Source: Candidatus Altimarinota bacterium
Lineage (GTDB): Bacteria > Patescibacteriota > Gracilibacteria > UM-FILTER-43-11
NCBI GenBank assembly: GCA_028281045.1
Contig: JANQKP010000009.1
Coordinates: 129,673-193,672, forward strand
Direction: 5' to 3'
DNA: 64,000 bases
This document shows positions 1 through 64,000 of the stretch, piece after piece; within the stretch, counting starts at the first letter, position 1; each line of letters opens with the position of its first letter. The position numbers and the translations under genes are program-made. The notes below the pieces were generated by a model that searched no databases, was not told the origin of the DNA, and saw only the letters and a list, made by a program, of their open reading frames with translations.

Positions 1-162
1 ATCTCCAATATTGTATTTGCTTGAGTCATCACAGTGAGCGTAGAACTTCTTAGAGATACGGTATCTCTTTTTGTACTTAGGATGCTGTTTGTACGAATGT
101 ACAGTCACTACTAGAGTGTTTTGCATCTTATTGCTTGTGATAATTCCAGTTTTGGTACGCAT
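1..162 (-). CDS. rpsQ: 30S ribosomal protein S17 (N-terminal part; gene runs off the window start)
   Basis: Reverse-strand ATG at 160-162. My translation is MRTKTGIITSNKMQNTLVVTVHSYKQHPKYKKRYRISKKFYAHCDDSSKYNIGD, which fits S17. It lies directly after L29, as in S10 operons. Confidence 0.85.
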   Translation of the reverse strand, partial: MRTKTGIITSNKMQNTLVVTVHSYKQHPKYKKRYRISKKFYAHCDDSSKYNIGD

Positions 163-176
163 TATAAGTAAGGTTA

Positions 177-404
177 TTATTCAGAGACTTCAGTCGCTGC
201 TTTAACAGCTTCTTCCATCTTGATTTCGTTAAGCATAGTTTGGATTTGCGCTACATACTTCTTCGCTTTCGGTACTAGCGCAGTGTTTTTCTCGTGACTC
301 GTACGAACAGTCACTTTCAGGTGCATAAGGTTCTTCTGAGCTGTTTCTAGCTCTTTCTGAAGATCCGCTGCTTTCATGGTTTTAAGTTCTTGTAGAGATA
401 ACAT
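177..404 (-). CDS. rpmC: 50S ribosomal protein L29
   Basis: 75-aa ORF with an L29-like helical sequence (LQELKTMKAADLQKEL...LMHLK). Sits between L16 and S17. Confidence 0.9.
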   Translation of the reverse strand: MLSLQELKTMKAADLQKELETAQKNLMHLKVTVRTSHEKNTALVPKAKKYVAQIQTMLNEIKMEEAVKAATEVSE

Positions 405-406
405 GA

Positions 407-823
407 TTAGTGATGTTTAAATACGAATTTCGTTTTTACAGATAGTTTTGAAGATCCTAGGCGGAATGCTTCACGTGCAGTCGCTTCATCAACCCCTTCC
501 ATTTCGAACATGATTGCTCCTGGTTTAATGCGCGCTACATAGAATTCAGGGGTACCTTTACCTCCACCCATAGGTACTTCAGACGCTTTACGCGTGATTG
601 GAGTGTGAGGGAAGACACGAATCCAGATTTTACCACCACGTTTGATGTAACGAGTCATAGCACGACGAGCGGCTTCAATCTGACGAGCAGTAACTTCTCC
701 AGCCGTTTGGGCTTTTAGACCGTAGAGTCCAAAGCTCACGCGACTACCAGTGTAGGCCTTTCCTTTTAGGGCAGATCTACTGCGGTGAAGTCTTCTATGT
801 TTTTGCTTCTTAGGTTGTAACAT
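407..823 (-). CDS. rplP: 50S ribosomal protein L16
   Basis: 138 aa with L16 motifs ([32 protein letters not shown]). Operon position fits. Confidence 0.95.
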
Positions 824-846
824 GTCTTAAATAAAGGTTTCTTGAA

Positions 847-1515
847 TTATTTTTTGTCAGCGGCTGAAAGTGTTTGTTGCATTTTGCGTTTGAACACAAG
901 TCCGCGGTATACCCACACTTTGATTCCAATTACACCGTAAGTGGTGTTTGCACGTACTTTTGAGTAATCAATATCAGCACGTAATGTATGTAGGGGGATA
1001 TTTCCTTCTTTGAATTGCTCTGAGCGAGCGATTTCAACTCCGTTAAGGCGTCCAGACACTTGGATTTTTACTCCCTTTGCCCCAGCTTCCATGGCTTTTT
1101 GTACAGCCATTTTCGCCGCGCGACGGTAGTTAATACGTCTTTCAATCTGAGAAACCACCATTTGTCCGATAAGTTCAGCTGAAAGATCTGGATCAGAAAC
1201 TTCGATGATATTTACATCGATGTTTTGTCCGAACTTCTTACGAAGATCATCTTTAAGGTCTTCAATAGCCACCCCTTGGCGACCGATGATAAGACCAGGC
1301 TTACCAGCGTGAACGTTTACTACAATCTTGTTAGCAAAGCGTTCTACTTCTACTTTCGTAATTGCACCGTTTTTCAGTTTCTTACGAATGTACTGTTTAA
1401 GCTTTAAGTCATCATGGAGTAAATCCTTGTATTTCTTACCCGCAGCGAACCATTTAGAGTCCCATGAGCGGATAATTCCGAGTCTTAGTGATGTAGGATT
1501 AACTTTTTGTCCCAT
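847..1515 (-). CDS. rpsC: 30S ribosomal protein S3
   Basis: 222 aa starting MGQKVNP, with KH-domain and S3 C-terminal motifs (GRLNGVEIARSE). Confidence 0.95.
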   Translation of the reverse strand: MGQKVNPTSLRLGIIRSWDSKWFAAGKKYKDLLHDDLKLKQYIRKKLKNGAITKVEVERFANKIVVNVHAGKPGLIIGRQGVAIEDLKDDLRKKFGQNIDVNIIEVSDPDLSAELIGQMVVSQIERRINYRRAAKMAVQKAMEAGAKGVKIQVSGRLNGVEIARSEQFKEGNIPLHTLRADIDYSKVRANTTYGVIGIKVWVYRGLVFKRKMQQTLSAADKK

Positions 1516-1539
1516 AACGTTTTAAAGATTAAAAATTGA

Positions 1540-2049
1540 TTATTTAGTAGATTTCTTAGGAGCTGCCTTTTTAGCTGGTGCTTTCTTGGCAGGAGCCTTT
1601 TTAGCCGTAGTCGCTTTCTTAGCTGGCGCTTTCTTTTCTTCTTTTACTTCTTCAGCTTGTTTCTTGATCGCTTCAGGCTTAGCAGAAGTTTGTTTCACTT
1701 CTAGGCTTCCTTTTTTCGCAGGAGCAGCGGCTCCAACTTCTACAGTAATGTGAGAAGTTCTTTTACGAATTGGGTGCACACGTCCACGAGAGATTGGAAG
1801 AGAGCGTTTATAAGTAGGACCTTTGGTCACTAGAAGTTTAGTGATCACTAGATCATCGATATTTTGCTTGAAGTTGTTCTTAGCGTTACTTGCAGCACTT
1901 TGTACTACTTTGTAGATAACATCAGCTCCTTTTTTAGGCATGAACTTAAGGATCTCAAGCGCTTCATTAACGCTTTTTCCACGAACCGTTCCAGCCACTA
2001 GATTGGCTTTCTTAGGTGAGATACGAGTTCTTCTTAGTACTGCTTTCAT
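1540..2049 (-). CDS. rplV: 50S ribosomal protein L22 with Lys/Ala-rich C-terminal extension
   Basis: L22 core (RISPKKANLVAGTVRGKSVNEALEILKFMPKK). It is followed by a tail of about 60 aa containing APAKKA-type repeats. Confidence 0.93.
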   Translation of the reverse strand: MKAVLRRTRISPKKANLVAGTVRGKSVNEALEILKFMPKKGADVIYKVVQSAASNAKNNFKQNIDDLVITKLLVTKGPTYKRSLPISRGRVHPIRKRTSHITVEVGAAAPAKKGSLEVKQTSAKPEAIKKQAEEVKEEKKAPAKKATTAKKAPAKKAPAKKAAPKKSTK

Positions 2050-2076
2050 GAGAATTTAAATAAAGGTTTCTAGTAA

Positions 2077-2346
2077 TTATTTAGCCATTTTTCCACCATG
2101 GGTCTTGAACTTACGAGTAGGAGCAAATTCTCCGAATTTGTGACCTACCATGTTCTCGGTAACGAAGACAGAAATGTGGGTTTTTCCGTTGTGAACACCG
2201 AAGGTGTGCCCAACGAATTCTGGAGAGATTGCACTAGAGCGAGCCCAGGTGCGGATCACTTTCTTTTGACCAGCAGCGTTCATCGCTTCTACTTTCTTAG
2301 CGAGTGCTGGGTCTACCCAAATTCCTTTTTTAATACTTCGAGCCAT
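2077..2346 (-). CDS. rpsS: 30S ribosomal protein S19
   Basis: 89 aa with S19 motifs ([20 protein letters not shown]). Confidence 0.95.
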
Positions 2347-2368
2347 AGGGGAAAATTAAGTTAAATAA

Positions 2369-3208
2369 TTAGCGCTTCTTCTTGCGACGAGGCTTAACAA
2401 TAAGATGGTCTGAATGCTTAGCGCGGCGAGTTTTCTTCCCAAGAGCCACTTTCCCCCATGGGGTTTTAGGCATTTTAGGACCAATAGCCGTGTGACCTTC
2501 ACCTCCACCATGTGGATGATCAGCCGCATTCATAGATTTACCAAGAACTTGTGGACGACGTCCCATAAGACGCTTACGTCCAGCTTTACCGATTACTACA
2601 TTTTGATGATCTAGGTTAGAAACCACACCAATAGTAGCGAAACAGTCTTTAGAAACAAAGCGTACAGATCCAGAAGGAAGCATCACTTGAGCTAGCTCTG
2701 AATCTAGAGAAACTACTTTTCCAGAAGAACCAGCAGAGCGAATGATTTGCCCTCCTTTTCCTTCTTTAAGTTCTAGATTGTAAATATCGAATCCAACAGG
2801 GATGTTTCTGATTTGCATGCGGTTCCCTGGTTTGATTTTAGCTTTAGCGCTACAGATAATGTGGTCTCCCACGTTGATTTTATCTGGAGCAAGCATGTAT
2901 CTGCGTTCTCCATCTGCGTAAAGCAGAAGAGCAATCCAAGCCGTACGGTTTGGATCATATTCAACGGTTTCAACCGTAGCTGGAATATCTAGCTTGTCGA
3001 AACGTTTGAAATCAATCTTGCGATAAGCTTGTTTAACTCCACCACCACGGTGACGCACGGTAATGCGACCTTGGTTATTACGACCAGATTTCTTAGGCTT
3101 AGCCTCAAGAAGTGGTTTATGAGGCTTATTAGTCGTGATTTCAGCGAACGCATTCACGCTCATGTTACGACGCCCCGGTGTTGTTGGCTTGTATACTTTA
3201 ATCGGCAT
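2369..3208 (-). CDS. rplB: 50S ribosomal protein L2
   Basis: 279 aa with L2 motifs (RHRGGG, MNAADHPHGGGEG). Its start overlaps the L23 stop by 1 nt. Confidence 0.97.
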   Translation of the reverse strand: MPIKVYKPTTPGRRNMSVNAFAEITTNKPHKPLLEAKPKKSGRNNQGRITVRHRGGGVKQAYRKIDFKRFDKLDIPATVETVEYDPNRTAWIALLLYADGERRYMLAPDKINVGDHIICSAKAKIKPGNRMQIRNIPVGFDIYNLELKEGKGGQIIRSAGSSGKVVSLDSELAQVMLPSGSVRFVSKDCFATIGVVSNLDHQNVVIGKAGRKRLMGRRPQVLGKSMNAADHPHGGGEGHTAIGPKMPKTPWGKVALGKKTRRAKHSDHLIVKPRRKKKR

Positions 3209-3507
3209 TATTTCGCAGATTTAAATTTATTAAAGTCGATTGATTCTTTTTCTTTAAGCGTTACCACAGCTTTCTTAGCTGCGTGACGCTTAGTCATAGT
3301 GCGTCCACGTCCGATAAGACGTGTCTTTTTAAGCACCTTATTCACGTTTACAGAGTCTACTTTTACCCCGTATGCGTCAGATACCGCCTGAGCGATCTCT
3401 ACTTTAGTAGCATCTGGGTGTACTAGGAAGGTGTACTTACGATCAGCGTGTCCGTTAGTAGACTTTTCCGTAACAACCGGTGACTGTATAACTTGATTAA
3501 GTTGCAT
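3208..3507 (-). CDS. rplW: 50S ribosomal protein L23
   Basis: 99 aa with an L23-like sequence (PVVTEKS...YTFLV). Operon position fits. Confidence 0.9.
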   Translation of the reverse strand: MQLNQVIQSPVVTEKSTNGHADRKYTFLVHPDATKVEIAQAVSDAYGVKVDSVNVNKVLKKTRLIGRGRTMTKRHAAKKAVVTLKEKESIDFNKFKSAK

Positions 3508-3512
3508 AAAAA

Positions 3513-4142
3513 TTATTTAGATAGGAATAGTTCTTCAGCTTTCTTAAGCGCAGGTTCCATGAACATTACTTTTTCGTATTTCAGTAGATCGTGCACGCTA
3601 AGGTAGTTAACTAGAACCGTTTTAACATTAGGTAGATTGCTTGCAGATTTCTCAAGGTTAGCGTTTTTCTCATCTAGAACCACAAGTACAGAGCGATCTA
3701 CTGGAAGTTTTGCTACAAAAGCAGCAAAATCTTTAGTTTTAGGCTCTTTGGCTTCGTATTTATCTAGAGCAAAGATGCTTCCTTTAGCCGCTTGTTGAGA
3801 TAGGGCAGAGAATAGGGCTGCACGACGAGACTTTCTGTTCATACGTTTGAAGAAAGTACGTACGTTACGAGGTCCGAATACAATTCCTCCTCCTCTCCAT
3901 ACTGGATTACGAGATGAACCAACACGAGCGCGTCCAGTTCCTTTCTGTCTCCATGGCTTTTTACCACCACCGCGAACTTCTCCACGTTGTTTCACGTGAG
4001 CAATAGGCTTACGTGCGTTAGTCATTTCAAGATTAAGGTGAAGGCGTAGAAGCTCTTCATTTACATCTGCTTTAAACAGTTTGTCTGAAGCATCTGTAGT
4101 TCCTTTCTTGGTTCCCGATTGTGTATAGAGATCTAGTTTCAT
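3513..4142 (-). CDS. rplD: 50S ribosomal protein L4
   Basis: 209 aa with L4 motifs (RGGGKKPWRQKGTGRAR, GGGIVFGP). Confidence 0.95.
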   Translation of the reverse strand: MKLDLYTQSGTKKGTTDASDKLFKADVNEELLRLHLNLEMTNARKPIAHVKQRGEVRGGGKKPWRQKGTGRARVGSSRNPVWRGGGIVFGPRNVRTFFKRMNRKSRRAALFSALSQQAAKGSIFALDKYEAKEPKTKDFAAFVAKLPVDRSVLVVLDEKNANLEKSASNLPNVKTVLVNYLSVHDLLKYEKVMFMEPALKKAEELFLSK

Positions 4143-4156
4143 TAAATGAAATTCAA

Positions 4157-4735
4157 TTAGAAGTTGATGTAAACATAAGCACTATTAGGCCCAGGAACAG
4201 GTCCTTGGATCCCAATAAGGTCTTTATCTTTGTGTACAGCGAGTACAGGACGATTCTTAAGTGTAACGGTTTTAAAACCATGGTGACCTGGAAGCTTTTT
4301 CCCTTTCATCACACGTCCTGGCTTGGCACACATACCAATAGAACCTGGTTCTCTATGATGGTGAGAACCATGTGTTTCAGGACCACGAGAAAATCCGTGG
4401 CGCTTGATCACTCCAGCGAAACCTTTACCTTTAGAGGTCGCACTTACAGTAACACTGTCTACATCTGTTAAAGAACTTACGTCAACGGTGTCACCCTTTT
4501 TGTAGCTACTAGTGTCTTCAACGCGGAATTCTTTCTTAGTCTTGAAGTTCTTATTCTTAGAAGGATTCTTGTATGCATCGAAACCTAGGACTAGCGCCGG
4601 ATATCCATCTTTCTCCTGTGTCTTCACTTGAACAATAGTGTTCGGCTGACATTGGATGTAAGTGATAGGGATCACACGACCGTCGTCTTGAATGATTTGA
4701 CTCATTCCGATTTTTTTGCCAATTATTCCAGGCAT
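4157..4735 (-). CDS. rplC: 50S ribosomal protein L3
   Basis: 192 aa with L3 motifs (GKKIGMSQI, SKGKGFAGVIKRHGF, PGSIG). Confidence 0.95.
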   Translation of the reverse strand: MPGIIGKKIGMSQIIQDDGRVIPITYIQCQPNTIVQVKTQEKDGYPALVLGFDAYKNPSKNKNFKTKKEFRVEDTSSYKKGDTVDVSSLTDVDSVTVSATSKGKGFAGVIKRHGFSRGPETHGSHHHREPGSIGMCAKPGRVMKGKKLPGHHGFKTVTLKNRPVLAVHKDKDLIGIQGPVPGPNSAYVYINF

Positions 4736-4801
4736 AGTATTTATTGGTTAAGGTAGGTTTTGGCTAGGCCTCGCCTACACGGATAACTTGAATGCCTGCC
4801 T

Positions 4802-4829
4802 ATTTTACCTATGAAAAAGTTAAAGTCAA
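4802..4829 (-). promoter_or_regulatory. sigma70-like promoter for the rplC...rpsQ operon
   Basis: The minus strand reads TTGACT (4829-4824), a 16-nt spacer, then TAAAAT (4807-4802). It is followed by a leader of about 65 nt able to form a GGCAGGC/GCCT(A)GCC stem before the rplC ATG. Confidence 0.5.
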
Positions 4830-4996
4830 GAAGAAAATGGACAAAATGTCGAGATTTCATAAAAATCATGCATTTTGGACACATTTTCATAGAGAAAATA
4901 CGAAAAAATGAATTTTAGACTTTGGACAGGAAATTGAAAATATTTTACAACAAATATTTTTTAAGCTAATGTAATCCCTAAGATAACGTTTGCCCT

Positions 4997-5302
4997 ATGT
5001 TTAATCATGTTGAATTAGAAATTAAAAGCCAGCGTAAGCTTGAGCCCGAAGAAGAAGCTAACCTCAGAGCTGGCCTAGGCCGCTCTGGTGTTGAAGTTAA
5101 GAATTTAACCTTCGATGAAGAAAGAGGCTCTATTACAGTAGTTGGAGTTTTAGATGAAAACCAAGTGGTACAAGCCATAAGACAAAACCTAACCAATCTG
5201 CTTCCAGTTCCAGAAGCTGCTGTACAAGTAGGCACTGCTTTTGAAGTAGTGAACTTTGAAGGCATCCCTGGAATAGGCAAATTACAAAAAACCCACCAAT
5301 AA
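4997..5302 (+). CDS. hypothetical protein (101 aa), opposite strand, between rpsJ and rplC
   Basis: The ORF has protein-like composition (E/V/L-rich, no low complexity). The antisense ORF 5005-5280 looks like noise. I recognise no motif, and its stop codon lies inside the 5291-5310 hairpin. Confidence 0.45.
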   Translation: MFNHVELEIKSQRKLEPEEEANLRAGLGRSGVEVKNLTFDEERGSITVVGVLDENQVVQAIRQNLTNLLPVPEAAVQVGTAFEVVNFEGIPGIGKLQKTHQ

Positions 5303-5313
5303 TGGTGGGTTTC
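5285..5313 (-). terminator. intrinsic terminator just downstream of rpsJ (bidirectional geometry)
   Basis: Stem ACCCACC (5291-5297) pairs with GGTGGGT (5304-5310). On the minus strand it is followed by TTTTTT. On the plus strand only TTTCT follows. Confidence 0.65.
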
Positions 5314-5336
5314 TAAAAGCTTATTTAAGTTGGCTT

Positions 5337-5669
5337 TTAAGCCGCTGCAAGCATCTTGATCTCAATATCTACTCCAGCAGGCAGAGAAAGGTTTGTAAGG
5401 CTTTCAATAGTAGCTGAGGTGGTGTCATTAAGGTCGATCAGACGTTTGTGAATACGCATTTCGAATTGTTCACGACTATCTTTCGATACGAAAGTAGATT
5501 TATTAACAGTGAACTTTTTAATCTTTGTAGGAAGTGGAATCGGACCAGCAACGATAGCGCCAGTACGTTCTGCAGTTTCGATGATCATTTTCACTGCGTT
5601 ATCCATGATCGTGTGATCAAAAGATTTAAGCGTAATACGGATTTTTTGAGAGGGGGCTTTCTTAGCCAT
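5337..5669 (-). CDS. rpsJ: 30S ribosomal protein S10
   Basis: 110 aa with an S10 pattern ([11 protein letters not shown]...GPIPLPTK...HKRLIDL). Confidence 0.95.
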
Positions 5670-5702
5670 GGTAAAGATCAGTTAGAGTAATAGACTTTAT
5701 AG

Positions 5703-5726
5703 ACCAGAGAACCGAAGTTCTCTGGT
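5703..5726 (-). other. perfect 10-bp hairpin with UUCG tetraloop in the tuf-rpsJ spacer
   Basis: The minus-strand RNA would read ACCAGAGAAC-UUCG-GUUCUCUGGU. No U-tract follows, so it is not a canonical terminator. Confidence 0.5.
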
Positions 5727-5737
5727 TCAAAAGGCGA

Positions 5738-6931
5738 TTAAGCAATGATAGAAGTAACAACTCCCGCACCTACTGTGCGTCCACCTTCACGAATCGCGAA
5801 GCGAGTTCCTTCATCAAGGGCAATAGCAGATCCAAGTTTAACTTTAAGTTTAACGTTGTCTCCAGGCATCACCATTTCAGTTCCATCAGGAAGAGTACAA
5901 TCTCCAGTTACATCAGTAGTACGGATGTAGAATTGAGGTTTGTATCCTTTGAAGAATGGAGTGTGACGTCCACCTTCTTCTTTTGTAAGTACGTATACTT
6001 CACATTCGAATTCAGTGTGTGGGTTAATAGAACCTGACTTAGCAAGTACTTGTCCACGTTCGATATCGTCACGTTCAACTCCACGAAGAAGCAATCCAAC
6101 GTTATCTCCAGCTTCACCACGATCTAGTAGCTTACGGAACATTTCTACTCCAGTTACTACTACTTTAGTAGTGTCTTTGATTCCAACGATTTCAACTTCA
6201 TCATTTACGTTGATAGTACCTTGTTCGATACGTCCAGTTGCAACAGTACCACGTCCTTTAATAGAGAACACGTCCTCAACTGGCATTAGGAAAGGTTTAT
6301 CAAGAGCACGTTCTGGAGTTGGGATGTACTCATCAAGTTTGTTAAGAAGTTCCACAACTGGTTCAGCGTCTGGACCAGATGGGTTTTCTAGAGCTTTAAG
6401 AGCAGATCCACGGATGATAGGAATATCATCTCCAGGGAATTCGTACTTGTTTAGAAGTTCACGAACTTCCATTTCAACAAGATCTACTAGCTCAGGATCG
6501 TCAACCATATCAATCTTGTTTAGGAAAACAACGATGTATGGAACGTTTACCTGACGAGCAAGTAGGATATGTTCGCGAGTCTGTGGCATAGGACCATCAG
6601 CAGCGTTTACAACAAGAATAGCACCATCCATTTGAGCGGCACCTGTAATCATGTTTTTAACATAATCAGCATGTCCTGGACAGTCTACATGAGCGTAGTG
6701 ACGTTTTTCAGTCTCATACTCTTGATGAGAAGTAGCGATCGTGATACCACGTTCACGTTCTTCTGGTGCGTTGTCGATATTATCGAAAGCAACGGCTTTG
6801 TTGTTCCCACCAATTTTCGCAGCGGCAACATTTGTAATAGCCGCAGATAGAGTAGTTTTACCATGGTCAACGTGACCAATAGTCCCTACGTTAACATGTG
6901 GTTTGCTGCGGTCAAAAGTTCCTTCAGCCAT
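5738..6931 (-). CDS. tuf: elongation factor Tu
   Basis: 397 aa with [14 protein letters not shown] and NKID G-motifs and full-length EF-Tu architecture. Confidence 0.98.
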
Positions 6932-6982
6932 TTTAATAATGTATTAGGTATAAATATGCCCTGCAAAAAGCAAAGCACGAGG

Positions 6983-7011
6983 ATTCTATCAAAGGCCCCA
7001 TGCCGTGTCAA
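6983..7011 (-). promoter_or_regulatory. sigma70-like promoter for tuf
   Basis: The minus strand reads TTGACA (7011-7006), a 17-nt spacer, then TGaTAGAAT (-10 hexamer 6988-6983, extended -10 TG present). Confidence 0.6.
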
Positions 7012-7043
7012 AGGTTTTTTATTTGACTAGGAAAAAACCCCTT

Positions 7044-7400
7044 TTATTCTATGGTGATTACATTGTCATTTCCCTCTGGAATAGGTTCAACTTCTTCAGG
7101 TTCAACAGGTAGATCTTCTGGGACCGGCTCAAAAGTAAAGCCTTCTACTATAGGATCAGGAGAAAGATTAATAGTGTCTTCCTCAATAACATCTTCAACA
7201 AACGTTGGAGCATCTATATTATCCGGCACAGTCTGCTGTGGAGTAACCACTTCAGCCACCTCAGGGGCTTTCTCTTTCATTGCAGCTGGAGCCTCACTTA
7301 ATTCAGGGTTTAAAAGCACAAATACGCTATATAGCGCAAAGGCAAGCCCTAACGTTAGAACAATTAACCAAATTCTTAAGTAAATATCTTTTTTCTCCAT
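7044..7400 (-). CDS. small membrane-anchored acidic/Pro-rich protein (partner of fibre gene 7415-10045)
   Basis: 118 aa. It has one N-terminal TM helix (YLRIWLIVLTLGLAFALYSVFVL) followed by an E/P/D-rich region. It is a paralog in architecture of 10403-10909. Confidence 0.7.
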   Translation of the reverse strand: MEKKDIYLRIWLIVLTLGLAFALYSVFVLLNPELSEAPAAMKEKAPEVAEVVTPQQTVPDNIDAPTFVEDVIEEDTINLSPDPIVEGFTFEPVPEDLPVEPEEVEPIPEGNDNVITIE

Positions 7401-7414
7401 TTTAATAAGTTAAA

Positions 7415-10045
7415 TTAAAGCTGAGCCTCTAGGGTCTCAATACGATCTTGAAGCTCTTCAATGGTAGCTTGCTGAGCCTTCACAGCTTCCACAAGAAGCG
7501 GTGTAAGCATCCCATAGTCTAGACCAGAAGCGTATTCTGTATTTTCTGGGTCTGTCATCACAATTTCTGGGAGCACTTCTCTTACTTCTTCAGCAATAAG
7601 CCCAATGTCATGCTTTCCGCCGTGATCTTCGTCCCAATCGAAGTAAACCCCTCTAAGTTGAGATACTTTTTCAAGTGCATCATCGATTGGCTCAACGTTT
7701 TCTTTCCAGCGAATAGAAGAACCTGAGGCATAGTTGGTTCCTGCTCCAAAGGCAATGAAGTCCGCAGAGGTTCCAGAGGCAGCAATACCTACTGAACTTG
7801 AGGCATCAGAATCTACCACAAGCCCATTATGGCTAGAAGATCCAATCTGAGCTCTATATTGCTTGCCATAACCGGTGTATGAACCTAGATTGTCGTAACC
7901 TACTGTAAAGCGCCCAGGAATATGCACTTGTCCATTAGTTCTTACGTACATGCGATTCGTTCCTGCTGTAGCTAGATTTAGATTTCCAGTGTAACTACCA
8001 ATACTTCCATTCACTCTAATCTCTTTATTGAAGTAGTACTTCGCTCTGTCGGTTGAGAAATGAGACCATGATGTATTCATCGGTCCTATATCCAAGTGTC
8101 CATATCCTGAATTAATACGAAGGGTTCCATTTGAACCAGATCCACGTAGGTTTCCTCCTAAAACAGTTCCACCAGCATATTCACCACCGTAGTTGATATA
8201 AAGTCTGTCAGTATTGTCCTCATCAAAACCAATAATGGCTAGATTGCGGTTATCGCCACTACCACCACCTCCTTGTATCCAGACGTCGTAATTACTATTT
8301 CTCACCTGTCTATATCCTCCGTTTAACTGAAATTTTTCTGTGGGTGAGCCAGTTCCAATCCCAATATTTCCATTGGCAGCAATGGTAAAGTCATTACTAT
8401 TTGTTCCAGCAGCACGTGTAATCCAGTTTCCACCATTGGTCATATAACTTCTTACATGACTATTTCCTGAGTTATAGGATTTGTTATTTACAATAAATGC
8501 CCAAGGACCAGAGTCATCAGACGTGATTTGTAAGAGTGAACCGGCTGCACCATTATCGTCTACATGAAGACGAGTACCAGGACTGGTGGTTCCTATGCCC
8601 ACGTTTCCACTTGTGTAACTCACGTCAGAACCACTTTGAGTCCACAAGCTAGAACCACCAGAAAGAAGGGTGATTCCTGGGGTGACATCTGTCATACCCG
8701 TTGGATCAAAGTCTGTTACGATAGTTTCTTCTAGTCCTGCTTCATCATTCAGAGTCCACCCACGAACGGTGTAAGCTTTCCATCCAGGAACAGTTTCACA
8801 AATGGCAAAGTGGTGGTCAAAGCCATCTTGATAAACTCTTGGTACCAAGGTGGCATCCTCTGTTCCGTAGTGAATTTCTTTATTAATTGTAATTCCATTT
8901 CTTACCCCAAAGGTGTAAGTTACCTCGGCTAAGTTTTCTGTTCCCCATCCCCCTCCAAAGACTTTGGCCATGGCCTTTTGGTAATAACCAGTAGCATCTG
9001 CTGAGTTAAAAGGAATGGTTCCTGCTAAACGACATTTAAGAGGGTCTGTGTTAAACGTAAGGTATCTTTTACCATATTGACCTCCAATCACTCCGTCTAT
9101 TTCAAGACCGGTGGCACCAATGCTTCCATTTACATATAGCCTAGAGCCTGCAGGAGGGGTCGTTGTACCAATAGATACAATTCCAGAACCATCAATTTGA
9201 AGATAATTCGTATCCCCAGCTTGATTGGTTACAGAGAAAGTATCTCCAAGAATGGTGGTTTCTGTTCCATCGTTCGTAATTCCACCTCCGTTGAGATTAA
9301 TCGTATCTCCAGCAATGGTTACGTTTCCAGTAGAATTATCCACTTCAAATACAGTGGTTCCAGATTCGTTTTGCACAATGGTGTCTCCTTCAATGATGGT
9401 ATTTCCTTCAATGGTTGTATCTCCTGTGGCCCCATCTACATTGAAAACAGTATCACCTGCCTCATTGGTAATCGTGGTATTCCCTTCAATTACTGTGTCT
9501 CCTTCTACAGTTACATCTCCGGTAGAACTATCTACAAAGAAAACCGTGTCTCCAGAGTCGTTTTTAACAACGGTATCTCCTTCAATGGTTACTTCTTCAG
9601 TGGTTTGGTTCACCGTAATGATTTCATCTCCAGATTCGTTTACGACAGAGAAGTTTTGTTGAACCACGAAGTCTATACCGGCTACGGCTTGGTTTACAAT
9701 AGCTTCTACTTCAGCAGCGGTAGTTCCTGGAGTGATGTTGTAGAGATTTTGGTAAAGCGCATCCATTTGAGTAGAAAGTGTATCTACAGATCCTTCCAGA
9801 GAATCTGGATCAAAAGGTTCTGTACATGGAGTGGTTCCATCTGCTTGTACATAATCCCCTGTTGCGTTGAAAGAACACGTATCTACGTTTTCTAGTTCCG
9901 TTACACGATCGTTAAGATCTGTAATGGTTGGAGTTCCAATGGCATCTGGGAATTGGATTTGGGCATAAGCCGGGACAGCAAAGAGCATAGCGAGCGCTAA
10001 GCCTCCAAGCACGCCATAATTGATTTTTTTATTTTTCATAAGCAA
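7415..10045 (-). CDS. secreted tail-fibre-like protein with C-terminal Peptidase_S74-type intramolecular chaperone domain
   Basis: 876 aa. Sec signal peptide (…LAMLFAVPAYA). About 21-aa beta repeats (TIEGDTxxxNxxGDTVFxVDxxTGD). G/S/N/T-rich body. C-terminus SSIRWKENVEPIDDALEKVSQLRGVYFDW…IGLIAEEVREVLPE… followed by a coiled coil. Confidence 0.85.
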   Translation of the reverse strand: MLMKNKKINYGVLGGLALAMLFAVPAYAQIQFPDAIGTPTITDLNDRVTELENVDTCSFNATGDYVQADGTTPCTEPFDPDSLEGSVDTLSTQMDALYQNLYNITPGTTAAEVEAIVNQAVAGIDFVVQQNFSVVNESGDEIITVNQTTEEVTIEGDTVVKNDSGDTVFFVDSSTGDVTVEGDTVIEGNTTITNEAGDTVFNVDGATGDTTIEGNTIIEGDTIVQNESGTTVFEVDNSTGNVTIAGDTINLNGGGITNDGTETTILGDTFSVTNQAGDTNYLQIDGSGIVSIGTTTPPAGSRLYVNGSIGATGLEIDGVIGGQYGKRYLTFNTDPLKCRLAGTIPFNSADATGYYQKAMAKVFGGGWGTENLAEVTYTFGVRNGITINKEIHYGTEDATLVPRVYQDGFDHHFAICETVPGWKAYTVRGWTLNDEAGLEETIVTDFDPTGMTDVTPGITLLSGGSSLWTQSGSDVSYTSGNVGIGTTSPGTRLHVDDNGAAGSLLQITSDDSGPWAFIVNNKSYNSGNSHVRSYMTNGGNWITRAAGTNSNDFTIAANGNIGIGTGSPTEKFQLNGGYRQVRNSNYDVWIQGGGGSGDNRNLAIIGFDEDNTDRLYINYGGEYAGGTVLGGNLRGSGSNGTLRINSGYGHLDIGPMNTSWSHFSTDRAKYYFNKEIRVNGSIGSYTGNLNLATAGTNRMYVRTNGQVHIPGRFTVGYDNLGSYTGYGKQYRAQIGSSSHNGLVVDSDASSSVGIAASGTSADFIAFGAGTNYASGSSIRWKENVEPIDDALEKVSQLRGVYFDWDEDHGGKHDIGLIAEEVREVLPEIVMTDPENTEYASGLDYGMLTPLLVEAVKAQQATIEELQDRIETLEAQL
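7418..7723 (-). other. Peptidase_S74 / intramolecular chaperone auto-processing domain (domain-level call)
   Basis: The last 102 aa match, by eye, the pattern of phage endosialidase and T5 L-shaped tail-fibre C-terminal chaperone domains: S-x-R-x-K-E-N-[IV], LRGVxFxW, IGLIAQEV-like, and a terminal coiled coil. Confidence 0.7.
9485..9966 (-). repeat. 482-bp near-identical repeat, copy A (N-terminal coding block of the fibre gene)
   Basis: Aligns without gaps to 12392-12873 (offset 2907). It differs by only about a dozen transitions, all synonymous in the regions I compared. Confidence 0.85.
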
Positions 10046-10054
10046 TTATATTTG

Positions 10055-10342
10055 TTATTCAGCATTTTCAGCCTGCTCTTGAGCAGCTTGAATACACTCT
10101 ACAGCAATAAGATTCACTGAAGCATCTTGGTAATTTACTGGGAATGGCTTACATTTAGCCGATTCCTCAAGTACTTTAATCACAGAGTCTTGCACCCCTT
10201 TGGTGTAAGCAGTACTCATAGCTTCATCTTGAATATTTGCGTAAATCATCCCACCAAGATAAACAACCACTTGGAATCCAATCCATACGATTGAGATCAC
10301 AAGCCAGATTTTTAAAATGAGATTTTTTGCGTTTTTAGACAT
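10055..10342 (-). CDS. small membrane protein, unknown function
   Basis: 95 aa with an N-terminal TM helix (ILKIWLVISIVWIGFQVVVYLGG) and two Cys in the soluble part. Confidence 0.6.
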   Translation of the reverse strand: MSKNAKNLILKIWLVISIVWIGFQVVVYLGGMIYANIQDEAMSTAYTKGVQDSVIKVLEESAKCKPFPVNYQDASVNLIAVECIQAAQEQAENAE

Positions 10343-10402
10343 TTTTATTTATTTAGGTTCCTCTAAATCTTAGCATTGTAGTAAAAAGAAACAATGTTTT
10401 TT

Positions 10403-10909
10403 CTATTGAGGCGGGTTAAGAGATTCTGGACTATTGTTAGCCTCTTGAAGCACAGCATCTTCTTCTGCCGCATTAAACTCTGCTCCAGCAGCTCTTGTTT
10501 CACAAAATTGCTTAAGGACTTGGTCTGAAATCTGAGCACAATCTGCTGGGTTTTGATTGGCAAGAGCCATATTAAGAAGCTTTTGATTGTTATCTAGATC
10601 TCCAAAATCGTCTTCATCTTTATATTCTTCTTCCACAATCACAATATCGTCTGCAATAGGGGTGTCATCTCCTAGGGGCCCGTCCGCATCTTCAACAGCG
10701 GTTGATTCAAGAGTTGGGCTTGCTGGATCACCAGGATTGACTGCAGGTATCTGTGCAGAAGGCGCTGCATCTCTTTGTTCCTGTACCACCTGCTTTACAG
10801 GAGTTTGCTCATCGATATTAATGATCGAAAGAATGGCATACAGTGAGTAAGCAACCGCAATGGTCAGCACAACGAGCCAAAGACGTAGATAAAGATTGTT
10901 ATTCAGCAT
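10403..10909 (-). CDS. small membrane-anchored acidic protein (partner of fibre gene 10916-12952)
   Basis: 168 aa. Its N-terminal TM helix (YLRLWLVVLTIAVAYSLYAIL) resembles that of 7044-7400. It also has an acidic linker and a Cys-containing C-terminal region. Confidence 0.7.
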   Translation of the reverse strand: MLNNNLYLRLWLVVLTIAVAYSLYAILSIINIDEQTPVKQVVQEQRDAAPSAQIPAVNPGDPASPTLESTAVEDADGPLGDDTPIADDIVIVEEEYKDEDDFGDLDNNQKLLNMALANQNPADCAQISDQVLKQFCETRAAGAEFNAAEEDAVLQEANNSPESLNPPQ

Positions 10910-10915
10910 TATTTA

Positions 10916-12952
10916 TTAGTTGTTATCTATACAATAAGTAGTGTTCCAAAGATACAGATTGCTTGAAGAAGAGTTGTACGCGCGACACGTCCAAGTTCTT
11001 TGATTGGTGCTTCTTTGACTTCCTTTTTGGTAACAGCTATACGTTCCCCCAATACTAGTTGTCGTACAGAAACATTCGGCGCTAATCGCGATATCTCCAG
11101 AAGAACATGAGTTACTACGATAGTTATTCGAGTAACCACCAATAGTGGTGTAATTCACCACAGCGTAGAAGTCTAGCTCATCAGTACCTACAGAATTGTT
11201 AGAAAGCTCACTCGCCCCCACAGCGTTAGAACCAATATCTCCTGCATCCACACAGTTGCTACACTCGTAGTTTCCAGCAGTAATCGTATCTGGGGTGTAG
11301 ATATTATTAGAGTTGTAATCGAAACGAAGGTAAGAAGCTCCTGGAACTGCATTAGAAACGGCTCCTGAACCTACCCAGGCATAACCATCTCCACGATACG
11401 TGAGATGAGCGGAAGCAGCTCCTAGGGCTCCAGATTCTCCAACCGAAACGTAAGCCCCTTGAGAAGTCCAGTTGTCTCCACTACTCGTCGAATCTAGGGC
11501 TAAGCGAGGCAATGTACTTTGCCCACTATTGTAGAAGTTTCCATTAGCAGCTCTAACCCCTGTACTTCCGTATAGTTCACCAGCAGCAAGATTAGAATAA
11601 CCACCACCATCTGTACGACTTAGATAAACCCATCCATTTCCTGCAGGATCATAAGTAGGCCAATGTCCAAGGCGCCAACCTTGTCCACCAGTGTAGTTAC
11701 TGTCTCCAATATGACCATCTACATCTAATTTAATTTCAGGTAAGAAAGAACCAAGGGCTACATTTCCGTCCCTGTTGATTCTCATTTTGTTGTAATCCAC
11801 TTCTGAACCATCATCAATTCCAAACACTAGAGCATCGGCTGTCCCTAGGCTAACGTAGGCTTTACCTACTCCATCACGAGAAAGGTAGTAGCTCGCATTT
11901 CCAGGCCCCGTAACGTCTAAGTTAAGAGTGTGCGCATCTGAATAAGCTTCACCTGGACCCGGATCAGCTCCTCGAATATGCACAATAGAACCTGGTGTAG
12001 CGGTTCCAATCCCCACTTTACCAGCGTTGTAATTTACATCACTTCCAGAAAGGGTCCATGGACTACTTGGGTTCACTTGCCACACGGCGTTTCCAGAAGC
12101 ATCTGTGGTTAAAACGTAACCATCAGTAGCGCCCGTTGGCATTACAAATCCAGTAGCGGTAATCGTCCCAGCGACATCTAGTTCAGAGCTTGGTGTAGCC
12201 GTTCCAATTCCAACTCTGTCTGTAGAGGCATCTGTATAGAATAGATTTACATTGTTATCTCCTTCAATACGGAAATCACTGTCTCCACCCGTTTCATTGA
12301 AAATAGCTCCACCATTCGTGATCACGTCACCAGTAGAGTTATCAATTTCAAATACAGTGGTTCCAGATTCATTCTGAACGATAGTATCTCCTTCAATTAC
12401 TGTGTCTCCTTCTACGGTTACATCTCCAGTAGAACTATCTACAAAGAAAACCGTATCTCCAGAGTCGTTTTTAACAACGGTATCTCCTTCAATGGTTACT
12501 TCTTCAGTGGTTTGGTTTACCGTAATGATTTCATCTCCAGATTCGTTTACGACAGAGAAGTTTTGTTGAACCACGAAGTCTATACCAGCTACGGCTTGGT
12601 TTACAATGGCTTCTACTTCAGCAGCGGTGGTTCCTGGAGTGATGTTGTAGAGATTTTGGTAAAGCGCATCCATTTGAGTAGAAAGTGTATCTACAGATCC
12701 TTCCAGGGAATCTGGATCGAAGGGTTCTGTACATGGAGTGGTTCCATCTGCTTGTACATAATCCCCTGTTGCGTTGAAAGAACACGTGTCTACGTTTTCT
12801 AGCTCCGTTACACGATCGTTAAGATCTGTGATGGTTGGAGTTCCAATGGCATCCGGGAATTGGATTTGGGCATGCGTCACGGAGTGCGCACCCAAAAACA
12901 CAATGGCTAGGCCCAAAGCTATCTTTAACGGTGTAATTTTATATCTTTTCAT
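10916..12952 (-). CDS. secreted tail-fibre-like protein, paralog of 7415-10045 with a different C-terminal part
   Basis: 678 aa with a signal peptide. Residues about 28-200 are identical to the 876-aa paralog. The C-terminal part is different ([26 protein letters not shown]...) and ends in a Cys-rich region rather than an S74 domain. Confidence 0.85.
12392..12873 (-). repeat. 482-bp near-identical repeat, copy B
   Basis: See copy A (9485-9966). Confidence 0.85.
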
Positions 12953-13029
12953 ATTTTTTGTTTGTTCTATATTAAGGTATCACAAAAAAGGGCGATCACA
13001 AAATTTTATTTCGTCAAATTTTAGGATAC

Positions 13030-13055
13030 AAAAAAGCCCCTAAAATAGGGGCTTT
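13030..13055 (-). terminator. intrinsic terminator of fusA
   Basis: The minus strand reads AGCCCCT-ATTTT-AGGGGCT followed by TTTTTT, 18 nt after the fusA stop. Confidence 0.8.
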
Positions 13056-13072
13056 TGATATGTTTTTTATGG

Positions 13073-15160
13073 TTACGCCATTCCGCGTTCTTCTTTAATC
13101 TTCTCAGCTACATTGTTTGGAACTTTAGAGTAATCTGCAAATTCCATAGTGTAAGAAGCGCGACCTTGGGTCATAGAGCGAAGGTCTGTTGCGTATCCGA
13201 ACATTTCAGATAGAGGCACTTTAGCAAGAATCGTTTTAGCTTGTCCACGATCTCCCATTTCAGAGATTTGTCCACGTTTAGAGTTAAGGTCTCCCATAAC
13301 ATCTCCCATGAAATCTTCTGGAGTTACTACTTCTACTTGCATCATAGGCTCTAGAAGTACTGGCTTAGCTTTAGCTGCTGCTTCACGGAAACAAGTAGAG
13401 GCTGCCATCTTGAAGGCAAGTTCAGATGAATCCACATCATGGTAAGAACCATCGTATACTTCAGCGATTACATCTACCACTGGGTAACCAGCAATGATCC
13501 CACGAGTAACGGCTTCATTGATCCCTTTTTGTACTGCAGGGATGTATTCTTTAGGAATGCGTCCTCCAACTACAGAATCTTTGAATTCGATACCTTTACC
13601 AGGTTCATTTGGTTTAAATCTCATAAGTACGTGTCCGTATTGACCACGACCACCAGTTTGCTTTTGGTACTTGTGTTCTTCTTCAACTTCTTGTTGAATC
13701 GTTTCACGGTAAGCTACTTGTGGTTTACCAATGTTTGCTTCCACTTTGAACTCACGTTTCATACGATCTACAAGTACTTCTAGATGAAGTTCACCCATTC
13801 CAGAGATGATCGTTTGATTGGTTTCTTCGTCAGAGCGAACGGTGAATGTAGGATCTTCTTCAGCTAGCTTTTGAAGTGCAAGACCCATTTTTTCTTGGTC
13901 TCCTTTAGAGGCTGGTTCAACAGCAATAGAGATTACTGGATCTGGGAATTCAATCGATTCAAGAATCACACGTTCTTTTCCTTCTTCTACGAAGGTATCT
14001 CCAGTACGTACGTCTTTAAGGCCAATAACCGCCCCAATGTGTCCCGCAGGGATTTCTTGGATTTCTTCACGGTCATTCGCGTGCATTTGCACAAGGCGTC
14101 CAATACGATCTTTCTTATCTTGTGAAGCGTTGTAAACGTAAGAACCAGATTTAAGTACTCCAGAGTACACACGTACGAACGTAAGACGCCCTACGAATGG
14201 ATCTGTAGCAATCTTAAACGCAAGCGCTGCAAGAGGTTCATTGTTGTCTGCTTTACGTGCAATTTCAGTTTCTTCATCACCAGCAAGATGTCCTTTAACT
14301 GGAGGAATATCTAGTGGAGATGGAAGGTAATCATTTACCGCATCTAGAAGAAGCTGTACCCCTTTATTCTTAAGGGCAGTACCGGTAAGTACAGGTACGA
14401 ATTCATTAGCAATTACCGCGCGGCGGATTGCTGCTTTAAGCTCTTCAACAGTGAAGTCTTCACCTCCTAGGTATTTTTCCATGAACTGTTCGTCTCCTTC
14501 GGCTACTTTTTCAAGCATTTTACCTCTCCATTCTTCAGCAGTAGCTTTCATGTCTTCAGGAATGTCAGTCACTTCCATTTCTTTACCAAGATCATCTTTG
14601 TAGATGGTTGCTTTCATTTCAACAAGATCAATAAGCCCTTGGAAATCAGCCTCGTTTCCAATTGGGTATTGAATAGGAGCTGTTTTAGTCGTAAGACGAT
14701 CTACAATAGATTGGAAAGAGCGTTCAAATGAAGCTCCAGTACGATCTAGTTTATTAATGAAACACATACGTGGCACTTCGTACTTATCGGCTTGTCTCCA
14801 TACGGTTTCAGATTGTGGTTCTACACCAGCTACACCATCGAATACAGTTACCCCTCCATCAAGTACACGCATAGAGCGTTCTACTTCAGCCGTGAAATCC
14901 ACGTGACCTGGAGTATCAATAATATTGTATTGGTGACCTTTCCAGAAACAAGTCGTTGCTGCAGAGGTGATCGTAATACCACGTTCTTGTTCTTGTTCCA
15001 TCCAGTCCATAGTGGCTTCACCTTCATGCACTTCACCAATTTTGTAAGTTACACCGGTATAATAAAGAATACGTTCCGTACAAGTCGTTTTACCCGCATC
15101 AATATGGGCAATAATTCCGAAATTACGAATCTTATTTAAATCATCAATTCTTTCTGACAT
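13073..15160 (-). CDS. fusA: elongation factor G
   Basis: 695 aa with [14 protein letters not shown] and NKLD motifs and full EF-G domain order. Confidence 0.98.
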
Positions 15161-15189
15161 TTTAAGTTAAATTAAATTATAGCGGAAGC

Positions 15190-15217
15190 ATTATAATGTG
15201 CACACTACAAAAAGCAA
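15190..15217 (-). promoter_or_regulatory. possible fusA promoter
   Basis: The minus strand reads TTGCTT (15217-15212), a 16-nt spacer, then TATAAT (15195-15190). It overlaps the upstream terminator stem. Confidence 0.35.
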
Positions 15218-15245
15218 GAAAAAACCATGAGAGTCTTTTCTTGCT
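15207..15245 (-). terminator. intrinsic terminator after gene 15264-18188
   Basis: 10-bp stem AGCAAGAAAA/TTTTCTTGCT (15213-15222 / 15236-15245). On the minus strand it is followed by TTTTTG. Confidence 0.7.
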
Positions 15246-15263
15246 TTTATTTGTTTAAATCAA

Positions 15264-18188
15264 TTAGCTTCCGCAGCTACCCGTAGCGCTTGCTGCCGTA
15301 ATGGTATTTTGCCCTGTATAGGTACCACTCGCTACGCTTTCTGGAAGTTGAATTCCGAAGTAAACCGGGTCGCTTCCCGCGTTATTCGTATTGATATCAC
15401 GAACAGGAACGTTGTTGTTAATACAATCTTGGCTCGCAGAAAGGTTTACAGAGCTACCAGAACCATAGTTGGTTGAAGCCGTTTCGCTAAACTCTTGTTG
15501 GCTCACCGAGAAGCTGTCTCCAGAACATACGGTGTACGGTGTTCCCCAGTTATTACACATGTCTGTTCCGTATAGGTAAGTGTCGAAACTGGTGTTTCCT
15601 ACGTTGGCAATGTAGAACACTTCAGAAAGGGTTCCTGTGTCTCCTCCAGGAGCAAGCGTTCCATATTGTAGGTCTGTATTAGAAGTTCCATCACTCGCAT
15701 CACGAGTATCCAGAGCCAGAAGCTCTGCCACCGTGTGCGTTAGCGTGCTCACTGTTTGTGAATCGCTGAAGGCAAATAAACCTCCTTTATCAGCTGAATA
15801 AATCGCGGCGGTCCATCCAGAAGAAGGGGCAATGTTAAATTGCACATCTACATCACAGGTCACCGTGTAGTTTTCATCTGTACCGGCACCACTTTGATTA
15901 GAAAGTGTGCAGCCAAATACATCGTAACACTCCTGCTGGGCATCTGTATTGGTTCCCGTATCGGTAACACAATCCACAGTCCCTTCGTCATTACCTTCGT
16001 CGGCAGCATTGGCATCGTATATGGCTCCAATGGTGGTCACCACATCGTCGTCACCATTGTTATCACTCACCTCAGCAGACCACACAAAGTTCGTTGTGGT
16101 TCCAGCGGTTGGATTAAAGTCTCCAGAGCCATCTCCTGTAATGGTGAATGAATTTAGCACCGGAGCTACATTTGCAACGGTATATTGATAAAAAATAACT
16201 TCAATATCATCGAAGAAAGCGGTGCTACCTGAGCTAGCTCCACATCCAATACCTAGATTTAGATCGCTCGCAATAGCTCCTGTAACAGCGAATCTTGTCC
16301 AGGTCGTAGAGGTAGTAATAGGGGTAGTTGCTCCAATACCTGATACAAAGGCACAACCTCCTGCCCCATTTGTTTTCGCCCAACCTGTAACCGTTGCTGT
16401 CACTCCAGCCGTTCCAACAGATTGTGTGGCAGTAAAGTCTGCACTGGTACTAGCTACGCTAAGCGATTGAGACCCAGAACCTCCTGTTCTTTCGTCAGCT
16501 ACTTTTGAAAGCGTTCCAGAACCAGAAGTTCCCCAAGCTGTGGTTCCTGCAGCTTCCATATCTCCATCGGTTACTGTTGGATCAGATGGCTTAGAAACCC
16601 CGTAAACCACTACAGGAGTATTGGCAGAATGAGACTCACTGAGCCCTGTTACCCCATCGAGAGATGAGCCTGTATTTTTACCTGTGTAAGATGCCTTCTC
16701 TTTTCCAACAACTACATCACCAGAACTTGGGAATAAAGTAGTTGAAGACATCACGAGTGAGGTTTGCACCGTAGTCGATGGGAAAGCCAGCCATTGCACT
16801 TCATTAAATTCTCCGCGTTCTTCATGCTCATCCCATACAAAGTATTCTACAGAGTTTGCTCCTGCTGCCGTTGGAATTGGAGCTAAATCAGTATCGTCAC
16901 AGTAAATATTTCCACTTCCATCAATGTTTCCTGTTGTGGTTCCTCCAGAAAGGGTTGCCCCAGAAAGACTAAGGGCAGAAGAACTTTCAGAAACCGCAAT
17001 GCTGTTTCCAGCCGTTCCAGGCTCTACAGCCACAATATCAAGTTCAGTATCATCTACCACTGTTCCTTTTATAACAAAGACATCACTCGTATTGATTGTC
17101 TGAAGAATGCGATCTGTTAAACAATTCAGGGTTGAACATCCATCAGTCGCAATTTCAGTCGCCCCACCGGTCACAATACCGTTAGCAGAAGGGTCAAATT
17201 CATATACGTCTCCATTAATGGTTAGGGTGTCTCCATCGGCTGGCTGACCCGAAAGCGTAATGGTTGCGTTCGCCATAGAATGACTCACCCCAGTTTCACT
17301 ACAAAGCAGGGTTCCTCCACTACATGGACTTGTAGGATCTGCTGTATTAAACGTTGATCCGTCAGTACAAACCGCAAAGTTCAGTTCATCGGCACCACCA
17401 TAGTAATCGTAATCATAAACTTTGGCGTAGAAACGAACCGTTTCTCCTGGCTCAATCGTTCCACCAGAAGTGTCAGTGGCTCCATAACTTTCTACAATAG
17501 GAGCATGATTAACGTTCATTTCAGAGTTCGTGCTATTTCCTGAAGAACATTCTCCACTTGAATTATGGTCACAAGCAAAAGCATTCCACTGACCGCCTTC
17601 ACCCGTAGCATTTGAAGCATCTAACGTACAGGTTGTTGCTGTTCCAGAGCTTGTTTGGCTAGATACACAATACTGGAAAAGGGTACAAGTCGGAGCTGCA
17701 CTGGTTCCCGCAATCGCAGGCCCAATAAGACAAGCGGTTAGGTAATAATCATCTGTATTATCATCTGTCGCGGTAGCAATCCAAGTTCCAGTATCTCCGA
17801 AATCAATCGGATTATTCGCATCGGCCGCTAGGTAAACCGTATCATTATCTGAGTGAGCTGAAGAAACATTAGAAACTCCAGTCAGCGTGGTTGCTGTTTT
17901 ACCGGTATAGGTAATGTCCTGCTCATCATTGATTTTAATCGTCCCACCGCTGGCATTGAATCCGGCAGTGCTATCCACAGTAATCGTGGTTGCACCTCCT
18001 GAAATTCCCCCATCGAGCTGTGTCGTGGTTTTGTAATCGAACGGATCCAAATCAAAAGTTGGAGCCACATTCGCTGTATCTAGCGAAGTTCCGGTGTCAT
18101 CCGCGATAACGTCGAAAGAGGCTGTTCCCACTAGTAGGATCAGTGCAAGAAAGCCAGTTAAGAAAGAGGCTAAGTTGTAATTTTTCAT
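15264..18188 (-). CDS. giant secreted surface protein (974 aa), mosaic paralog of 18254-21208
   Basis: Signal peptide. A repeated 'STAGF..GGTI.I.DE..ITYTGKT.T.L.GV....AH' motif. A central block resembling CBM4/9 (DGDMEAAGTTAW...SQSL...FDDIEV). Conserved C-terminal ~170 aa ending in SCGS. Confidence 0.8.
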   Translation of the reverse strand: MKNYNLASFLTGFLALILLVGTASFDVIADDTGTSLDTANVAPTFDLDPFDYKTTTQLDGGISGGATTITVDSTAGFNASGGTIKINDEQDITYTGKTATTLTGVSNVSSAHSDNDTVYLAADANNPIDFGDTGTWIATATDDNTDDYYLTACLIGPAIAGTSAAPTCTLFQYCVSSQTSSGTATTCTLDASNATGEGGQWNAFACDHNSSGECSSGNSTNSEMNVNHAPIVESYGATDTSGGTIEPGETVRFYAKVYDYDYYGGADELNFAVCTDGSTFNTADPTSPCSGGTLLCSETGVSHSMANATITLSGQPADGDTLTINGDVYEFDPSANGIVTGGATEIATDGCSTLNCLTDRILQTINTSDVFVIKGTVVDDTELDIVAVEPGTAGNSIAVSESSSALSLSGATLSGGTTTGNIDGSGNIYCDDTDLAPIPTAAGANSVEYFVWDEHEERGEFNEVQWLAFPSTTVQTSLVMSSTTLFPSSGDVVVGKEKASYTGKNTGSSLDGVTGLSESHSANTPVVVYGVSKPSDPTVTDGDMEAAGTTAWGTSGSGTLSKVADERTGGSGSQSLSVASTSADFTATQSVGTAGVTATVTGWAKTNGAGGCAFVSGIGATTPITTSTTWTRFAVTGAIASDLNLGIGCGASSGSTAFFDDIEVIFYQYTVANVAPVLNSFTITGDGSGDFNPTAGTTTNFVWSAEVSDNNGDDDVVTTIGAIYDANAADEGNDEGTVDCVTDTGTNTDAQQECYDVFGCTLSNQSGAGTDENYTVTCDVDVQFNIAPSSGWTAAIYSADKGGLFAFSDSQTVSTLTHTVAELLALDTRDASDGTSNTDLQYGTLAPGGDTGTLSEVFYIANVGNTSFDTYLYGTDMCNNWGTPYTVCSGDSFSVSQQEFSETASTNYGSGSSVNLSASQDCINNNVPVRDINTNNAGSDPVYFGIQLPESVASGTYTGQNTITAASATGSCGS

Positions 18189-18253
18189 GTTTTTTTGTGA
18201 AGTTTTAACCTAATTCTAGGCAAAAAATTTACAAAAAACAAACTTTTTATCAA

Positions 18254-21208
18254 CTAGCTTCCGCAACTATTTGTGGCAGAGGCCGCCGTCACTGTGTTTT
18301 GCCCGGTGTAAGTACCACTGGCTACGCTTTCTGGAAGTTGAATCCCAAAGTAGATAGGATCATTACCAGCAAAGTCTGTATTCAGACCCCTTACAGGAAC
18401 ATCGTTGTTAATACAATCAGCCGAGGTATTTACAGAGTTTCCTGAGCCGTAATTTGTAGAAGCTGTAGTTGAATACTCTTGTTGAGATGCAGAGAAGCTA
18501 TCTCCACTACACACGGTGTATGGAGTTCCCCAGTTATTACACATGTCTGTTCCAGAAATTTGAGTGTCTAAAGCAACGTTTCCGTAATTAGCAATATAGA
18601 ACACTTCGGAAAGGGTTCCTGTGTCTCCACCAGGAGCTAGTGTTCCATATTGAAGATCTGTATTTGTTGTTCCATCCGTTGCATCACGAATATCTAGCGC
18701 TAGAAGCTCTGCTACTGTGTGAGTAAGAGTATTTAACGTCTGAGAATTATCAGAGTCTTGATTTCCTCCACCATCTTGCATGATTTGCCAAGCCACCCAG
18801 TTAGAACTTGGAGCAATATTGAAGTGGGTATCCACGCTACAATTAATGGTTCCATTTACGTCTGTTCCAGAACCCACATCAGAGAAGGTACAAATGCCTA
18901 AGCCCACAGAATAACATTCCTGTTGTGCATCTGTATTCGTACCGGTATCTGTGACACAATTTGAGTTCCCTTCGTCATTTCCTTCGTCTGCAGCATCGGC
19001 ATCATAAATTCCACCAAGGGTCAGGCTTACATCATTGTCACCATTGTTATCACTATAAGATACAGACCAGCTGAAGCTAGTGGTGGTTCCCGCCGTTGGG
19101 TTAAAGTCCCCACTTCCATCCCCTGTAATGGTGAACGTATTAAAGGTTGGGGCTACATTCTCTACGTTATATTGATAGTAACTAACTTCAATATCATCAA
19201 AATTAGCTGTGTTTCCTGAGCTCGCTCCACAACCAAGTCCAAGATTAAGGTCACTAGAAACAGCTCCTGTTATTGAGAAGTAGGTCCAAGCGCCTGCCGT
19301 AGTGATGATGAGAGGTGCTCCTGTGAACGAGGCAAAGGCACAACCTCCAGATCCAGCTTTGGCCCAACCCGAAACATTAATCACTTGCCCCGCATCTCCC
19401 ACTGATTGAATCGCGGTTACATCCCCACTGGTACTCGTAAGTTGAAGAGACTGAGATCCAGAACCACCAGTTCTTTCATCGGCTACTTTGGCTAGTGTTC
19501 CCGTTCCCCCGGCGGTCCATGCTGTAGTCCCAGCAGCCTCCATATCACCATCGGTAACAGGGTCTACATCGTATTTCGTATCTGAATAAATATAAACAGG
19601 TTCATTTTCACTATGTTCCATGTCTAGCGTTCCAGAAAGTCCATCTAGAGTAGTTCCGCTATTTTTACCACTGTAAGTCACTTGCTCGTGCCCTACTACA
19701 ATGGTTCCAGAGCTTGGGAAAAGACTCGAGTCATCAACGGTAAGTGTATCTGCCCCTTCATCTACAGGAGCTGCAAGGCGCGTATTTTGTTGAAAATTAG
19801 CAACATATTCATGTTCATCCCACACAAAATATTCTACGGGGTATGCCCTTCCAGGAGTTGGAATTGGTGTAAGCGACTGAGTGTCATCACAATATACTTC
19901 ACCCGTAGCACTTACGGTTCCACTGGTTGTTCCACTAGAAAGTGTTGCTCCAGAAAGGGTGATGTCATCCACACCAGGATCAGATTCTGTCATAGCGACA
20001 CTATTTCCTCCAGTCCCTGGAGTCACTGCTACAATTTGAACTACACTTGGGTAAACCCCTGGTCCTTTTATGGCAAACGTATTATCTGAAGTGTAAGCAT
20101 TAATAAATTCATCTGTCGTGTCATTTCCTGAGGTGATTCCATTGGTATCCACCTCTGTATTTCCACCACTCACCCCATCATTACCAGTATCGAATTCATA
20201 AGTAATTCCATCGATGGTCACGGTGTCTCCATCTTCTGGAACATTGTTGAAAGTAATGGTTCCCGTAGCAGGCGTAATCACAATATCTGTAGCAGAACAA
20301 ATTTCAGTACTTGCCCCACAAGGATCTGAAAGATCCGAAGTATTTAGAGTGGCCCCATCTGCACAGATGGCCATATTAATTTTGTCTGTTCCCCCTTCTA
20401 AATTAATATCTCTTACAGTGGCTTTAAAACGCACCGTATCTCCTGGTTCAATGGTTCCATCTGAAGTATCTGTGGCCGTGAAAGATTCAACCACAGGACG
20501 GAAGTTACCAACCCAATTTGCATTTACGCTATTGGCTGAAGAACAAGCAGAATCTGAAGATCTGTCATCACAAACATATCCATAGAACTCAGCAGACTCC
20601 CCTTGAGAATTTGGAGCTATATCATAAGAACAAGAGTCTAAAGTAATTTCTGAACCACTGGCTGTAGTAGCAGAATTACACCAGAAAAGTGAGAAAGGAC
20701 ACTGCCCAGCAGCGCTAGCCTGTGGCACAATTGTAGGAGTTGGGAAGAAACAAGAGGTAAAGAAATAACTATCTGTATTCTGATCCGTTGCTTTTGCTGT
20801 CCAATAACCTGTTCCATTAAAATTCACAGGGTTATTATTATCATTTGCAAGATACACAGTCGCATTATCAGAGTGAGCCGAAGAAACATTAGAAACTCCT
20901 GTCAGCGTGGTTGCGGTTTTTCCTGTGTAAGTAATGTCTTGCTCATCATCAATCTTAATCGTCCCTCCATCAGCATTGAATCCAGCGGTACTGTCTACAG
21001 TAATTGTGGTTTCACCTCCAGAAAGTGCGCCATCAAGCTGTGTTGTTAGCACATAATCAAACGGATCCAGATCAAAAGCTGGAGCTACGTTAGAGGTGGT
21101 AAGAGTTGTTCCTGTATCGTCCGCAATAACGTCGAAAGGGGCTGTTCCCATTAGTAGGATCAGGGCAAGAAAGCCAGTTAAAAAAGAGGCCAGGTTGTAT
21201 TTTTTCAT
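18254..21208 (-). CDS. giant secreted surface protein (984 aa), mosaic paralog of 15264-18188
   Basis: Same architecture as the 974-aa paralog. The N-terminal ~120 aa, the central CBM-like block and the C-terminal ~170 aa are conserved, and the segments between them are divergent. Confidence 0.8.
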   Translation of the reverse strand: MKKYNLASFLTGFLALILLMGTAPFDVIADDTGTTLTTSNVAPAFDLDPFDYVLTTQLDGALSGGETTITVDSTAGFNADGGTIKIDDEQDITYTGKTATTLTGVSNVSSAHSDNATVYLANDNNNPVNFNGTGYWTAKATDQNTDSYFFTSCFFPTPTIVPQASAAGQCPFSLFWCNSATTASGSEITLDSCSYDIAPNSQGESAEFYGYVCDDRSSDSACSSANSVNANWVGNFRPVVESFTATDTSDGTIEPGDTVRFKATVRDINLEGGTDKINMAICADGATLNTSDLSDPCGASTEICSATDIVITPATGTITFNNVPEDGDTVTIDGITYEFDTGNDGVSGGNTEVDTNGITSGNDTTDEFINAYTSDNTFAIKGPGVYPSVVQIVAVTPGTGGNSVAMTESDPGVDDITLSGATLSSGTTSGTVSATGEVYCDDTQSLTPIPTPGRAYPVEYFVWDEHEYVANFQQNTRLAAPVDEGADTLTVDDSSLFPSSGTIVVGHEQVTYSGKNSGTTLDGLSGTLDMEHSENEPVYIYSDTKYDVDPVTDGDMEAAGTTAWTAGGTGTLAKVADERTGGSGSQSLQLTSTSGDVTAIQSVGDAGQVINVSGWAKAGSGGCAFASFTGAPLIITTAGAWTYFSITGAVSSDLNLGLGCGASSGNTANFDDIEVSYYQYNVENVAPTFNTFTITGDGSGDFNPTAGTTTSFSWSVSYSDNNGDNDVSLTLGGIYDADAADEGNDEGNSNCVTDTGTNTDAQQECYSVGLGICTFSDVGSGTDVNGTINCSVDTHFNIAPSSNWVAWQIMQDGGGNQDSDNSQTLNTLTHTVAELLALDIRDATDGTTNTDLQYGTLAPGGDTGTLSEVFYIANYGNVALDTQISGTDMCNNWGTPYTVCSGDSFSASQQEYSTTASTNYGSGNSVNTSADCINNDVPVRGLNTDFAGNDPIYFGIQLPESVASGTYTGQNTVTAASATNSCGS

Positions 21209-21286
21209 GTTTTTTTGTGAAGTTTTAAGCCAATTTTAAGGAAATTTTGAGAAAAAAACAAATATAAAATTCGGGCTCTTTCCTAC

Positions 21287-21315
21287 TTGATTTTTCACCC
21301 GTTTTTTGGTATAAT
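21287..21315 (+). promoter_or_regulatory. sigma70-like promoter of 21358-24076 unit
   Basis: TTGATT (21287-21292), a 17-nt spacer, then TGgTATAAT (-10 at 21310-21315). Confidence 0.55.
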
Positions 21316-21357
21316 TATTAGATTTCTTTTTTATAGAAATCTTCGCGAAAAATAAAA

Positions 21358-23310
21358 ATGAAAAAACTAAATGCCATCATTGCGACCTTTATTGTGCTTT
21401 TTGTACAAAGCAATGTATGGGCATATCCACTTACAAGCACCACGTACCAAATCGACATGAGCACCATAGATGGTGGAGGTACGGTTTCTTCTAGTTCTTC
21501 GTATAAATCTAACCATACGATTCTAGGAACTTTTGGAGGTGGACAAGACATTTCAACGAGTTACAAACTGGATACCGGTCTTGTGAATTTAGAACTTTTC
21601 TGTGGAAACGGAATCTACGAATTCGGAGAACAGTGTGATGATGGAAATAACATCAACGGAGATGGATGTTCTAGCACTTGTCAGACCGAAACCGTGACTG
21701 CCATTTGTGGAAACTTTGTGATTGAAACCGGAGAGCAATGTGATGATGGAAACACCAACAACCTAGATGGTTGTTCTTCAACGTGTCAGACCGAAGGCGG
21801 TGGAGGCGGTGGAGGATCCGGAGGTGGAGGTGGAGGCTCTATCTGTGGTAACGGATTCAAACAAGGTGGAGAACAATGTGATGATGGAAATAACATCAAT
21901 GGAGATGGATGTTCTAGTATTTGTACCATTGAAGCCAGTGTTTGTGGAGATGCTGTTATTGAAGCCTCTGAGCAATGTGATGACGGAAACCTAGATGACT
22001 TTGATGGCTGCTCTGCCCAATGTCTTTTAGAAACCCCAGAATGTGGAAATGGTCATATTGAAACGGGCGAAGTTTGTGATGATGGAAACACTATTTCTGG
22101 AGATGGGTGTTCTAGTACTTGTAACTTTGAATTTGGAATCCCAATTTGTGGAAATGGAATCCAAGAAACCGGAGAACAATGTGATGATGGAAACACCACG
22201 AGCAATGACGGATGTTCTAACATCTGTGAATTTGACGAAGTGCTTCCGGAACCTGAGCCAGAGCCAGAACCGGAACCAGAACCTACCCCGCCAACTCCAG
22301 AACCGGAGCCGGAACCAGAAGAGCCACTACTGCCAGCAGCACCTGAAGTGCCTGTGGTAGATGATGGAGATGATCTTCCACCAGAAGTGGAAGAACAAGT
22401 GGGAACAAGCCCGTATCTACTAGATACCGATCAAGATGGACTTCCAGATAACGTGGAATGTCCAAACGGTGAGCAAGTTGATACCGATGGTGTAGGGATC
22501 TTTGACTGTCTTGATACGGATTCAGATAATGATGGGATCTCTGACGGAGTCGAAGGAAATGTCGATACCGATGGAGATGGAGTACCAAACTACCAAGACC
22601 GCGATTCGGATAACGATGGCGTAGAAGATATCCTAGAAGGTCTGTTTGATAACGATGGAGATGATATTCCAAATTACATCGATGCGGACTCTCAAACGGA
22701 ACTTGGAAATACCTTCCTAGAAAACGATCAAGATGGAGATATTATCGACTACGTAGACATCAAAAACGAATTTGAACTCGATACCAACCTAATCATCAAA
22801 GTGAAGGAGGTATTAGATCCTAGATCCCCTCACCCAATCCGTAATTTCTTCATTAAAGCGCGTCCTGAAAAACGTGTAAATGCAGAGGAAAACTGGGATA
22901 CATTCAGTGACATTACGTTCTATAACAGAGGAACTGGCGAAGAAGATCTTCTGACCGTTCTAAACATGAGTATTCGTGGTCTAAGTGGGCTTATAACCAA
23001 CGTTATTCCAAATGGAACTTATGACGTTGCCTTCAAAGGACACTCTCACCTCACGAAATTCATTCGTGGTGAAAAAATTGATGGAAATAAATACATTCTC
23101 GACTGGACCTTTGACGACGACTTCTTCCTATACGCTGGGGATGTACAAGATCAGAAAGATGACTTCGTAAATGGTCTAGACTTCTCAGCGATGAAGAACC
23201 AAATCTATACCGGAAACTTCGATGCAGATCTGAATGAAGACGGCATCGTAAATGGTCTAGATCTATCGATCGCTCTAGAAAACATTTATAGAAGCGGAGA
23301 AACGTTATAA
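21358..23310 (+). CDS. secreted Cys-rich-repeat / Ca-binding-repeat protein with C-terminal dockerin-like module
   Basis: 650 aa. Signal peptide. Six copies of CGNGxxExGEQCDDGNxxxGDGCSSxC (Myxococcus-type cysteine-rich repeat). Gly13/Ser run. PEPEPE linker. DxDxDGxxD thrombospondin-3-like repeats. C-terminal ...DLNEDGIVNGLDLSIALENIY. Confidence 0.85.
   Translation: MKKLNAIIATFIVLFVQSNVWAYPLTSTTYQIDMSTIDGGGTVSSSSSYKSNHTILGTFGGGQDISTSYKLDTGLVNLELFCGNGIYEFGEQCDDGNNINGDGCSSTCQTETVTAICGNFVIETGEQCDDGNTNNLDGCSSTCQTEGGGGGGGSGGGGGGSICGNGFKQGGEQCDDGNNINGDGCSSICTIEASVCGDAVIEASEQCDDGNLDDFDGCSAQCLLETPECGNGHIETGEVCDDGNTISGDGCSSTCNFEFGIPICGNGIQETGEQCDDGNTTSNDGCSNICEFDEVLPEPEPEPEPEPEPTPPTPEPEPEPEEPLLPAAPEVPVVDDGDDLPPEVEEQVGTSPYLLDTDQDGLPDNVECPNGEQVDTDGVGIFDCLDTDSDNDGISDGVEGNVDTDGDGVPNYQDRDSDNDGVEDILEGLFDNDGDDIPNYIDADSQTELGNTFLENDQDGDIIDYVDIKNEFELDTNLIIKVKEVLDPRSPHPIRNFFIKARPEKRVNAEENWDTFSDITFYNRGTGEEDLLTVLNMSIRGLSGLITNVIPNGTYDVAFKGHSHLTKFIRGEKIDGNKYILDWTFDDDFFLYAGDVQDQKDDFVNGLDFSAMKNQIYTGNFDADLNEDGIVNGLDLSIALENIYRSGETL
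23128..23307 (+). other. dockerin-like duplicated EF-hand segment (domain-level call)
   Basis: GDVQDQKDDFVNGLDFSAMKNQIY followed by DADLNEDGIVNGLDLSIALENIY. The second repeat fits DxNxDGxVNxxD, and the first is degenerate. Confidence 0.55.
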
Positions 23311-23335
23311 AATATAAGCAAATTACTAAATTAAA

Positions 23336-24076
23336 ATGAAAACGCTCAAATCAATTGCCATCGCGCTTATGCTCACTCTAGGGCTCACGCAAACCGCTTC
23401 TGCGGCTAGCCTAAGCCTAGATCCGGCTAAAGCCACCTTTAATCCAGATTGTCACTCTGTGGTGCATGTTTACCTGCACACAGAAGGTGAAGAATCTAAT
23501 GCCGTAGACGCTTTTCTTAGATTCGATGAAGATCAACTGCGTTTTAAAGACCAAATCGACAACAAAGAAGGGATACAAACCTTCCCCACAGGGCTTTATG
23601 AAGCTTATCCAGGAAATGAAGTAGAAGACGGTGCTATTCGTATTACCGGCTTCAATGACAAAGACTTTTTCCTAGGAGAGGGCCACTTTGCCAGCCTTGT
23701 ATTTAAGCCCAAAAGAGGGGTTGAAGAAGCTCAAATTAGCTTTGAATTCATCGAAGATGAGACCAGAGACTCCAATGTCGCGGATATTAACTCTTTAGAT
23801 GTCCTAAGAGCCGTTAAAAACGGGGAATATAAATTCGCTGAAAACGGTGAATGTGGCGACGAAGTCTATCCAAGTCTTGTAGATGGGGTTTTCCAGTCTG
23901 CAGAAGGTCTATTTGGCGCAGCGAGAAGCCCTATTTGGACGTGGTTTTGGATTCTTCTACTCCTGAGCTTAATTGGAAACTTCTTCTTCCTATTTGGAAA
24001 ACACTTTGTGAGCATCAACTTCGATGTTCGTAAGATCAGAAAAACCCGAAAAACAGCCAAAAAGAAGAAAAAATAA
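23336..24076 (+). CDS. membrane-anchored cohesin-like protein
   Basis: 246 aa. Signal peptide (…TQTASA). Cohesin-like pattern LSLDPAKATF…VVHVYLHTEGEESNAVDAFLRFDEDQLRF…GAIRITGF…GHFASLVFKPKRGVEEAQISFEF. C-terminal TM helix (IWTWFWILLLLSLIGNFFFLF) and a Lys/Arg tail. Confidence 0.75.
   Translation: MKTLKSIAIALMLTLGLTQTASAASLSLDPAKATFNPDCHSVVHVYLHTEGEESNAVDAFLRFDEDQLRFKDQIDNKEGIQTFPTGLYEAYPGNEVEDGAIRITGFNDKDFFLGEGHFASLVFKPKRGVEEAQISFEFIEDETRDSNVADINSLDVLRAVKNGEYKFAENGECGDEVYPSLVDGVFQSAEGLFGAARSPIWTWFWILLLLSLIGNFFFLFGKHFVSINFDVRKIRKTRKTAKKKKK
23408..23831 (+). other. cohesin-like beta-sandwich module (domain-level call)
   Basis: See the CDS evidence. This is pattern recognition only, without a profile search. 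Confidence 0.55.
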
Positions 24077-24105
24077 GGAAAAAATTTAGAAATATTTAAG
24101 AAATT

Positions 24106-24139
24106 CAAAAAGGTCAGTCCAAAAAACTGGCCTTTTTTG
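24106..24139 (+). terminator. intrinsic terminator after 23336-24076
   Basis: Stem GGTCAGT (24112-24118) pairs with ACTGGCC (24127-24133), including one G-U pair. TTTTTT follows. Confidence 0.7.
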
Positions 24140-24208
24140 TAATTTTCTAGCTTTTTTAAGCCAAAAAATAAGCTTATTTGACACATGCAAAAAAGGGGTC
24201 TAAAACAC

Positions 24209-24237
24209 TTGATTTTTCTCTCTAAATTTGATATAAT
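24209..24237 (+). promoter_or_regulatory. sigma70-like promoter of 24256-28339 unit
   Basis: TTGATT (24209-24214), a 17-nt spacer, then TGaTATAAT (24232-24237). The -35 context cTTGATTTTTc is the same as at 21287. Confidence 0.55.
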
Positions 24238-24255
24238 ATTCTGATATCATTTTGC

Positions 24256-25911
24256 ATGCAAAATAAAAACCAAAAAATAACATCGGTTTTAGTAGCACTT
24301 CTTGTGTCTACAGCTACCCTTATGGGTGCTGTGGCTACAACAGTGCAAGCAGCGACTACGACTCCTGGTACAATTGCGTATCAAGGGCGTCTTTTAGATT
24401 CTTCTAGCGACCCCCTAGCGGGAAGCTATACGTTCCGTTTCTCTATCTGGAGTGACGCAGATTCTGATGCTACAGACTATCTTGGTTCTGGAGCCATTGA
24501 TCCTGCAGCTACTGGATACGAAGGATGGACTGAAGAACACGCGGTAACCACAGATGCTTTTGGTCTATTCGACGTAGATCTTGGTTCTATTTTGACACTT
24601 CCTAACTTCACTGCAGCCACTCACACCTACCTGCAAGTAGACGTAAAAGTAACTGGAGCAGCAGACACCACGTACGAGGTGCTAGATCCAGATACTTCAA
24701 GCGCTGTGATTGATCGTAACGTTCTACACAAGAAAGCTTACGCGGAAAACGCAGACACGGTAGATAACGCCGACGTAGGTACTGCGGCTGGAAACCTAGC
24801 CACTCTTGGAACCGGAGGCGTATGGGACATTGCCGTTATGGGTTCTGGAACGAACGCAGACACGTTCATCATCGATGATAACGACGATGGCGCAACGTCT
24901 GGAATTCAGTTCGGTTCAGATGGGACCGATGGTTCAATTACGTTCACCAATGCTACTGGTGATATCACAATTACCACTCCAGATGACTCTGATCTTGTGA
25001 ATATAGATAACGCCACGTTAACTTCAACCTCTGACGCCGGTCTAGACTTTGGAACTTCAGATACCTTCCGCATTCGTGAGGCAAGTGACCCAAATACAAA
25101 TGCAGCTTGTACGTATGTACGTGAGCTCATTATGAACACTGCCGATGGCATGCTTATGCGTTGTACAGGAGTTGGAGTAGCTGGAGTAGCCACTTGGACC
25201 AACATAGATACCACAGGAGGTTCTGTGGACTTTGAAGGACTATTTGCTAACGATGCAGATGACACGCTAACGACTTCAAATTCAGACTTCACGATTAACT
25301 CTGGAACAGGAGATACAATCATCACTTCAAACGACTGGGGAGTAGATGCTAGTGGTAACATCACCACAAATGGAACGGTAGATGGAGTAGATCTTCAATC
25401 GATTCCATTTGCGAATCTAGCCACCCGCGCTAAAGAGCTTGTATTTAGCCCTGAATATCCGAATTTTGCTGTAGAACAAGACGGAACAGCGAACAAAGGA
25501 AAAATGGAAGTATTCTTCGTAGATGACGGAGGTGCTGCGAAGCGTAATTACTACAACTTCACGACTAGAAATGGGTCTATCCAAGACATGTACGTAACGC
25601 TTTCATTCCAACTGCCTCTGGACTTCGTTTCATTCACAGGGGCTCCGCTGAATGTGAACTACCAAACAAGTGATGGGGTGATTACAACCAATCAAGTTGA
25701 TATTGAGCTGTACGACACAACCGGAACCGCTGTTGCTCTAACAGGAGGTTCTGACCTAGCTAATGCCGCTTGGACCAATGCTGCTATTACTTTTGGTGGA
25801 GGTGAAACCTTTACCGCTGGTTCTACAGTAACCATGAAACTACTACTTCAATCTACAAGTAGTGGATTTGCTCGTATTTCAGACATCGTCTTTAACTACA
25901 ACGGACGCTAG
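24256..25911 (+). CDS. secreted fibre-like surface protein (551 aa)
   Basis: Signal peptide (…TTVQA). N-terminal 'IAYQGRLLDSSSDPLAGSYTFRFSIW' unit typical of tail-fibre-like proteins. FRIRE…C…DT…C…W module. The C-terminal ~170 aa are homologous to 26201-28339. Confidence 0.8.
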   Translation: MQNKNQKITSVLVALLVSTATLMGAVATTVQAATTTPGTIAYQGRLLDSSSDPLAGSYTFRFSIWSDADSDATDYLGSGAIDPAATGYEGWTEEHAVTTDAFGLFDVDLGSILTLPNFTAATHTYLQVDVKVTGAADTTYEVLDPDTSSAVIDRNVLHKKAYAENADTVDNADVGTAAGNLATLGTGGVWDIAVMGSGTNADTFIIDDNDDGATSGIQFGSDGTDGSITFTNATGDITITTPDDSDLVNIDNATLTSTSDAGLDFGTSDTFRIREASDPNTNAACTYVRELIMNTADGMLMRCTGVGVAGVATWTNIDTTGGSVDFEGLFANDADDTLTTSNSDFTINSGTGDTIITSNDWGVDASGNITTNGTVDGVDLQSIPFANLATRAKELVFSPEYPNFAVEQDGTANKGKMEVFFVDDGGAAKRNYYNFTTRNGSIQDMYVTLSFQLPLDFVSFTGAPLNVNYQTSDGVITTNQVDIELYDTTGTAVALTGGSDLANAAWTNAAITFGGGETFTAGSTVTMKLLLQSTSSGFARISDIVFNYNGR

Positions 25912-25920
25912 TGAGTATCG

Positions 25921-25950
25921 CAGTCTGATGCTTACTTGGCATCAGACTCT
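25921..25950 (+). terminator. stem-loop after 24256-25911 (no U-tract)
   Basis: AGTCTGATGC-TTACTTG-GCATCAGACT, nested in an outer GTGAG/CTCAC pairing (25912-25960). Confidence 0.35.
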
Positions 25951-26200
25951 GGTTCTCACCAGAATTTAATTCTTAATTTATACGCCTATGTAACATGCAT
26001 GACGGCTGCAATAGCCTTACAATTGCTAGATGACCTTGGAGGCAAACCAAGAGAATCGAAACCAACATCGTTCAACCCTTATATATATGTATATATGTAA
26101 AGGCTGGACACAAGAGATCTTACCAATTAGATCTCAACCGAACTCCATCGGAATGCAAAAACGGAGAGAATATTTATTACTTATTTAACACTTTAATAAA

Positions 26201-28339
26201 ATGAACACGCTAAATAAAATTACGCGTCGTATCAGCGGTCTAATGGCTGTCCTTATGCTCACTATGAGCTTCTCAGGACATGCTCAGGCACGTATTCTCT
26301 TCCAAGATGACACCTTCCATGATGTGGAATCTGAAGGTATGATCATCAACTTCGATGACGGAGGTGACGAAGATGTAACGTTACAATTCGGTAACGATTC
26401 AACTGACGCCTCAATTCGTTTCGATGATGGAGACACAAGTCTACATTTCGAGAATACAGAAGTAGACTTCTCTACGGTAAATAACTTCCGTATTAGAGAA
26501 GATGCTGACCCTGCTACGAATGCAGCTTGTGATCACCTAGGTGAACTTATTTATGACACTGGATCAAGTGAGCTTCAAATTTGTACCGTAGTAGGTGCTG
26601 CTGGGGCTGCAACATGGTCTGCCGTTGACTCTCCTGCTGGTGCAGTAGATTTCGAATCTGTTTACACTACAGATGGAGATGACACGCTTACTACTTCTAA
26701 TGGTAACTTCTCTATTGCCGCTGGTACTGGAGACGTTAATGTTGATGCAGACTCTATCTCTCTAGATGGGACTAACGCTTCAAACCTTTCAGTTGCTACT
26801 GATGCTGCTGCTGAGGATCTAACCATTGAAGTAACTGGTGCTACTAACTCTAGTTTAGTACTACAATCTACTGGTACCGGTACTGATGCTATCGATATTA
26901 ATTCTACCGCTGGTGACATTGATATTGATGCTTCAGGTGATAACGCCATCACTATTGATGCGACTGAATCATCTAACTTAACCGTTACTTCAGATGCAGC
27001 TGGTGAAGATCTAACGATCGCACAAGCTGGTGGTACTGACTCAAGTCTAGTACTTAATACATCTGGTACTGGTACTGATGCATTAGACATTAATGCTACA
27101 GGTACTGGTGGTGGAATCGATGTAGATACCACTGACGGTGCTATTACTATTAATGCTGCTGGTGGGACCAATGGTGATGTAACTATTGGATCTGCTGACG
27201 ATACAGCTATTACTTCTGGTGGACTTGTAGACATTGATGCTACTGAAGCCCTTTCTATCAACTCTTCTGGTGGAGTGATTAACATCGGTGACGATGCTGT
27301 TGCTCAAAACATCAACGTTGGTACTGGTGCTGCTGCTAGAACCCTTAACATTGGTAATGCTACTGGTGCTACCGCTGTTAACATCGATGCAGGTACTGGT
27401 GGATGGAGTATTGACGGTGCTGGTGCATCTAACATCACCACAACTGGTGCTGCTTCTGATATCACTTTCGCTTCTGGACGTGACATCATCTTCGATGATG
27501 ACAACCTAACGGGTACTGTTGTACTTAGTGTGGCTGATTCAGATTGGGATGCTGACTTCACTGGAGACGGGATCATCGACAACATCAATGATGTTGCTAC
27601 TGCTCTAGGAGCTGATGGTCTTACTTCTCTAGCGTTTAACTTCACTGAAGCAAATGTACTAGCAGATAATGATGCTGTTTACGCAGCTCTTGAAAAACTA
27701 GACCTTAGATGGGGAGACCTTGCTTCTACCGCTAATGGTGAAGGTGCTTCACTAGTTGGAATTGAAGATTCAGGAGGTAACTTCACAGCTACTAACGTAG
27801 AAGGTGCACTTAGTGAACTTGCTGCTGATATTGGAAACACTTACGATCAAATGGTATTCGAACCTGAATATCCTAACTACGTAGTATTCCAAGACGGTTC
27901 TGCTAACAGAGGTAAGCTAGAAGCTCTTTATGACTCTACTAACCGTGAACACTATTACACTTGGACTACTCGTCAAGCTGCTGATCAAGACGTAGATATT
28001 CGTTTCAGATACGAACTACCTACTGATTGGAATGCTACTGGTAATCTAGTGATCCGTTTCAGAACAGGTCTTACTACTGCTGCTAATAACACGCTTGCAG
28101 TGACTGTTCGTAATGATACCGATGACACCACTTGTCATGCAGATGCCGCTACTGCAGGTACTGTAGCTGATACTTGGGAAGACCTAACCATTACAGCTGG
28201 TGAAATTAATACTGGTTGTACTGCTGGTGCTGCCCTTGCTGCTGGAGACACAGTTGAAATTCAACTGAAACTTCTTGCAGATAATACAGCTTCTGCTAAG
28301 ACAGATGTTGGTACAATTGACTGGGATTATACTAAATAA
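26201..28339 (+). CDS. secreted beta-helix-like repeat surface protein (712 aa), AHA-RILF family
   Basis: Signal peptide ending GHAQA|RILF. N-terminal LQFG module. FRIRE…C…DT…C…W module. About 300 aa of T/D/G/A/I-rich short repeats. The C-terminal domain is homologous to 24256-25911 (VFEPEYPNYVVFQDGSANRGK…). Confidence 0.8.
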   Translation: MNTLNKITRRISGLMAVLMLTMSFSGHAQARILFQDDTFHDVESEGMIINFDDGGDEDVTLQFGNDSTDASIRFDDGDTSLHFENTEVDFSTVNNFRIREDADPATNAACDHLGELIYDTGSSELQICTVVGAAGAATWSAVDSPAGAVDFESVYTTDGDDTLTTSNGNFSIAAGTGDVNVDADSISLDGTNASNLSVATDAAAEDLTIEVTGATNSSLVLQSTGTGTDAIDINSTAGDIDIDASGDNAITIDATESSNLTVTSDAAGEDLTIAQAGGTDSSLVLNTSGTGTDALDINATGTGGGIDVDTTDGAITINAAGGTNGDVTIGSADDTAITSGGLVDIDATEALSINSSGGVINIGDDAVAQNINVGTGAAARTLNIGNATGATAVNIDAGTGGWSIDGAGASNITTTGAASDITFASGRDIIFDDDNLTGTVVLSVADSDWDADFTGDGIIDNINDVATALGADGLTSLAFNFTEANVLADNDAVYAALEKLDLRWGDLASTANGEGASLVGIEDSGGNFTATNVEGALSELAADIGNTYDQMVFEPEYPNYVVFQDGSANRGKLEALYDSTNREHYYTWTTRQAADQDVDIRFRYELPTDWNATGNLVIRFRTGLTTAANNTLAVTVRNDTDDTTCHADAATAGTVADTWEDLTITAGEINTGCTAGAALAAGDTVEIQLKLLADNTASAKTDVGTIDWDYTK

Positions 28340-28438
28340 TTCCTAGCTCTATAATTGGTACTTAGACCCCCCGCTTCCTTATGGAAAAGCGGGGGGAAGT
28401 AGTACTCACTATCGAGCTAAATTGATACCAAAATGAAG

Positions 28439-28464
28439 CCTCGCCAAAAATGGCGGGGTTTTTT
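28439..28464 (+). terminator. intrinsic terminator after 26201-28339
   Basis: CCTCGCC-AAAAAT-GGCGGGG followed by TTTTTT. A second 10-bp GC hairpin without a U-tract precedes it (CCCCCCGCTT/AAGCGGGGGG, 28367-28396). Confidence 0.75.
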
Positions 28465-28479
28465 AGTACAAAAATTGTG

Positions 28480-28508
28480 TTCAATTATAGGTGAAAATTT
28501 GGTAAAAT
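28480..28508 (+). promoter_or_regulatory. possible promoter of 28524-30215
   Basis: TTCAAT, a 17-nt spacer, then TGgTAAAAT (28503-28508). Confidence 0.4.
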
Positions 28509-28523
28509 GCATAGTGGCTAACC

Positions 28524-30215
28524 ATGCTTCAAAAACAAAAACTAAAAAAACAATTCATCGGCCTTGTGATTTTGGCTTTGGTAAGCGCTTTATCGCCAAA
28601 TTCAGCCCATGCAAGAATCCTGTTCGTGGATGATGTTTTTGAAAACAATTCCGAGATCTATGAAATTGGAGCTAATGATGATGCCGCAGGAACCAATTTA
28701 ACGCTGCAATTTGGAGGAACCAACGGAGAAACTCTAAATTGGGATTCTGGAGATAGTCGTTTTGAACTCAGTGATGACTTTGGAGTAGAAGGAACCACCC
28801 TGTATTTAGATGCCTCAAATACCACTACAGATAATGACGTGGACATTATTGCCAACCAAGGGCTAGATGCTAACGGAACGCTGAGATACAGCGCCACCAA
28901 TGACCGATGGGAGCTGAATAACGATGGAAATGGCTTTGTAGGAATTGCCAGTAATTTAGATGACGCTTATAACTATTTTGGGGCGAACGCCTCTACAATT
29001 ACCGTAGATGCCGCCGAGTCTCAAACCGGTGGCTTGCAATTTGTGGGGTCCCTAGCAGGAGATGAAACCGTAACCATTTCAAACAGTGGTGCTGGAGGAG
29101 GACTACTGGTAGAAAACACGGGTTCTGGGACCAGTTTCCAGGTGAATGACGTCGCATCAGACACTACCCCATTCATCATCGATACCGATGGAAGCGTTGG
29201 AATAGGGCTAACGGATCCTACTCAAATTCTTGAGGTTCAAAATACAGGATCTGCCTTTAACGAAGCAGCCTACGCAACAACCAGAGTATCCACCACGGGA
29301 ACGGGGGCTGCAGGATTTGGGCCTTCTATTTGGCTCGATGGAGACTCTTACACCAGCGGAGGGAACTTTATTTTGGCGGCCACGGCAGGATCTGATGTTT
29401 CTGGTGCAGGAAACTTTTTAATCTATGATTTTGGAGCCGCCACGGGACGCTTTACTATTGATGCTGCTGGAGAAATTGGAATAGGTGGAGAACTTGCTCC
29501 AGCCCATGCACTAGACATCACCGGAACAGGTGAGGTGATTGAAATTGGAGATGGATCAGCGAGTGATTTTATTATTAACTTCACCGATGGAACCGATAGA
29601 AATCTAGGCTGGGATGACTCCGAAGGTTCATTCTCTACTTTTGATAATGAACTTAGGTTTAGAACCCGGCAAAGCGCTACACCACCAGTAGCCTGTAGCT
29701 CCACGGTAGCCGGAATGCAGTGGATGGATACCGATAACGGAGTCACTTACAGCTGTGATACCAGTAATAGCCGCAACAAGTGGCTTTCTATGCAAGAATT
29801 CGTGATGTTTGGAGATGAATCTGGAACCTGTGACGCCGGGAATGACCCCAATAATGACGCCGATTGTAATGTGGACTGGGGGAATGGTCTGGGACCAGAT
29901 GGGGCCACGAATCTAGGGTTTTATATTCCTCAAAATATTACCCTTACAGGGTATGGATTCTCGGCCGATAATGATGCCTGTACCAGTGGTAATTTTGACC
30001 TAGAAGTGTGGAGCACTGGAAGCAATACAGATGATAACACCTACACCTTGGAGCAGACAGTAGCCGCTGCCCTAGACGGCGAAGCCCATAATTCTAATGT
30101 ATTAAATATAGATATTGCGGGAGACCAATACACTCTATGGGGACTTGATAATAATTGTGGCCAAGGAATCGATGACTGGAACGCTGTAATTTACTTCAGA
30201 TATCGGCATGATTAA
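28524..30215 (+). CDS. secreted surface protein (563 aa), AHA-RILF family
   Basis: Signal peptide MLQKQKLKKQFIGLVILALVSALSPNSAHA|RILFVDDVFENN. LQFG module. Cys-pair module (ACSSTVAGMQWMDTDNGVTYSCD). Cys-containing jelly-roll-like C-terminus. Paralog of 30363-32102. Confidence 0.85.
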   Translation: MLQKQKLKKQFIGLVILALVSALSPNSAHARILFVDDVFENNSEIYEIGANDDAAGTNLTLQFGGTNGETLNWDSGDSRFELSDDFGVEGTTLYLDASNTTTDNDVDIIANQGLDANGTLRYSATNDRWELNNDGNGFVGIASNLDDAYNYFGANASTITVDAAESQTGGLQFVGSLAGDETVTISNSGAGGGLLVENTGSGTSFQVNDVASDTTPFIIDTDGSVGIGLTDPTQILEVQNTGSAFNEAAYATTRVSTTGTGAAGFGPSIWLDGDSYTSGGNFILAATAGSDVSGAGNFLIYDFGAATGRFTIDAAGEIGIGGELAPAHALDITGTGEVIEIGDGSASDFIINFTDGTDRNLGWDDSEGSFSTFDNELRFRTRQSATPPVACSSTVAGMQWMDTDNGVTYSCDTSNSRNKWLSMQEFVMFGDESGTCDAGNDPNNDADCNVDWGNGLGPDGATNLGFYIPQNITLTGYGFSADNDACTSGNFDLEVWSTGSNTDDNTYTLEQTVAAALDGEAHNSNVLNIDIAGDQYTLWGLDNNCGQGIDDWNAVIYFRYRHD

Positions 30216-30277
30216 AATCAGACCTTAAAAGGGGTTGCTCACTATGCAAAAGTAGGGTTTAATCACTTCTTTCACCC

Positions 30278-30306
30278 TTAACTTTTCACCTTATTTATGG
30301 TAAAAT
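30278..30306 (+). promoter_or_regulatory. promoter of 30363-32102
   Basis: ACCCTTAACTTTT context. TTAACT (30278-30283), a 17-nt spacer, then TGgTAAAAT (30301-30306). The same -35 context occurs at 32240. Confidence 0.45.
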
Positions 30307-30362
30307 ATTAGGATATATTTTGATCAAATATAACCATAAATATCAAAAAGCAATTCATTGGC

Positions 30363-32102
30363 TTGTTGGTACTAGTCCTACTGAGTGGACTAATGCCAAA
30401 CCCTGCTCATGCGAGGATTCTCTTTGTAGATGACGTTTTTGAGAATAACTCTGAAACCTACGAGATTGGGGCGAATGACGATGCTTCCGCCACAGATTTA
30501 ACCCTGCAATTCGGGGGAACCAGTGGTGAAACGGTGCAATGGAATTCTACTGACGGAGAATTCGAAATCAGTGACGATATCCAAGTGGGCGGAAACATCT
30601 CTGCCAATGGAACCATTTTCACGTTGGATGTCGATAACGCTGGATCTGGAGCCAACATTGATATCGTGGCTGAACAAGGATCCGATAATAACGGAATCCT
30701 TCGTTATGATGCCACGGCTAATGCATGGCAAATCAGTAACGACGGTGGAGCCTTTGTAGGTATTGCGGGAAATTTAGATAATGCCTATAACCACTTTGGG
30801 GCAGCTGCCTCTACAATTACCGTAGATGCCGCTGAGTCTCAAACGGGAGGAATTCAATTTGTGGGGTCCCTAGCCGGAGATGAAACCGTGAGCATCACCA
30901 ATAGCGGAGATGGCGGAGGTCTTTTTGTAGAAAATACAGGCGCAGGAACCAGTTTCCGAGTAGATGACGTGGCTTCTGATACCACCCCATTTGTAGTAGA
31001 TGCTTCTGGTAACGTGGCCGTGGGAACCGCTACTCCAAGTAGTCTGCTGCATGTAACAGCTGCCACTGCAGGAGATGCGATTATTACCGTAGAAGCAGAT
31101 ACAGATAATAATGATGAGGCAGATAATCCAAGTATTCTATTCCTTCAAGACGGAGGATCTCAAACAGGAACCTTGGGAATAGGTGGGGATGCAGATGTTG
31201 CATTCACAGGCGCTCTATCAAACGCCTTTTATCTACATGCGAATGATACAGGTGGAACAACAGAGTATGTGCAACTTGCCACGGCAACAGTTGCCAGAGT
31301 AACCATTGATGAAGTCGGTGAGGTAGGAATAGGAACCAACGCTCCGGCCAACTTATTGGATGTAGAAGGAAATGGCCAAGTGTTAGAACTTGGAGACGCT
31401 ACAGCCAATGACGTTATCATCAACTTTGATGATGCCACCGATAGACAGCTTGGATGGGACGACAACTACTCTGGAACTCATACCGATGGTACATTTTCGA
31501 CCTATGATCAAGAGTTTGCCTTTAGAACCATTCAAAGTGCCACCCCACCGGTCACCTGTAGTGCTACCGTTGCCGGAATGCAATGGATGGATACCGATAC
31601 CGGTATTTTATACATTTGTGACACCAGTAACAGCCGTAATAAATGGCTTTCTGTAGAGGAAAATGTAATTTTTGGGGATGAGTCTGGATCTTGTGGCTCA
31701 GGAGCAAGTCCAAATAGTGATACAGACTGTAATGTGGACTGGGGTAATGGTCTTGGGCCAGATGCAGCCACTGATCTTGGGTTCTATATACCAAGAGATA
31801 TCACCATTACAGGTTATGGCTTCTCAGAAGATAATGATGCTTGTACCAGCGGAAGTTTTGACCTAGAGGTATGGGGTACGGGAAGCAATTCAGACGATAA
31901 TAACTATGTAGACCCTGCTGTAGCGGCAAGTGGAGAGAGTGCTGATGTAGTTACGGGGCTAGATAACCAAGCTCATGGAGCTGGAAATCTTAATGTGGAC
32001 CTTGCTGGAGATCAGTTCACCCTATGGGGAATTGATAACAATTGTGGCCAAGCTATAGATGACTGGAACATGGTTGTTTACTTCAAGTGGAGGCACGACT
32101 AA
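30363..32102 (+). CDS. secreted surface protein (579 aa as tracked), AHA-RILF family; true start probably upstream at a non-canonical codon
   Basis: The tracked start is TTG. The in-frame upstream codons (stop at 30321) encode …NIKKQFIG, which is homologous to the n-region of the 28524 paralog, but they contain no ATG, GTG or TTG. ATA 30336 and ATC 30342 are the candidates. Confidence 0.8.
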   Translation: MLVLVLLSGLMPNPAHARILFVDDVFENNSETYEIGANDDASATDLTLQFGGTSGETVQWNSTDGEFEISDDIQVGGNISANGTIFTLDVDNAGSGANIDIVAEQGSDNNGILRYDATANAWQISNDGGAFVGIAGNLDNAYNHFGAAASTITVDAAESQTGGIQFVGSLAGDETVSITNSGDGGGLFVENTGAGTSFRVDDVASDTTPFVVDASGNVAVGTATPSSLLHVTAATAGDAIITVEADTDNNDEADNPSILFLQDGGSQTGTLGIGGDADVAFTGALSNAFYLHANDTGGTTEYVQLATATVARVTIDEVGEVGIGTNAPANLLDVEGNGQVLELGDATANDVIINFDDATDRQLGWDDNYSGTHTDGTFSTYDQEFAFRTIQSATPPVTCSATVAGMQWMDTDTGILYICDTSNSRNKWLSVEENVIFGDESGSCGSGASPNSDTDCNVDWGNGLGPDAATDLGFYIPRDITITGYGFSEDNDACTSGSFDLEVWGTGSNSDDNNYVDPAVAASGESADVVTGLDNQAHGAGNLNVDLAGDQFTLWGIDNNCGQAIDDWNMVVYFKWRHD

Positions 32103-32213
32103 AACCCACCTCAAAAGGACTTGCATAAAATAGATTTTATTTTATGTGTTTTTTGGCTTAAATAAGCCAAAAAAACGGGTTTCATAATGATTTGATAACA
32201 ATTCCACGTTTCA

Positions 32214-32236
32214 TCCCCTATTTTAGGGGCTTTTTA
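32214..32236 (+). terminator. weak intrinsic terminator after 30363-32102
   Basis: CCCCT-ATTTT-AGGGG followed by CTTTTT. The hairpin core is the same as in the fusA terminator (CCCCTATTTTAGGGGCTTTTT). Confidence 0.45.
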
Positions 32237-32239
32237 CCC

Positions 32240-32268
32240 TTAACTTTTGGCCTATTTTCTGCTATAAT
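32240..32268 (+). promoter_or_regulatory. promoter of 32341-38508 unit
   Basis: TTAACT (32240-32245), a 17-nt spacer, then TGcTATAAT (32263-32268). Confidence 0.5.
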
Positions 32269-32340
32269 ATTTAGATTTATTAAACGCGTTAAAAAATCAA
32301 AACAAAACAGAAAATCATTGGTTTTCTTACCCTCGTTCTA

Positions 32341-35300
32341 ATGGTGGCTCAAAGCCCCCTTGCTCATGCAAGGCTTATTTTCGATAATGAGTTCTTGATT
32401 GAGTATGCTGGAACTGGGTCTACTTGGATCATCGATTCACAAGATGATGCTACTGGAGACATTGAACTTCAGTTCGGTAACGATGGAACCGACGGTTCTA
32501 TTGCTTGGGATATCACGAACAATGAGTTCGATATTGGAAGTGATTTCAATCTGCAACAAAACCAAGCCCTTAACCTGGTAATCGATAACCGTGCTGGGGT
32601 TGCTCCTGCCACACCAGTAGGTGGGCAAATCTATCATGATACGGTTTCTGGGAATACTTTCGTACGTAACGGAGTATCTGGACAATGGGAAGATGTAACG
32701 GATGTAAATGCTTCTCAAACCAAAGTAGTAACCGTGGGGACGGGGCTAGATTACACCACGATCTCAGCGGCAGCGACTTACCTAAACGGACTTTCTGGGG
32801 GGATTATGCTTCTTGCCGCAGAATCTCACGCCGTAACCACCGCAGTGGATCTAACCAACGTAACGCTGATTGGTAAAGATGCCGATGTAACCACAATTGC
32901 GATTAGCGGATCTGGACAACTAGATTCATTTGATACCACCTTCCGTAATCTAACGATTGATGTGAACGCCATCACAGACGACATGGCCATTGATGCCCAA
33001 ACAGGGGCATCTTCTCTATTCTTCGAATGGGTAGACTTTGATGTACAAGACAGTGGAGACAGTCTGATCGACAGTAATGCAGGGGCTGCTCCAACCGTAA
33101 CGGTTAAAATCGTAAACTCAGAGCAGGTAGGAACGTCTGGAACCATTCTGAAAACGGTAGCCTCAGGGAATCTAAATGCTTCAAGTACGGTATTCATTTC
33201 TTCTGCTTCAGGGAACAGTCTTCTTGAAGTTTCTGATTGGGATGTAACCGTGGCTGGGTTCGGTAATGTAAATACTTCTGGAGCCATCACAGCGATTCCA
33301 AACGATACGATCGTTGTGTATCCAGGGATGAACCTGCAAGGAGCCATTGATAGTATCACTACTGGGGGTTCTATCACCCTGCTTCCTGGAACGCATAGCA
33401 TTAGTTCTACCCTAACGATCGATAACGATGATATCGAGATCGTAGGTTATGGAGATTCTTCAATCATCTCGGCTTCAGGATTTAGTGGAATCACAGGAAC
33501 CACGGCTGCCATCCAAGTAGGTGCTGAAGACGGAAGTGCTGCTGTAGATGGGACCATTCTTCGTAACTTCAGACTAAACGTAGATACCAACAACATTCAT
33601 GGGGTACGTATCTCTGGAGGAGACGATAACCAAGTGGATAACGTGACCGTAGTTAAAACTGCAGGAACCGCGACCACCAAATCTGGGATCGTAATTCTAA
33701 ACAGCGATGCAGCTCAACTGGTACGCCCTGTAGTAAAAGATTCACGTGTAAGTGGAACCAGTGGAGGTGGAGCTTATTTCACTGATGGGATTGAACTACA
33801 GCTAGATAACTCAACCTTTGGAGGAACTCGTGGGATTGTAAACGCCCTCATTGACGGTAATGAAGTAGATTACGTTGGTGAAGACGCTTTCAGTGTTACG
33901 GGTCTTGAAAACAGTTCGATTTACAACAATGTAGCCACTCAAATGGGTCAAGATGGAGTAGCCACAGATTCATATGGTTACTACCTAGAGGCCACAAATA
34001 ACATCAACATGAATGCGAATCTGGCTACAGGTCCTGCTCGTACCGATGCTATAGGGATTGGGATTGAGCCAGTGAATACAGGGTCTCTGAACGAAACGCT
34101 GGATTCTATCTTCGCCGGGAATATCATTGATGGAGAAGAAAACTCTGGAGTTGGATTCCAACATGGTTTCATGATTGGAGATACAACCAATACTGGAGTG
34201 CATCGTAATTCATTCCAAAATAATTCGATTCTGGGAGCTTCTGCAACCACTACCGTGGCGATTAATATTCGTGGAAATGCAGATCAGAACTCATTTGTTG
34301 GAAACAACCTTTCTGGAGGAACAAACGCTTGGGATACTGGTATTAGTCTGGCTTCTGCCACCCAAGAAAACAACTTAGTTCGTGGGAATAGAACGAACAA
34401 TGTAACCACTTACAGCTCAGACAGTAGTACTGCTCTGCTTCGTGGTGTACCACAGCATCAAGCAACGGCTGATCCAACGATTAATGACGATGTAAATGAT
34501 GGATACCGCATTGGAACCATTTGGATCAACACCACAAGTGATGAAACCTTTGTGCTTGTTGATGAAACCGTAGGCGCTGCCGTTTGGGACAATATTGCAG
34601 ATGCTGGAAGTGCCATAACTGGAGTAAACAGCAATACCTTTACCCTGGATCAGGATGATACTGGAGGAGATGTAACGCTTCAATTCGGTACATCGCTCGC
34701 CGAAACCTTAACCTGGGACAACACCAACTCTGAATTCGATCTTTCAGATGATCTTAATATCACCGGAGGACTGATTACTTCTGGAAACATTGATCTGAAT
34801 TCAAATGAGCTCATTGAAGCTAGAATTGAAAACCTAGGATCTGCTCCAACTTGTAATGGGGCTAATGCTGGAAGACTTTACCATGACACAGGAGACACGT
34901 TCTCTTACGTGTGTAATGGAACCGGTTGGCAACGTATTGATAATCAGCCAACTACAGCCGTATTCGATGGTTATGACAATGCTGGGAACACGAGTGTAAC
35001 CACTACAGAAGCTACGTTAAATATCGATTCTACAAACGTTTCAGATGCGAATTACACGCTAGCTTCGGACGTAGTAACCATTAATACCACTGGGCTTTAT
35101 CTAGTAACGGCAAGGCTAACGGTGGATAGTAATGGAACCACTGGTGCTACTCGTTCTAGTATTCAACTGAGAGCTGAAGAAGACACCGGAGGTGGATTCA
35201 CCGATATTCCTGGAGTGATTTGTCAGGACTACATGCGTGAACAAGCCACTGGTATTTCAAGTGCTTCTTGTACCGTGAGTTTCATTCGCAGTTTCAATGC

Positions 35301-35397
35301 CACAGACGATATTCAACTGACGCATCAAATGAATGGAACCACTACAGGACAAACTGTACCTCAAGGTTCTGGACTTACTATTGAATTCATACGCTAG
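32341..35397 (+). CDS. giant secreted right-handed beta-helix protein (1018 aa as tracked), AHA-RILF family; true start probably upstream non-canonical
   Basis: From ATG 32341 the N-terminus (MVAQSPLAHA|RLIF) lacks an h-region. The in-frame upstream codons after the stop at 32290 read KIKTKQKIIGFLTLVL and contain only ATC/ATT as possible starts. Body: pectate-lyase-like beta-helix repeats (ITLLPGTHSISSTLTIDNDDIEIVGYG…NNIHGVRISGGDDNQVDNV), an internal second LQFG module, a Cys-pair module, and a C-terminal jelly-roll-like domain. Confidence 0.85.
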   Translation: MVAQSPLAHARLIFDNEFLIEYAGTGSTWIIDSQDDATGDIELQFGNDGTDGSIAWDITNNEFDIGSDFNLQQNQALNLVIDNRAGVAPATPVGGQIYHDTVSGNTFVRNGVSGQWEDVTDVNASQTKVVTVGTGLDYTTISAAATYLNGLSGGIMLLAAESHAVTTAVDLTNVTLIGKDADVTTIAISGSGQLDSFDTTFRNLTIDVNAITDDMAIDAQTGASSLFFEWVDFDVQDSGDSLIDSNAGAAPTVTVKIVNSEQVGTSGTILKTVASGNLNASSTVFISSASGNSLLEVSDWDVTVAGFGNVNTSGAITAIPNDTIVVYPGMNLQGAIDSITTGGSITLLPGTHSISSTLTIDNDDIEIVGYGDSSIISASGFSGITGTTAAIQVGAEDGSAAVDGTILRNFRLNVDTNNIHGVRISGGDDNQVDNVTVVKTAGTATTKSGIVILNSDAAQLVRPVVKDSRVSGTSGGGAYFTDGIELQLDNSTFGGTRGIVNALIDGNEVDYVGEDAFSVTGLENSSIYNNVATQMGQDGVATDSYGYYLEATNNINMNANLATGPARTDAIGIGIEPVNTGSLNETLDSIFAGNIIDGEENSGVGFQHGFMIGDTTNTGVHRNSFQNNSILGASATTTVAINIRGNADQNSFVGNNLSGGTNAWDTGISLASATQENNLVRGNRTNNVTTYSSDSSTALLRGVPQHQATADPTINDDVNDGYRIGTIWINTTSDETFVLVDETVGAAVWDNIADAGSAITGVNSNTFTLDQDDTGGDVTLQFGTSLAETLTWDNTNSEFDLSDDLNITGGLITSGNIDLNSNELIEARIENLGSAPTCNGANAGRLYHDTGDTFSYVCNGTGWQRIDNQPTTAVFDGYDNAGNTSVTTTEATLNIDSTNVSDANYTLASDVVTINTTGLYLVTARLTVDSNGTTGATRSSIQLRAEEDTGGGFTDIPGVICQDYMREQATGISSASCTVSFIRSFNATDDIQLTHQMNGTTTGQTVPQGSGLTIEFIR

Positions 35398-38300
35398 ATG
35401 AAAAGACTTTTTGCAGTCATCGCCGGGCTTATGATCTTCATCCAGGGCGCACATGCCCGCATTCTTTTTGAAAGTGAGTTCCTTTTTATTAATCCAATAG
35501 CCCAGCCCAACGAGTTCATTATTGACCAAGTAGATGACACCTCAACTGATGTAGAACTTCAGTTCGGGAACAGTGGAGGATCTGATGGTCTTTTAACTTG
35601 GGATATCACGAACAATGAGTTCGATGTAGCTAGCCCTGTAAACTTCAATCAAAATGAGCTTCGTGAAGCCGTAATTGAAAATATAGGAGCCCTTCCTGGG
35701 ACAGGAGATCCTGGAGAAATCCTTTATTTAACCTCAGATGGGAACCCCTATGTATGGGACGATGTACAAGGAACCTGGGAAGACATTACTGCCATTAGCG
35801 CCTTTGCGAGTAAGGTGATTTCTGTAGGAACCGGACTAGATTTCAGTAATATCGAAGCCGGGGCAAGTTATTTGAACACGCTTTCTGGAGGAATCATGCT
35901 ACTTGCAGCAGAAACGCACACCGTAACAAATGCAACGGATCTAACCAATATTATTCTTATTGGTAAAGATGCGAGCCAAACCACAGTTCAAATCTCTGGA
36001 TCTGGACAACTGGATTCATTTGATACCCGTTTTCAAGATTTAACTTTAGATATCAATGCCATCACAGACGATATGGCGATTGACGTACAATCTGGGACAA
36101 GCTCTCTGTTCTTCACCAATGTTGAATTCGATATTTTAGATAGTGGAGATAGTCTTATTGATAGTAATGCAGGAGCTGCTCCAACAGTAACCATTCGTAT
36201 TGTAAATTCAACTCAAACAGGAACCAGTGGAACCATGGTTAAAGCCGAAGCCACAGGAAACCTAGATACAGGCTCTGGAATTTATCTTTCTAGTGCGAAT
36301 GGGAATGGACTACTTCAATTTGAAGACTGGGATGTAACCCTAGCAGGTGCCACTAATGTACTAACGAGTGGAACACTGACCACGGTACCAAGTGATACGA
36401 TTTTCGTATATCCAGGGATGAATCTTCAGGCTGCTATTAATAGTGTGACTTCTGGGGGTACTATTATATTACTACCGGGAACTCACTCTATTACCTCCCC
36501 TCTTTTAATTTCAAATGACAATATTGAAATTCAAGGGTACGGGGATGATTCTGTAATTTCTGCCACTGGGTTCTCTTCTCCAACGGACACCACTGCCGCT
36601 GTGCAACTTGGAGCCGCCGATGGAACCGCACCAGTAGATGGAATCACTCTACGTGACTTCAAAGTAGAAGTAACTGGAGATGAGGGGGGAGGAACCGATA
36701 TCCACGGAGTTCGTGCTGCCGGAGGAATGGATCTACTTGTAGATAATATTACCGTTCAAAAAATCTCAGGAACCTCAGGAAGTGGAGCAACAGCTCGCAT
36801 GGGGATTCACTTTATTGATGGAACTTCACAAGAACTGATGCGCCCTGTAATTCGTAATACACGTGTACTTGGAAATGGAGGATCTAACTACTTCACCGAT
36901 GGGATTCACGTGACTTCTAACGCTGCTATTCCTGGAGTATTTGGAAATAGCACAGGAATTACAGACCCACTTGTAGAAGGAAACTATGTGGATTATGTTC
37001 GCGAAACAGCCTACGTATATGTAGGAACTACCGGGGGGAACCTAAATAATAACCGCGCCACCCAAATGGGAGCCGGAGGAAGTGGTTATGGAATCTTCCT
37101 AGGAGAAGTAACCAATGTGGTTATGGATGCCAACGTATTTAGTGGAAGTCTTGGAACAACCAGTATTGCCATTGGAGTTGACTCTTTTAATACAGGAGCT
37201 TTAACCGAAACAAGAGACTCTGTATTCACAAACAATATTATTGATGGAATTGAAAATGGTGGAGTTGGATTTGGAACTGGTTTCCAAATTGGAAATGCTA
37301 CCAACGTAAATGTTCAAGGAAATGCCTTCCGTAATAACGTAATTCGTGGAGCCTCAACCGAAGCAGGCACCGTAGCCATGGTATGGCGTGGAGACGCGAG
37401 CCAGAACATGATTAGTGAAAATAATATTATTGGAGGAACCAATGCTTGGGACACTGGGATTAACCTGGATGGAACAGGAACTCAGACCAATAATACGATT
37501 CGTGGAACGCTATACGATAATGTTACTGCGGAGCTAACCGATAGTAGTACCGCACTCCTTCGTGGAGTGGACTATCATCAGGACACGGTGAATCCAACCG
37601 TGAATGATGATATAGATAACTATAAAGTAGGTAGCCTATGGATAAATACCACAAGTGATGTGGTATTCAGCCTAGTGGATAATACTGACGGAGCAGCGGT
37701 ATGGAATTTCTTAGTAGGAGATCAGTTTACAACCAGTAATACATTTACCATTGATCAAGATGACACAGGGGGAAATGTAACCCTTCAATTTGGGACATCA
37801 CTCGCTGAAACCCTAACTTGGGACAACACGAACTCTGAATTCGATCTTTCAGATGATCTGAATATCACTGGAGGACTGATTACCTCTGCCAATATAGATT
37901 TAAATTCGAATCAACTATTAGAAGTGCGCACAGAAAACTTGGGTTCTGCGCCTACTTGTAATGGAGCAAATGCTGGAAGAACTTACTTTAATACCAGCGG
38001 CAATCACACCTATGTTTGTGATGGAACCACGTGGCAATTTGTAAACGATGCGCCTCAAGTGGTGCATGTTTACGATGGAACTGGAGGAGTAACCATAACC
38101 TCAACAGAAGCCGTACTTAATTTAGATACCACAGCAGTTATCGATGCTGCCTATAGCCTAGCGTCAGATACTATTACCTTTAATAATGATGCGCTTTATA
38201 AAATCTATGGGCGCTTCACTTCACAAGGGGTAGATACCACGGGGGCACCAACTCGTGTTAATGGAGTACTTAGACTAGAAAGCGACACCGGAGGTGGATT

Positions 38301-38508
38301 TGTCGACGTGGCTGGAGCTGAATGTAGAGACTATCTACGTGAAGATGCCAACCAAAGCTTTAGTTGTTCATTTGCCCATATTGGAAGCTTTGATGTGGGA
38401 GATGACGTACGTCTAACCGTACAACTAGATGCTGGTGGTGCCACCACAACAAATAACACCGTTTCTGGAGGATCTAGCTTAACCATTGAAATGATCAGAC
38501 CAGAGTAA
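35398..38508 (+). CDS. giant secreted right-handed beta-helix protein (1036 aa), AHA-RILF family, paralog of 32341-35397
   Basis: Its ATG directly abuts the upstream stop. Signal peptide MKRLFAVIAGLMIFIQGAHA|RILF. It is collinear with the upstream paralog along its whole length. Confidence 0.88.
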   Translation: MKRLFAVIAGLMIFIQGAHARILFESEFLFINPIAQPNEFIIDQVDDTSTDVELQFGNSGGSDGLLTWDITNNEFDVASPVNFNQNELREAVIENIGALPGTGDPGEILYLTSDGNPYVWDDVQGTWEDITAISAFASKVISVGTGLDFSNIEAGASYLNTLSGGIMLLAAETHTVTNATDLTNIILIGKDASQTTVQISGSGQLDSFDTRFQDLTLDINAITDDMAIDVQSGTSSLFFTNVEFDILDSGDSLIDSNAGAAPTVTIRIVNSTQTGTSGTMVKAEATGNLDTGSGIYLSSANGNGLLQFEDWDVTLAGATNVLTSGTLTTVPSDTIFVYPGMNLQAAINSVTSGGTIILLPGTHSITSPLLISNDNIEIQGYGDDSVISATGFSSPTDTTAAVQLGAADGTAPVDGITLRDFKVEVTGDEGGGTDIHGVRAAGGMDLLVDNITVQKISGTSGSGATARMGIHFIDGTSQELMRPVIRNTRVLGNGGSNYFTDGIHVTSNAAIPGVFGNSTGITDPLVEGNYVDYVRETAYVYVGTTGGNLNNNRATQMGAGGSGYGIFLGEVTNVVMDANVFSGSLGTTSIAIGVDSFNTGALTETRDSVFTNNIIDGIENGGVGFGTGFQIGNATNVNVQGNAFRNNVIRGASTEAGTVAMVWRGDASQNMISENNIIGGTNAWDTGINLDGTGTQTNNTIRGTLYDNVTAELTDSSTALLRGVDYHQDTVNPTVNDDIDNYKVGSLWINTTSDVVFSLVDNTDGAAVWNFLVGDQFTTSNTFTIDQDDTGGNVTLQFGTSLAETLTWDNTNSEFDLSDDLNITGGLITSANIDLNSNQLLEVRTENLGSAPTCNGANAGRTYFNTSGNHTYVCDGTTWQFVNDAPQVVHVYDGTGGVTITSTEAVLNLDTTAVIDAAYSLASDTITFNNDALYKIYGRFTSQGVDTTGAPTRVNGVLRLESDTGGGFVDVAGAECRDYLREDANQSFSCSFAHIGSFDVGDDVRLTVQLDAGGATTTNNTVSGGSSLTIEMIRPE

Positions 38509-38511
38509 TAC

Positions 38512-38540
38512 TTTACATAAAAGTATTATTATGTTATAAT
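38512..38540 (+). promoter_or_regulatory. promoter of 38566-40020
   Basis: TTTACA (38512-38517), a 17-nt spacer, then TGtTATAAT (38535-38540). Confidence 0.5.
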
Positions 38541-38565
38541 GTTAGGAATAATTTAATTTTTTACA

Positions 38566-40020
38566 ATGTACAAACACCTAAAAAAACAAAATCATTTAAT
38601 TGCTACTTTTGCAGCAGCCATCGTTCTTGGAATTGGTTTTCTAAGAGCTGATATCGTATTTGGGGTACCTATTCCAACCGATACAGATGGAGACGGATGG
38701 GAAGACTCTATTGATAACTGTCCTACCATAGCTAACCCAGACCAAGCAGATGTGGATTTAGACGGTATTGGAGATGTCTGTGACGATCTTATCGATTCTG
38801 ATGGTGATCTAGTAGCAGATTCTGAAGACAACTGTCCATTTGTATCTAATCCAGATCAAGAAGATCTAGATGCCGATAATATTGGTGACGCTTGTGATGA
38901 TCTTGTAGATCAAGATGGTGATGGTATCGCAGATAGCGAAGATAACTGTCCCCTAACCCCTAATGCAGACCAAGCAGACAGCGATTTTGATGGAATTGGA
39001 GATGTCTGTGACGATAGCAGCGAACCTGTTTGTACCGATGACGATGGAGACGGATACTCTATTGAAGGAGGAGCTTGTGGAGCTATTGACTGTGTAGATT
39101 CAGACTCTAGCATTTACCCAGAAGCTGTTGAAATGTGTAACCTAGTAGACGATAACTGTAACGCCCTTATCGATACTGAAGATCCAAACTACGAAGACGA
39201 AGAAACACCTTCTGTTATGGCAGAACTACTAGCCCTTGGGGGAAATAACTTCCAAGCCAACTTCAGCGGAGACGATAACTGTGGAATAGATGGCCTTACT
39301 TGTACCTCTAGCCTAGTTTGTGGAGAAACAGAAACTGCTCTAGAAAACGGACAAGAACTAGCTATTGACCCTAACGGATGTGACGCTGCAGGAGGTTACC
39401 AAATGCACACTTCTTGTACAGACGGACTTGGGAACACAAGCGAAGTAATTGTAGTGCCTGAATTCGATCCTGCTTCTGAAGACTGTGACTGTAAAGGGAA
39501 AGTAAAAGAAATGACTCTTAAATACACTGGAGACTCTGCTGCAGAAGTGAAAGTGAAGCAAAAAAAAGGGAAAGACATTGTGTTTAACAACACTCTAAAC
39601 CCTGGAGAACATTTCCAAATTACAGGAACTTGGAAAGGAAGTCTTGGAACCGAAATTAAACTTTATGTAAATGGTGAGCTAAACGCCAAAATTCACACCA
39701 GCTGTTCTGTCCCTGTAGGCCCTGGACAAATTGCTGGAGACTTTGAGGTGATTAATGGAACTAGCAAAAAGTATGATGGACCACTTTGTCCTTACGAAGC
39801 AGGTGGAAACAATGATGATGATGAAGATGATGACAGAGATGACGATCGTGATGACGAAGACGATGATTATAGAGATGACGACGATGATCGTGGGCATGGG
39901 CATGGACACCACCATGACAAAGATGATGATGACGATGACGAAGACGATGATGATAGAGACAAAAAGCGCTCAAAACACAAACATCGTTACGAAGGTAAAA
40001 AAGGAAAAAGCAGAAGATAA
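38566..40020 (+). CDS. secreted thrombospondin-type-3-repeat protein with extreme Asp/His-rich tail
   Basis: 484 aa. N-terminal hydrophobic segment. Four copies of DNCPxxxNPDQxDxDxDGxGDxCDD. A MopE-like Cys motif (DDDGDGYS…[24 protein letters not shown]). C-terminal [18 protein letters not shown]…[21 protein letters not shown]…KKGKSRR. Confidence 0.85.
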
Positions 40021-40030
40021 ATAAAAACTA

Positions 40031-40056
40031 AAAACCCGCCAACTGGCGGGTTTTTT
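40031..40056. terminator. bidirectional intrinsic terminator between convergent 38566-40020 and the pilin operon
   Basis: AAAA-ACCCGCC-AACT-GGCGGGT-TTTTTT. Confidence 0.8.
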
Positions 40057-40066
40057 GATGTTTTAA

Positions 40067-40558
40067 CTAACGCTTAATGCTGATATCTGGAGCAACACCT
40101 CCTCCACCAGCTCCTTCGCCTTCGGCGTCACAAGCAATGACTTTTACAGTTCCTTCATCTTCCAAATGTAGGGCATAGCCCGTAGTAGTAGCACTACCCG
40201 TTTTAGGATCCTCTGGAACCGTAGCTAAATAGTTAGCTCCAAGCCCTGATAAATCTACACAGGCATCTTCTGTAGAGTCTCCTGCACAATCTCGGTCACA
40301 ACCTGTTCCGGCAGTTCCAATTTGCCAAATATCACCATCGTTCACGGCCGCTACATTAGCGTGATAATCTCCGTTGTTATCTGCTTGGTGCTTCTTAATT
40401 GCATCTAGAATCGTAGAAACATCACTAGAGCGTCTTGCATTTCTAGTTTCATGCAAACGACGCGCTGGATCTATGGCTACAAAGATAGCCCCAGCTAAAA
40501 TCGCCACGATAGCAATGACAATAATAAGTTCTACAAGGGTGAATCCTTTTCTATTCAT
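40067..40558 (-). CDS. type IV pilin-like protein (major-pilin paralog 1)
   Basis: Prepilin leader MNRKG|FTLVELIIVIAIVAILAG. Conserved C-terminal CDAEGEGAGGGG…ISIKR. Confidence 0.88.
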   Translation of the reverse strand: MNRKGFTLVELIIVIAIVAILAGAIFVAIDPARRLHETRNARRSSDVSTILDAIKKHQADNNGDYHANVAAVNDGDIWQIGTAGTGCDRDCAGDSTEDACVDLSGLGANYLATVPEDPKTGSATTTGYALHLEDEGTVKVIACDAEGEGAGGGGVAPDISIKR

Positions 40559-40563
40559 TTTTA

Positions 40564-41049
40564 TTAACGAGTTACTTTAATTTCCGGAGGAGCGCCAGAT
40601 CCACCGGCACCTTCTCCTTCAGGATCACAAGCGTAAACTGAAACAGAGCCTGATTCTAGGCTAATCATATAGCCCGTCATGGCTGCTGTACCTGTCTTAG
40701 GATCCTGAGGAACAGTAGCTAAGTAATTAGCTCCGATAGAAGTTAAATCAACACAGCTTGGATCTGCTGTTTGATTAGCACATTCAACATCACAGCTGCC
40801 CACTTGGGTTCCAATAACGTAAAAATCACCCTCGGTAAGTGACTGAATAGCAGAATAATGATCTCCGTTATTATCCACTTGGTATTTACGAATGGCATCT
40901 AAAATAGTCACCACATCGCTAGACCTTCTGGCGTTACGGGTTTCGTGTAAACGACGCGCTGGGTCTATAGCCACAAAAATCGCTCCGGCCAGAATAGCAA
41001 CAATAGCAATCACAATGATGAGCTCAACAAGCGTAAAACCTTTTTTCAT
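40564..41049 (-). CDS. type IV pilin-like protein (major-pilin paralog 2)
   Basis: MKKG|FTLVELIIVIAIVAILAG. The first ~55 mature residues are nearly identical to paralog 1. C-terminal CDPEGEGAGGSGAPPEIKVTR. Confidence 0.88.
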   Translation of the reverse strand: MKKGFTLVELIIVIAIVAILAGAIFVAIDPARRLHETRNARRSSDVVTILDAIRKYQVDNNGDHYSAIQSLTEGDFYVIGTQVGSCDVECANQTADPSCVDLTSIGANYLATVPQDPKTGTAAMTGYMISLESGSVSVYACDPEGEGAGGSGAPPEIKVTR

Positions 41050-41106
41050 TTATTTTTGTGTACTTTAAAAGTCACCGTGAATTATACACTAGTTCCCAGT
41101 GAAACA

Positions 41107-41613
41107 CTAACGTACAGCTTTAATTTCCGGTGGAGTTCCAGTTCCCCCTGCCCCCTCACCTTCTGTTTCACAGGCATAAACGGTGATTCCATTGTTTTCA
41201 TCTTTTTTCAGGTAGTAGCCTGTTTCAAGATCGGTTCCAATCAGGGGATCTAGCGGAACAATAGGCAGGTAATTACTTCCAATATCTTCAAGGTCTACAC
41301 AATTAGTGATCGTGTCATGATTGTCACAAGTTTTAGCACAACCCACTCCATTGGTTCCAATCATGTAGTATTTATTGGCGTCTAAATCATCAATTTCAGT
41401 GTAATGATTCCCCGCATTATCCGCTTGGTATTTTTTAATTGCATCTACAAGCGTATTTACATCGTTTTTACGAATCGAATTACGCGATTCGTGTAAACGA
41501 CGCGCTGGATCTACGGCTACAAAAATAGCCCCAGCTAAAATCGCAATAATGGCAATCACAATAATCAATTCAACGAGGGTAAATCCTTTAATTTTTTGGA
41601 GTATTTTTTTCAC
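41107..41613 (-). CDS. type IV pilin-like protein (major-pilin paralog 3)
   Basis: MKKILQKIKG|FTLVELIIVIAIIAILAG. C-terminal CETEGEGAGGTGTPPEIKAVR. Confidence 0.88.
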   Translation of the reverse strand: MKKILQKIKGFTLVELIIVIAIIAILAGAIFVAVDPARRLHESRNSIRKNDVNTLVDAIKKYQADNAGNHYTEIDDLDANKYYMIGTNGVGCAKTCDNHDTITNCVDLEDIGSNYLPIVPLDPLIGTDLETGYYLKKDENNGITVYACETEGEGAGGTGTPPEIKAVR

Positions 41614-41631
41614 CTTTCTATTATATAAAGA

Positions 41632-42006
41632 TTAATTGTTAAAATCTAGAATTAAAAACGGATCCAGCTGCACATTCACGTCAAAATCATGCACAAAGTC
41701 ACCTTCAGAGGCTTCAATTTGAATATCTCTTTCTGGGGCTCCAGAAATACTAATAACACAACTAGCACCGTCTACATTTAGCGTTTCACCAGTATAACCA
41801 TTATCTCTTTTAAGCTGAATTAAAGCTTCCTCAAGACAACCTTCAGCTTTTAGATAAAGCTGCTCAGATTCAAGAATATGAAACGTATTCGCACGGCTAG
41901 AAACCCCTGCAAGAGCAATGGTTAAAGCAATAATACTAATCACTGCCCCCAGAATAATAACGGAAGTCAGTGCAATCGCCCCATGATGTGCTTTAAATAA
42001 TTTCAT
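41632..42006 (-). CDS. PilX-like minor pilus protein (N-terminal TM, no G|F site)
   Basis: 124 aa with HGAIALTSVIILGAVISIIALTIALAG. Sits in the minor-pilin block, and its start overlaps the upstream stop. Confidence 0.6.
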   Translation of the reverse strand: MKLFKAHHGAIALTSVIILGAVISIIALTIALAGVSSRANTFHILESEQLYLKAEGCLEEALIQLKRDNGYTGETLNVDGASCVISISGAPERDIQIEASEGDFVHDFDVNVQLDPFLILDFNN

Positions 42007-42575
42007 TAGTTTTCTTGGCGAACGTTATAAGTAGACTTTGAGCTTAAGCTCGCATTAAAATCTTCGTCTGTATTTGTGCTCACAGCTTCAATCGTTAGCT
42101 CAATTTGCACAGAATCCGGCCCCGAAGCAGCGGTTTTATTCGTAATGACAAAATTCGTCACATCCACATGGTCTGAAGTCACGTCGTAACTATTAAATCC
42201 TTCAGTCATTCTTAATTTACGAATGCTAATTTCTTCATCACCTAAGGTGACGTTCTTGGTGTAGGTATCAAATTCGGTATCTAAAGCATTATCCACCGTC
42301 AGTGTTCCAGGATGAGATAGGAACGTAGAAGCACCCTCATCTACCGTATTAGAATTGCGCACTGTGTCTTTCATAAGCTCCATCGCTTGAGCCATATTCA
42401 CTTTCACTTCACGGTTTAATCTAGTTCTGCTTTCTGTGATTTGAACTTGCCAGAAAAGCTGCACAATAAGTGAAAGTACCACGGCAAAGATTCCGACATA
42501 AAGGATCATTTCAACGAGCGTAAACCCCTGTGTTTTTTTCAAAAAGGTTTTCATTCTATGGCCAATCCGAGGCAT
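42006..42575 (-). CDS. minor (pseudo)pilin, prepilin-type N-terminus
   Basis: 189 aa with …KKTQG|FTLVEMILYVGIFAVVLS. Confidence 0.75.
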   Translation of the reverse strand: MPRIGHRMKTFLKKTQGFTLVEMILYVGIFAVVLSLIVQLFWQVQITESRTRLNREVKVNMAQAMELMKDTVRNSNTVDEGASTFLSHPGTLTVDNALDTEFDTYTKNVTLGDEEISIRKLRMTEGFNSYDVTSDHVDVTNFVITNKTAASGPDSVQIELTIEAVSTNTDEDFNASLSSKSTYNVRQEN

Positions 42576-43050
42576 TTGCGTAGTTATGAATATAGGTTTT
42601 TAATTCCAAAGTGCGGTCTACATCTTCAAAAGGAGACCAAGAAATAGTAATGGTCACTTCTTTAGAATCTGGGTCATTCGTTCCACCAGAAGTCACAATA
42701 TCTCCAAAGGCGTCTCGCTGCACATTAGCAACATTAATCACGCGAGTAATACCTTCGTATGTATCTGAAGCTCCTGAAAAGCTCCAAGCGCCAGAGCCAG
42801 AGGCAAGCCCATGATCTCCGTTCGTGATATTGGCCCAATCGTTACTACGAATCGATTTAACCGCTTCAAAGCTTTCGGTTAAAAGATGGCTAGCCTGCAT
42901 ACGTTTCTGATCTTCATGAACAGAAAGCGGACTACCCACAGCTAAAATCGCCAGGCCTCCGGCAATAATCATAAATAGGGCCACGGCAATCACCAGTTCA
43001 ATAAGAGTAAATCCCTGTGATGTCGTTTTCTTAGTACGAATAATCGACAA
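42556..43050 (-). CDS. minor (pseudo)pilin, prepilin-type N-terminus
   Basis: 164 aa with …TTSQG|FTLIELVIAVALFMIIAGG. It overlaps its neighbours by 20 nt on each side. Confidence 0.75.
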   Translation of the reverse strand: MSIIRTKKTTSQGFTLIELVIAVALFMIIAGGLAILAVGSPLSVHEDQKRMQASHLLTESFEAVKSIRSNDWANITNGDHGLASGSGAWSFSGASDTYEGITRVINVANVQRDAFGDIVTSGGTNDPDSKEVTITISWSPFEDVDRTLELKTYIHNYANASDWP

Positions 43051-43519
43051 GGCCTAGTAAATTAACAGAAATAGCAAAGGTTCCATCTCCTTCTATGTTA
43101 GAGCTCAGGCTGAAAGAACCGTGCTGGTTATTTATTCCTGTTTCTTGGGTAAAAATCATTTCATCTCCTCCACCATTTAGGCTAAGAGAATCAATAGAAA
43201 GCGAAGTTGGCAAAACAATCTGACGATCATAATCCGTGTCTCTAGAAATAAAACTAGCTCCTTTAAACAGGGTATAAGTATTAGGACTAGAAGCATCATC
43301 GAATTTAATGCCCCAAGGCGCATCAAGACGCTGTGAAATCGCATTACGATGAGCTTCACGCATGGTTTCTACCATTTGAATCCCATGATTCTTTACATTT
43401 TGCTTACCGAAAACGTTTCCAATCGCTACCAGCGTTCCAGCAAATAAAATAGAAAGAATAATGATCACTATAATCATTTCTACTAAGGTAAATCCCTTTG
43501 GTTTTATAGCAGAAAACAT
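43031..43519 (-). CDS. minor pilin, GspH/FimT-like
   Basis: 162 aa with …KPKG|FTLVEMIIVIIILSILFAG and a FimT/GspH-like HRNAISQR…YTLFKG segment. Confidence 0.7.
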   Translation of the reverse strand: MFSAIKPKGFTLVEMIIVIIILSILFAGTLVAIGNVFGKQNVKNHGIQMVETMREAHRNAISQRLDAPWGIKFDDASSPNTYTLFKGASFISRDTDYDRQIVLPTSLSIDSLSLNGGGDEMIFTQETGINNQHGSFSLSSNIEGDGTFAISVNLLGLVDYSY

Positions 43520-44595
43520 TAGCGAATATTACCAGTAATAGAGTAAATAGGCCCAAGAATGGAAATAGCTACAAATCCTACAAGTAGGCCTACAAAAATC
43601 AGCAGTATAGGCTCTAGACTCGTCGATAAATTCTTCATTTGGTGATCGGTTTCTTCTTCGAGATAATCTCCAATATATCCGAAAGAAGATTCTAGACCCC
43701 CTGTGTTTTCTCCAAGGGCTAGCATTTTCACAAAAAGATCATCAAAAAGCAGTGGATATTTTTTAATCGCTTCCCCAAGTTGTGATCCTTTTTTAACTAG
43801 AGGAATAATGTCGCGAATCGCATTTTGATAATAGTGATTCGTGATCACATCAGAAGAAATTTCTAGACCCTCATCAATAGGAATTCCACTTCCCAGTAAA
43901 GACTCTAACGTGCGACTAAAACGAGCCATCATGATCTTTCTGTATAAAGATCCCATAAGCGGCATCTTAAGCTGCATGTAATGCGTCACAGGACGTGAAA
44001 ACTTTCTATGGGCCACCCAAACAAGAGCAATCACAGTAAAAATAAAGCCCCAGAACACTTGTCTTCCATAATTTTCAAAGAGCTCTGCAAAGAAAAGAAG
44101 CACTTGAGTTGAAACAGGCAGGTCTATATCTAAGCTTCTAAATAGTGGGAGCAGGTTTGGAAGAATAAAAATCGCTACAGATAGTCCAAGACCAACCACG
44201 GCAATTAAAACAAAGGTTGGATAAGTCATAGCAGACCTCACCTTAAGCTTAAATTCTCTTTCCTTATCCATAATCGTAAAAAGCCTTCCAAGACTTTCTT
44301 CAAGAGATCCAGAAAGCTCACCGGTTTTGATTAGATTCACAAAAAGCGGTGAGAAATATTTCGGATAAAGCGCAAAAGATTCATAAAGGTAGCTCCCTTT
44401 TCTTACATTCTCTGAAATACTTTCTAAAACTTGTTTTAATCTACCTTTAGCCTGCTCTCTAGCAAGATCTAAAGAGTCTGCCACGCCATAACCGGCGCGG
44501 ATTCCAGCATAAAGTTGGCGCACTAGAATTAGGCGGTCCTTGGTAGATACTCCGCCAATAACAATCTCTTTGTTTTTCCAGTTTGTTTTGGCCAT
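43519..44595 (-). CDS. pilC: type IV pilus / T2SS platform protein (GspF/PilC family)
   Basis: Duplicated GspF-type domains and three TM segments. I chose ATG 44595 (MAKTNWKNKEI…), 1 nt after the pilB stop, over the ORF-track start at 44646, which overlaps pilB by 50 nt. Confidence 0.88.
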   Translation of the reverse strand: MAKTNWKNKEIVIGGVSTKDRLILVRQLYAGIRAGYGVADSLDLAREQAKGRLKQVLESISENVRKGSYLYESFALYPKYFSPLFVNLIKTGELSGSLEESLGRLFTIMDKEREFKLKVRSAMTYPTFVLIAVVGLGLSVAIFILPNLLPLFRSLDIDLPVSTQVLLFFAELFENYGRQVFWGFIFTVIALVWVAHRKFSRPVTHYMQLKMPLMGSLYRKIMMARFSRTLESLLGSGIPIDEGLEISSDVITNHYYQNAIRDIIPLVKKGSQLGEAIKKYPLLFDDLFVKMLALGENTGGLESSFGYIGDYLEEETDHQMKNLSTSLEPILLIFVGLLVGFVAISILGPIYSITGNIR

Positions 44596-44596
44596 T

Positions 44597-46489
44597 TTAT
44601 TGATTAAGAACACGGAAGAGCTCGTCGATTGTAGTTGATCCAGCAATCACTTTCTTAAGTCCATCTTCAAGCATTTGAGTCATTCCATTTTTAAGCGCTG
44701 CTGCTTCAATATCAGATTGTTTTGCCGCAGAGGTGATCAGATTTCTAATCTCATCATTAAGCTCCATCACTTCAGCCACCACAGTTCTTCCACGGTAACC
44801 AGTGTGACCACATTTAGTGCAGCCCTTTCCTTTGAAAAGACGCATTTCAGCCCCTTCTGCAAAATAGTTCTCAAACAGGGCCTTCTCCTGGTCTCCATGA
44901 AGGAATTTAGCTTTAAATTCTTTGATATCTTTCTTTGGAAGCTTATAGCTCACCTTACAATCGCTACAAATTTTACGCACAAGGCGCTGAGCCACAATAA
45001 GGTTAAGCGTTGAAACAATCAGGTAAGGATCTAGCCCCATTTGTGCTAGGCGCACTGGTGCTAGCGCTGCATTATTCGTATGTAGCGTGCTAAATACCAC
45101 ATGCCCTGTAAGTGAGGCATGTACTGCAATCTTAGCCGTGTCTAAATTACGAATCTCACCCACCATCAGTACGTCCGGATCTTGGCGAAGCAGAGATTTA
45201 AGCCCATCGGCATAAGTTAAATTTGTTTTAGGATTCACTTGAATCTGATTCAGTCCTTTAAGCCCATATTCAATTGGATCTTCAATAGTAGATATATTAA
45301 TCGCATCAGATTGCAGATCTTTAAGCACGGCATAAAGTGTGGTGGTTTTACCACTACCGGTTGGACCGGTCACTAGAATAAGTCCGTTGGTCTTATTCAT
45401 ATTACGCTCAATAAGTTCACGATCTTTAAAATCGTAACCTAGTTCTTCTAGTGTCAGCTCTTGAGTTTCTGAAGTTAAAAGACGAAGTACAATTTTTTCT
45501 CCGTTGTACGTTGGCAGAATAGAAACACGGAAGTTAATTACCGTTGCTCCATAAGTGATTTTAAAGCGGCCATCTTGGGCGCTGCTATGCTCATCTGTTC
45601 TCAGCTTAGAAAGCACTTTCACATGGTTAACTAGTGTTTCTAAGAATGAAACAGGGAGTGAGGTGATTACAGAAAGTACCCCATCCACTCTAAAACGTAC
45701 TAGAATCTCATCTTCAAAAGGTTCTACATGGATATCTGAAGCATTACGGGTATAAGCCATAAGCACCAGTGTATCGAAAATCGTAGAGATGCTGTTGAGC
45801 GAAGAAAGATTCTGAATATTCTGAGAGGCCTTTTCAATCAGGTGATCCACACTTTCATCAGCCTTTTGCTTATAAATTCTAAGGGCTTTTCTTACATCTT
45901 CTGGGGTGGTGTAATTCACCACAGTTTTCTTACCTAGTTTTTCTTCTATTTTCTTAATGAATTTTTCATCCGCTGGATTCACCATGGCAAGATGCACTTC
46001 GGTGTCTGTTGCCTCATAACTAATCACGCCAGCTTCTTTAGCTACTTTTTCATCGATCAGAAGAATGGTATCTAGAGGCACCTTAGCACTTTTAAGCGGC
46101 ACATAAGTGGTTCTAAAGTAAACCGCAATGGCTTGCCCTACTTCTTTAGGTTTTAGGTAGTTTTTTGCCACAATAATATCTGCAATATTATTCCCCGTTT
46201 TCATATGCTCTTCAATCACGGTAGCTACAGACTCATCGTCTAAAAGCCCCAGCTTTTTAAGATGCGTTAAGATCTTCTTATTGAGCGCCTCATCGTAGCT
46301 AGACATTTCTTCTTCGAAATGACGCACGATGAATCGTCCAATTTTACCGGTTTCTTCTAGCTCAGGAGCTTTTTCTTCAGTGGTTTTTTCCACTTTAGCC
46401 TCCTTGGAAGTAGCTTCCTCAGACAGCTTTTTTTCCTCCTCTTTTTGAGCTTTATCTTTAGTGATTTTTTTCTTGGCGAATTTAGCCAT
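44597..46489 (-). CDS. pilB: type IV pilus assembly ATPase (GspE/PilB family)
   Basis: Walker A GPTGSGKTTT, DPDVLMVGEIRN, His box STLHTN, and a CxxC…CxxC Zn motif. GspE_N-like N-domain preceded by a K/E-rich extension of about 55 aa. Confidence 0.93.
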   Translation of the reverse strand: MAKFAKKKITKDKAQKEEEKKLSEEATSKEAKVEKTTEEKAPELEETGKIGRFIVRHFEEEMSSYDEALNKKILTHLKKLGLLDDESVATVIEEHMKTGNNIADIIVAKNYLKPKEVGQAIAVYFRTTYVPLKSAKVPLDTILLIDEKVAKEAGVISYEATDTEVHLAMVNPADEKFIKKIEEKLGKKTVVNYTTPEDVRKALRIYKQKADESVDHLIEKASQNIQNLSSLNSISTIFDTLVLMAYTRNASDIHVEPFEDEILVRFRVDGVLSVITSLPVSFLETLVNHVKVLSKLRTDEHSSAQDGRFKITYGATVINFRVSILPTYNGEKIVLRLLTSETQELTLEELGYDFKDRELIERNMNKTNGLILVTGPTGSGKTTTLYAVLKDLQSDAINISTIEDPIEYGLKGLNQIQVNPKTNLTYADGLKSLLRQDPDVLMVGEIRNLDTAKIAVHASLTGHVVFSTLHTNNAALAPVRLAQMGLDPYLIVSTLNLIVAQRLVRKICSDCKVSYKLPKKDIKEFKAKFLHGDQEKALFENYFAEGAEMRLFKGKGCTKCGHTGYRGRTVVAEVMELNDEIRNLITSAAKQSDIEAAALKNGMTQMLEDGLKKVIAGSTTIDELFRVLNQ

Positions 46490-46515
46490 TTTTTTAGTTT
46501 TATATTAATCTATAT

Positions 46516-46524
46516 ATTATACCA
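46516..46524 (-). promoter_or_regulatory. possible extended -10 promoter for pilB
   Basis: The minus strand reads TGGTATAAT about 25 nt upstream of the pilB ATG. The -35 is weak (TTTATT). Confidence 0.35.
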
Positions 46525-46573
46525 AAAAAACGCCCAAAAATAAAGGGTTTTTAGCTAGTAAAAGCCAAAAAGC

Positions 46574-46945
46574 TTATTTTCCTAAAAATTCGTGAACAAC
46601 GCGCTTGAGCTCTTCAAGAGTAACGTTAGATTTTTCAAAGAAATCTACAGCTCCTAGGGCAATAACATCTTCTTTTCTAAACTCTTTAGGAAAGTTGGTG
46701 TATACCATGACAGGAGTCTTGTTTTTCTCTTCTTTAAGCCGTTGAAGCACTTCTGTGCCTAGTAAAATAGGCATTTGAAGATCTAAAATAACAAGGTCAA
46801 AAGCGTTTTCTCTAATTAAATCTAGAGTTTTTTGACCATCGCTAGCTTCAGTCACTTCAAAACCTTCTTCTTTAAAGCACTGGCCAATAATCTGCTTTAA
46901 AAAGGAGTCGTCTTCCGCAATTAAAATTTTATGAGAGGTGGGCAT
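46574..46945 (-). CDS. single-domain CheY-like response regulator
   Basis: 123 aa with the full receiver signature: EDD, LVILDLQMP, T in VYTN, K in FFEKS. Confidence 0.9.
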   Translation of the reverse strand: MPTSHKILIAEDDSFLKQIIGQCFKEEGFEVTEASDGQKTLDLIRENAFDLVILDLQMPILLGTEVLQRLKEEKNKTPVMVYTNFPKEFRKEDVIALGAVDFFEKSNVTLEELKRVVHEFLGK

Positions 46946-46963
46946 GGGGCATGGGTTAAATCA

Positions 46964-47326
46964 CTATTTTACTGTATTTTTTACGATTTCAACTAACTCG
47001 TCAATGGCAACATCAGATTTAATATAAAATCCTTTGGCACCAAGTTTCAGCACTTCTTCTTTGTCTTCTTCTTGAGACAAGTTACTAAATACAAACACAG
47101 GAGTTTTATCCTTTCTTTCTGCTAGCTCTTTTAGAACGGCAAAACCGTCTTTTTTGGGCATAATAAGGTCCAGTAGCACCATGGCGTATTTATTCTTTTC
47201 CATAAGCGCTAGGGCTTCTTCACCATCGTTCGCTTGATCTACTTCAAAACCTTCTTCTTTTAATCTATTTGAAGAGATTTTTACTAGGAACGGGTCGTCT
47301 TCTGTGATCAGAATTTTTTTAGACAT
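46964..47326 (-). CDS. single-domain CheY-like response regulator
   Basis: 120 aa with TEDD, MVLLDLIMP, FSN and YIKS receiver residues. Confidence 0.9.
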   Translation of the reverse strand: MSKKILITEDDPFLVKISSNRLKEEGFEVDQANDGEEALALMEKNKYAMVLLDLIMPKKDGFAVLKELAERKDKTPVFVFSNLSQEEDKEEVLKLGAKGFYIKSDVAIDELVEIVKNTVK

Positions 47327-47348
47327 TGGTTTTTAATTTAAATGATAA

Positions 47349-50273
47349 TTAACTGATTTTATGTTGAATGATTTTCTTGTTTCCAGACTTTTTAACTGGT
47401 CCTTTGAGGGGCAGAGTAACAACAAAGGTGCTTCCTTTCCCCTCTTCTGATTCTACACTAATATTTCCATGACAAACATGGAGAATTTTCTTGATGATAT
47501 AGAGTCCAAGCCCAGAGCCGGTCGTAGAGTACTTAGCGGCTTCAGCCGTTCTATAGAACTTCGTGAAGAGTTTCTTTTGATCGTCTTTAGAAATACCAAT
47601 CCCCTGGTCCATAAAGCGCATTTCAACGCCTTTAGGCTTAGAAAGGAGCTCAACGGTCACCTTAGTATTTGGATTACTGTACTTGATTGCATTCGAAACT
47701 AGATTCGCAATCACTTGGCCTATCAGCTGTTGATCTAAACTGATATTAATCTTCTTTTTAGGTACTTTTACAGTGAGCGTTTGCCCCCTATCTTTCGCCA
47801 GAATATTAGCTTCTTGCACGATTTCTTTAATAAGAGCTGGTAAATCGGTAGGCTCAGAAGTCACATCAATAGCCCCTGTTTCCAGGCGTGAAACATTAAG
47901 TAAATCATTCACAAGTTGAATCATACGATGATTCGATTTAAGTGCATCTTCAATGTACTCCTTGTCGTCTTTCTTAAGTTTTCCACGACGAAGCACCTCT
48001 TCAAGAAGCCATTTGATCCCCGTAGATGGGGTACGAAGCTGATGCGAAGCCAGGGAAACGAACTCGCTCTTCGCCTGATCGATCTCTCTTTCCTTGGTGA
48101 TGTCATGGAAAATTGCAATCGCTCCCAGACACGTTTTGCCATGCATAATAGGGGTCGCCGTTACGTCTATGTAAACCTTCACATCTTTAGAGATATAGGC
48201 AATAGGCTTTCTTACTTTTTTCTTCTCTTTAAGGGCTCTATTAATAGGCCAATTCTTAGGCGGAACTGGGTTTCCTTTTAGGTCTTCAACACGTCCTTGC
48301 TCAGATTCTACATGTTTTTCCATTTGAGATTCTTTAATGTTGAACCACTTAAGAATCTCCTGCCCTGAAGGATTGGTGAAGATAATATCTCCCTTGGCGT
48401 CTATGGCTACAATCCCTTCACCCATGTTGTTCAAAATAGCCTCAAGCTTAATTTTTTCCTGGTCTACAAGTGCTTTGGATTTAGTAATATTACGATTACT
48501 TTTTTGTAGCTCTGCCGCGGAAGCTTTAAGATCATCTGCTTTTTGTTTATTTTCTGCAATCAAGGCTTGCAGATTATCTGCCATAAGATCTGTAGCCACC
48601 AGTAGATCTGTAAATTCATCTTCTTCATCTGGAAGCTCTAGGCGCTTAGTGAAATCTCCTAAAGATAAGCTGTGAAGCACCGGAGTAATGGTATCTACCC
48701 TAGTCTTCGCATATTTTTTAAGCACACTCAGGTCATTGATTACGGCTAAGAATCCTACTAGTTCACCGTTTTCATCTTGCAACTTAGCCCCCGTACATTG
48801 AACAGGAATCTTGGTTCCTTTTCTGGTGATGTCTAATGACAATGTTTTACGCCCCTTAGATTGGAATTTTTCCATAAGCACACACTCGTGGTGCTTATCT
48901 CCCTTGTACCGCTTGGTGAGATAGCGACACAAGTGTTTTTCTGCGAGCTGTTTCTTACTTATATCCAGCAGGTCATAAGTCGCTTGATTCGCCGAAATAA
49001 CGGCCCCTGTTTTATCCATTACAATAATAGACTCTGGTACCGTTTCATAAATATTTTCAATCTCGCGAAGCGATGAGGTGAGTTTATCAGCCATATCATT
49101 AAAGGCCTTCGCAAATTCTCCAATTTCATCATTGCTATCTATTCTAGCTCTTTTACTGAGCTTACCTCTTTTAATATCCCTCACCGTACCAGAAAGCCGA
49201 TCAATAGGCCTGGTGAAGAAGCGGGCAAACCAGAATACGAACATAATGGTCACTCCTATCATCACCAAGGCAAAAACCACTACAATTTGGCGTAAAATAA
49301 GAAAGGCTTCTCTGAAAAGATCCTTTGGTACAAAGCGGAAGAGTACCCAGTAGCGATCAGGATCATCTTGATCATACCGAATAGGAATAGAGTAGCTAAT
49401 ATTTCCGTTGGCCTCTGTTACTGTAAGCTCTTTCCCAAAATCAACGTCCTGGAAACCTTCATAGTCAGCTCTAAATTGCTCTCCTGTATTTAAATCAGAG
49501 CTTCCTCCCCATCTTTTTTCCTCTTCAGGGTGAAACAAATAATAACCATCCTGATCAACCAGTAGGGATTCAACCCTGGTCCCAAAAAAAGCATCTCCAA
49601 AAATATCAAATAAGGCTTCCGCATTCACATTAGAAATCACAGCCCCTTTTCTGTTGCCATCCTTATCAAAAATAGGCGCCGCCAATCTAATCATGGGTCT
49701 AATAGGCTGCACAATTTGAGGTGGGCTGCCTTCTTTATTAAGATCTACAGGCGAAATATAAATATTGTCATATTCATGCGTCATCGCCTCCTGAAAATAG
49801 TAGCGTTCCTTTTTATTTTGGAGGTTTTCTTTGGCCACCCTTTCTACAACCCCATTTTTGCTATTTATACGCACTACCTCAAAGCCATTCTCATCAATAT
49901 ATCTAAGCTGAGCGTATTGCGGATGCACCGCCATAAAGCCACTAAAGGCTTCATTAATGCGTTCTATAATGGTTTCTCGATCTACTTCAAAACCAGGAAC
50001 AGTACCTGTTGATTCATCGTAGTTAATCAGGGCTACAACGCCCGGTAATCTAGATATAAAGCGAATTTCTGACTTGAGCTCAAAAAGAAAGAGCTCAATA
50101 CGCATTTCATCCGATCTCAAATTTTCTTCAGCTTCAGCAATCTCATGCTCTACCAGGGCATCTGAAGCGGTTACCATCATCAGCCTAAGACCTGCCCCAA
50201 AAACAATTACGAAAAATATAGCTAGAGTCAGCATTAATTTTTCCCTAATTTTTAGGTGCTTAAATATGCTCAA
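47349..50273 (-). CDS. sensor histidine kinase (TM - dCache-like - TM - HAMP - PAS - HAMP-like - PAS - HisKA - HATPase)
   Basis: 974 aa. H-box SHQLRTPSTG. N/G boxes (NLVSNAIKYS, DQGIGI, GSGLGLYI). HAMP (FTRPIDRLSGTVRDIKRGKL…DEIGEFAKAFNDMADKL). Cache-like periplasmic segment. Confidence 0.92.
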   Translation of the reverse strand: MSIFKHLKIREKLMLTLAIFFVIVFGAGLRLMMVTASDALVEHEIAEAEENLRSDEMRIELFLFELKSEIRFISRLPGVVALINYDESTGTVPGFEVDRETIIERINEAFSGFMAVHPQYAQLRYIDENGFEVVRINSKNGVVERVAKENLQNKKERYYFQEAMTHEYDNIYISPVDLNKEGSPPQIVQPIRPMIRLAAPIFDKDGNRKGAVISNVNAEALFDIFGDAFFGTRVESLLVDQDGYYLFHPEEEKRWGGSSDLNTGEQFRADYEGFQDVDFGKELTVTEANGNISYSIPIRYDQDDPDRYWVLFRFVPKDLFREAFLILRQIVVVFALVMIGVTIMFVFWFARFFTRPIDRLSGTVRDIKRGKLSKRARIDSNDEIGEFAKAFNDMADKLTSSLREIENIYETVPESIIVMDKTGAVISANQATYDLLDISKKQLAEKHLCRYLTKRYKGDKHHECVLMEKFQSKGRKTLSLDITRKGTKIPVQCTGAKLQDENGELVGFLAVINDLSVLKKYAKTRVDTITPVLHSLSLGDFTKRLELPDEEDEFTDLLVATDLMADNLQALIAENKQKADDLKASAAELQKSNRNITKSKALVDQEKIKLEAILNNMGEGIVAIDAKGDIIFTNPSGQEILKWFNIKESQMEKHVESEQGRVEDLKGNPVPPKNWPINRALKEKKKVRKPIAYISKDVKVYIDVTATPIMHGKTCLGAIAIFHDITKEREIDQAKSEFVSLASHQLRTPSTGIKWLLEEVLRRGKLKKDDKEYIEDALKSNHRMIQLVNDLLNVSRLETGAIDVTSEPTDLPALIKEIVQEANILAKDRGQTLTVKVPKKKINISLDQQLIGQVIANLVSNAIKYSNPNTKVTVELLSKPKGVEMRFMDQGIGISKDDQKKLFTKFYRTAEAAKYSTTGSGLGLYIIKKILHVCHGNISVESEEGKGSTFVVTLPLKGPVKKSGNKKIIQHKIS

Positions 50274-50274
50274 A

Positions 50275-51570
50275 TTAAGAATTATTATTTTCTAGCTTTC
50301 TAATTTTTTGTTGAAGAAGATCTATTTCTTTTTCCATGGCCTTCATTTTCTTATGACGCTTCAGATTCAAGCGTCCCATGAACTCCATTTGTTCTACCTT
50401 GTCTTGCAAGGCCCTTTCAGCAATTCTACGCCCTGTAATGTCATGCAAAATAGAGCGTGTTCTAACAAAATTACCGTCTTGGTCGTAAGCGGCCACAGAG
50501 TCTATTTCTACTTCTATTTTTTCTCCTGTTTTTGTCACTACATGACCATGAGGAATATAAATAGCTCCTTCTTTCTTGAGTTTTTCAAAGCCTTTTTTAA
50601 CATCTTTTATAAGCTCAGGTGCATATAGCTTAAACACATCCATGCCAATGAGCTCATCTTCTGTGTAACCCAGCATTTCTATAGATTTACGGTTCACAAA
50701 TAGAATGCGCCCTTTAGCGTCCACAGAGTGAATCATATCGGGAGAGTTTTCTACGATGTCTTTATATCTCGCCTCAGAACCGGTCACTTGTTTTAGGGTT
50801 TCAATCTGATCTGTGATATCCACCAAAATACCCACATAGTGAGTCACTTTTCCGGCATCATTTTTCACAGGTGAAATAGTGAGATCATTCCAAAAAGAGG
50901 TTCCATCTTTTTTGTAGTTATAAAGCTGCAATTTTATAGGCTCCCCTTTTTTAATAGCTTCGCCAATAAGCTTGGCAGAGTCTCCATTAGTGTGTTTACC
51001 CTGTAAAAATCTACAATTTTTACCAAGGACTTCTTCTTTGGTGTAACCCGTAATCTCCGTAAAGGCATCATTACTGTAAATAATAGGATTATCTTTTTGC
51101 TCAGCATCTGTAATAATAATCCCACTCGTTACTGTATCTAAGGCACGCCCCTTAAGCATAAGTTGCTCACTAATTTCAGACATTTCAGTCACATCATGCA
51201 CGATGCTCCGTGTTCTAATGAAGTGATGATTTTTATCGTAAATGGCAATGGAGTCTATTTGCACTTCAATAACGTCTCCATTTCTCTTTAGCATTTTTCC
51301 ATGAGATACATGTAGCTCCCCTTTTTTCTTAAGCACTTTAAACCCCTTTTCCACTTCCTTATACAGCTCTGGAGCATAGATGTCTTTAAGATGTTTCCCA
51401 ATGATCTCAGACCTCTTGTAGCCTAAAACCTTACATTCCTTTTTATTGGCGTAAACAATAAAACCCTTATCATCCACGGAATGAATCATGTCCGGAGAGT
51501 TTTCTACAATGTCTTTATAGCTTTCTCCAAGGTCGAAATCATCTTTTTTATTTTGCATTTTTTTGGCCAT
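50275..51570 (-). CDS. PAS-LOV-PAS photosensor-like protein with C-terminal coiled coil, no output domain
   Basis: The central domain carries GKNCRFLQG with FMN-pocket Asn residues. The flanking PAS domains are duplicates (YKDIVENSPDMIHSVD… occurs twice). I prefer ATG 51570 (MAKKMQNKK…). The ORF-track start at 51591 is a TTG lying at or upstream of the predicted TSS. The stop is 1 nt from the kinase start. Confidence 0.88.
   Translation of the reverse strand: MAKKMQNKKDDFDLGESYKDIVENSPDMIHSVDDKGFIVYANKKECKVLGYKRSEIIGKHLKDIYAPELYKEVEKGFKVLKKKGELHVSHGKMLKRNGDVIEVQIDSIAIYDKNHHFIRTRSIVHDVTEMSEISEQLMLKGRALDTVTSGIIITDAEQKDNPIIYSNDAFTEITGYTKEEVLGKNCRFLQGKHTNGDSAKLIGEAIKKGEPIKLQLYNYKKDGTSFWNDLTISPVKNDAGKVTHYVGILVDITDQIETLKQVTGSEARYKDIVENSPDMIHSVDAKGRILFVNRKSIEMLGYTEDELIGMDVFKLYAPELIKDVKKGFEKLKKEGAIYIPHGHVVTKTGEKIEVEIDSVAAYDQDGNFVRTRSILHDITGRRIAERALQDKVEQMEFMGRLNLKRHKKMKAMEKEIDLLQQKIRKLENNNS
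50806..51144 (-). other. LOV domain (domain-level call)
   Basis: GIIITDAEQKDNPIIYSNDAFTEITGYTKEEVLGKNCRFLQGKHTNGDSAKLIGEAIKKGEPIKLQLYNYKKDGTSFWNDLTISPVKNDAGKVTHYVGILVDIT. The Cys codon is at 51013-51015. Confidence 0.85.
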
Positions 51571-51596
51571 AATATTTTTATTTTTATGCAAGTTTT

Positions 51597-51605
51597 ATTG
51601 TAGCA
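51597..51605 (-). promoter_or_regulatory. possible extended -10 promoter of the LOV-kinase-CheY-CheY unit
   Basis: The minus strand reads TGCTACAAT immediately after the 51606-51632 terminator. Confidence 0.35.
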
Positions 51606-51632
51606 CAAAAAAACCCTACCAAGGGTAGGGCT
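51606..51632 (-). terminator. intrinsic terminator after the SLH gene
   Basis: The minus strand reads CCCTACC-CTT-GGTAGGG followed by TTTTTTT. Confidence 0.75.
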
Positions 51633-51647
51633 TTAGAATTATTTTAA

Positions 51648-52757
51648 CTATTGCTCAGTGCCTCCAACTTGCCCCAAAATCTCACGGGCTCTTTCTTTAA
51701 TATGCTTAGCAATAGGTTGGGTAGCGTTGTTAGCCTCCCAAGCTTCAGTGGCTTTATTTATAGCGTCGTTCGCTTTAGCCTCAGCTTCGTCGTACTTTCT
51801 TTGAATTCCTAGAATAAAGCTATCTACAAGCCAGTCGTAGGCGCGGGCAAGTTTAGCTGCCCCTAGTACTACGTTATTCGTTGGCATGTTCTTATAAGCT
51901 TGTTGTGTAAGGTCTACGGCTAGCTCTGAAGCTTTCTTGGAAAGCAGAATCTTATTCGCCGCTACATACACTTCAATCTGAGCCATTTCAGCTTCAGCCC
52001 TATCTAAAAGGAACTGTGTATTTTGTCCGTTTCTAATTAGGGCCAGAATATAAAGCACATCGGCTACTTCAGAACGAGTCATAGCCTTGCTTGGATTCAG
52101 TTTATTTTCATGATCTGGAGCCACTAGCCCAAGCTGAGCTGCATAGTACATATAAGGTCTAAACCAGGCCTCTTGGGACACATCTGCATAATCGCCCTCA
52201 ACAGCTTCAATGGCATTAGGATCAATGCGGTTTGCTAGAAGGAGCATCTTAAGAAGCTCTGCCTTATTCACTTGGCGCCCAGGAGCAAAAGAACCATCGG
52301 CATTTCCTGTAATCACAGAAAGTCTTTTGGCTTTTTTAACGTATTTAGCAAACCAGGCATCTTGAGGCACATCTCCAAAACCTGTTGCATCTTGATCTTC
52401 ATCAATTTCAATTCCAGAACCAGCAAGAATCACCTTAAGTACTTCTGCACGGTTAATAGAGTTATCTGGCCCAAAAGTTCCATCTCCATAACCATTCAGT
52501 ACACCAGCTTGGCTTAAGTAAGTTACCGCTGTGTAATGTGGATGGCTGCGTGGCACATCAGAAAATCCGGTCACCACTTTCATTCCAGAGTCCGTTATTG
52601 CCTCATCGGCAAATGCATGAGAAAAAGCAAAGAAAGAGCTAAACACAATTAGCGCTGATACGAGCCGAGTTCCCCATGATGATAGTTTTAAATCTCCCAC
52701 TTGTTTATTTTTTATTTTTGCAGGCCCTATTCTAGCATGCAAAGGTAAAAAATGCAA
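51648..52757 (-). CDS. S-layer-homology (3x SLH) domain protein with helical C-terminal domain
   Basis: Signal peptide (…FFAFSHAFA). Three SLH repeats (FSDVPRSHPHYTAVTYLSQAGVLNGYGDGTFGPDNSINRAEVLKVIL; FGDVPQDAWFAKYV…; YADVSQEAWFRPYM…). Confidence 0.85.
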   Translation of the reverse strand: MHFLPLHARIGPAKIKNKQVGDLKLSSWGTRLVSALIVFSSFFAFSHAFADEAITDSGMKVVTGFSDVPRSHPHYTAVTYLSQAGVLNGYGDGTFGPDNSINRAEVLKVILAGSGIEIDEDQDATGFGDVPQDAWFAKYVKKAKRLSVITGNADGSFAPGRQVNKAELLKMLLLANRIDPNAIEAVEGDYADVSQEAWFRPYMYYAAQLGLVAPDHENKLNPSKAMTRSEVADVLYILALIRNGQNTQFLLDRAEAEMAQIEVYVAANKILLSKKASELAVDLTQQAYKNMPTNNVVLGAAKLARAYDWLVDSFILGIQRKYDEAEAKANDAINKATEAWEANNATQPIAKHIKERAREILGQVGGTEQ

Positions 52758-52759
52758 TT

Positions 52760-53122
52760 TTAATCCTTCTTCGAAGCCGCCTCTTCTACAATGACAAGCA
52801 GGTCAGAAAATTTAAAAGGTTTTTCTACGTAAGAAAAAATCTGATTATTCACTAGAGCATCTTTGATTTTTTCATTTTGAATACCGGTAATCACAATAAT
52901 TGGAGTCTTCATGTTCCACTTCTCAGCCTGAAGAATAAGCTTATCTCCTCTAAGCTCAGGCAGACTAATATCTACAACCGCTGCGTCATACTTATTGTTA
53001 ATAAGCATTGAAAGCCCATCCACACCAGAGGTTGCGGTTTCGCAGGTAAATCCATTTTCCGTAAAATCTGCAACGAGCTGCTCCACTAACTCTTCGTTGT
53101 CATCCACAATAAGTAATTTCAT
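52760..53122 (-). CDS. single-domain CheY-like response regulator
   Basis: 120 aa with VDDN, AVVDISLP, VITG and VEKPF receiver residues. Confidence 0.9.
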   Translation of the reverse strand: MKLLIVDDNEELVEQLVADFTENGFTCETATSGVDGLSMLINNKYDAAVVDISLPELRGDKLILQAEKWNMKTPIIVITGIQNEKIKDALVNNQIFSYVEKPFKFSDLLVIVEEAASKKD

Positions 53123-53227
53123 ATGTTTGTTATTTTAAAGGTTGTTGGTTTTTTTAAACCTAATGCACAAAAAAGCAAAAGTCAAACACCAATAACAAAT
53201 CGATAATAATTTGATAATAACCTGGTC

Positions 53228-53920
53228 TTAATTGTGCTCAGAGCCTGTGCGCAAGATGTAACCAATACCGTGAACGGTCTCAATCAGCTTGTCTTCTTTT
53301 TTAAGATCTAGCTTTTTTCTCAGGATAGAAACATGTGAATCTACTGTGTTAGAAATCACTCTAGAATCATAGTCCCACACCCTTTCAATCAGGGTAGATC
53401 TGGGAATCACCTGGTCAGCGTGCTTCACTAAGTAATGAAGTAAGTCATACTCCTTCATACGAAGTTTAATTTCTTTCCCTGCCTTAGAAACAGAGCGGGT
53501 TTTAGGTTTAATACATATGTCTTTAATCACAATATCACTTTGAGAAGTGTCTTTTGTCTTTTTTCCTCTCCTGAGTAAGGCATTAATACGCACATTTAAT
53601 TCTACGAAAGAGAAAGGTTTAGAAAGGTAATCATCGGCCCCCATATTCAGTAGTTTTACCTTGGAGTCTAGGTCACTTAGAGCAGTGAGCACAATCACAG
53701 GCAAATCAATACCTCTGTCTTTATATTGGCTTAAAACTTCTGCCCCATTGAGATCAGGCAAGATTAAGTCTAAAACAATGACGCTATGTAAATTTTCATC
53801 AATTTTATCTAGCGCTTCTTGGCCGGTGGCTGCATGGGTGACTTGGTGACCCTCGCCTTGAAAACCTTTGATTAAAAATTGGGCTAACTCGTGATCATCT
53901 TCAACTAAAAAGATATTCAT
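53228..53920 (-). CDS. OmpR/PhoB-family response regulator (REC + winged helix)
   Basis: MNIFLVEDDHE…VIVLDLILPD…SKPF, followed by the winged-helix segment LRMKEYDLLHYLVKHADQVIPRSTLIERVWDYD…VHGIGYIL. The ORF-track start at 53944 adds 8 unlikely residues. Confidence 0.9.
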   Translation of the reverse strand: MNIFLVEDDHELAQFLIKGFQGEGHQVTHAATGQEALDKIDENLHSVIVLDLILPDLNGAEVLSQYKDRGIDLPVIVLTALSDLDSKVKLLNMGADDYLSKPFSFVELNVRINALLRRGKKTKDTSQSDIVIKDICIKPKTRSVSKAGKEIKLRMKEYDLLHYLVKHADQVIPRSTLIERVWDYDSRVISNTVDSHVSILRKKLDLKKEDKLIETVHGIGYILRTGSEHN

Positions 53921-54194
53921 AATTCTAAGCATTACTTTTATCATTAGATTATCCCAATTTAACAGGGAAAAGCAATTTATTAACGTAAAAAATTAATCTT
54001 TTTATAAGCTTTCGATAATAAAAAGATTAGATAAAAATAGCGGTCTTTTGAGAATTCATTAATGAACCACAGGTATTAATGAGGTCAAACTAATTATGAC
54101 CAACCCGCTATTTTATGCCTAATTTGCTAAACATCATTAGCAATGAAGCCACTCCTAAACAAGGTTTGGTTTATTTAGTTAACCACAAAATTCC

Positions 54195-55571
54195 ATGCAA
54201 AAATCACCAACACAAAGTGAAACCACAAGGGTTGAGGAGGAGATAGCCGCTTTTTTAGAACAAAAAGGAGCGCTAGATGCCGCCAAAACAATCGAGGGCA
54301 TTCGATCCCTTTTAAGGAATAATCTAAGTTCAGATGACTACTTTAGATTAGGAGTGCTTATGGGCGGAGACCGGCTTTCAGAAAAACCTGTAGAAGGTGA
54401 AACTCTGCATGAAGTGATTCCTCAAATTGCAGAAGAACATCCAGGAAGAGCCGCTTACTTATTTAAAAGAGATGAGCTCATTCAAAGAATGGAGTCTGTA
54501 AACGAATCTCTTCTTCCAGGACGTAATAAAAAGGTACTTTATGCGGCCAAGGCTAACTCTCAAAATCATGTGCTTCAAGCGCTAAAGGATGGTGGTGTTA
54601 GCGGTTTTGATTGTGCCTCTTCTAACGAAGCCCTGGCAGCCTTTATGGTGGGCATGGATGCAGAACAAGTCTATTTCAATTTACCTAAAAATCCCCCTAA
54701 AGATTTGGTGGAAATTCTTTCTTTTGGAGCCAAATATGTGACGGTAGATCATCCAAAAGTTTTAAACAGAGTTTTAGAAACTTGCAGAGTACTTGGCATA
54801 GAGGATGCTGAAATCGCCGTAAGGCTAGCTGTAAGCAATCCGCATGCCACCTTAAAAATGGCCAGCAAATTCGGCCTAGCCCCTGAGCACTATTCCATGG
54901 CAGTACCTATGCTAGACACCATTAAGGCAGAAGGGCTAAAAGCCAGCCTTTGTTTTAATGCAGGATCTCAGATCACAGACCCCGCAGCTCATGCCGCAGC
55001 CATAGCCTTAACCGCCGATATCGCCAGAGAAGCCGATGGCGTTTCAAGTATTAATATGGGAGGAGGGCTGCCTATAGATTACTACGGAGATTTAGAGTGC
55101 TCTGGAGAAGATATTATTCAGGCCATTAACGAAGCTATAGAAAAAAACATAGATGCTTCTGTTTGGGCAGAAGATGAACAATTTATATTTGAATTCGGGC
55201 GCTATCTGGTCGCTCCTACAATCACTTGGGTTTCACCCATTCATGCCATAGAAAAACGTGGCAATGAATCTCACATTAGTTTTCGTGGAGGCATTCACAG
55301 CATCTTTAATGGTGTGAGGCTCCACGAGTGGCCATTGCCACCAATGAGGGTTATTGCAAGTAATGGAGAAGAGAAAGTAGGGGCACCAGAAGAGTTTGTC
55401 CTTTCTGGAGAAACTTGTAACCCCATAGATCGCCTAGAGACATTGCTCCCTGGAAATATTGCCGAGGGCGATTACCTTGTTTTTGAAAATGCAGGAGCCT
55501 ACACAGACTCCTACGGCTCTAATTTTAACGGACACATGCTCCCTGAGCATGTCCTTTGGAATAGGCCCTAA
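54195..55571 (+). CDS. PLP-dependent decarboxylase, Orn/DAP/Arg decarboxylase family (fold III), with an N-terminal extension of about 70 aa
   Basis: PLP-Lys motif VLYAAKANSQNHVLQALKDGG. GGGLPIDY glycine motif. Active-site Cys motif GETCNPIDRL. Confidence 0.8.
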   Translation: MQKSPTQSETTRVEEEIAAFLEQKGALDAAKTIEGIRSLLRNNLSSDDYFRLGVLMGGDRLSEKPVEGETLHEVIPQIAEEHPGRAAYLFKRDELIQRMESVNESLLPGRNKKVLYAAKANSQNHVLQALKDGGVSGFDCASSNEALAAFMVGMDAEQVYFNLPKNPPKDLVEILSFGAKYVTVDHPKVLNRVLETCRVLGIEDAEIAVRLAVSNPHATLKMASKFGLAPEHYSMAVPMLDTIKAEGLKASLCFNAGSQITDPAAHAAAIALTADIAREADGVSSINMGGGLPIDYYGDLECSGEDIIQAINEAIEKNIDASVWAEDEQFIFEFGRYLVAPTITWVSPIHAIEKRGNESHISFRGGIHSIFNGVRLHEWPLPPMRVIASNGEEKVGAPEEFVLSGETCNPIDRLETLLPGNIAEGDYLVFENAGAYTDSYGSNFNGHMLPEHVLWNRP

Positions 55572-55594
55572 TTTATAACTAACCACAATTTATT

Positions 55595-56551
55595 ATGACT
55601 AATGAGACTCTATCGGGAGCTGCCAAAACGCCAGAGGCTTCTTCAACGAAGCCACAGGCTCCAGATTTAAAAATCGCTATTGATACCCGAAGCAGGGTAG
55701 AAGAAACCCAAGAAAGACCCAAAATTATTGGAGAAGTGATGAATTCCCATGAAATTGCGCCAGAAACGGTGGTAGAAGTCACTAACTTTTATAGGTATAT
55801 ATTTGGGAACACCATGCATTTCATTGCAGCCCCAGACCTTGGCGAAAGTTTAACGGCCAGAGAATTCTTTGGAACTGGACGTGATTTTGTGCCAGTAAAG
55901 CAAATGGATGCGCTCATGTCTTTCCCTGATAATCCATGGCCAGGGGAAGAAGCCTTATTGGTTTATCATCCACCAACACTTAGAAAAAATTTAGAGCGCA
56001 AACTAATAGAAAGTGAAGATAGTATTTTAAGCCTACTTCGAAACGAAAAAGATGAGATTGTAGGGCTAGCCTTTTGTTATGTGAGCGAATTACTTAGGGA
56101 GTTGGAACTAGAGTGGATTAGTAGGTACAACTTTGCAGACCCAACAAGACAAAAACCAGAATGGCAAAGAGACCCTGAAAAATTCCTAAAAGGGGTGGAG
56201 CGTGTTTACGGTAAGCCTTTCGATGGCAGCGAAGTTATTATGGCTTGGAACTGTATGAGCGTGCTTCCTGAAGCCTCAGGGAGCTTGCCATTACTCATGA
56301 GAAACATGCTAGGAAAAATTGGGCCAGATCAAAGAGACATGCTTATGATGGGAGATGTAAAAAAAGACTCAAAAGCACATCAAATCTTTAGAACCATTGA
56401 AGCCAAAGATGGCACCGGCTTCTTTGAAGACGAAGGCGATATCTTAATTGGCGGAATAGCCGGAACTATTGCCGACACCTTCTCTATGGATCCAGAAGAA
56501 TTTAAAAAGAAAAGACAGGTTTTTAATAAAAACTCTGGTGAATCTAAATAA
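55595..56551 (+). CDS. hypothetical protein (318 aa), possibly GNAT-like fold
   Basis: It follows the decarboxylase by 23 nt. The segments IVGLAFCYV and MSVLPEASGSLPLLMRNMLGKI…AHQIFRTIEAKDGTGFF loosely resemble the acetyltransferase beta4-alpha3/beta5-alpha4 regions. The resemblance is weak. Confidence 0.6.
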   Translation: MTNETLSGAAKTPEASSTKPQAPDLKIAIDTRSRVEETQERPKIIGEVMNSHEIAPETVVEVTNFYRYIFGNTMHFIAAPDLGESLTAREFFGTGRDFVPVKQMDALMSFPDNPWPGEEALLVYHPPTLRKNLERKLIESEDSILSLLRNEKDEIVGLAFCYVSELLRELELEWISRYNFADPTRQKPEWQRDPEKFLKGVERVYGKPFDGSEVIMAWNCMSVLPEASGSLPLLMRNMLGKIGPDQRDMLMMGDVKKDSKAHQIFRTIEAKDGTGFFEDEGDILIGGIAGTIADTFSMDPEEFKKKRQVFNKNSGESK

Positions 56552-56587
56552 GACTTGGATATAATGAATTTAAAATAAAATCAAAAA

Positions 56588-58690
56588 ATGGACTTTTTCG
56601 ACCTCAGCTACTTCTTCTTTGCACTACTAGTGTTCATCATGGGTTTCTTAGTATTCCTAAGAGATTCTAAGAAGAAACATGCTCTTTTATTCTTCACAGA
56701 AACCACGGGTTTAGCCGCCTGGATGATTACCCTATACCTAGGTTTCTACTACGTAGATAGATCTGTTTGGGAGCCAGGACTCATTTGGATGAGGCTAGCT
56801 TATGGAACCTCTATTTGGGGCATGAGCGCCATGACCGCCTTTATTTACGCTTTCCCAAGAGCCACGGTGCATGTGCCAAAATTTTTAAGACAACTATTTG
56901 CCGCCTTCACTGTTGGGCTCATTATAGTATCTAGCTTCACTCCACTAGTGAATGATTATTTTCTCATTGTAGAAAATGAATACATTCAAGATACTCTGGG
57001 ATCATTATTTATAGTGTATGTACTTTTCCTGGTCTTCAACCTCTTAGCTTCACTAGTGCTTTCAATCATGAAACTCAGAAGAGCCGAGGGCATAGAAAAA
57101 GAAAAAATTGCCTTTGTAAGCTATGGGTACTTTGCTTTCGTAACAGGAGCTGTGCTTACCAACGTAGTGCTTCCTGTCTTTGACATTGTTATTCTGCAAA
57201 GAGAGGTGCCTATATTAATCGTGCTATTTATTATTCCTTCATATTATGCGATTCATAAATATAGGTTCTTCAATCTGCATAATGCTTCGCTAAACCTAAT
57301 TAGGAAAATACTTTTATATGCGGCGTTCTTTTCTACGCTTATCGCTACCCCTATCGTGGCGGATAGGTTCCTAGAAATAAACCTAGCCATTGCCTGGGTA
57401 CTAGGCGCCCTACTAGCGTTATTTGTATTCCGTCTTCTTGAAAGAGAAATTCCTGTGGTGACGAGTGAAAGCCAGAAGAAATTTAGAGTATCGCTTACCA
57501 ATTTGCAGTCTAAGATTTACACCACCAATACTTTCGATAAACTCTCTCGCCTTATTCAAACCACCTTTGCAGTAAATCTAAATATTACAGAGGCTAGGCT
57601 TTATGTACTTAGAGATAAAAAGCAAGAATTGGGCATTCCGGTATATGTAAAAGATAACTTCACCAAGGCCCTTAAAAAACAAAAAGACGTTATTGTGGCA
57701 GAGGAGCTTCCTTTCCAAAAATTTAAAGGAGGCACCAAGAAGATTTTAACCAGTAAACTCAAAGAACTAGAGGCCAGCATTGTTATGCCTCTTTTTGCAG
57801 ATAAAAACCTTATTGGATTCCTGGCACTTGGAAGTAAGGCAAGTGGAAAAGTGTATAAAAATGAAGAAATTGAAGAGATCATTAAGATTAAGAATAACTT
57901 AGAGGTTATTCTTATGAATATTCTTCTTAATATGAACCTGCAAGAAGAGAATGATCTTATGAAATCTATTGTGAATGAAAAGACCAAGGTGTTGCAGAAA
58001 AAAATCGCTGAAATTAAAGCTCTCTTCGATAAACAAGCAGAATTCATTGCGGCTTCTGCCCACGAGTTTAAAACACCACTTACCGTGGCTATTTTGCAGA
58101 TGGAAGAGCTCATGAGCCACAAAACTGAGACCAAAGACCTGTCTAAGAAGCTAAAACGCTTAGACACGTCTTTAGACAACCTCAAAAACCTTACCCAAGA
58201 ACTCTTTGATGTGCAGCAACTAGATTTAAACCAAACAGAGGTTACCCCAGAAAAAACAGACATGGGAGTTTATCTCAAACGTATTCGCACAGAGTTTGCC
58301 CCACTCATGAAGCAAAAGAACATTCAGATTCGTTTCCATACCCCTAAAAAGAAGGTGTATGGCCTCATAGATAAGCAACGTTTTAGACAGGTGCTGGTGA
58401 ATTTATTAGGAAATGCCTACAAGTTCACCCCAGAGAAAGGAAAAGCCGCTATTCACCTTAAAGAAGTGAAAGGAAAGGTGCAGATTGAAGTGTGCAACAG
58501 CGCCACCATTCCAGAGGCGGATAAAAAACATATCTTTGAGAAATTTAAAACCAAGGACGCCAAAAAAGGTATGGGGCTTGGGCTTTATATTTCTAAGAAA
58601 ATTGTAGAACTGCATAAAGGAAAAATCTGGCTCGATGAAAAAGCAAAAGACAGAACCAGCTTTATTATAGAAATAAAAAAGGCCCCATAA
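56588..58690 (+). CDS. multi-pass membrane sensor histidine kinase (TM bundle - GAF-like - HisKA - HATPase)
   Basis: 700 aa. About 7 N-terminal TM helices. H-box SAHEFKTPLT. NLLGNAYKFT and GMGLGLYIS boxes. Confidence 0.9.
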   Translation: MDFFDLSYFFFALLVFIMGFLVFLRDSKKKHALLFFTETTGLAAWMITLYLGFYYVDRSVWEPGLIWMRLAYGTSIWGMSAMTAFIYAFPRATVHVPKFLRQLFAAFTVGLIIVSSFTPLVNDYFLIVENEYIQDTLGSLFIVYVLFLVFNLLASLVLSIMKLRRAEGIEKEKIAFVSYGYFAFVTGAVLTNVVLPVFDIVILQREVPILIVLFIIPSYYAIHKYRFFNLHNASLNLIRKILLYAAFFSTLIATPIVADRFLEINLAIAWVLGALLALFVFRLLEREIPVVTSESQKKFRVSLTNLQSKIYTTNTFDKLSRLIQTTFAVNLNITEARLYVLRDKKQELGIPVYVKDNFTKALKKQKDVIVAEELPFQKFKGGTKKILTSKLKELEASIVMPLFADKNLIGFLALGSKASGKVYKNEEIEEIIKIKNNLEVILMNILLNMNLQEENDLMKSIVNEKTKVLQKKIAEIKALFDKQAEFIAASAHEFKTPLTVAILQMEELMSHKTETKDLSKKLKRLDTSLDNLKNLTQELFDVQQLDLNQTEVTPEKTDMGVYLKRIRTEFAPLMKQKNIQIRFHTPKKKVYGLIDKQRFRQVLVNLLGNAYKFTPEKGKAAIHLKEVKGKVQIEVCNSATIPEADKKHIFEKFKTKDAKKGMGLGLYISKKIVELHKGKIWLDEKAKDRTSFIIEIKKAP

Positions 58691-58704
58691 GGAGCCTTTT
58701 GATT
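58676..58704. terminator. hairpin between convergent kinase gene and rpsG
   Basis: AAAAGGCCCC-ATAA-GGAGCCTTTT with one mismatch. The kinase stop codon lies in the loop. Confidence 0.45.
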
Positions 58705-58715
58705 TTAATTCTTTC

Positions 58716-59171
58716 TTACATGTAGCGAGCGAAGTGAGCGAACGCTTTATTCGCAGCTGCCATGCGGTGAGTATCTTCTTTCTTTTTGAAAGCTCCACCT
58801 TGTTCGTTACTAGCATCGTTAAGCTCTTCAGCAAGAAGTTTAGCCATAGATTTACCTTTCTTACCACGGCAAGAACCAATGATCCAACGGATCGCTAGTG
58901 TTTGCTGACGTTTTGGCTTAACTTCTACAGGAATTTGATACACAGATCCACCAACACGCTTGGCTTTGATCTCCATATTAGGTTTTACATTGTTAATAGC
59001 CGTTTGGAATACTTCTTCTGGCTTGTTTTTACCTTGGTCACGAAGGATTTGCATTGCATCTGAGAAAATACGACGAGAAATAGATTTTTTCCCTGCTTTC
59101 ATCATGCAGTTAATGAACTTTTCTTGAAGTTCTGAAGATCCTTCTGGAATGTAAGTAGCGTGTTTAGACAT
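58716..59171 (-). CDS. rpsG: 30S ribosomal protein S7
   Basis: 151 aa with S7 motifs (GKKSISRRIF, RVGGSVYQIPVEV, AHFARY). Confidence 0.96.
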   Translation of the reverse strand: MSKHATYIPEGSSELQEKFINCMMKAGKKSISRRIFSDAMQILRDQGKNKPEEVFQTAINNVKPNMEIKAKRVGGSVYQIPVEVKPKRQQTLAIRWIIGSCRGKKGKSMAKLLAEELNDASNEQGGAFKKKEDTHRMAAANKAFAHFARYM

Positions 59172-59190
59172 TTAATATAGAATAGTTAGA

Positions 59191-59610
59191 TTAAGCTTTA
59201 GGTTTCTTAGCACCGTAACGTGAACGTCCTTGTTTACGACCTTCAACTCCTTGAAGATCTAGAACTCCACGAGTGATGTGGTAACGTACCCCTGGAAGAT
59301 CTTTTACACGACCTCCGAAGATAGTTACTACAGAGTGTTCTTGAAGATTATGCCCTTCACCTCCGATGTATGCCGTTACTTCATCGCGATTAGTTAAACG
59401 TACACGAGCCACCTTACGAAGCGCCGAATTCGGTTTCTTAGGTGTCATAGTGGTTACTTTTACACATACCCCACGCTTTTGTGGAGCCCCTTTTCTAAGG
59501 TTAACTTTCTTATTTTTAAGAGAGTTAAAGGTATGCAGAAGTGCAGGAGCTTTGCTCTTTTTTACGGCAGATCTACGAGGTTTTCTAATCAGTTGATTTA
59601 TAGTAGGCAT
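59191..59610 (-). CDS. rpsL: 30S ribosomal protein S12
   Basis: 139 aa starting [10 protein letters not shown], with [16 protein letters not shown] and GHNLQEHS. Confidence 0.97.
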
Positions 59611-59660
59611 TTCAGAGTGAAATTAGGTTAAATTTTCAAAGGCATCTATTTTTACCACAA

Positions 59661-62600
59661 CTAGCTCTCCATATCAAGCATTTTTTCTTTATGCTTGCGA
59701 CCAGCTGGAATAAGTTTACCGATAATAACGTTTTCTTTAAGTCCTTTCAGGTTATCTACACGGTTTGTAGTCGCTGCTTCTACAAGAACTCTAATGGTTT
59801 CTTGGAATGAAGCCGCAGATAGCCATGAATCGGTAGAAATCGCTACTCTAGAGATTCCAAGAAGGAGTCTATCGGCTTTAGCTTCTTCTTTTCCTTTCTT
59901 CTTAAGCTCTTCGTTTACTTGGTGGAATTTACCAACGGTAACGCTTTCACCAGGCAGGAAGTCACTTGCTCCAGGAAGAGTGATCTTCACACGTGAGAAC
60001 ATCTGTTTAATGATGATCTCAATGTGTTTTTCATTAATCGTTTGTCCTTGAGAAGCGTAGATGTGTTGTACTTCGTTCATGATGTACTTCTGAGTCGTTT
60101 GTACATCAGTCAGTTCCATCAGCTGTTGAAGGTTGATGTGACCAGAGTTTAGAGCCTGACCACGAGTCACCATGTCGTTATTCGAGATGTTGATTCTTTC
60201 ACGTGGACCAAAGTGGTATTCACGAACACGCTTTTCAGTGTGTTTTAGGGTGATCATACCTGGCTCAATGCTGTGCACTTTACCTTCTTCAGTTGCTTTA
60301 ACAGTGGTTTTTTCAGTCTTAGAACGAGCAATGATTTGCTTAGGCTTAATCTTCTCGTTCTTCTTAACCACTACTTCAAAGTCTAGAGGAATGTGGTAAG
60401 AATCTGTTTCTAGTTCTTGAGCGTGAATTGTTACATCAATTCCTTCTTTATTGCTCTTCACAGTCGCTTTTCCAGGAATTTCAGCTAGAACAGCGGGGCG
60501 TTTAGGGCTACGTGCCTCAAACAGCTCTTCTACACGTGTAAGACCTTGTGTAATATCAGCTCCTTCCGCTACTCCACCCATATGGAACGTACGCATCGTA
60601 AGCTGTGTACCTGGTTCACCAATCGATTGAGCCGCAATAATACCAACGGCTGTACCTAGGTCTACAATTTCGTTCGATCCAAGGTCACGTCCGTAAGCTT
60701 TTGGTGCAATACCATCGGTCATAGAACCCATGATTGAGTAGATTTCTACTTCGTCTACACCTGCTTCGTCTACGTCTTTTGCAACGTGAGCATCGATTTC
60801 TTGATCTTTTTTAAGAATAACCTTACCAGTTTTAGGATGTTTAACCGCTTTAGCAGCTACACGTCCGTAAAGACGATCTGCAAGGGTTTGATTGATCTTA
60901 ATACTGTCTTCTCTAGTAATAAGGTGAGTTGCATCCGGCGTATCATCGTTGATGATGATCACATCTTGTACAGCGTCTACTAGACGACGTGTTAGGTAAC
61001 CCGCTTCCGCTGTCTTAAGCGCCGTATCAGATTTACCTTTACGTCCACCATGCGTTGCAATGAAGTACTCTAGAATCGAGAATCCTCCTTTAAGATTAGA
61101 CTTAATTGGAAGTTCAATCGTACGTCCAGACGGATTCGCTACAAGACCTTTCATCCCACAAAGCTGTGTGATTTGTCCCCAGTTACCACGGGCACCAGAA
61201 TCGATCATGTAATTGATGTGATTTTCAGGTTCTTCTTTGAACTTATCGATCATCTTATTGGTCACATCGCTCTTAAGCGCAGACCATAGTTTGATCGCAT
61301 GCGTATATCTTTCATCTTCTGTGATCCATCCTTTCCAGTATTGGTTGTTGATCTTACGAACCACTTCATCCGCTTCTTGAATCATTTCGTCTCTTCCATC
61401 TGGATCAATCATGTCAGCTACAGAGATAGAAAGACCAGATTTAGTACCGAATTTGAATCCAATACGTTTCAGGTCATCTGCAAATACTGCTGTGCGTTCT
61501 TGTCCACATTTTTCTAGAGACTCTGTCAGAAGATCTCTAAGAGATCCTTTCTTGATAGTGTAGTTCACGTAGTCTAGCTCTTCTGGAACGAAGCTGTTTA
61601 GAATCAGACGACCTACGGTAGTCTCAACAATTTCTCCATTAACACGAGCTTTAATTTTCGCGTGAATATCTACAAAGTTTTGACGGTAAGCATTAATTGC
61701 TTCATCAATATCAGAGAAAGCCATTCCTTCTCCTGTTTTACCTTCTAACATGTTGGTTAGGAAGTACACTCCAAGTACCATATCTTGAGTAGGAGTAACA
61801 ATCGGTTCTCCAGAACTTGGTTTAAGAAGATTATTTACAGAGTGAATAAGGTCTTTCGCTTCACTTTGAGATTGCTCAGAAAGTGGAAGATGAACCGCCA
61901 TTTGATCCCCATCGAAATCGGCATTGAAGGCCGCACAAACAAGTGGGTGAATTTGAATCGCTTTCCCTTCAATCAGTACCGGTTGGAACCCTTGGATCCC
62001 AAGTCTATGAAGTGTTGGTGCACGATTCAGAAGCACTAGGCGTCCTTGAATTTGTTCCTCAAGAATATCCCATACTTCTTTTTTAGAAGCTTCAATAAGT
62101 CTTTCAGCTCCTTTTACGTTATGAGCTAGTTCAGAGCGAATAAGTTCTCCAATTACAAATGGTTTGAATAGTTTCAGAGCCATTTCTTTCGGAAGACCAC
62201 ATTCTCCAAGTTTAAGTTGAGGACCAACTACAATTACAGAACGTCCAGAGTAATCTACACGTTTACCAAGTAGATTTTGACGGAAACGACCTTGCTTCCC
62301 TTTAAGCATGTCAGAAAGTGAGCGTAGTTTACGTTTTTCACCAGCAGTGAATACAGCTTTACCAGCACGGGTAGAGTTATTAAACAGAATATCTACCGCT
62401 TCTTGAAGCATACGTTTTTCATTACGACAGATTACTTCAGGAGCCCCAATCGCCATAAGACGTTTAAGACGGTTATTACGGTTAATAACACGACGGTATA
62501 GATCATTAAGATCTGAAGCGGCAAAACGTCCACCATCTAGTTGTACCATCGGACGTAGATCCGGTGGAATAACTGGTAGCTCTTTCACCACCATGAATTC

Positions 62601-63551
62601 TGGACGAATATCAGCATTGTGAAGCGATCCAACTAGGCGAATACGCTTAGAAAGTTTCTTTCTGCGTTGCCCAGTAGATTGCATTCTTTCTTTTTCAAGA
62701 ATTTTCTTGAAAGCAGGAAGATCCATGTCTTCAAGGATCTTACGAATAGATTCAGCACCAGTTCCAGCGCGGAATACGTGACCGAATTTCATAGAAAGTT
62801 CACGGTATTCAAGTTCTCCGAATACTTTACCAATGCGAAGCGTAGAAAGGTCTTCTTGCGCTTGCTTATGTTGAGCATCTAGCTCTTCAATACGACGTGC
62901 GAAATCATCTTCAGTAGCGATCACTTCGTCAGTATCGATATCTAGAGCACTATCTCCTTCATTTTCATCTACTTCTTCGTCTTTCTTCACTTTCTTATCT
63001 TTCTTTCCAGCTTTCATTTCTTTCTCTTTAGATTTGAATTCAGCTTGGATTTGCTTTTTGTAAGCTTCGTAGTCTTTATCAAGTTGCGTAATAGCCTCTT
63101 TCTTAGCATCTTCATCGACTTCGATAACAATATAAGCCGCAAAGTAAATCACCTGTTCAATGGTCTTGATTGGAAGATCTAGAAGAAGACCAATACGACT
63201 AGGAGTCGATCTAAGGAACCAAATGTGAGTTACAGGAACAGCAAGTGAAATGTGACCCATACGTTCACGACGAACGATAGAGCGAGTAACTTCTACTCCA
63301 CATTTTTCACAAACTACACCTTTATAACGGATACGTTTGTATTTACCACAGTAACATTCCCAGTTTTTCGTAGGTCCGAAAATTCTTTCACAGAATAGAC
63401 CATCACGTTCTGGTTTTTGCGTGCGGTAGTTAATAGTTTCAGGCTTAGTCACCTCCCCGTGAGACCATTTTAGGACTTCATCAGGACTCGCAATTGAAAG
63501 CGAGATAGAGCTGAACTGAGCTTGTTTTTTTGGCTTATTATTATGAGGCAT
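59661..63551 (-). CDS. rpoC: DNA-directed RNA polymerase subunit beta'
   Basis: 1296 aa. Zn-ribbon CYCGKYKRIRYKGVVCEKCGVEV. Catalytic NADFDGDQMAVH. Trigger-loop and bridge-helix regions. Confidence 0.98.
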   Translation of the reverse strand: MPHNNKPKKQAQFSSISLSIASPDEVLKWSHGEVTKPETINYRTQKPERDGLFCERIFGPTKNWECYCGKYKRIRYKGVVCEKCGVEVTRSIVRRERMGHISLAVPVTHIWFLRSTPSRIGLLLDLPIKTIEQVIYFAAYIVIEVDEDAKKEAITQLDKDYEAYKKQIQAEFKSKEKEMKAGKKDKKVKKDEEVDENEGDSALDIDTDEVIATEDDFARRIEELDAQHKQAQEDLSTLRIGKVFGELEYRELSMKFGHVFRAGTGAESIRKILEDMDLPAFKKILEKERMQSTGQRRKKLSKRIRLVGSLHNADIRPEFMVVKELPVIPPDLRPMVQLDGGRFAASDLNDLYRRVINRNNRLKRLMAIGAPEVICRNEKRMLQEAVDILFNNSTRAGKAVFTAGEKRKLRSLSDMLKGKQGRFRQNLLGKRVDYSGRSVIVVGPQLKLGECGLPKEMALKLFKPFVIGELIRSELAHNVKGAERLIEASKKEVWDILEEQIQGRLVLLNRAPTLHRLGIQGFQPVLIEGKAIQIHPLVCAAFNADFDGDQMAVHLPLSEQSQSEAKDLIHSVNNLLKPSSGEPIVTPTQDMVLGVYFLTNMLEGKTGEGMAFSDIDEAINAYRQNFVDIHAKIKARVNGEIVETTVGRLILNSFVPEELDYVNYTIKKGSLRDLLTESLEKCGQERTAVFADDLKRIGFKFGTKSGLSISVADMIDPDGRDEMIQEADEVVRKINNQYWKGWITEDERYTHAIKLWSALKSDVTNKMIDKFKEEPENHINYMIDSGARGNWGQITQLCGMKGLVANPSGRTIELPIKSNLKGGFSILEYFIATHGGRKGKSDTALKTAEAGYLTRRLVDAVQDVIIINDDTPDATHLITREDSIKINQTLADRLYGRVAAKAVKHPKTGKVILKKDQEIDAHVAKDVDEAGVDEVEIYSIMGSMTDGIAPKAYGRDLGSNEIVDLGTAVGIIAAQSIGEPGTQLTMRTFHMGGVAEGADITQGLTRVEELFEARSPKRPAVLAEIPGKATVKSNKEGIDVTIHAQELETDSYHIPLDFEVVVKKNEKIKPKQIIARSKTEKTTVKATEEGKVHSIEPGMITLKHTEKRVREYHFGPRERINISNNDMVTRGQALNSGHINLQQLMELTDVQTTQKYIMNEVQHIYASQGQTINEKHIEIIIKQMFSRVKITLPGASDFLPGESVTVGKFHQVNEELKKKGKEEAKADRLLLGISRVAISTDSWLSAASFQETIRVLVEAATTNRVDNLKGLKENVIIGKLIPAGRKHKEKMLDMES

Positions 63552-63587
63552 AAATATAAGTTAATTGGCTTTAAATAAGTGTGAAGC

Positions 63588-64000
63588 TTAAGCTTCTGGG
63601 TCGAATGCGTCGTCATCTGGCATGTAATCTGCCTGATCTAGACCTTCGGTCATAGATACTCCTTCGGAGTCTCCTTTTTTATCAAGCATGATCATGTCGT
63701 AAGCGACGATTTCAGTTTTGAAGATTTTTACACCCTCAGGGTTATCCCATGAACGGGTCTTAAGATAACCTTCTACATAAATCAGTTTTCCTTTGTTCAG
63801 GTATTGATTACAAATGTCTGCTAGCTTCCCCCACACCACAATGTTGTGGAATTCAGGAAGTGATTTTTTATCTCCTTCTTGGGTCACCCATTCGCGGTTC
63901 GTAGCAAGTCCAAAGGTTACAATAGATTGTCCATTTGGAGTCTGCTTCAGTTCAGGATCACGAGTCAGATTACCGATGAGAATGACTTTATTTACACTAC
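63588..64000 (-). CDS. ssb: single-stranded DNA-binding protein (start at or just beyond the window end)
   Basis: The reading frame stays open to the window edge. The sequence …SVNKVILIGNLTRDPELKQTPNGQSIVTFGLATNREWVTQEGDKK…HNIVVWGKLA… is an OB-fold SSB. The acidic tail ends in DDDAFDPEA. The ORF-track 'M' at 63887 is an internal GTG. Confidence 0.88.
   Translation of the reverse strand, partial: SVNKVILIGNLTRDPELKQTPNGQSIVTFGLATNREWVTQEGDKKSLPEFHNIVVWGKLADICNQYLNKGKLIYVEGYLKTRSWDNPEGVKIFKTEIVAYDMIMLDKKGDSEGVSMTEGLDQADYMPDDDAFDPEA

Follow-up and report, generated by a model that had tools for sequence, protein, structure and literature searches.

A PAS-LOV-PAS protein with leucine at the active-site glutamine position, encoded beside a histidine kinase in a Candidatus Peregrinibacteria-type genome

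The LOV gene and its neighbours

The window (the whole 64,000-nucleotide stretch of DNA that was analysed) contains a series of reverse-strand genes in which a protein with a LOV domain lies between an SLH-domain protein and a two-component system. Reading in the direction of transcription, the features are:

51648-52757, reverse strand: SLH-domain protein (three Pfam SLH matches), the conserved upstream neighbour of the multi-PAS gene
51610-51634, reverse strand: terminator-like hairpin between the SLH gene and the LOV gene (11 pairs, then a T run)
50275-51558, reverse strand: PAS-LOV-PAS protein, 427 aa from the ATG of Met12
47349-50234, reverse strand: sensor histidine kinase, 961 aa (dCache, HAMP, PAS, coiled coil, PAS, HisKA, HATPase)
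46964-47326 and 46574-46945 (span 46574-47326), reverse strand: two stand-alone CheY-like response regulators
40067-46489, reverse strand: type IV pilus/T2SS-like cluster directly downstream of the regulators (Pfam T2SSE, a weak MshEN, T2SSF, N_methyl)
44597-46489, reverse strand: PilB-like ATPase with MshEN (weak Pfam match), within the pilus cluster
43519-44613, reverse strand: PilC-like protein, within the pilus cluster

The mechanical open reading frame of the LOV gene (50275-51591, reverse strand) encodes 438 aa counted from a TTG, and we use its residue numbers below. The gene caller places the start at Met12 (ATG at 51556-51558), giving 427 aa, and a second possible start is the ATG of Met8 (51568-51570). 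As the TTG at 51591 is only ~19 nt past the terminator hairpin, an internal ATG is more likely to be the start of the gene. The stop codon of the LOV gene lies 40 nt upstream of the ATG of the kinase gene, and no terminator hairpin was found after the LOV gene, the one hairpin being upstream of it. Nor was a terminator-like site found between the regulators and the pilus genes (46500-47400); the pilus cluster, which also holds several N-methyl pilins, is probably co-transcribed with the upstream regulators. The translations of the regulators have an Asp in the expected receiver-site context (LLDL/ILDL) and an N-terminal acidic pair, and on our reading of the sequences these would form the phospho-acceptor pocket. 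An Rfam scan of the window gave no matches, including none to an FMN riboswitch.

The named matches to RpoC, at 60-73% identity, are from Candidatus Peregrinibacteria. The host is a CPR bacterium, and is non-phototrophic, as the initial annotation of this DNA had supposed. That annotation also regarded light sensing as unexpected in such an organism. The CPR context is indeed unusual, but LOV domains are common in non-phototrophic bacteria (YtvA, Brucella LOV-HK, Pseudomonas short LOVs), so that non-phototrophy alone is not surprising. None of the papers that our literature searches covered mentioned LOV in connection with Patescibacteria or the CPR. The GC and GC3 values of the LOV segment equal those of the remainder of the gene and of rpoC, and a recent horizontal insertion of the segment, which we considered, has no support.

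The LOV domain and its flavin pocket

The features of the LOV domain are:

50806-51144, reverse strand: LOV domain, residues 150-262
51013-51015, reverse strand: codon of Cys193 in GKNCRFLQG, the predicted flavin C4a adduct cysteine (equivalent to YtvA C62)
50962-50964, reverse strand: codon (GGC) of Gly210, at the FMN-phosphate Arg position (YtvA R79/AsLOV2 R467)
50824-50826, reverse strand: codon (TTG) of Leu256, at the active-site Gln position (YtvA Q123/AsLOV2 Q513)

By both identity and fold, the middle domain of the protein is a LOV-type flavin blue-light sensor domain. Pfam PAS_9 spans residues 157-261 (with a whole-sequence E-value of 5e-55 that is taken over three PAS stretches of the protein), whilst the NCBIfam YtvA-family model covers residues 149-275 (3.6e-51). 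A phmmer search against PDB sequences returned only LOV domains in the top ranks, the best being the Meiothermus LOV 9vf7 (2e-35) and YtvA (2mwg/2pr5, 6e-34 to 3e-33). In an AlphaFold model of the protein (mean pLDDT 93.9), superposed using Foldseek, the LOV part matched solved LOV domains with target-normalised TM-scores (TMt) of 0.90-0.96 and rmsd values of 0.7-1.2 Å; the values were 0.93-0.95 and about 1.0 Å for 9vf7, 0.96 and 0.7-0.9 Å for CrPhotLOV1, and a TMt of 0.90-0.95 for Brucella LOV. The LOV domain of Bacillus subtilis YtvA (2PR5/2PR6/2MWG) is ~47% identical by Foldseek alignment and 52% by BLASTP (E = 6e-34; TMt 0.91-0.92), with the GKNCRFLQGKHT motif in common. The domain had been called a canonical LOV from the GxNCRFLQG hallmark, the Cys codon at 51013-51015 and the pocket Asn residues, with a LOV/PAS_9 profile search and an alignment to YtvA suggested as checks. 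The call is borne out by PAS_9, phmmer, NCBIfam and the fold: LOV matches came out on top, and NCRFLQG lies inside a LOV-type fold (TMt at least 0.90).

The peptide quoted in the initial annotation occurs in the translation; GKNCRFLQG corresponds to residues 190-198, with NCRFLQG starting at residue 192. The flavin ring and ribityl contacts of YtvA (N61, Q66, N94 and N104) are all kept, as N192, Q197, N225 and N235, the last two aligning with N94 and N104. Among 99 homologs, N192, C193, R194, F195, L196, Q197, N225, N235 and G254 match the consensus at 98-100%. On our mapping to AsLOV2 numbering, the residue is either the consensus or a conservative one at 18 of ~20 positions of the flavin pocket. 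With this inventory, the domain would be predicted to bind flavin and to undergo a photocycle.

Two positions of the pocket deviate. At the first, the alignment sets YVGILVDIT of the query (from residue 252) over FVGIQNDIT of YtvA, so that Leu256 takes the place of Gln123; the canonical Gln of strand Iβ is absent, as originally reported. The view of this substitution as a striking anomaly did not hold. Leu occupies the Gln position in 8/99 and 30/319 NCR-motif LOV domains (two samples), with several independent origins among those sampled, and ~350 natural LOV-deltaQ receptors, mostly with Leu or Ile, have been catalogued (Dietler et al. 2022, PMC9098866). A LOV domain with Leu for Gln is thus a member of an already described natural class rather than a novelty. 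The window protein combines LOV homology, the adduct Cys and a non-Gln residue at the active-site position, which defines a LOV-deltaQ, and it resembles the receptors of that study in its adduct Cys, its conserved pocket and its missing Gln, Leu being the commonest replacement in that set. The only natural example tested there, a Mesorhizobium LOV-GGDEF-EAL enzyme, has Met; the window protein, in contrast, has Leu, two flanking PAS domains, no enzymatic output and no phosphate-binding Arg. Engineered Q-to-L variants (YF1 Q123L; NmPAL Q347L, with a 17-fold light response; and AsLOV2 Q513L) are still light-responsive, and the relay in Q-to-L LOVs is proposed to run through water (PMC9098866).

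The second deviation, Gly210, is the rarer of the two and was missed in the initial annotation. Of the two phosphate-contacting arginines (YtvA R63 and R79), the first is kept as R194, whereas the equivalent of R79 is Gly210. The residues at this position in 99 close LOV homologs include R (78), K (14), Q (2) and G (1), the single G being the query itself. Gly is found there in 6/319 NCR-motif LOV domains, and its combination with Leu at the Gln position is unique to the window protein among these 319. The role of R79 in YtvA has been described, and the YtvA LOV domain accepts riboflavin, FMN or FAD, its nanomolar affinities for the three being similar; binding does not depend on the phosphate ("not necessary"), and with riboflavin the photocycle is ~30% faster (PMC3836802). 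Since the phosphate contact is dispensable in YtvA, the missing equivalent of R79 does not exclude function. Gly210 would be expected to alter chromophore preference or dark-recovery kinetics rather than to abolish flavin binding. Because this second change could shift the choice of chromophore or the speed of the photocycle, the protein is a natural test case for glutamine-independent LOV signalling.

We found no close homolog of the whole protein. The best full-length match had 43% identity across 55% of the query, and when clustered at 50% identity the protein represents a cluster of its own (in a search of 1.84 billion representatives). Searching the same 1.84 billion representatives with the LOV domain gave 2,450 proteins at E <= 1e-30, a ranking dominated by giant multi-PAS proteins, and a LOV-only word search gave 88 candidates, all of them short proteins of up to 56% identity and none named as CPR. 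The nearest LOV sequences, with 55-62% identity over the core, come from flavobacterial-type 626-aa PAS-LOV-PAS kinases (P0019, P0022, P0029, P0030, P0037, P0042 and others, including those of Winogradskyella and Lacinutrix). These share the PAS-LOV-PAS order, and some also have Leu at the Gln position, but HisKA and HATPase are fused in cis and the flanking PAS domains are of a different type from those described below. A rough neighbour-joining tree, computed without positions 210 and 256 and without support values, gives the window LOV a separate branch that is not nested in the Leu-bearing clades of the 626-aa kinases; inheritance of Leu256 from a Leu-bearing LOV clade is thus unsupported.

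Flanking PAS domains, the C-terminal helix and related loci

The remainder of the protein comprises:

51187-51522, reverse strand: PAS1, of the type that we call PASx, residues 24-135, YKDIVENSPDMIHSVD...TRSIVHDVT (Pfam PAS at 25-124)
50422-50769, reverse strand: PAS3, a second PASx copy, residues 275-390
50281-50436, reverse strand: C-terminal helix, residues 386-437

PAS1 and PAS3, with 56% identity across 111 residues, are duplicates, as had been suggested from their sequences. The best external matches of PAS1 are the PASx domains of three proteins from related loci (P0009, P0007 and P0003; 140-147 bits). Where a coiled coil had been said to end the protein, a long helix of 52 residues is predicted, and is a single helix in the AlphaFold model (375-426 in P0001 numbering), but its heptad pattern is only moderate, with hydrophobic residues at 9/16 a/d positions. 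The helix contains a conserved motif, KVEQMEFMGRLNLKRHKKMKAMEKEI (50323-50400), that is kept in nine other multi-PAS proteins with 14 invariant columns and the consensus (K/R)(V/I)xQME(F/L)xxRxNLKR(H/Y). The motif has no Pfam or NCBIfam match, and a profile of it found nothing significant in the PDB (best E-value 0.014, a designed repeat protein); as an unannotated, conserved output motif it is worth characterising. We also considered that the helix could be the decayed DHp/H-box of a lost kinase, and rejected this: MAFFT gives no alignment with the H-box of the 626-aa kinases, roughly half of the relatives have Tyr in place of the helix His, and the helix is the natural C-terminus in all of them.

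Neither Pfam nor NCBIfam identified an effector domain in the LOV protein, and there was no match to HisKA or HATPase in this polypeptide, the kinase being a separate gene. The initial annotation was therefore correct that an effector domain is absent, but overlooked the operon, in which a kinase follows 40 nt downstream in a conserved locus. YtvA has Q123, R79 and a C-terminal STAS output that feeds the stressosome, whereas the window protein has Leu256, Gly210 and an output consisting of a PAS domain and the conserved helix. The best two-domain structural match is the Brucella abortus LOV-PAS-HK (6PH4, 6PPS, 3T50; E = 5e-22 to 5e-20), in which, similarly, a LOV domain leads through a helical linker to a PAS domain, and this in turn feeds a histidine kinase. 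The Brucella kinase is in the same polypeptide, but that of the window is encoded by a separate downstream gene and has its own dCache, HAMP and PAS, so that coupling, if there is any, would need to act in trans. The effector-less LOVs (Pseudomonas short LOV/PmSB-LOV-LitR, Dinoroseobacter LdaP-PpsR and the plant PAS/LOV protein, PLP) likewise have no output domain, and signal through helical extensions and protein-protein contacts. However, they consist of LOV alone or of PAS-LOV, whilst here the LOV lies between two duplicated PAS domains and is followed by a family-specific helix; their partners also differ, the genomic partner candidate in the window being a histidine kinase. The protein has a LOV core and a helix without an output domain, but its two additional PAS domains and the conserved motif at its end mean that it is not strictly a "short" LOV.

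The locus is conserved in Peregrinibacteria relatives, in the order SLH protein, multi-PAS protein, dCache/HAMP/PAS histidine kinase and two CheY-like regulators. The window SLH protein shares 57-63% of its residues with the corresponding upstream neighbours in L082, L083 and L090, the two regulators match RR1 of L082 at 62% and 44% identity, and the kinase is orthologous (35-41% identity) to the kinases beside motif-bearing multi-PAS genes in L082, L083, L085 and L089. In 5/5 loci with enough sequence (these four and the window), a motif-bearing multi-PAS gene lies 0-2 genes upstream of the orthologous kinase. In L082 and L083 the motif also closes a second multi-PAS protein, encoded after the regulators, and is thus not tied to the slot directly upstream of the kinase. 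The positional orthologs P0003 and P0007 (568 aa), P0009 (319 aa), P0012 and P0006 have the locus, PASx and the C-terminal motif in common with the window protein. None of them has the NCRFLQ cysteine; their variable sensors are other PAS types, one of which is NifL/MmoS-like. This domain, in P0009, best matches MmoS (3ewk, 3.5e-19) and NifL PAS1 (2gj3, 6e-16), which are FAD-based redox sensors, and it has GKKPSVLKSG, without the LOV adduct Cys. We define a family here, the Peregrinibacteria multi-PAS co-sensors, by PASx, the C-terminal motif and an adjoining dCache/HAMP/PAS kinase, and the window protein fits it. A shared PASx, C-terminal helix and kinase neighbour combined with differing PAS sensors make a clean natural example of modular sensor exchange, and it is the CPR host and this modular family that are the interesting parts of the finding.

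The loci also vary. A gene for a ~140-aa membrane protein separates the multi-PAS gene from that of the kinase in L082, L083 and L085; in L090 it follows the multi-PAS gene, and the window locus lacks it. Pilus genes follow the regulators in the window, but not in L082 or L083. The closest RpoC relatives (P0122, P0124 and P0127) have no LOV gene in the same slot, and lack the whole two-component cluster after S7.

A proposed signalling route and its alternatives

From the domain order, the residue inventory and the conserved gene neighbourhood, we favour, with modest confidence, a reading in which the protein is a cytoplasmic, output-less PASx-LOV-PASx photosensor of the LOV-deltaQ class that acts in trans as a co-sensor of the neighbouring kinase. 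Blue light would produce a Cys193-flavin adduct, protonation of flavin N5 would be relayed without a Gln side chain, and the signal would travel via the β-sheet and helical linkers into PAS3 and on to the conserved helix at the C-terminus. As a co-sensor in trans of the co-transcribed dCache/HAMP/PAS histidine kinase, the LOV protein would alter phosphotransfer to the two CheY-like regulators and, possibly, also the activity of the downstream type IV pilus genes. The kinase as partner is suggested by the gene neighbourhood and by the LOV-PAS module of Brucella LOV-HK being the best two-domain structural match, and an output to the pili by the position of the pilus genes. Against this reading, the kinase is already equipped with an extracellular dCache and two PAS sensors, and so does not strictly need a partner. 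The joint deviation at positions 210 and 256, the ~140-aa membrane protein missing from the window and the lack of pilus genes behind the regulators in L082 and L083 also count against it.

A wider proposal is doubtful as a whole, but worth stating. The window protein may be the first photoreceptor to be identified in CPR/Patescibacteria, and may belong to an undescribed family of output-less multi-PAS "plug-in" co-sensors that have the conserved C-terminal helix in common. Interchangeable flavin-based inputs (NifL/MmoS-like and probably redox in a relative; LOV and blue light here) would then converge on a single conserved histidine kinase with its pair of CheY-like regulators. Type IV pili would be under the control of the pathway in this genome, and light would steer the attachment or motility of a likely episymbiont. 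If true, a light input to a Peregrinibacteria two-component pathway beside pilus genes would suggest that some of these tiny, host-dependent bacteria use a light cue.

Alternatively, the domain could be LOV-derived but no longer a light switch, either binding flavin poorly or serving in the dark as a sensor of redox or flavin availability, like FAD-PAS domains of the NifL/MmoS type. The unique pairing of Gly210 and Leu256 would fit such a loss, as would the MmoS/NifL-like PAS that P0009 has in the same slot, and CPR bacteria are often sampled from dark habitats. LOV domains have also been argued to descend from redox-active flavoproteins (Dietler et al., PMC9098866). Yet the adduct Cys, the whole of NCRFLQG, both pocket Asn and nearly all the other pocket residues are intact, and NifL-like redox PAS domains, such as the one in P0009, lack this Cys; moreover, Q-to-L variants still signal (PMC9098866) and the FMN phosphate is dispensable for binding by YtvA (PMC3836802). 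We regard a lost light switch as unlikely. A working blue-light receptor with a partner other than the neighbouring kinase has, in our estimate, a slimmer chance again. Here the candidate docking partners of the helix are the CheY-like regulators, the ATPase of PilB type and a transcription factor. Several effector-less LOVs are known to work through non-kinase partners: PmSB-LOV on LitR (PMC9758184), LdaP on PpsR (PMC10890935) and the plant PAS/LOV protein on GDP-L-galactose phosphorylase (PMC10291033). The presence of the motif on a second multi-PAS protein after the regulators in L082 and L083, and of pilus genes next in the window, would also suit this explanation. Against it, the kinase is the most consistent neighbour (all five loci), the cluster has no pilus genes beside it in L082 or L083, and the conserved core of the locus does not include a transcription factor.

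A last alternative is that the gene is foreign to this genome, through an assembly chimera or a binning contaminant, or that the Leu and Gly codons are sequencing errors. The gene is known from one genome only, without a close homolog, and the GGC of Gly210 is one base from CGC (Arg). We consider either possibility highly improbable. The TTG of Leu256 is two base changes from either Gln codon. The gene lies on one contiguous stretch with rpoC, S12, S7 and the genes for the SLH protein, the kinase and the regulators, all of Peregrinibacteria type and arranged as in relatives; it shares its PASx domains and C-terminal motif with those relatives, and its GC and GC3 are unremarkable. In addition, an identical protein is encoded in an independent assembly (Logan SRR20820735).

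Identity and flavin pocket of the LOV domain

The LOV ORF lies at 50275-51591 on the minus strand and encodes 438 aa if TTG is taken as the start; the gene caller's product (P0001) has 427 aa and starts at Met12. Residue numbers follow the ORF numbering of the initial annotation; subtracting 11 gives P0001 numbering. The NCRFLQG peptide quoted in that annotation is present from residue 192, with the Cys193 codon at exactly the claimed position, 51013-51015. Of the three PAS stretches that Pfam found, PAS_9 at 157-261 scored best. The top phmmer matches among all PDB sequences were all LOV domains (Meiothermus LOV 9vf7, 2e-35; YtvA, 6e-34), and these alignments pair YVGILVDIT, from residue 252, with YtvA FVGIQNDIT, confirming the reported Leu at the Gln position. 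The Leu256 codon, TTG at 50824-50826, is two substitutions away from both Gln codons. The NCBIfam YtvA-family model matched residues 149-275 (3.6e-51), with a score below the model's whole-protein cut-off; a STAS domain like that of YtvA is absent from the protein.

An AlphaFold model made from a 57-sequence alignment (mean pLDDT 93.9) has the order PAS, helix, LOV, helix, PAS and a 52-residue terminal helix. Using Foldseek, the LOV part matched LOV crystal structures with target-normalised TM-scores of 0.91-0.96 and rmsd of 0.7-1.2 Å, so the motif is embedded in a LOV fold. The two flanking domains, PAS1 and PAS3, are of one type (PASx) and are 56% identical over 111 residues; the statement that they are duplicates therefore holds. 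That the domain is a true LOV homolog is close to certain.

To tabulate every pocket position, 99 close homologs with the N-C-R motif were aligned. N192, C193, R194, F195, L196, Q197, N225, N235 and G254 are consensus residues in the query, each 98-100% conserved. By mapping onto AsLOV2 numbering, 18 of about 20 presumed flavin-contact positions are consensus or conservatively replaced. The adduct cysteine is thus intact and the predicted pocket almost complete. Two strongly conserved positions deviate, 256 and 210. Position 256 is Gln in 90 homologs, Leu in 8 and Ile in 1, and in a broader and more mixed collection of 319 NCR-motif domains it includes Gln (261), Leu (30), Ile (3) and Ala (3), although the Leu frequency may be inflated because both sets were seeded with the query. 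Position 210 is mostly Arg (78), then Lys (14), Gln (2) and Gly (1, the query itself); the wider set has Arg 224, Val 22, Lys 21, Gln 17, Ser 12 and Gly 6. The Gly210 and Leu256 pair occurs in the query only among the 319 domains.

Meaning of Leu256 and Gly210

The Gln-to-Leu replacement had been presented as the headline anomaly. The replacement is real, but LOV receptors without the active-site Gln (LOV-deltaQ) are already described (PMC9098866). When the Gln of YF1 was swapped for all 19 other residues, most variants, including Leu, remained light-responsive (Dietler et al., PMC9098866). The light response of NmPAL Q347L was 17-fold, and the light-induced structural changes of AsLOV2 Q513L were near those of wild type. 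The authors' catalogue of natural LOV-deltaQ proteins runs to about 350, predominantly Leu and Ile forms, and they propose that protonation of flavin N5 is relayed by transient water molecules instead of by the Gln (PMC9098866). The window domain is therefore a member of a known natural class, and Leu256 is no argument against photoreception. The observation in the initial annotation stands, whilst its interpretation does so in part, the replacement being explained in the literature.

Gly210, which the annotation overlooked, occupies the position of YtvA R79 (AsLOV2 R467). In YtvA, R79 and R63 contact the FMN phosphate; its LOV domain has comparable, nanomolar affinities for riboflavin, FMN and FAD, does not require the phosphate for binding, and recovers ~30% faster when loaded with riboflavin (PMC3836802). 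By analogy with YtvA, loss of one phosphate contact would more probably alter chromophore preference or kinetics than abolish binding.

When LOV domains were placed in a rough neighbour-joining tree, masking positions 210 and 256, the window LOV formed a long branch of its own that falls outside the flavobacterial clades carrying Leu; across the tree, Leu at 256 appears at least four separate times. Among about 15 billion proteins clustered at 50% identity, the full protein represents its own cluster. LOV histidine kinases have a kinase core; we tested for one here and found none, so the protein is not of that type. Pfam and NCBIfam showed no output domain either, but the two further PAS domains and the conserved terminal motif set it apart from short LOVs in the strict sense. 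Within the searches made, the CPR host for LOV, the PASx-LOV-PASx-helix architecture and the combination of Leu256 with Gly210 are new. The interest of the protein rests on host lineage and operon rather than on the Leu.

The locus in the window and in relatives

The minus-strand gene order is OmpR-type regulator, single-domain regulator, SLH protein, hairpin, LOV, histidine kinase, two CheY-like regulators and a PilB-type ATPase.

Features around the LOV gene
53228-53944, minus strand: OmpR-type regulator
52760-53122, minus strand: single-domain regulator
51648-52757, minus strand: SLH protein
51634-51610, minus strand: strong intrinsic-terminator-like hairpin, 11-bp stem, then T run
50323-50400, minus strand: C-terminal motif KVEQMEFMGRLNLKRHKKM...KEI (also in L082 13905-16412 and L083 8133-10676)
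47349-50234, minus strand: histidine kinase, 961 aa (dCache, HAMP, PAS, coiled coil, PAS, HisKA, HATPase)

The hairpin directly follows the SLH gene, ~40-50 nt ahead of the LOV gene's ATG codons, which suggests that the LOV gene starts its own transcription unit. Downstream spacings are 40 nt from LOV gene to kinase, 22 nt to the first CheY-like regulator, 18 nt to the second and 84 nt to the PilB-type ATPase, followed by PilC and pilins down to 40067.

None of the best full-length homologs is itself a LOV protein. P0002-P0012 resemble the LOV protein in their PASx domains (130-147 bits) and also over its last ~40 residues (E about 1e-10 to 1e-12). In the Peregrinibacteria locus L082 the order is rpoC, S12, S7, SLH, multi-PAS gene, ~140-aa membrane protein, dCache/HAMP/PAS kinase (961-965 aa) and two regulators; it is repeated in L083 from S7 onward and in L085 from the multi-PAS gene onward. 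Two shorter contigs carry the multi-PAS gene, a binding protein and the orthologous kinase (L089), or SLH, the multi-PAS gene and the membrane protein before the contig ends (L090). Identities to the window genes are 57-63% (SLH), 39-41% (kinase) and 62% (first regulator), and the RpoC of L082 is 71% identical. Given this shared order and identity, the LOV gene is the positional ortholog of the conserved multi-PAS gene, and its linkage to one kinase and two regulators is tight and conserved. Three lineages have an RpoC at least as similar (72-75% identity) yet lack the cluster at this site, which makes its distribution patchy.

None of the positional orthologs in relatives has the NCRFLQ cysteine. 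In P0009, a 319-aa ortholog (L083 2345-3304), the N-terminal PAS (residues 20-140) best matches the FAD-binding PAS of MmoS and NifL; it has GKKPSVLKSG where the LOV domain has GKNCRFLQG and, judged by eye rather than by alignment, keeps Gln at the canonical active-site position (IQSDIT).

The ~140-aa protein directly after the multi-PAS gene is small, hydrophobic and probably membrane-spanning (L082 9713-10132; L083 3423-3848; L085 2521-2943; L090 2624-3055). In three loci (L082, L083 and L085) the kinase comes next; the contig of L090 ends too early to confirm one. It has no Pfam match, and tblastn found no counterpart in the window.

Ten family members share the C-terminal motif (K/R)(V/I)xQME(F/L)(M/I)(G/A)RxNLKR(H/Y)xxM, with 14 invariant columns and no Pfam, NCBIfam or significant PDB match. 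In L082 and L083 it also terminates a second, larger multi-PAS protein after the regulators; relatives carry it in two paralogous proteins per locus. Several multi-PAS proteins without an output domain, all from two-component loci of Peregrinibacteria, have this motif at their C-terminus. The coiled coil earlier assigned here is plausible, the region being one long helix in the AlphaFold model, but heptads are only moderate (hydrophobic at 9 of 16 a/d positions), and the sequence is so well conserved as to suggest a specific role in docking or output. A decayed H-box was tested and rejected. This output-less family, in which the terminal helix is conserved while sensor domains are swapped at one fixed locus, is perhaps the more useful lead.

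The window RpoC (59661-63551, minus strand) has best database matches at 69-75% identity, and the named top matches are all "Candidatus Peregrinibacteria bacterium" or "Patescibacteria group bacterium". Other genes in the window are those for ribosomal proteins, EF-Tu, EF-G, an SLH protein and type IV pili, along with many large Pfam-less ORFs; read with the standard bacterial code, the ORFs are long. The first guess of a host that is non-phototrophic and may be an episymbiont is reasonable. Non-phototrophy alone does not make light sensing unexpected, the PDB hits including LOV proteins of Bacillus, Brucella, Pseudomonas and Meiothermus, but the CPR context is unusual. In full-text searches of one library, which do not prove novelty, no paper mentioned LOV alongside either Patescibacteria or the candidate phyla radiation.

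A possible signalling route and its alternatives

We propose that blue light would form a Cys193-flavin adduct, that, as with other Q-to-L LOVs, the signal would be relayed with no Gln and would pass through the helical linkers to PAS3 and the family-specific terminal helix, and that the protein would modulate the neighbouring kinase in trans. The LOV domain lies between two PASx domains joined by helices. Brucella LOV-PAS-HK, which gave the best structural match over two domains, has such an arrangement of helical linkers. A photocycle is probable, and we lean slightly towards the chain as a whole; for the neighbouring kinase as partner the balance is even. A pilus output is further speculation, because pilus genes follow the regulators in the window only.

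The domain might instead be a flavin or redox sensor that has lost its light response, which we think unlikely; a light sensor with a different partner is somewhat less likely again. That the gene is an artefact is very improbable given the synteny, the shared lineage-specific domains, the uniform GC and an identical protein in an independent assembly.

Relatives have the SLH gene directly after S7. In the window an extra block intervenes (52760-58690), which includes the OmpR-type and single-domain regulators listed above.

Further genes of the extra block
56588-58690, plus strand: histidine kinase, 700 aa, no recognised sensor domain
54195-55571, plus strand: Orn/DAP decarboxylase
within 52760-58690: 318-aa ORF

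The usual S12-S7-EF-G-EF-Tu run is split across 5738-59171. About 42 kb, holding two-component genes, the decarboxylase, the pilus cluster and many large ORFs, separate S7 (about 58.7-59.2 kb) from EF-G (13073-15160), and three more ORFs separate EF-G from EF-Tu. At least nine large ORFs (551-1036 aa; 15264-21208, minus strand, and 24256-38508, plus strand) have no Pfam match at E <= 1e-4; their neighbour at 21358-23310 has five DUF4215 repeats. Between EF-Tu and EF-G, an 876-aa protein (7415-10045, minus strand) carries near its C-terminus a Peptidase_S74 domain, which serves endosialidase and tail-spike proteins as an intramolecular chaperone; this is a phage-tailspike-like feature amid a core ribosomal-gene neighbourhood.
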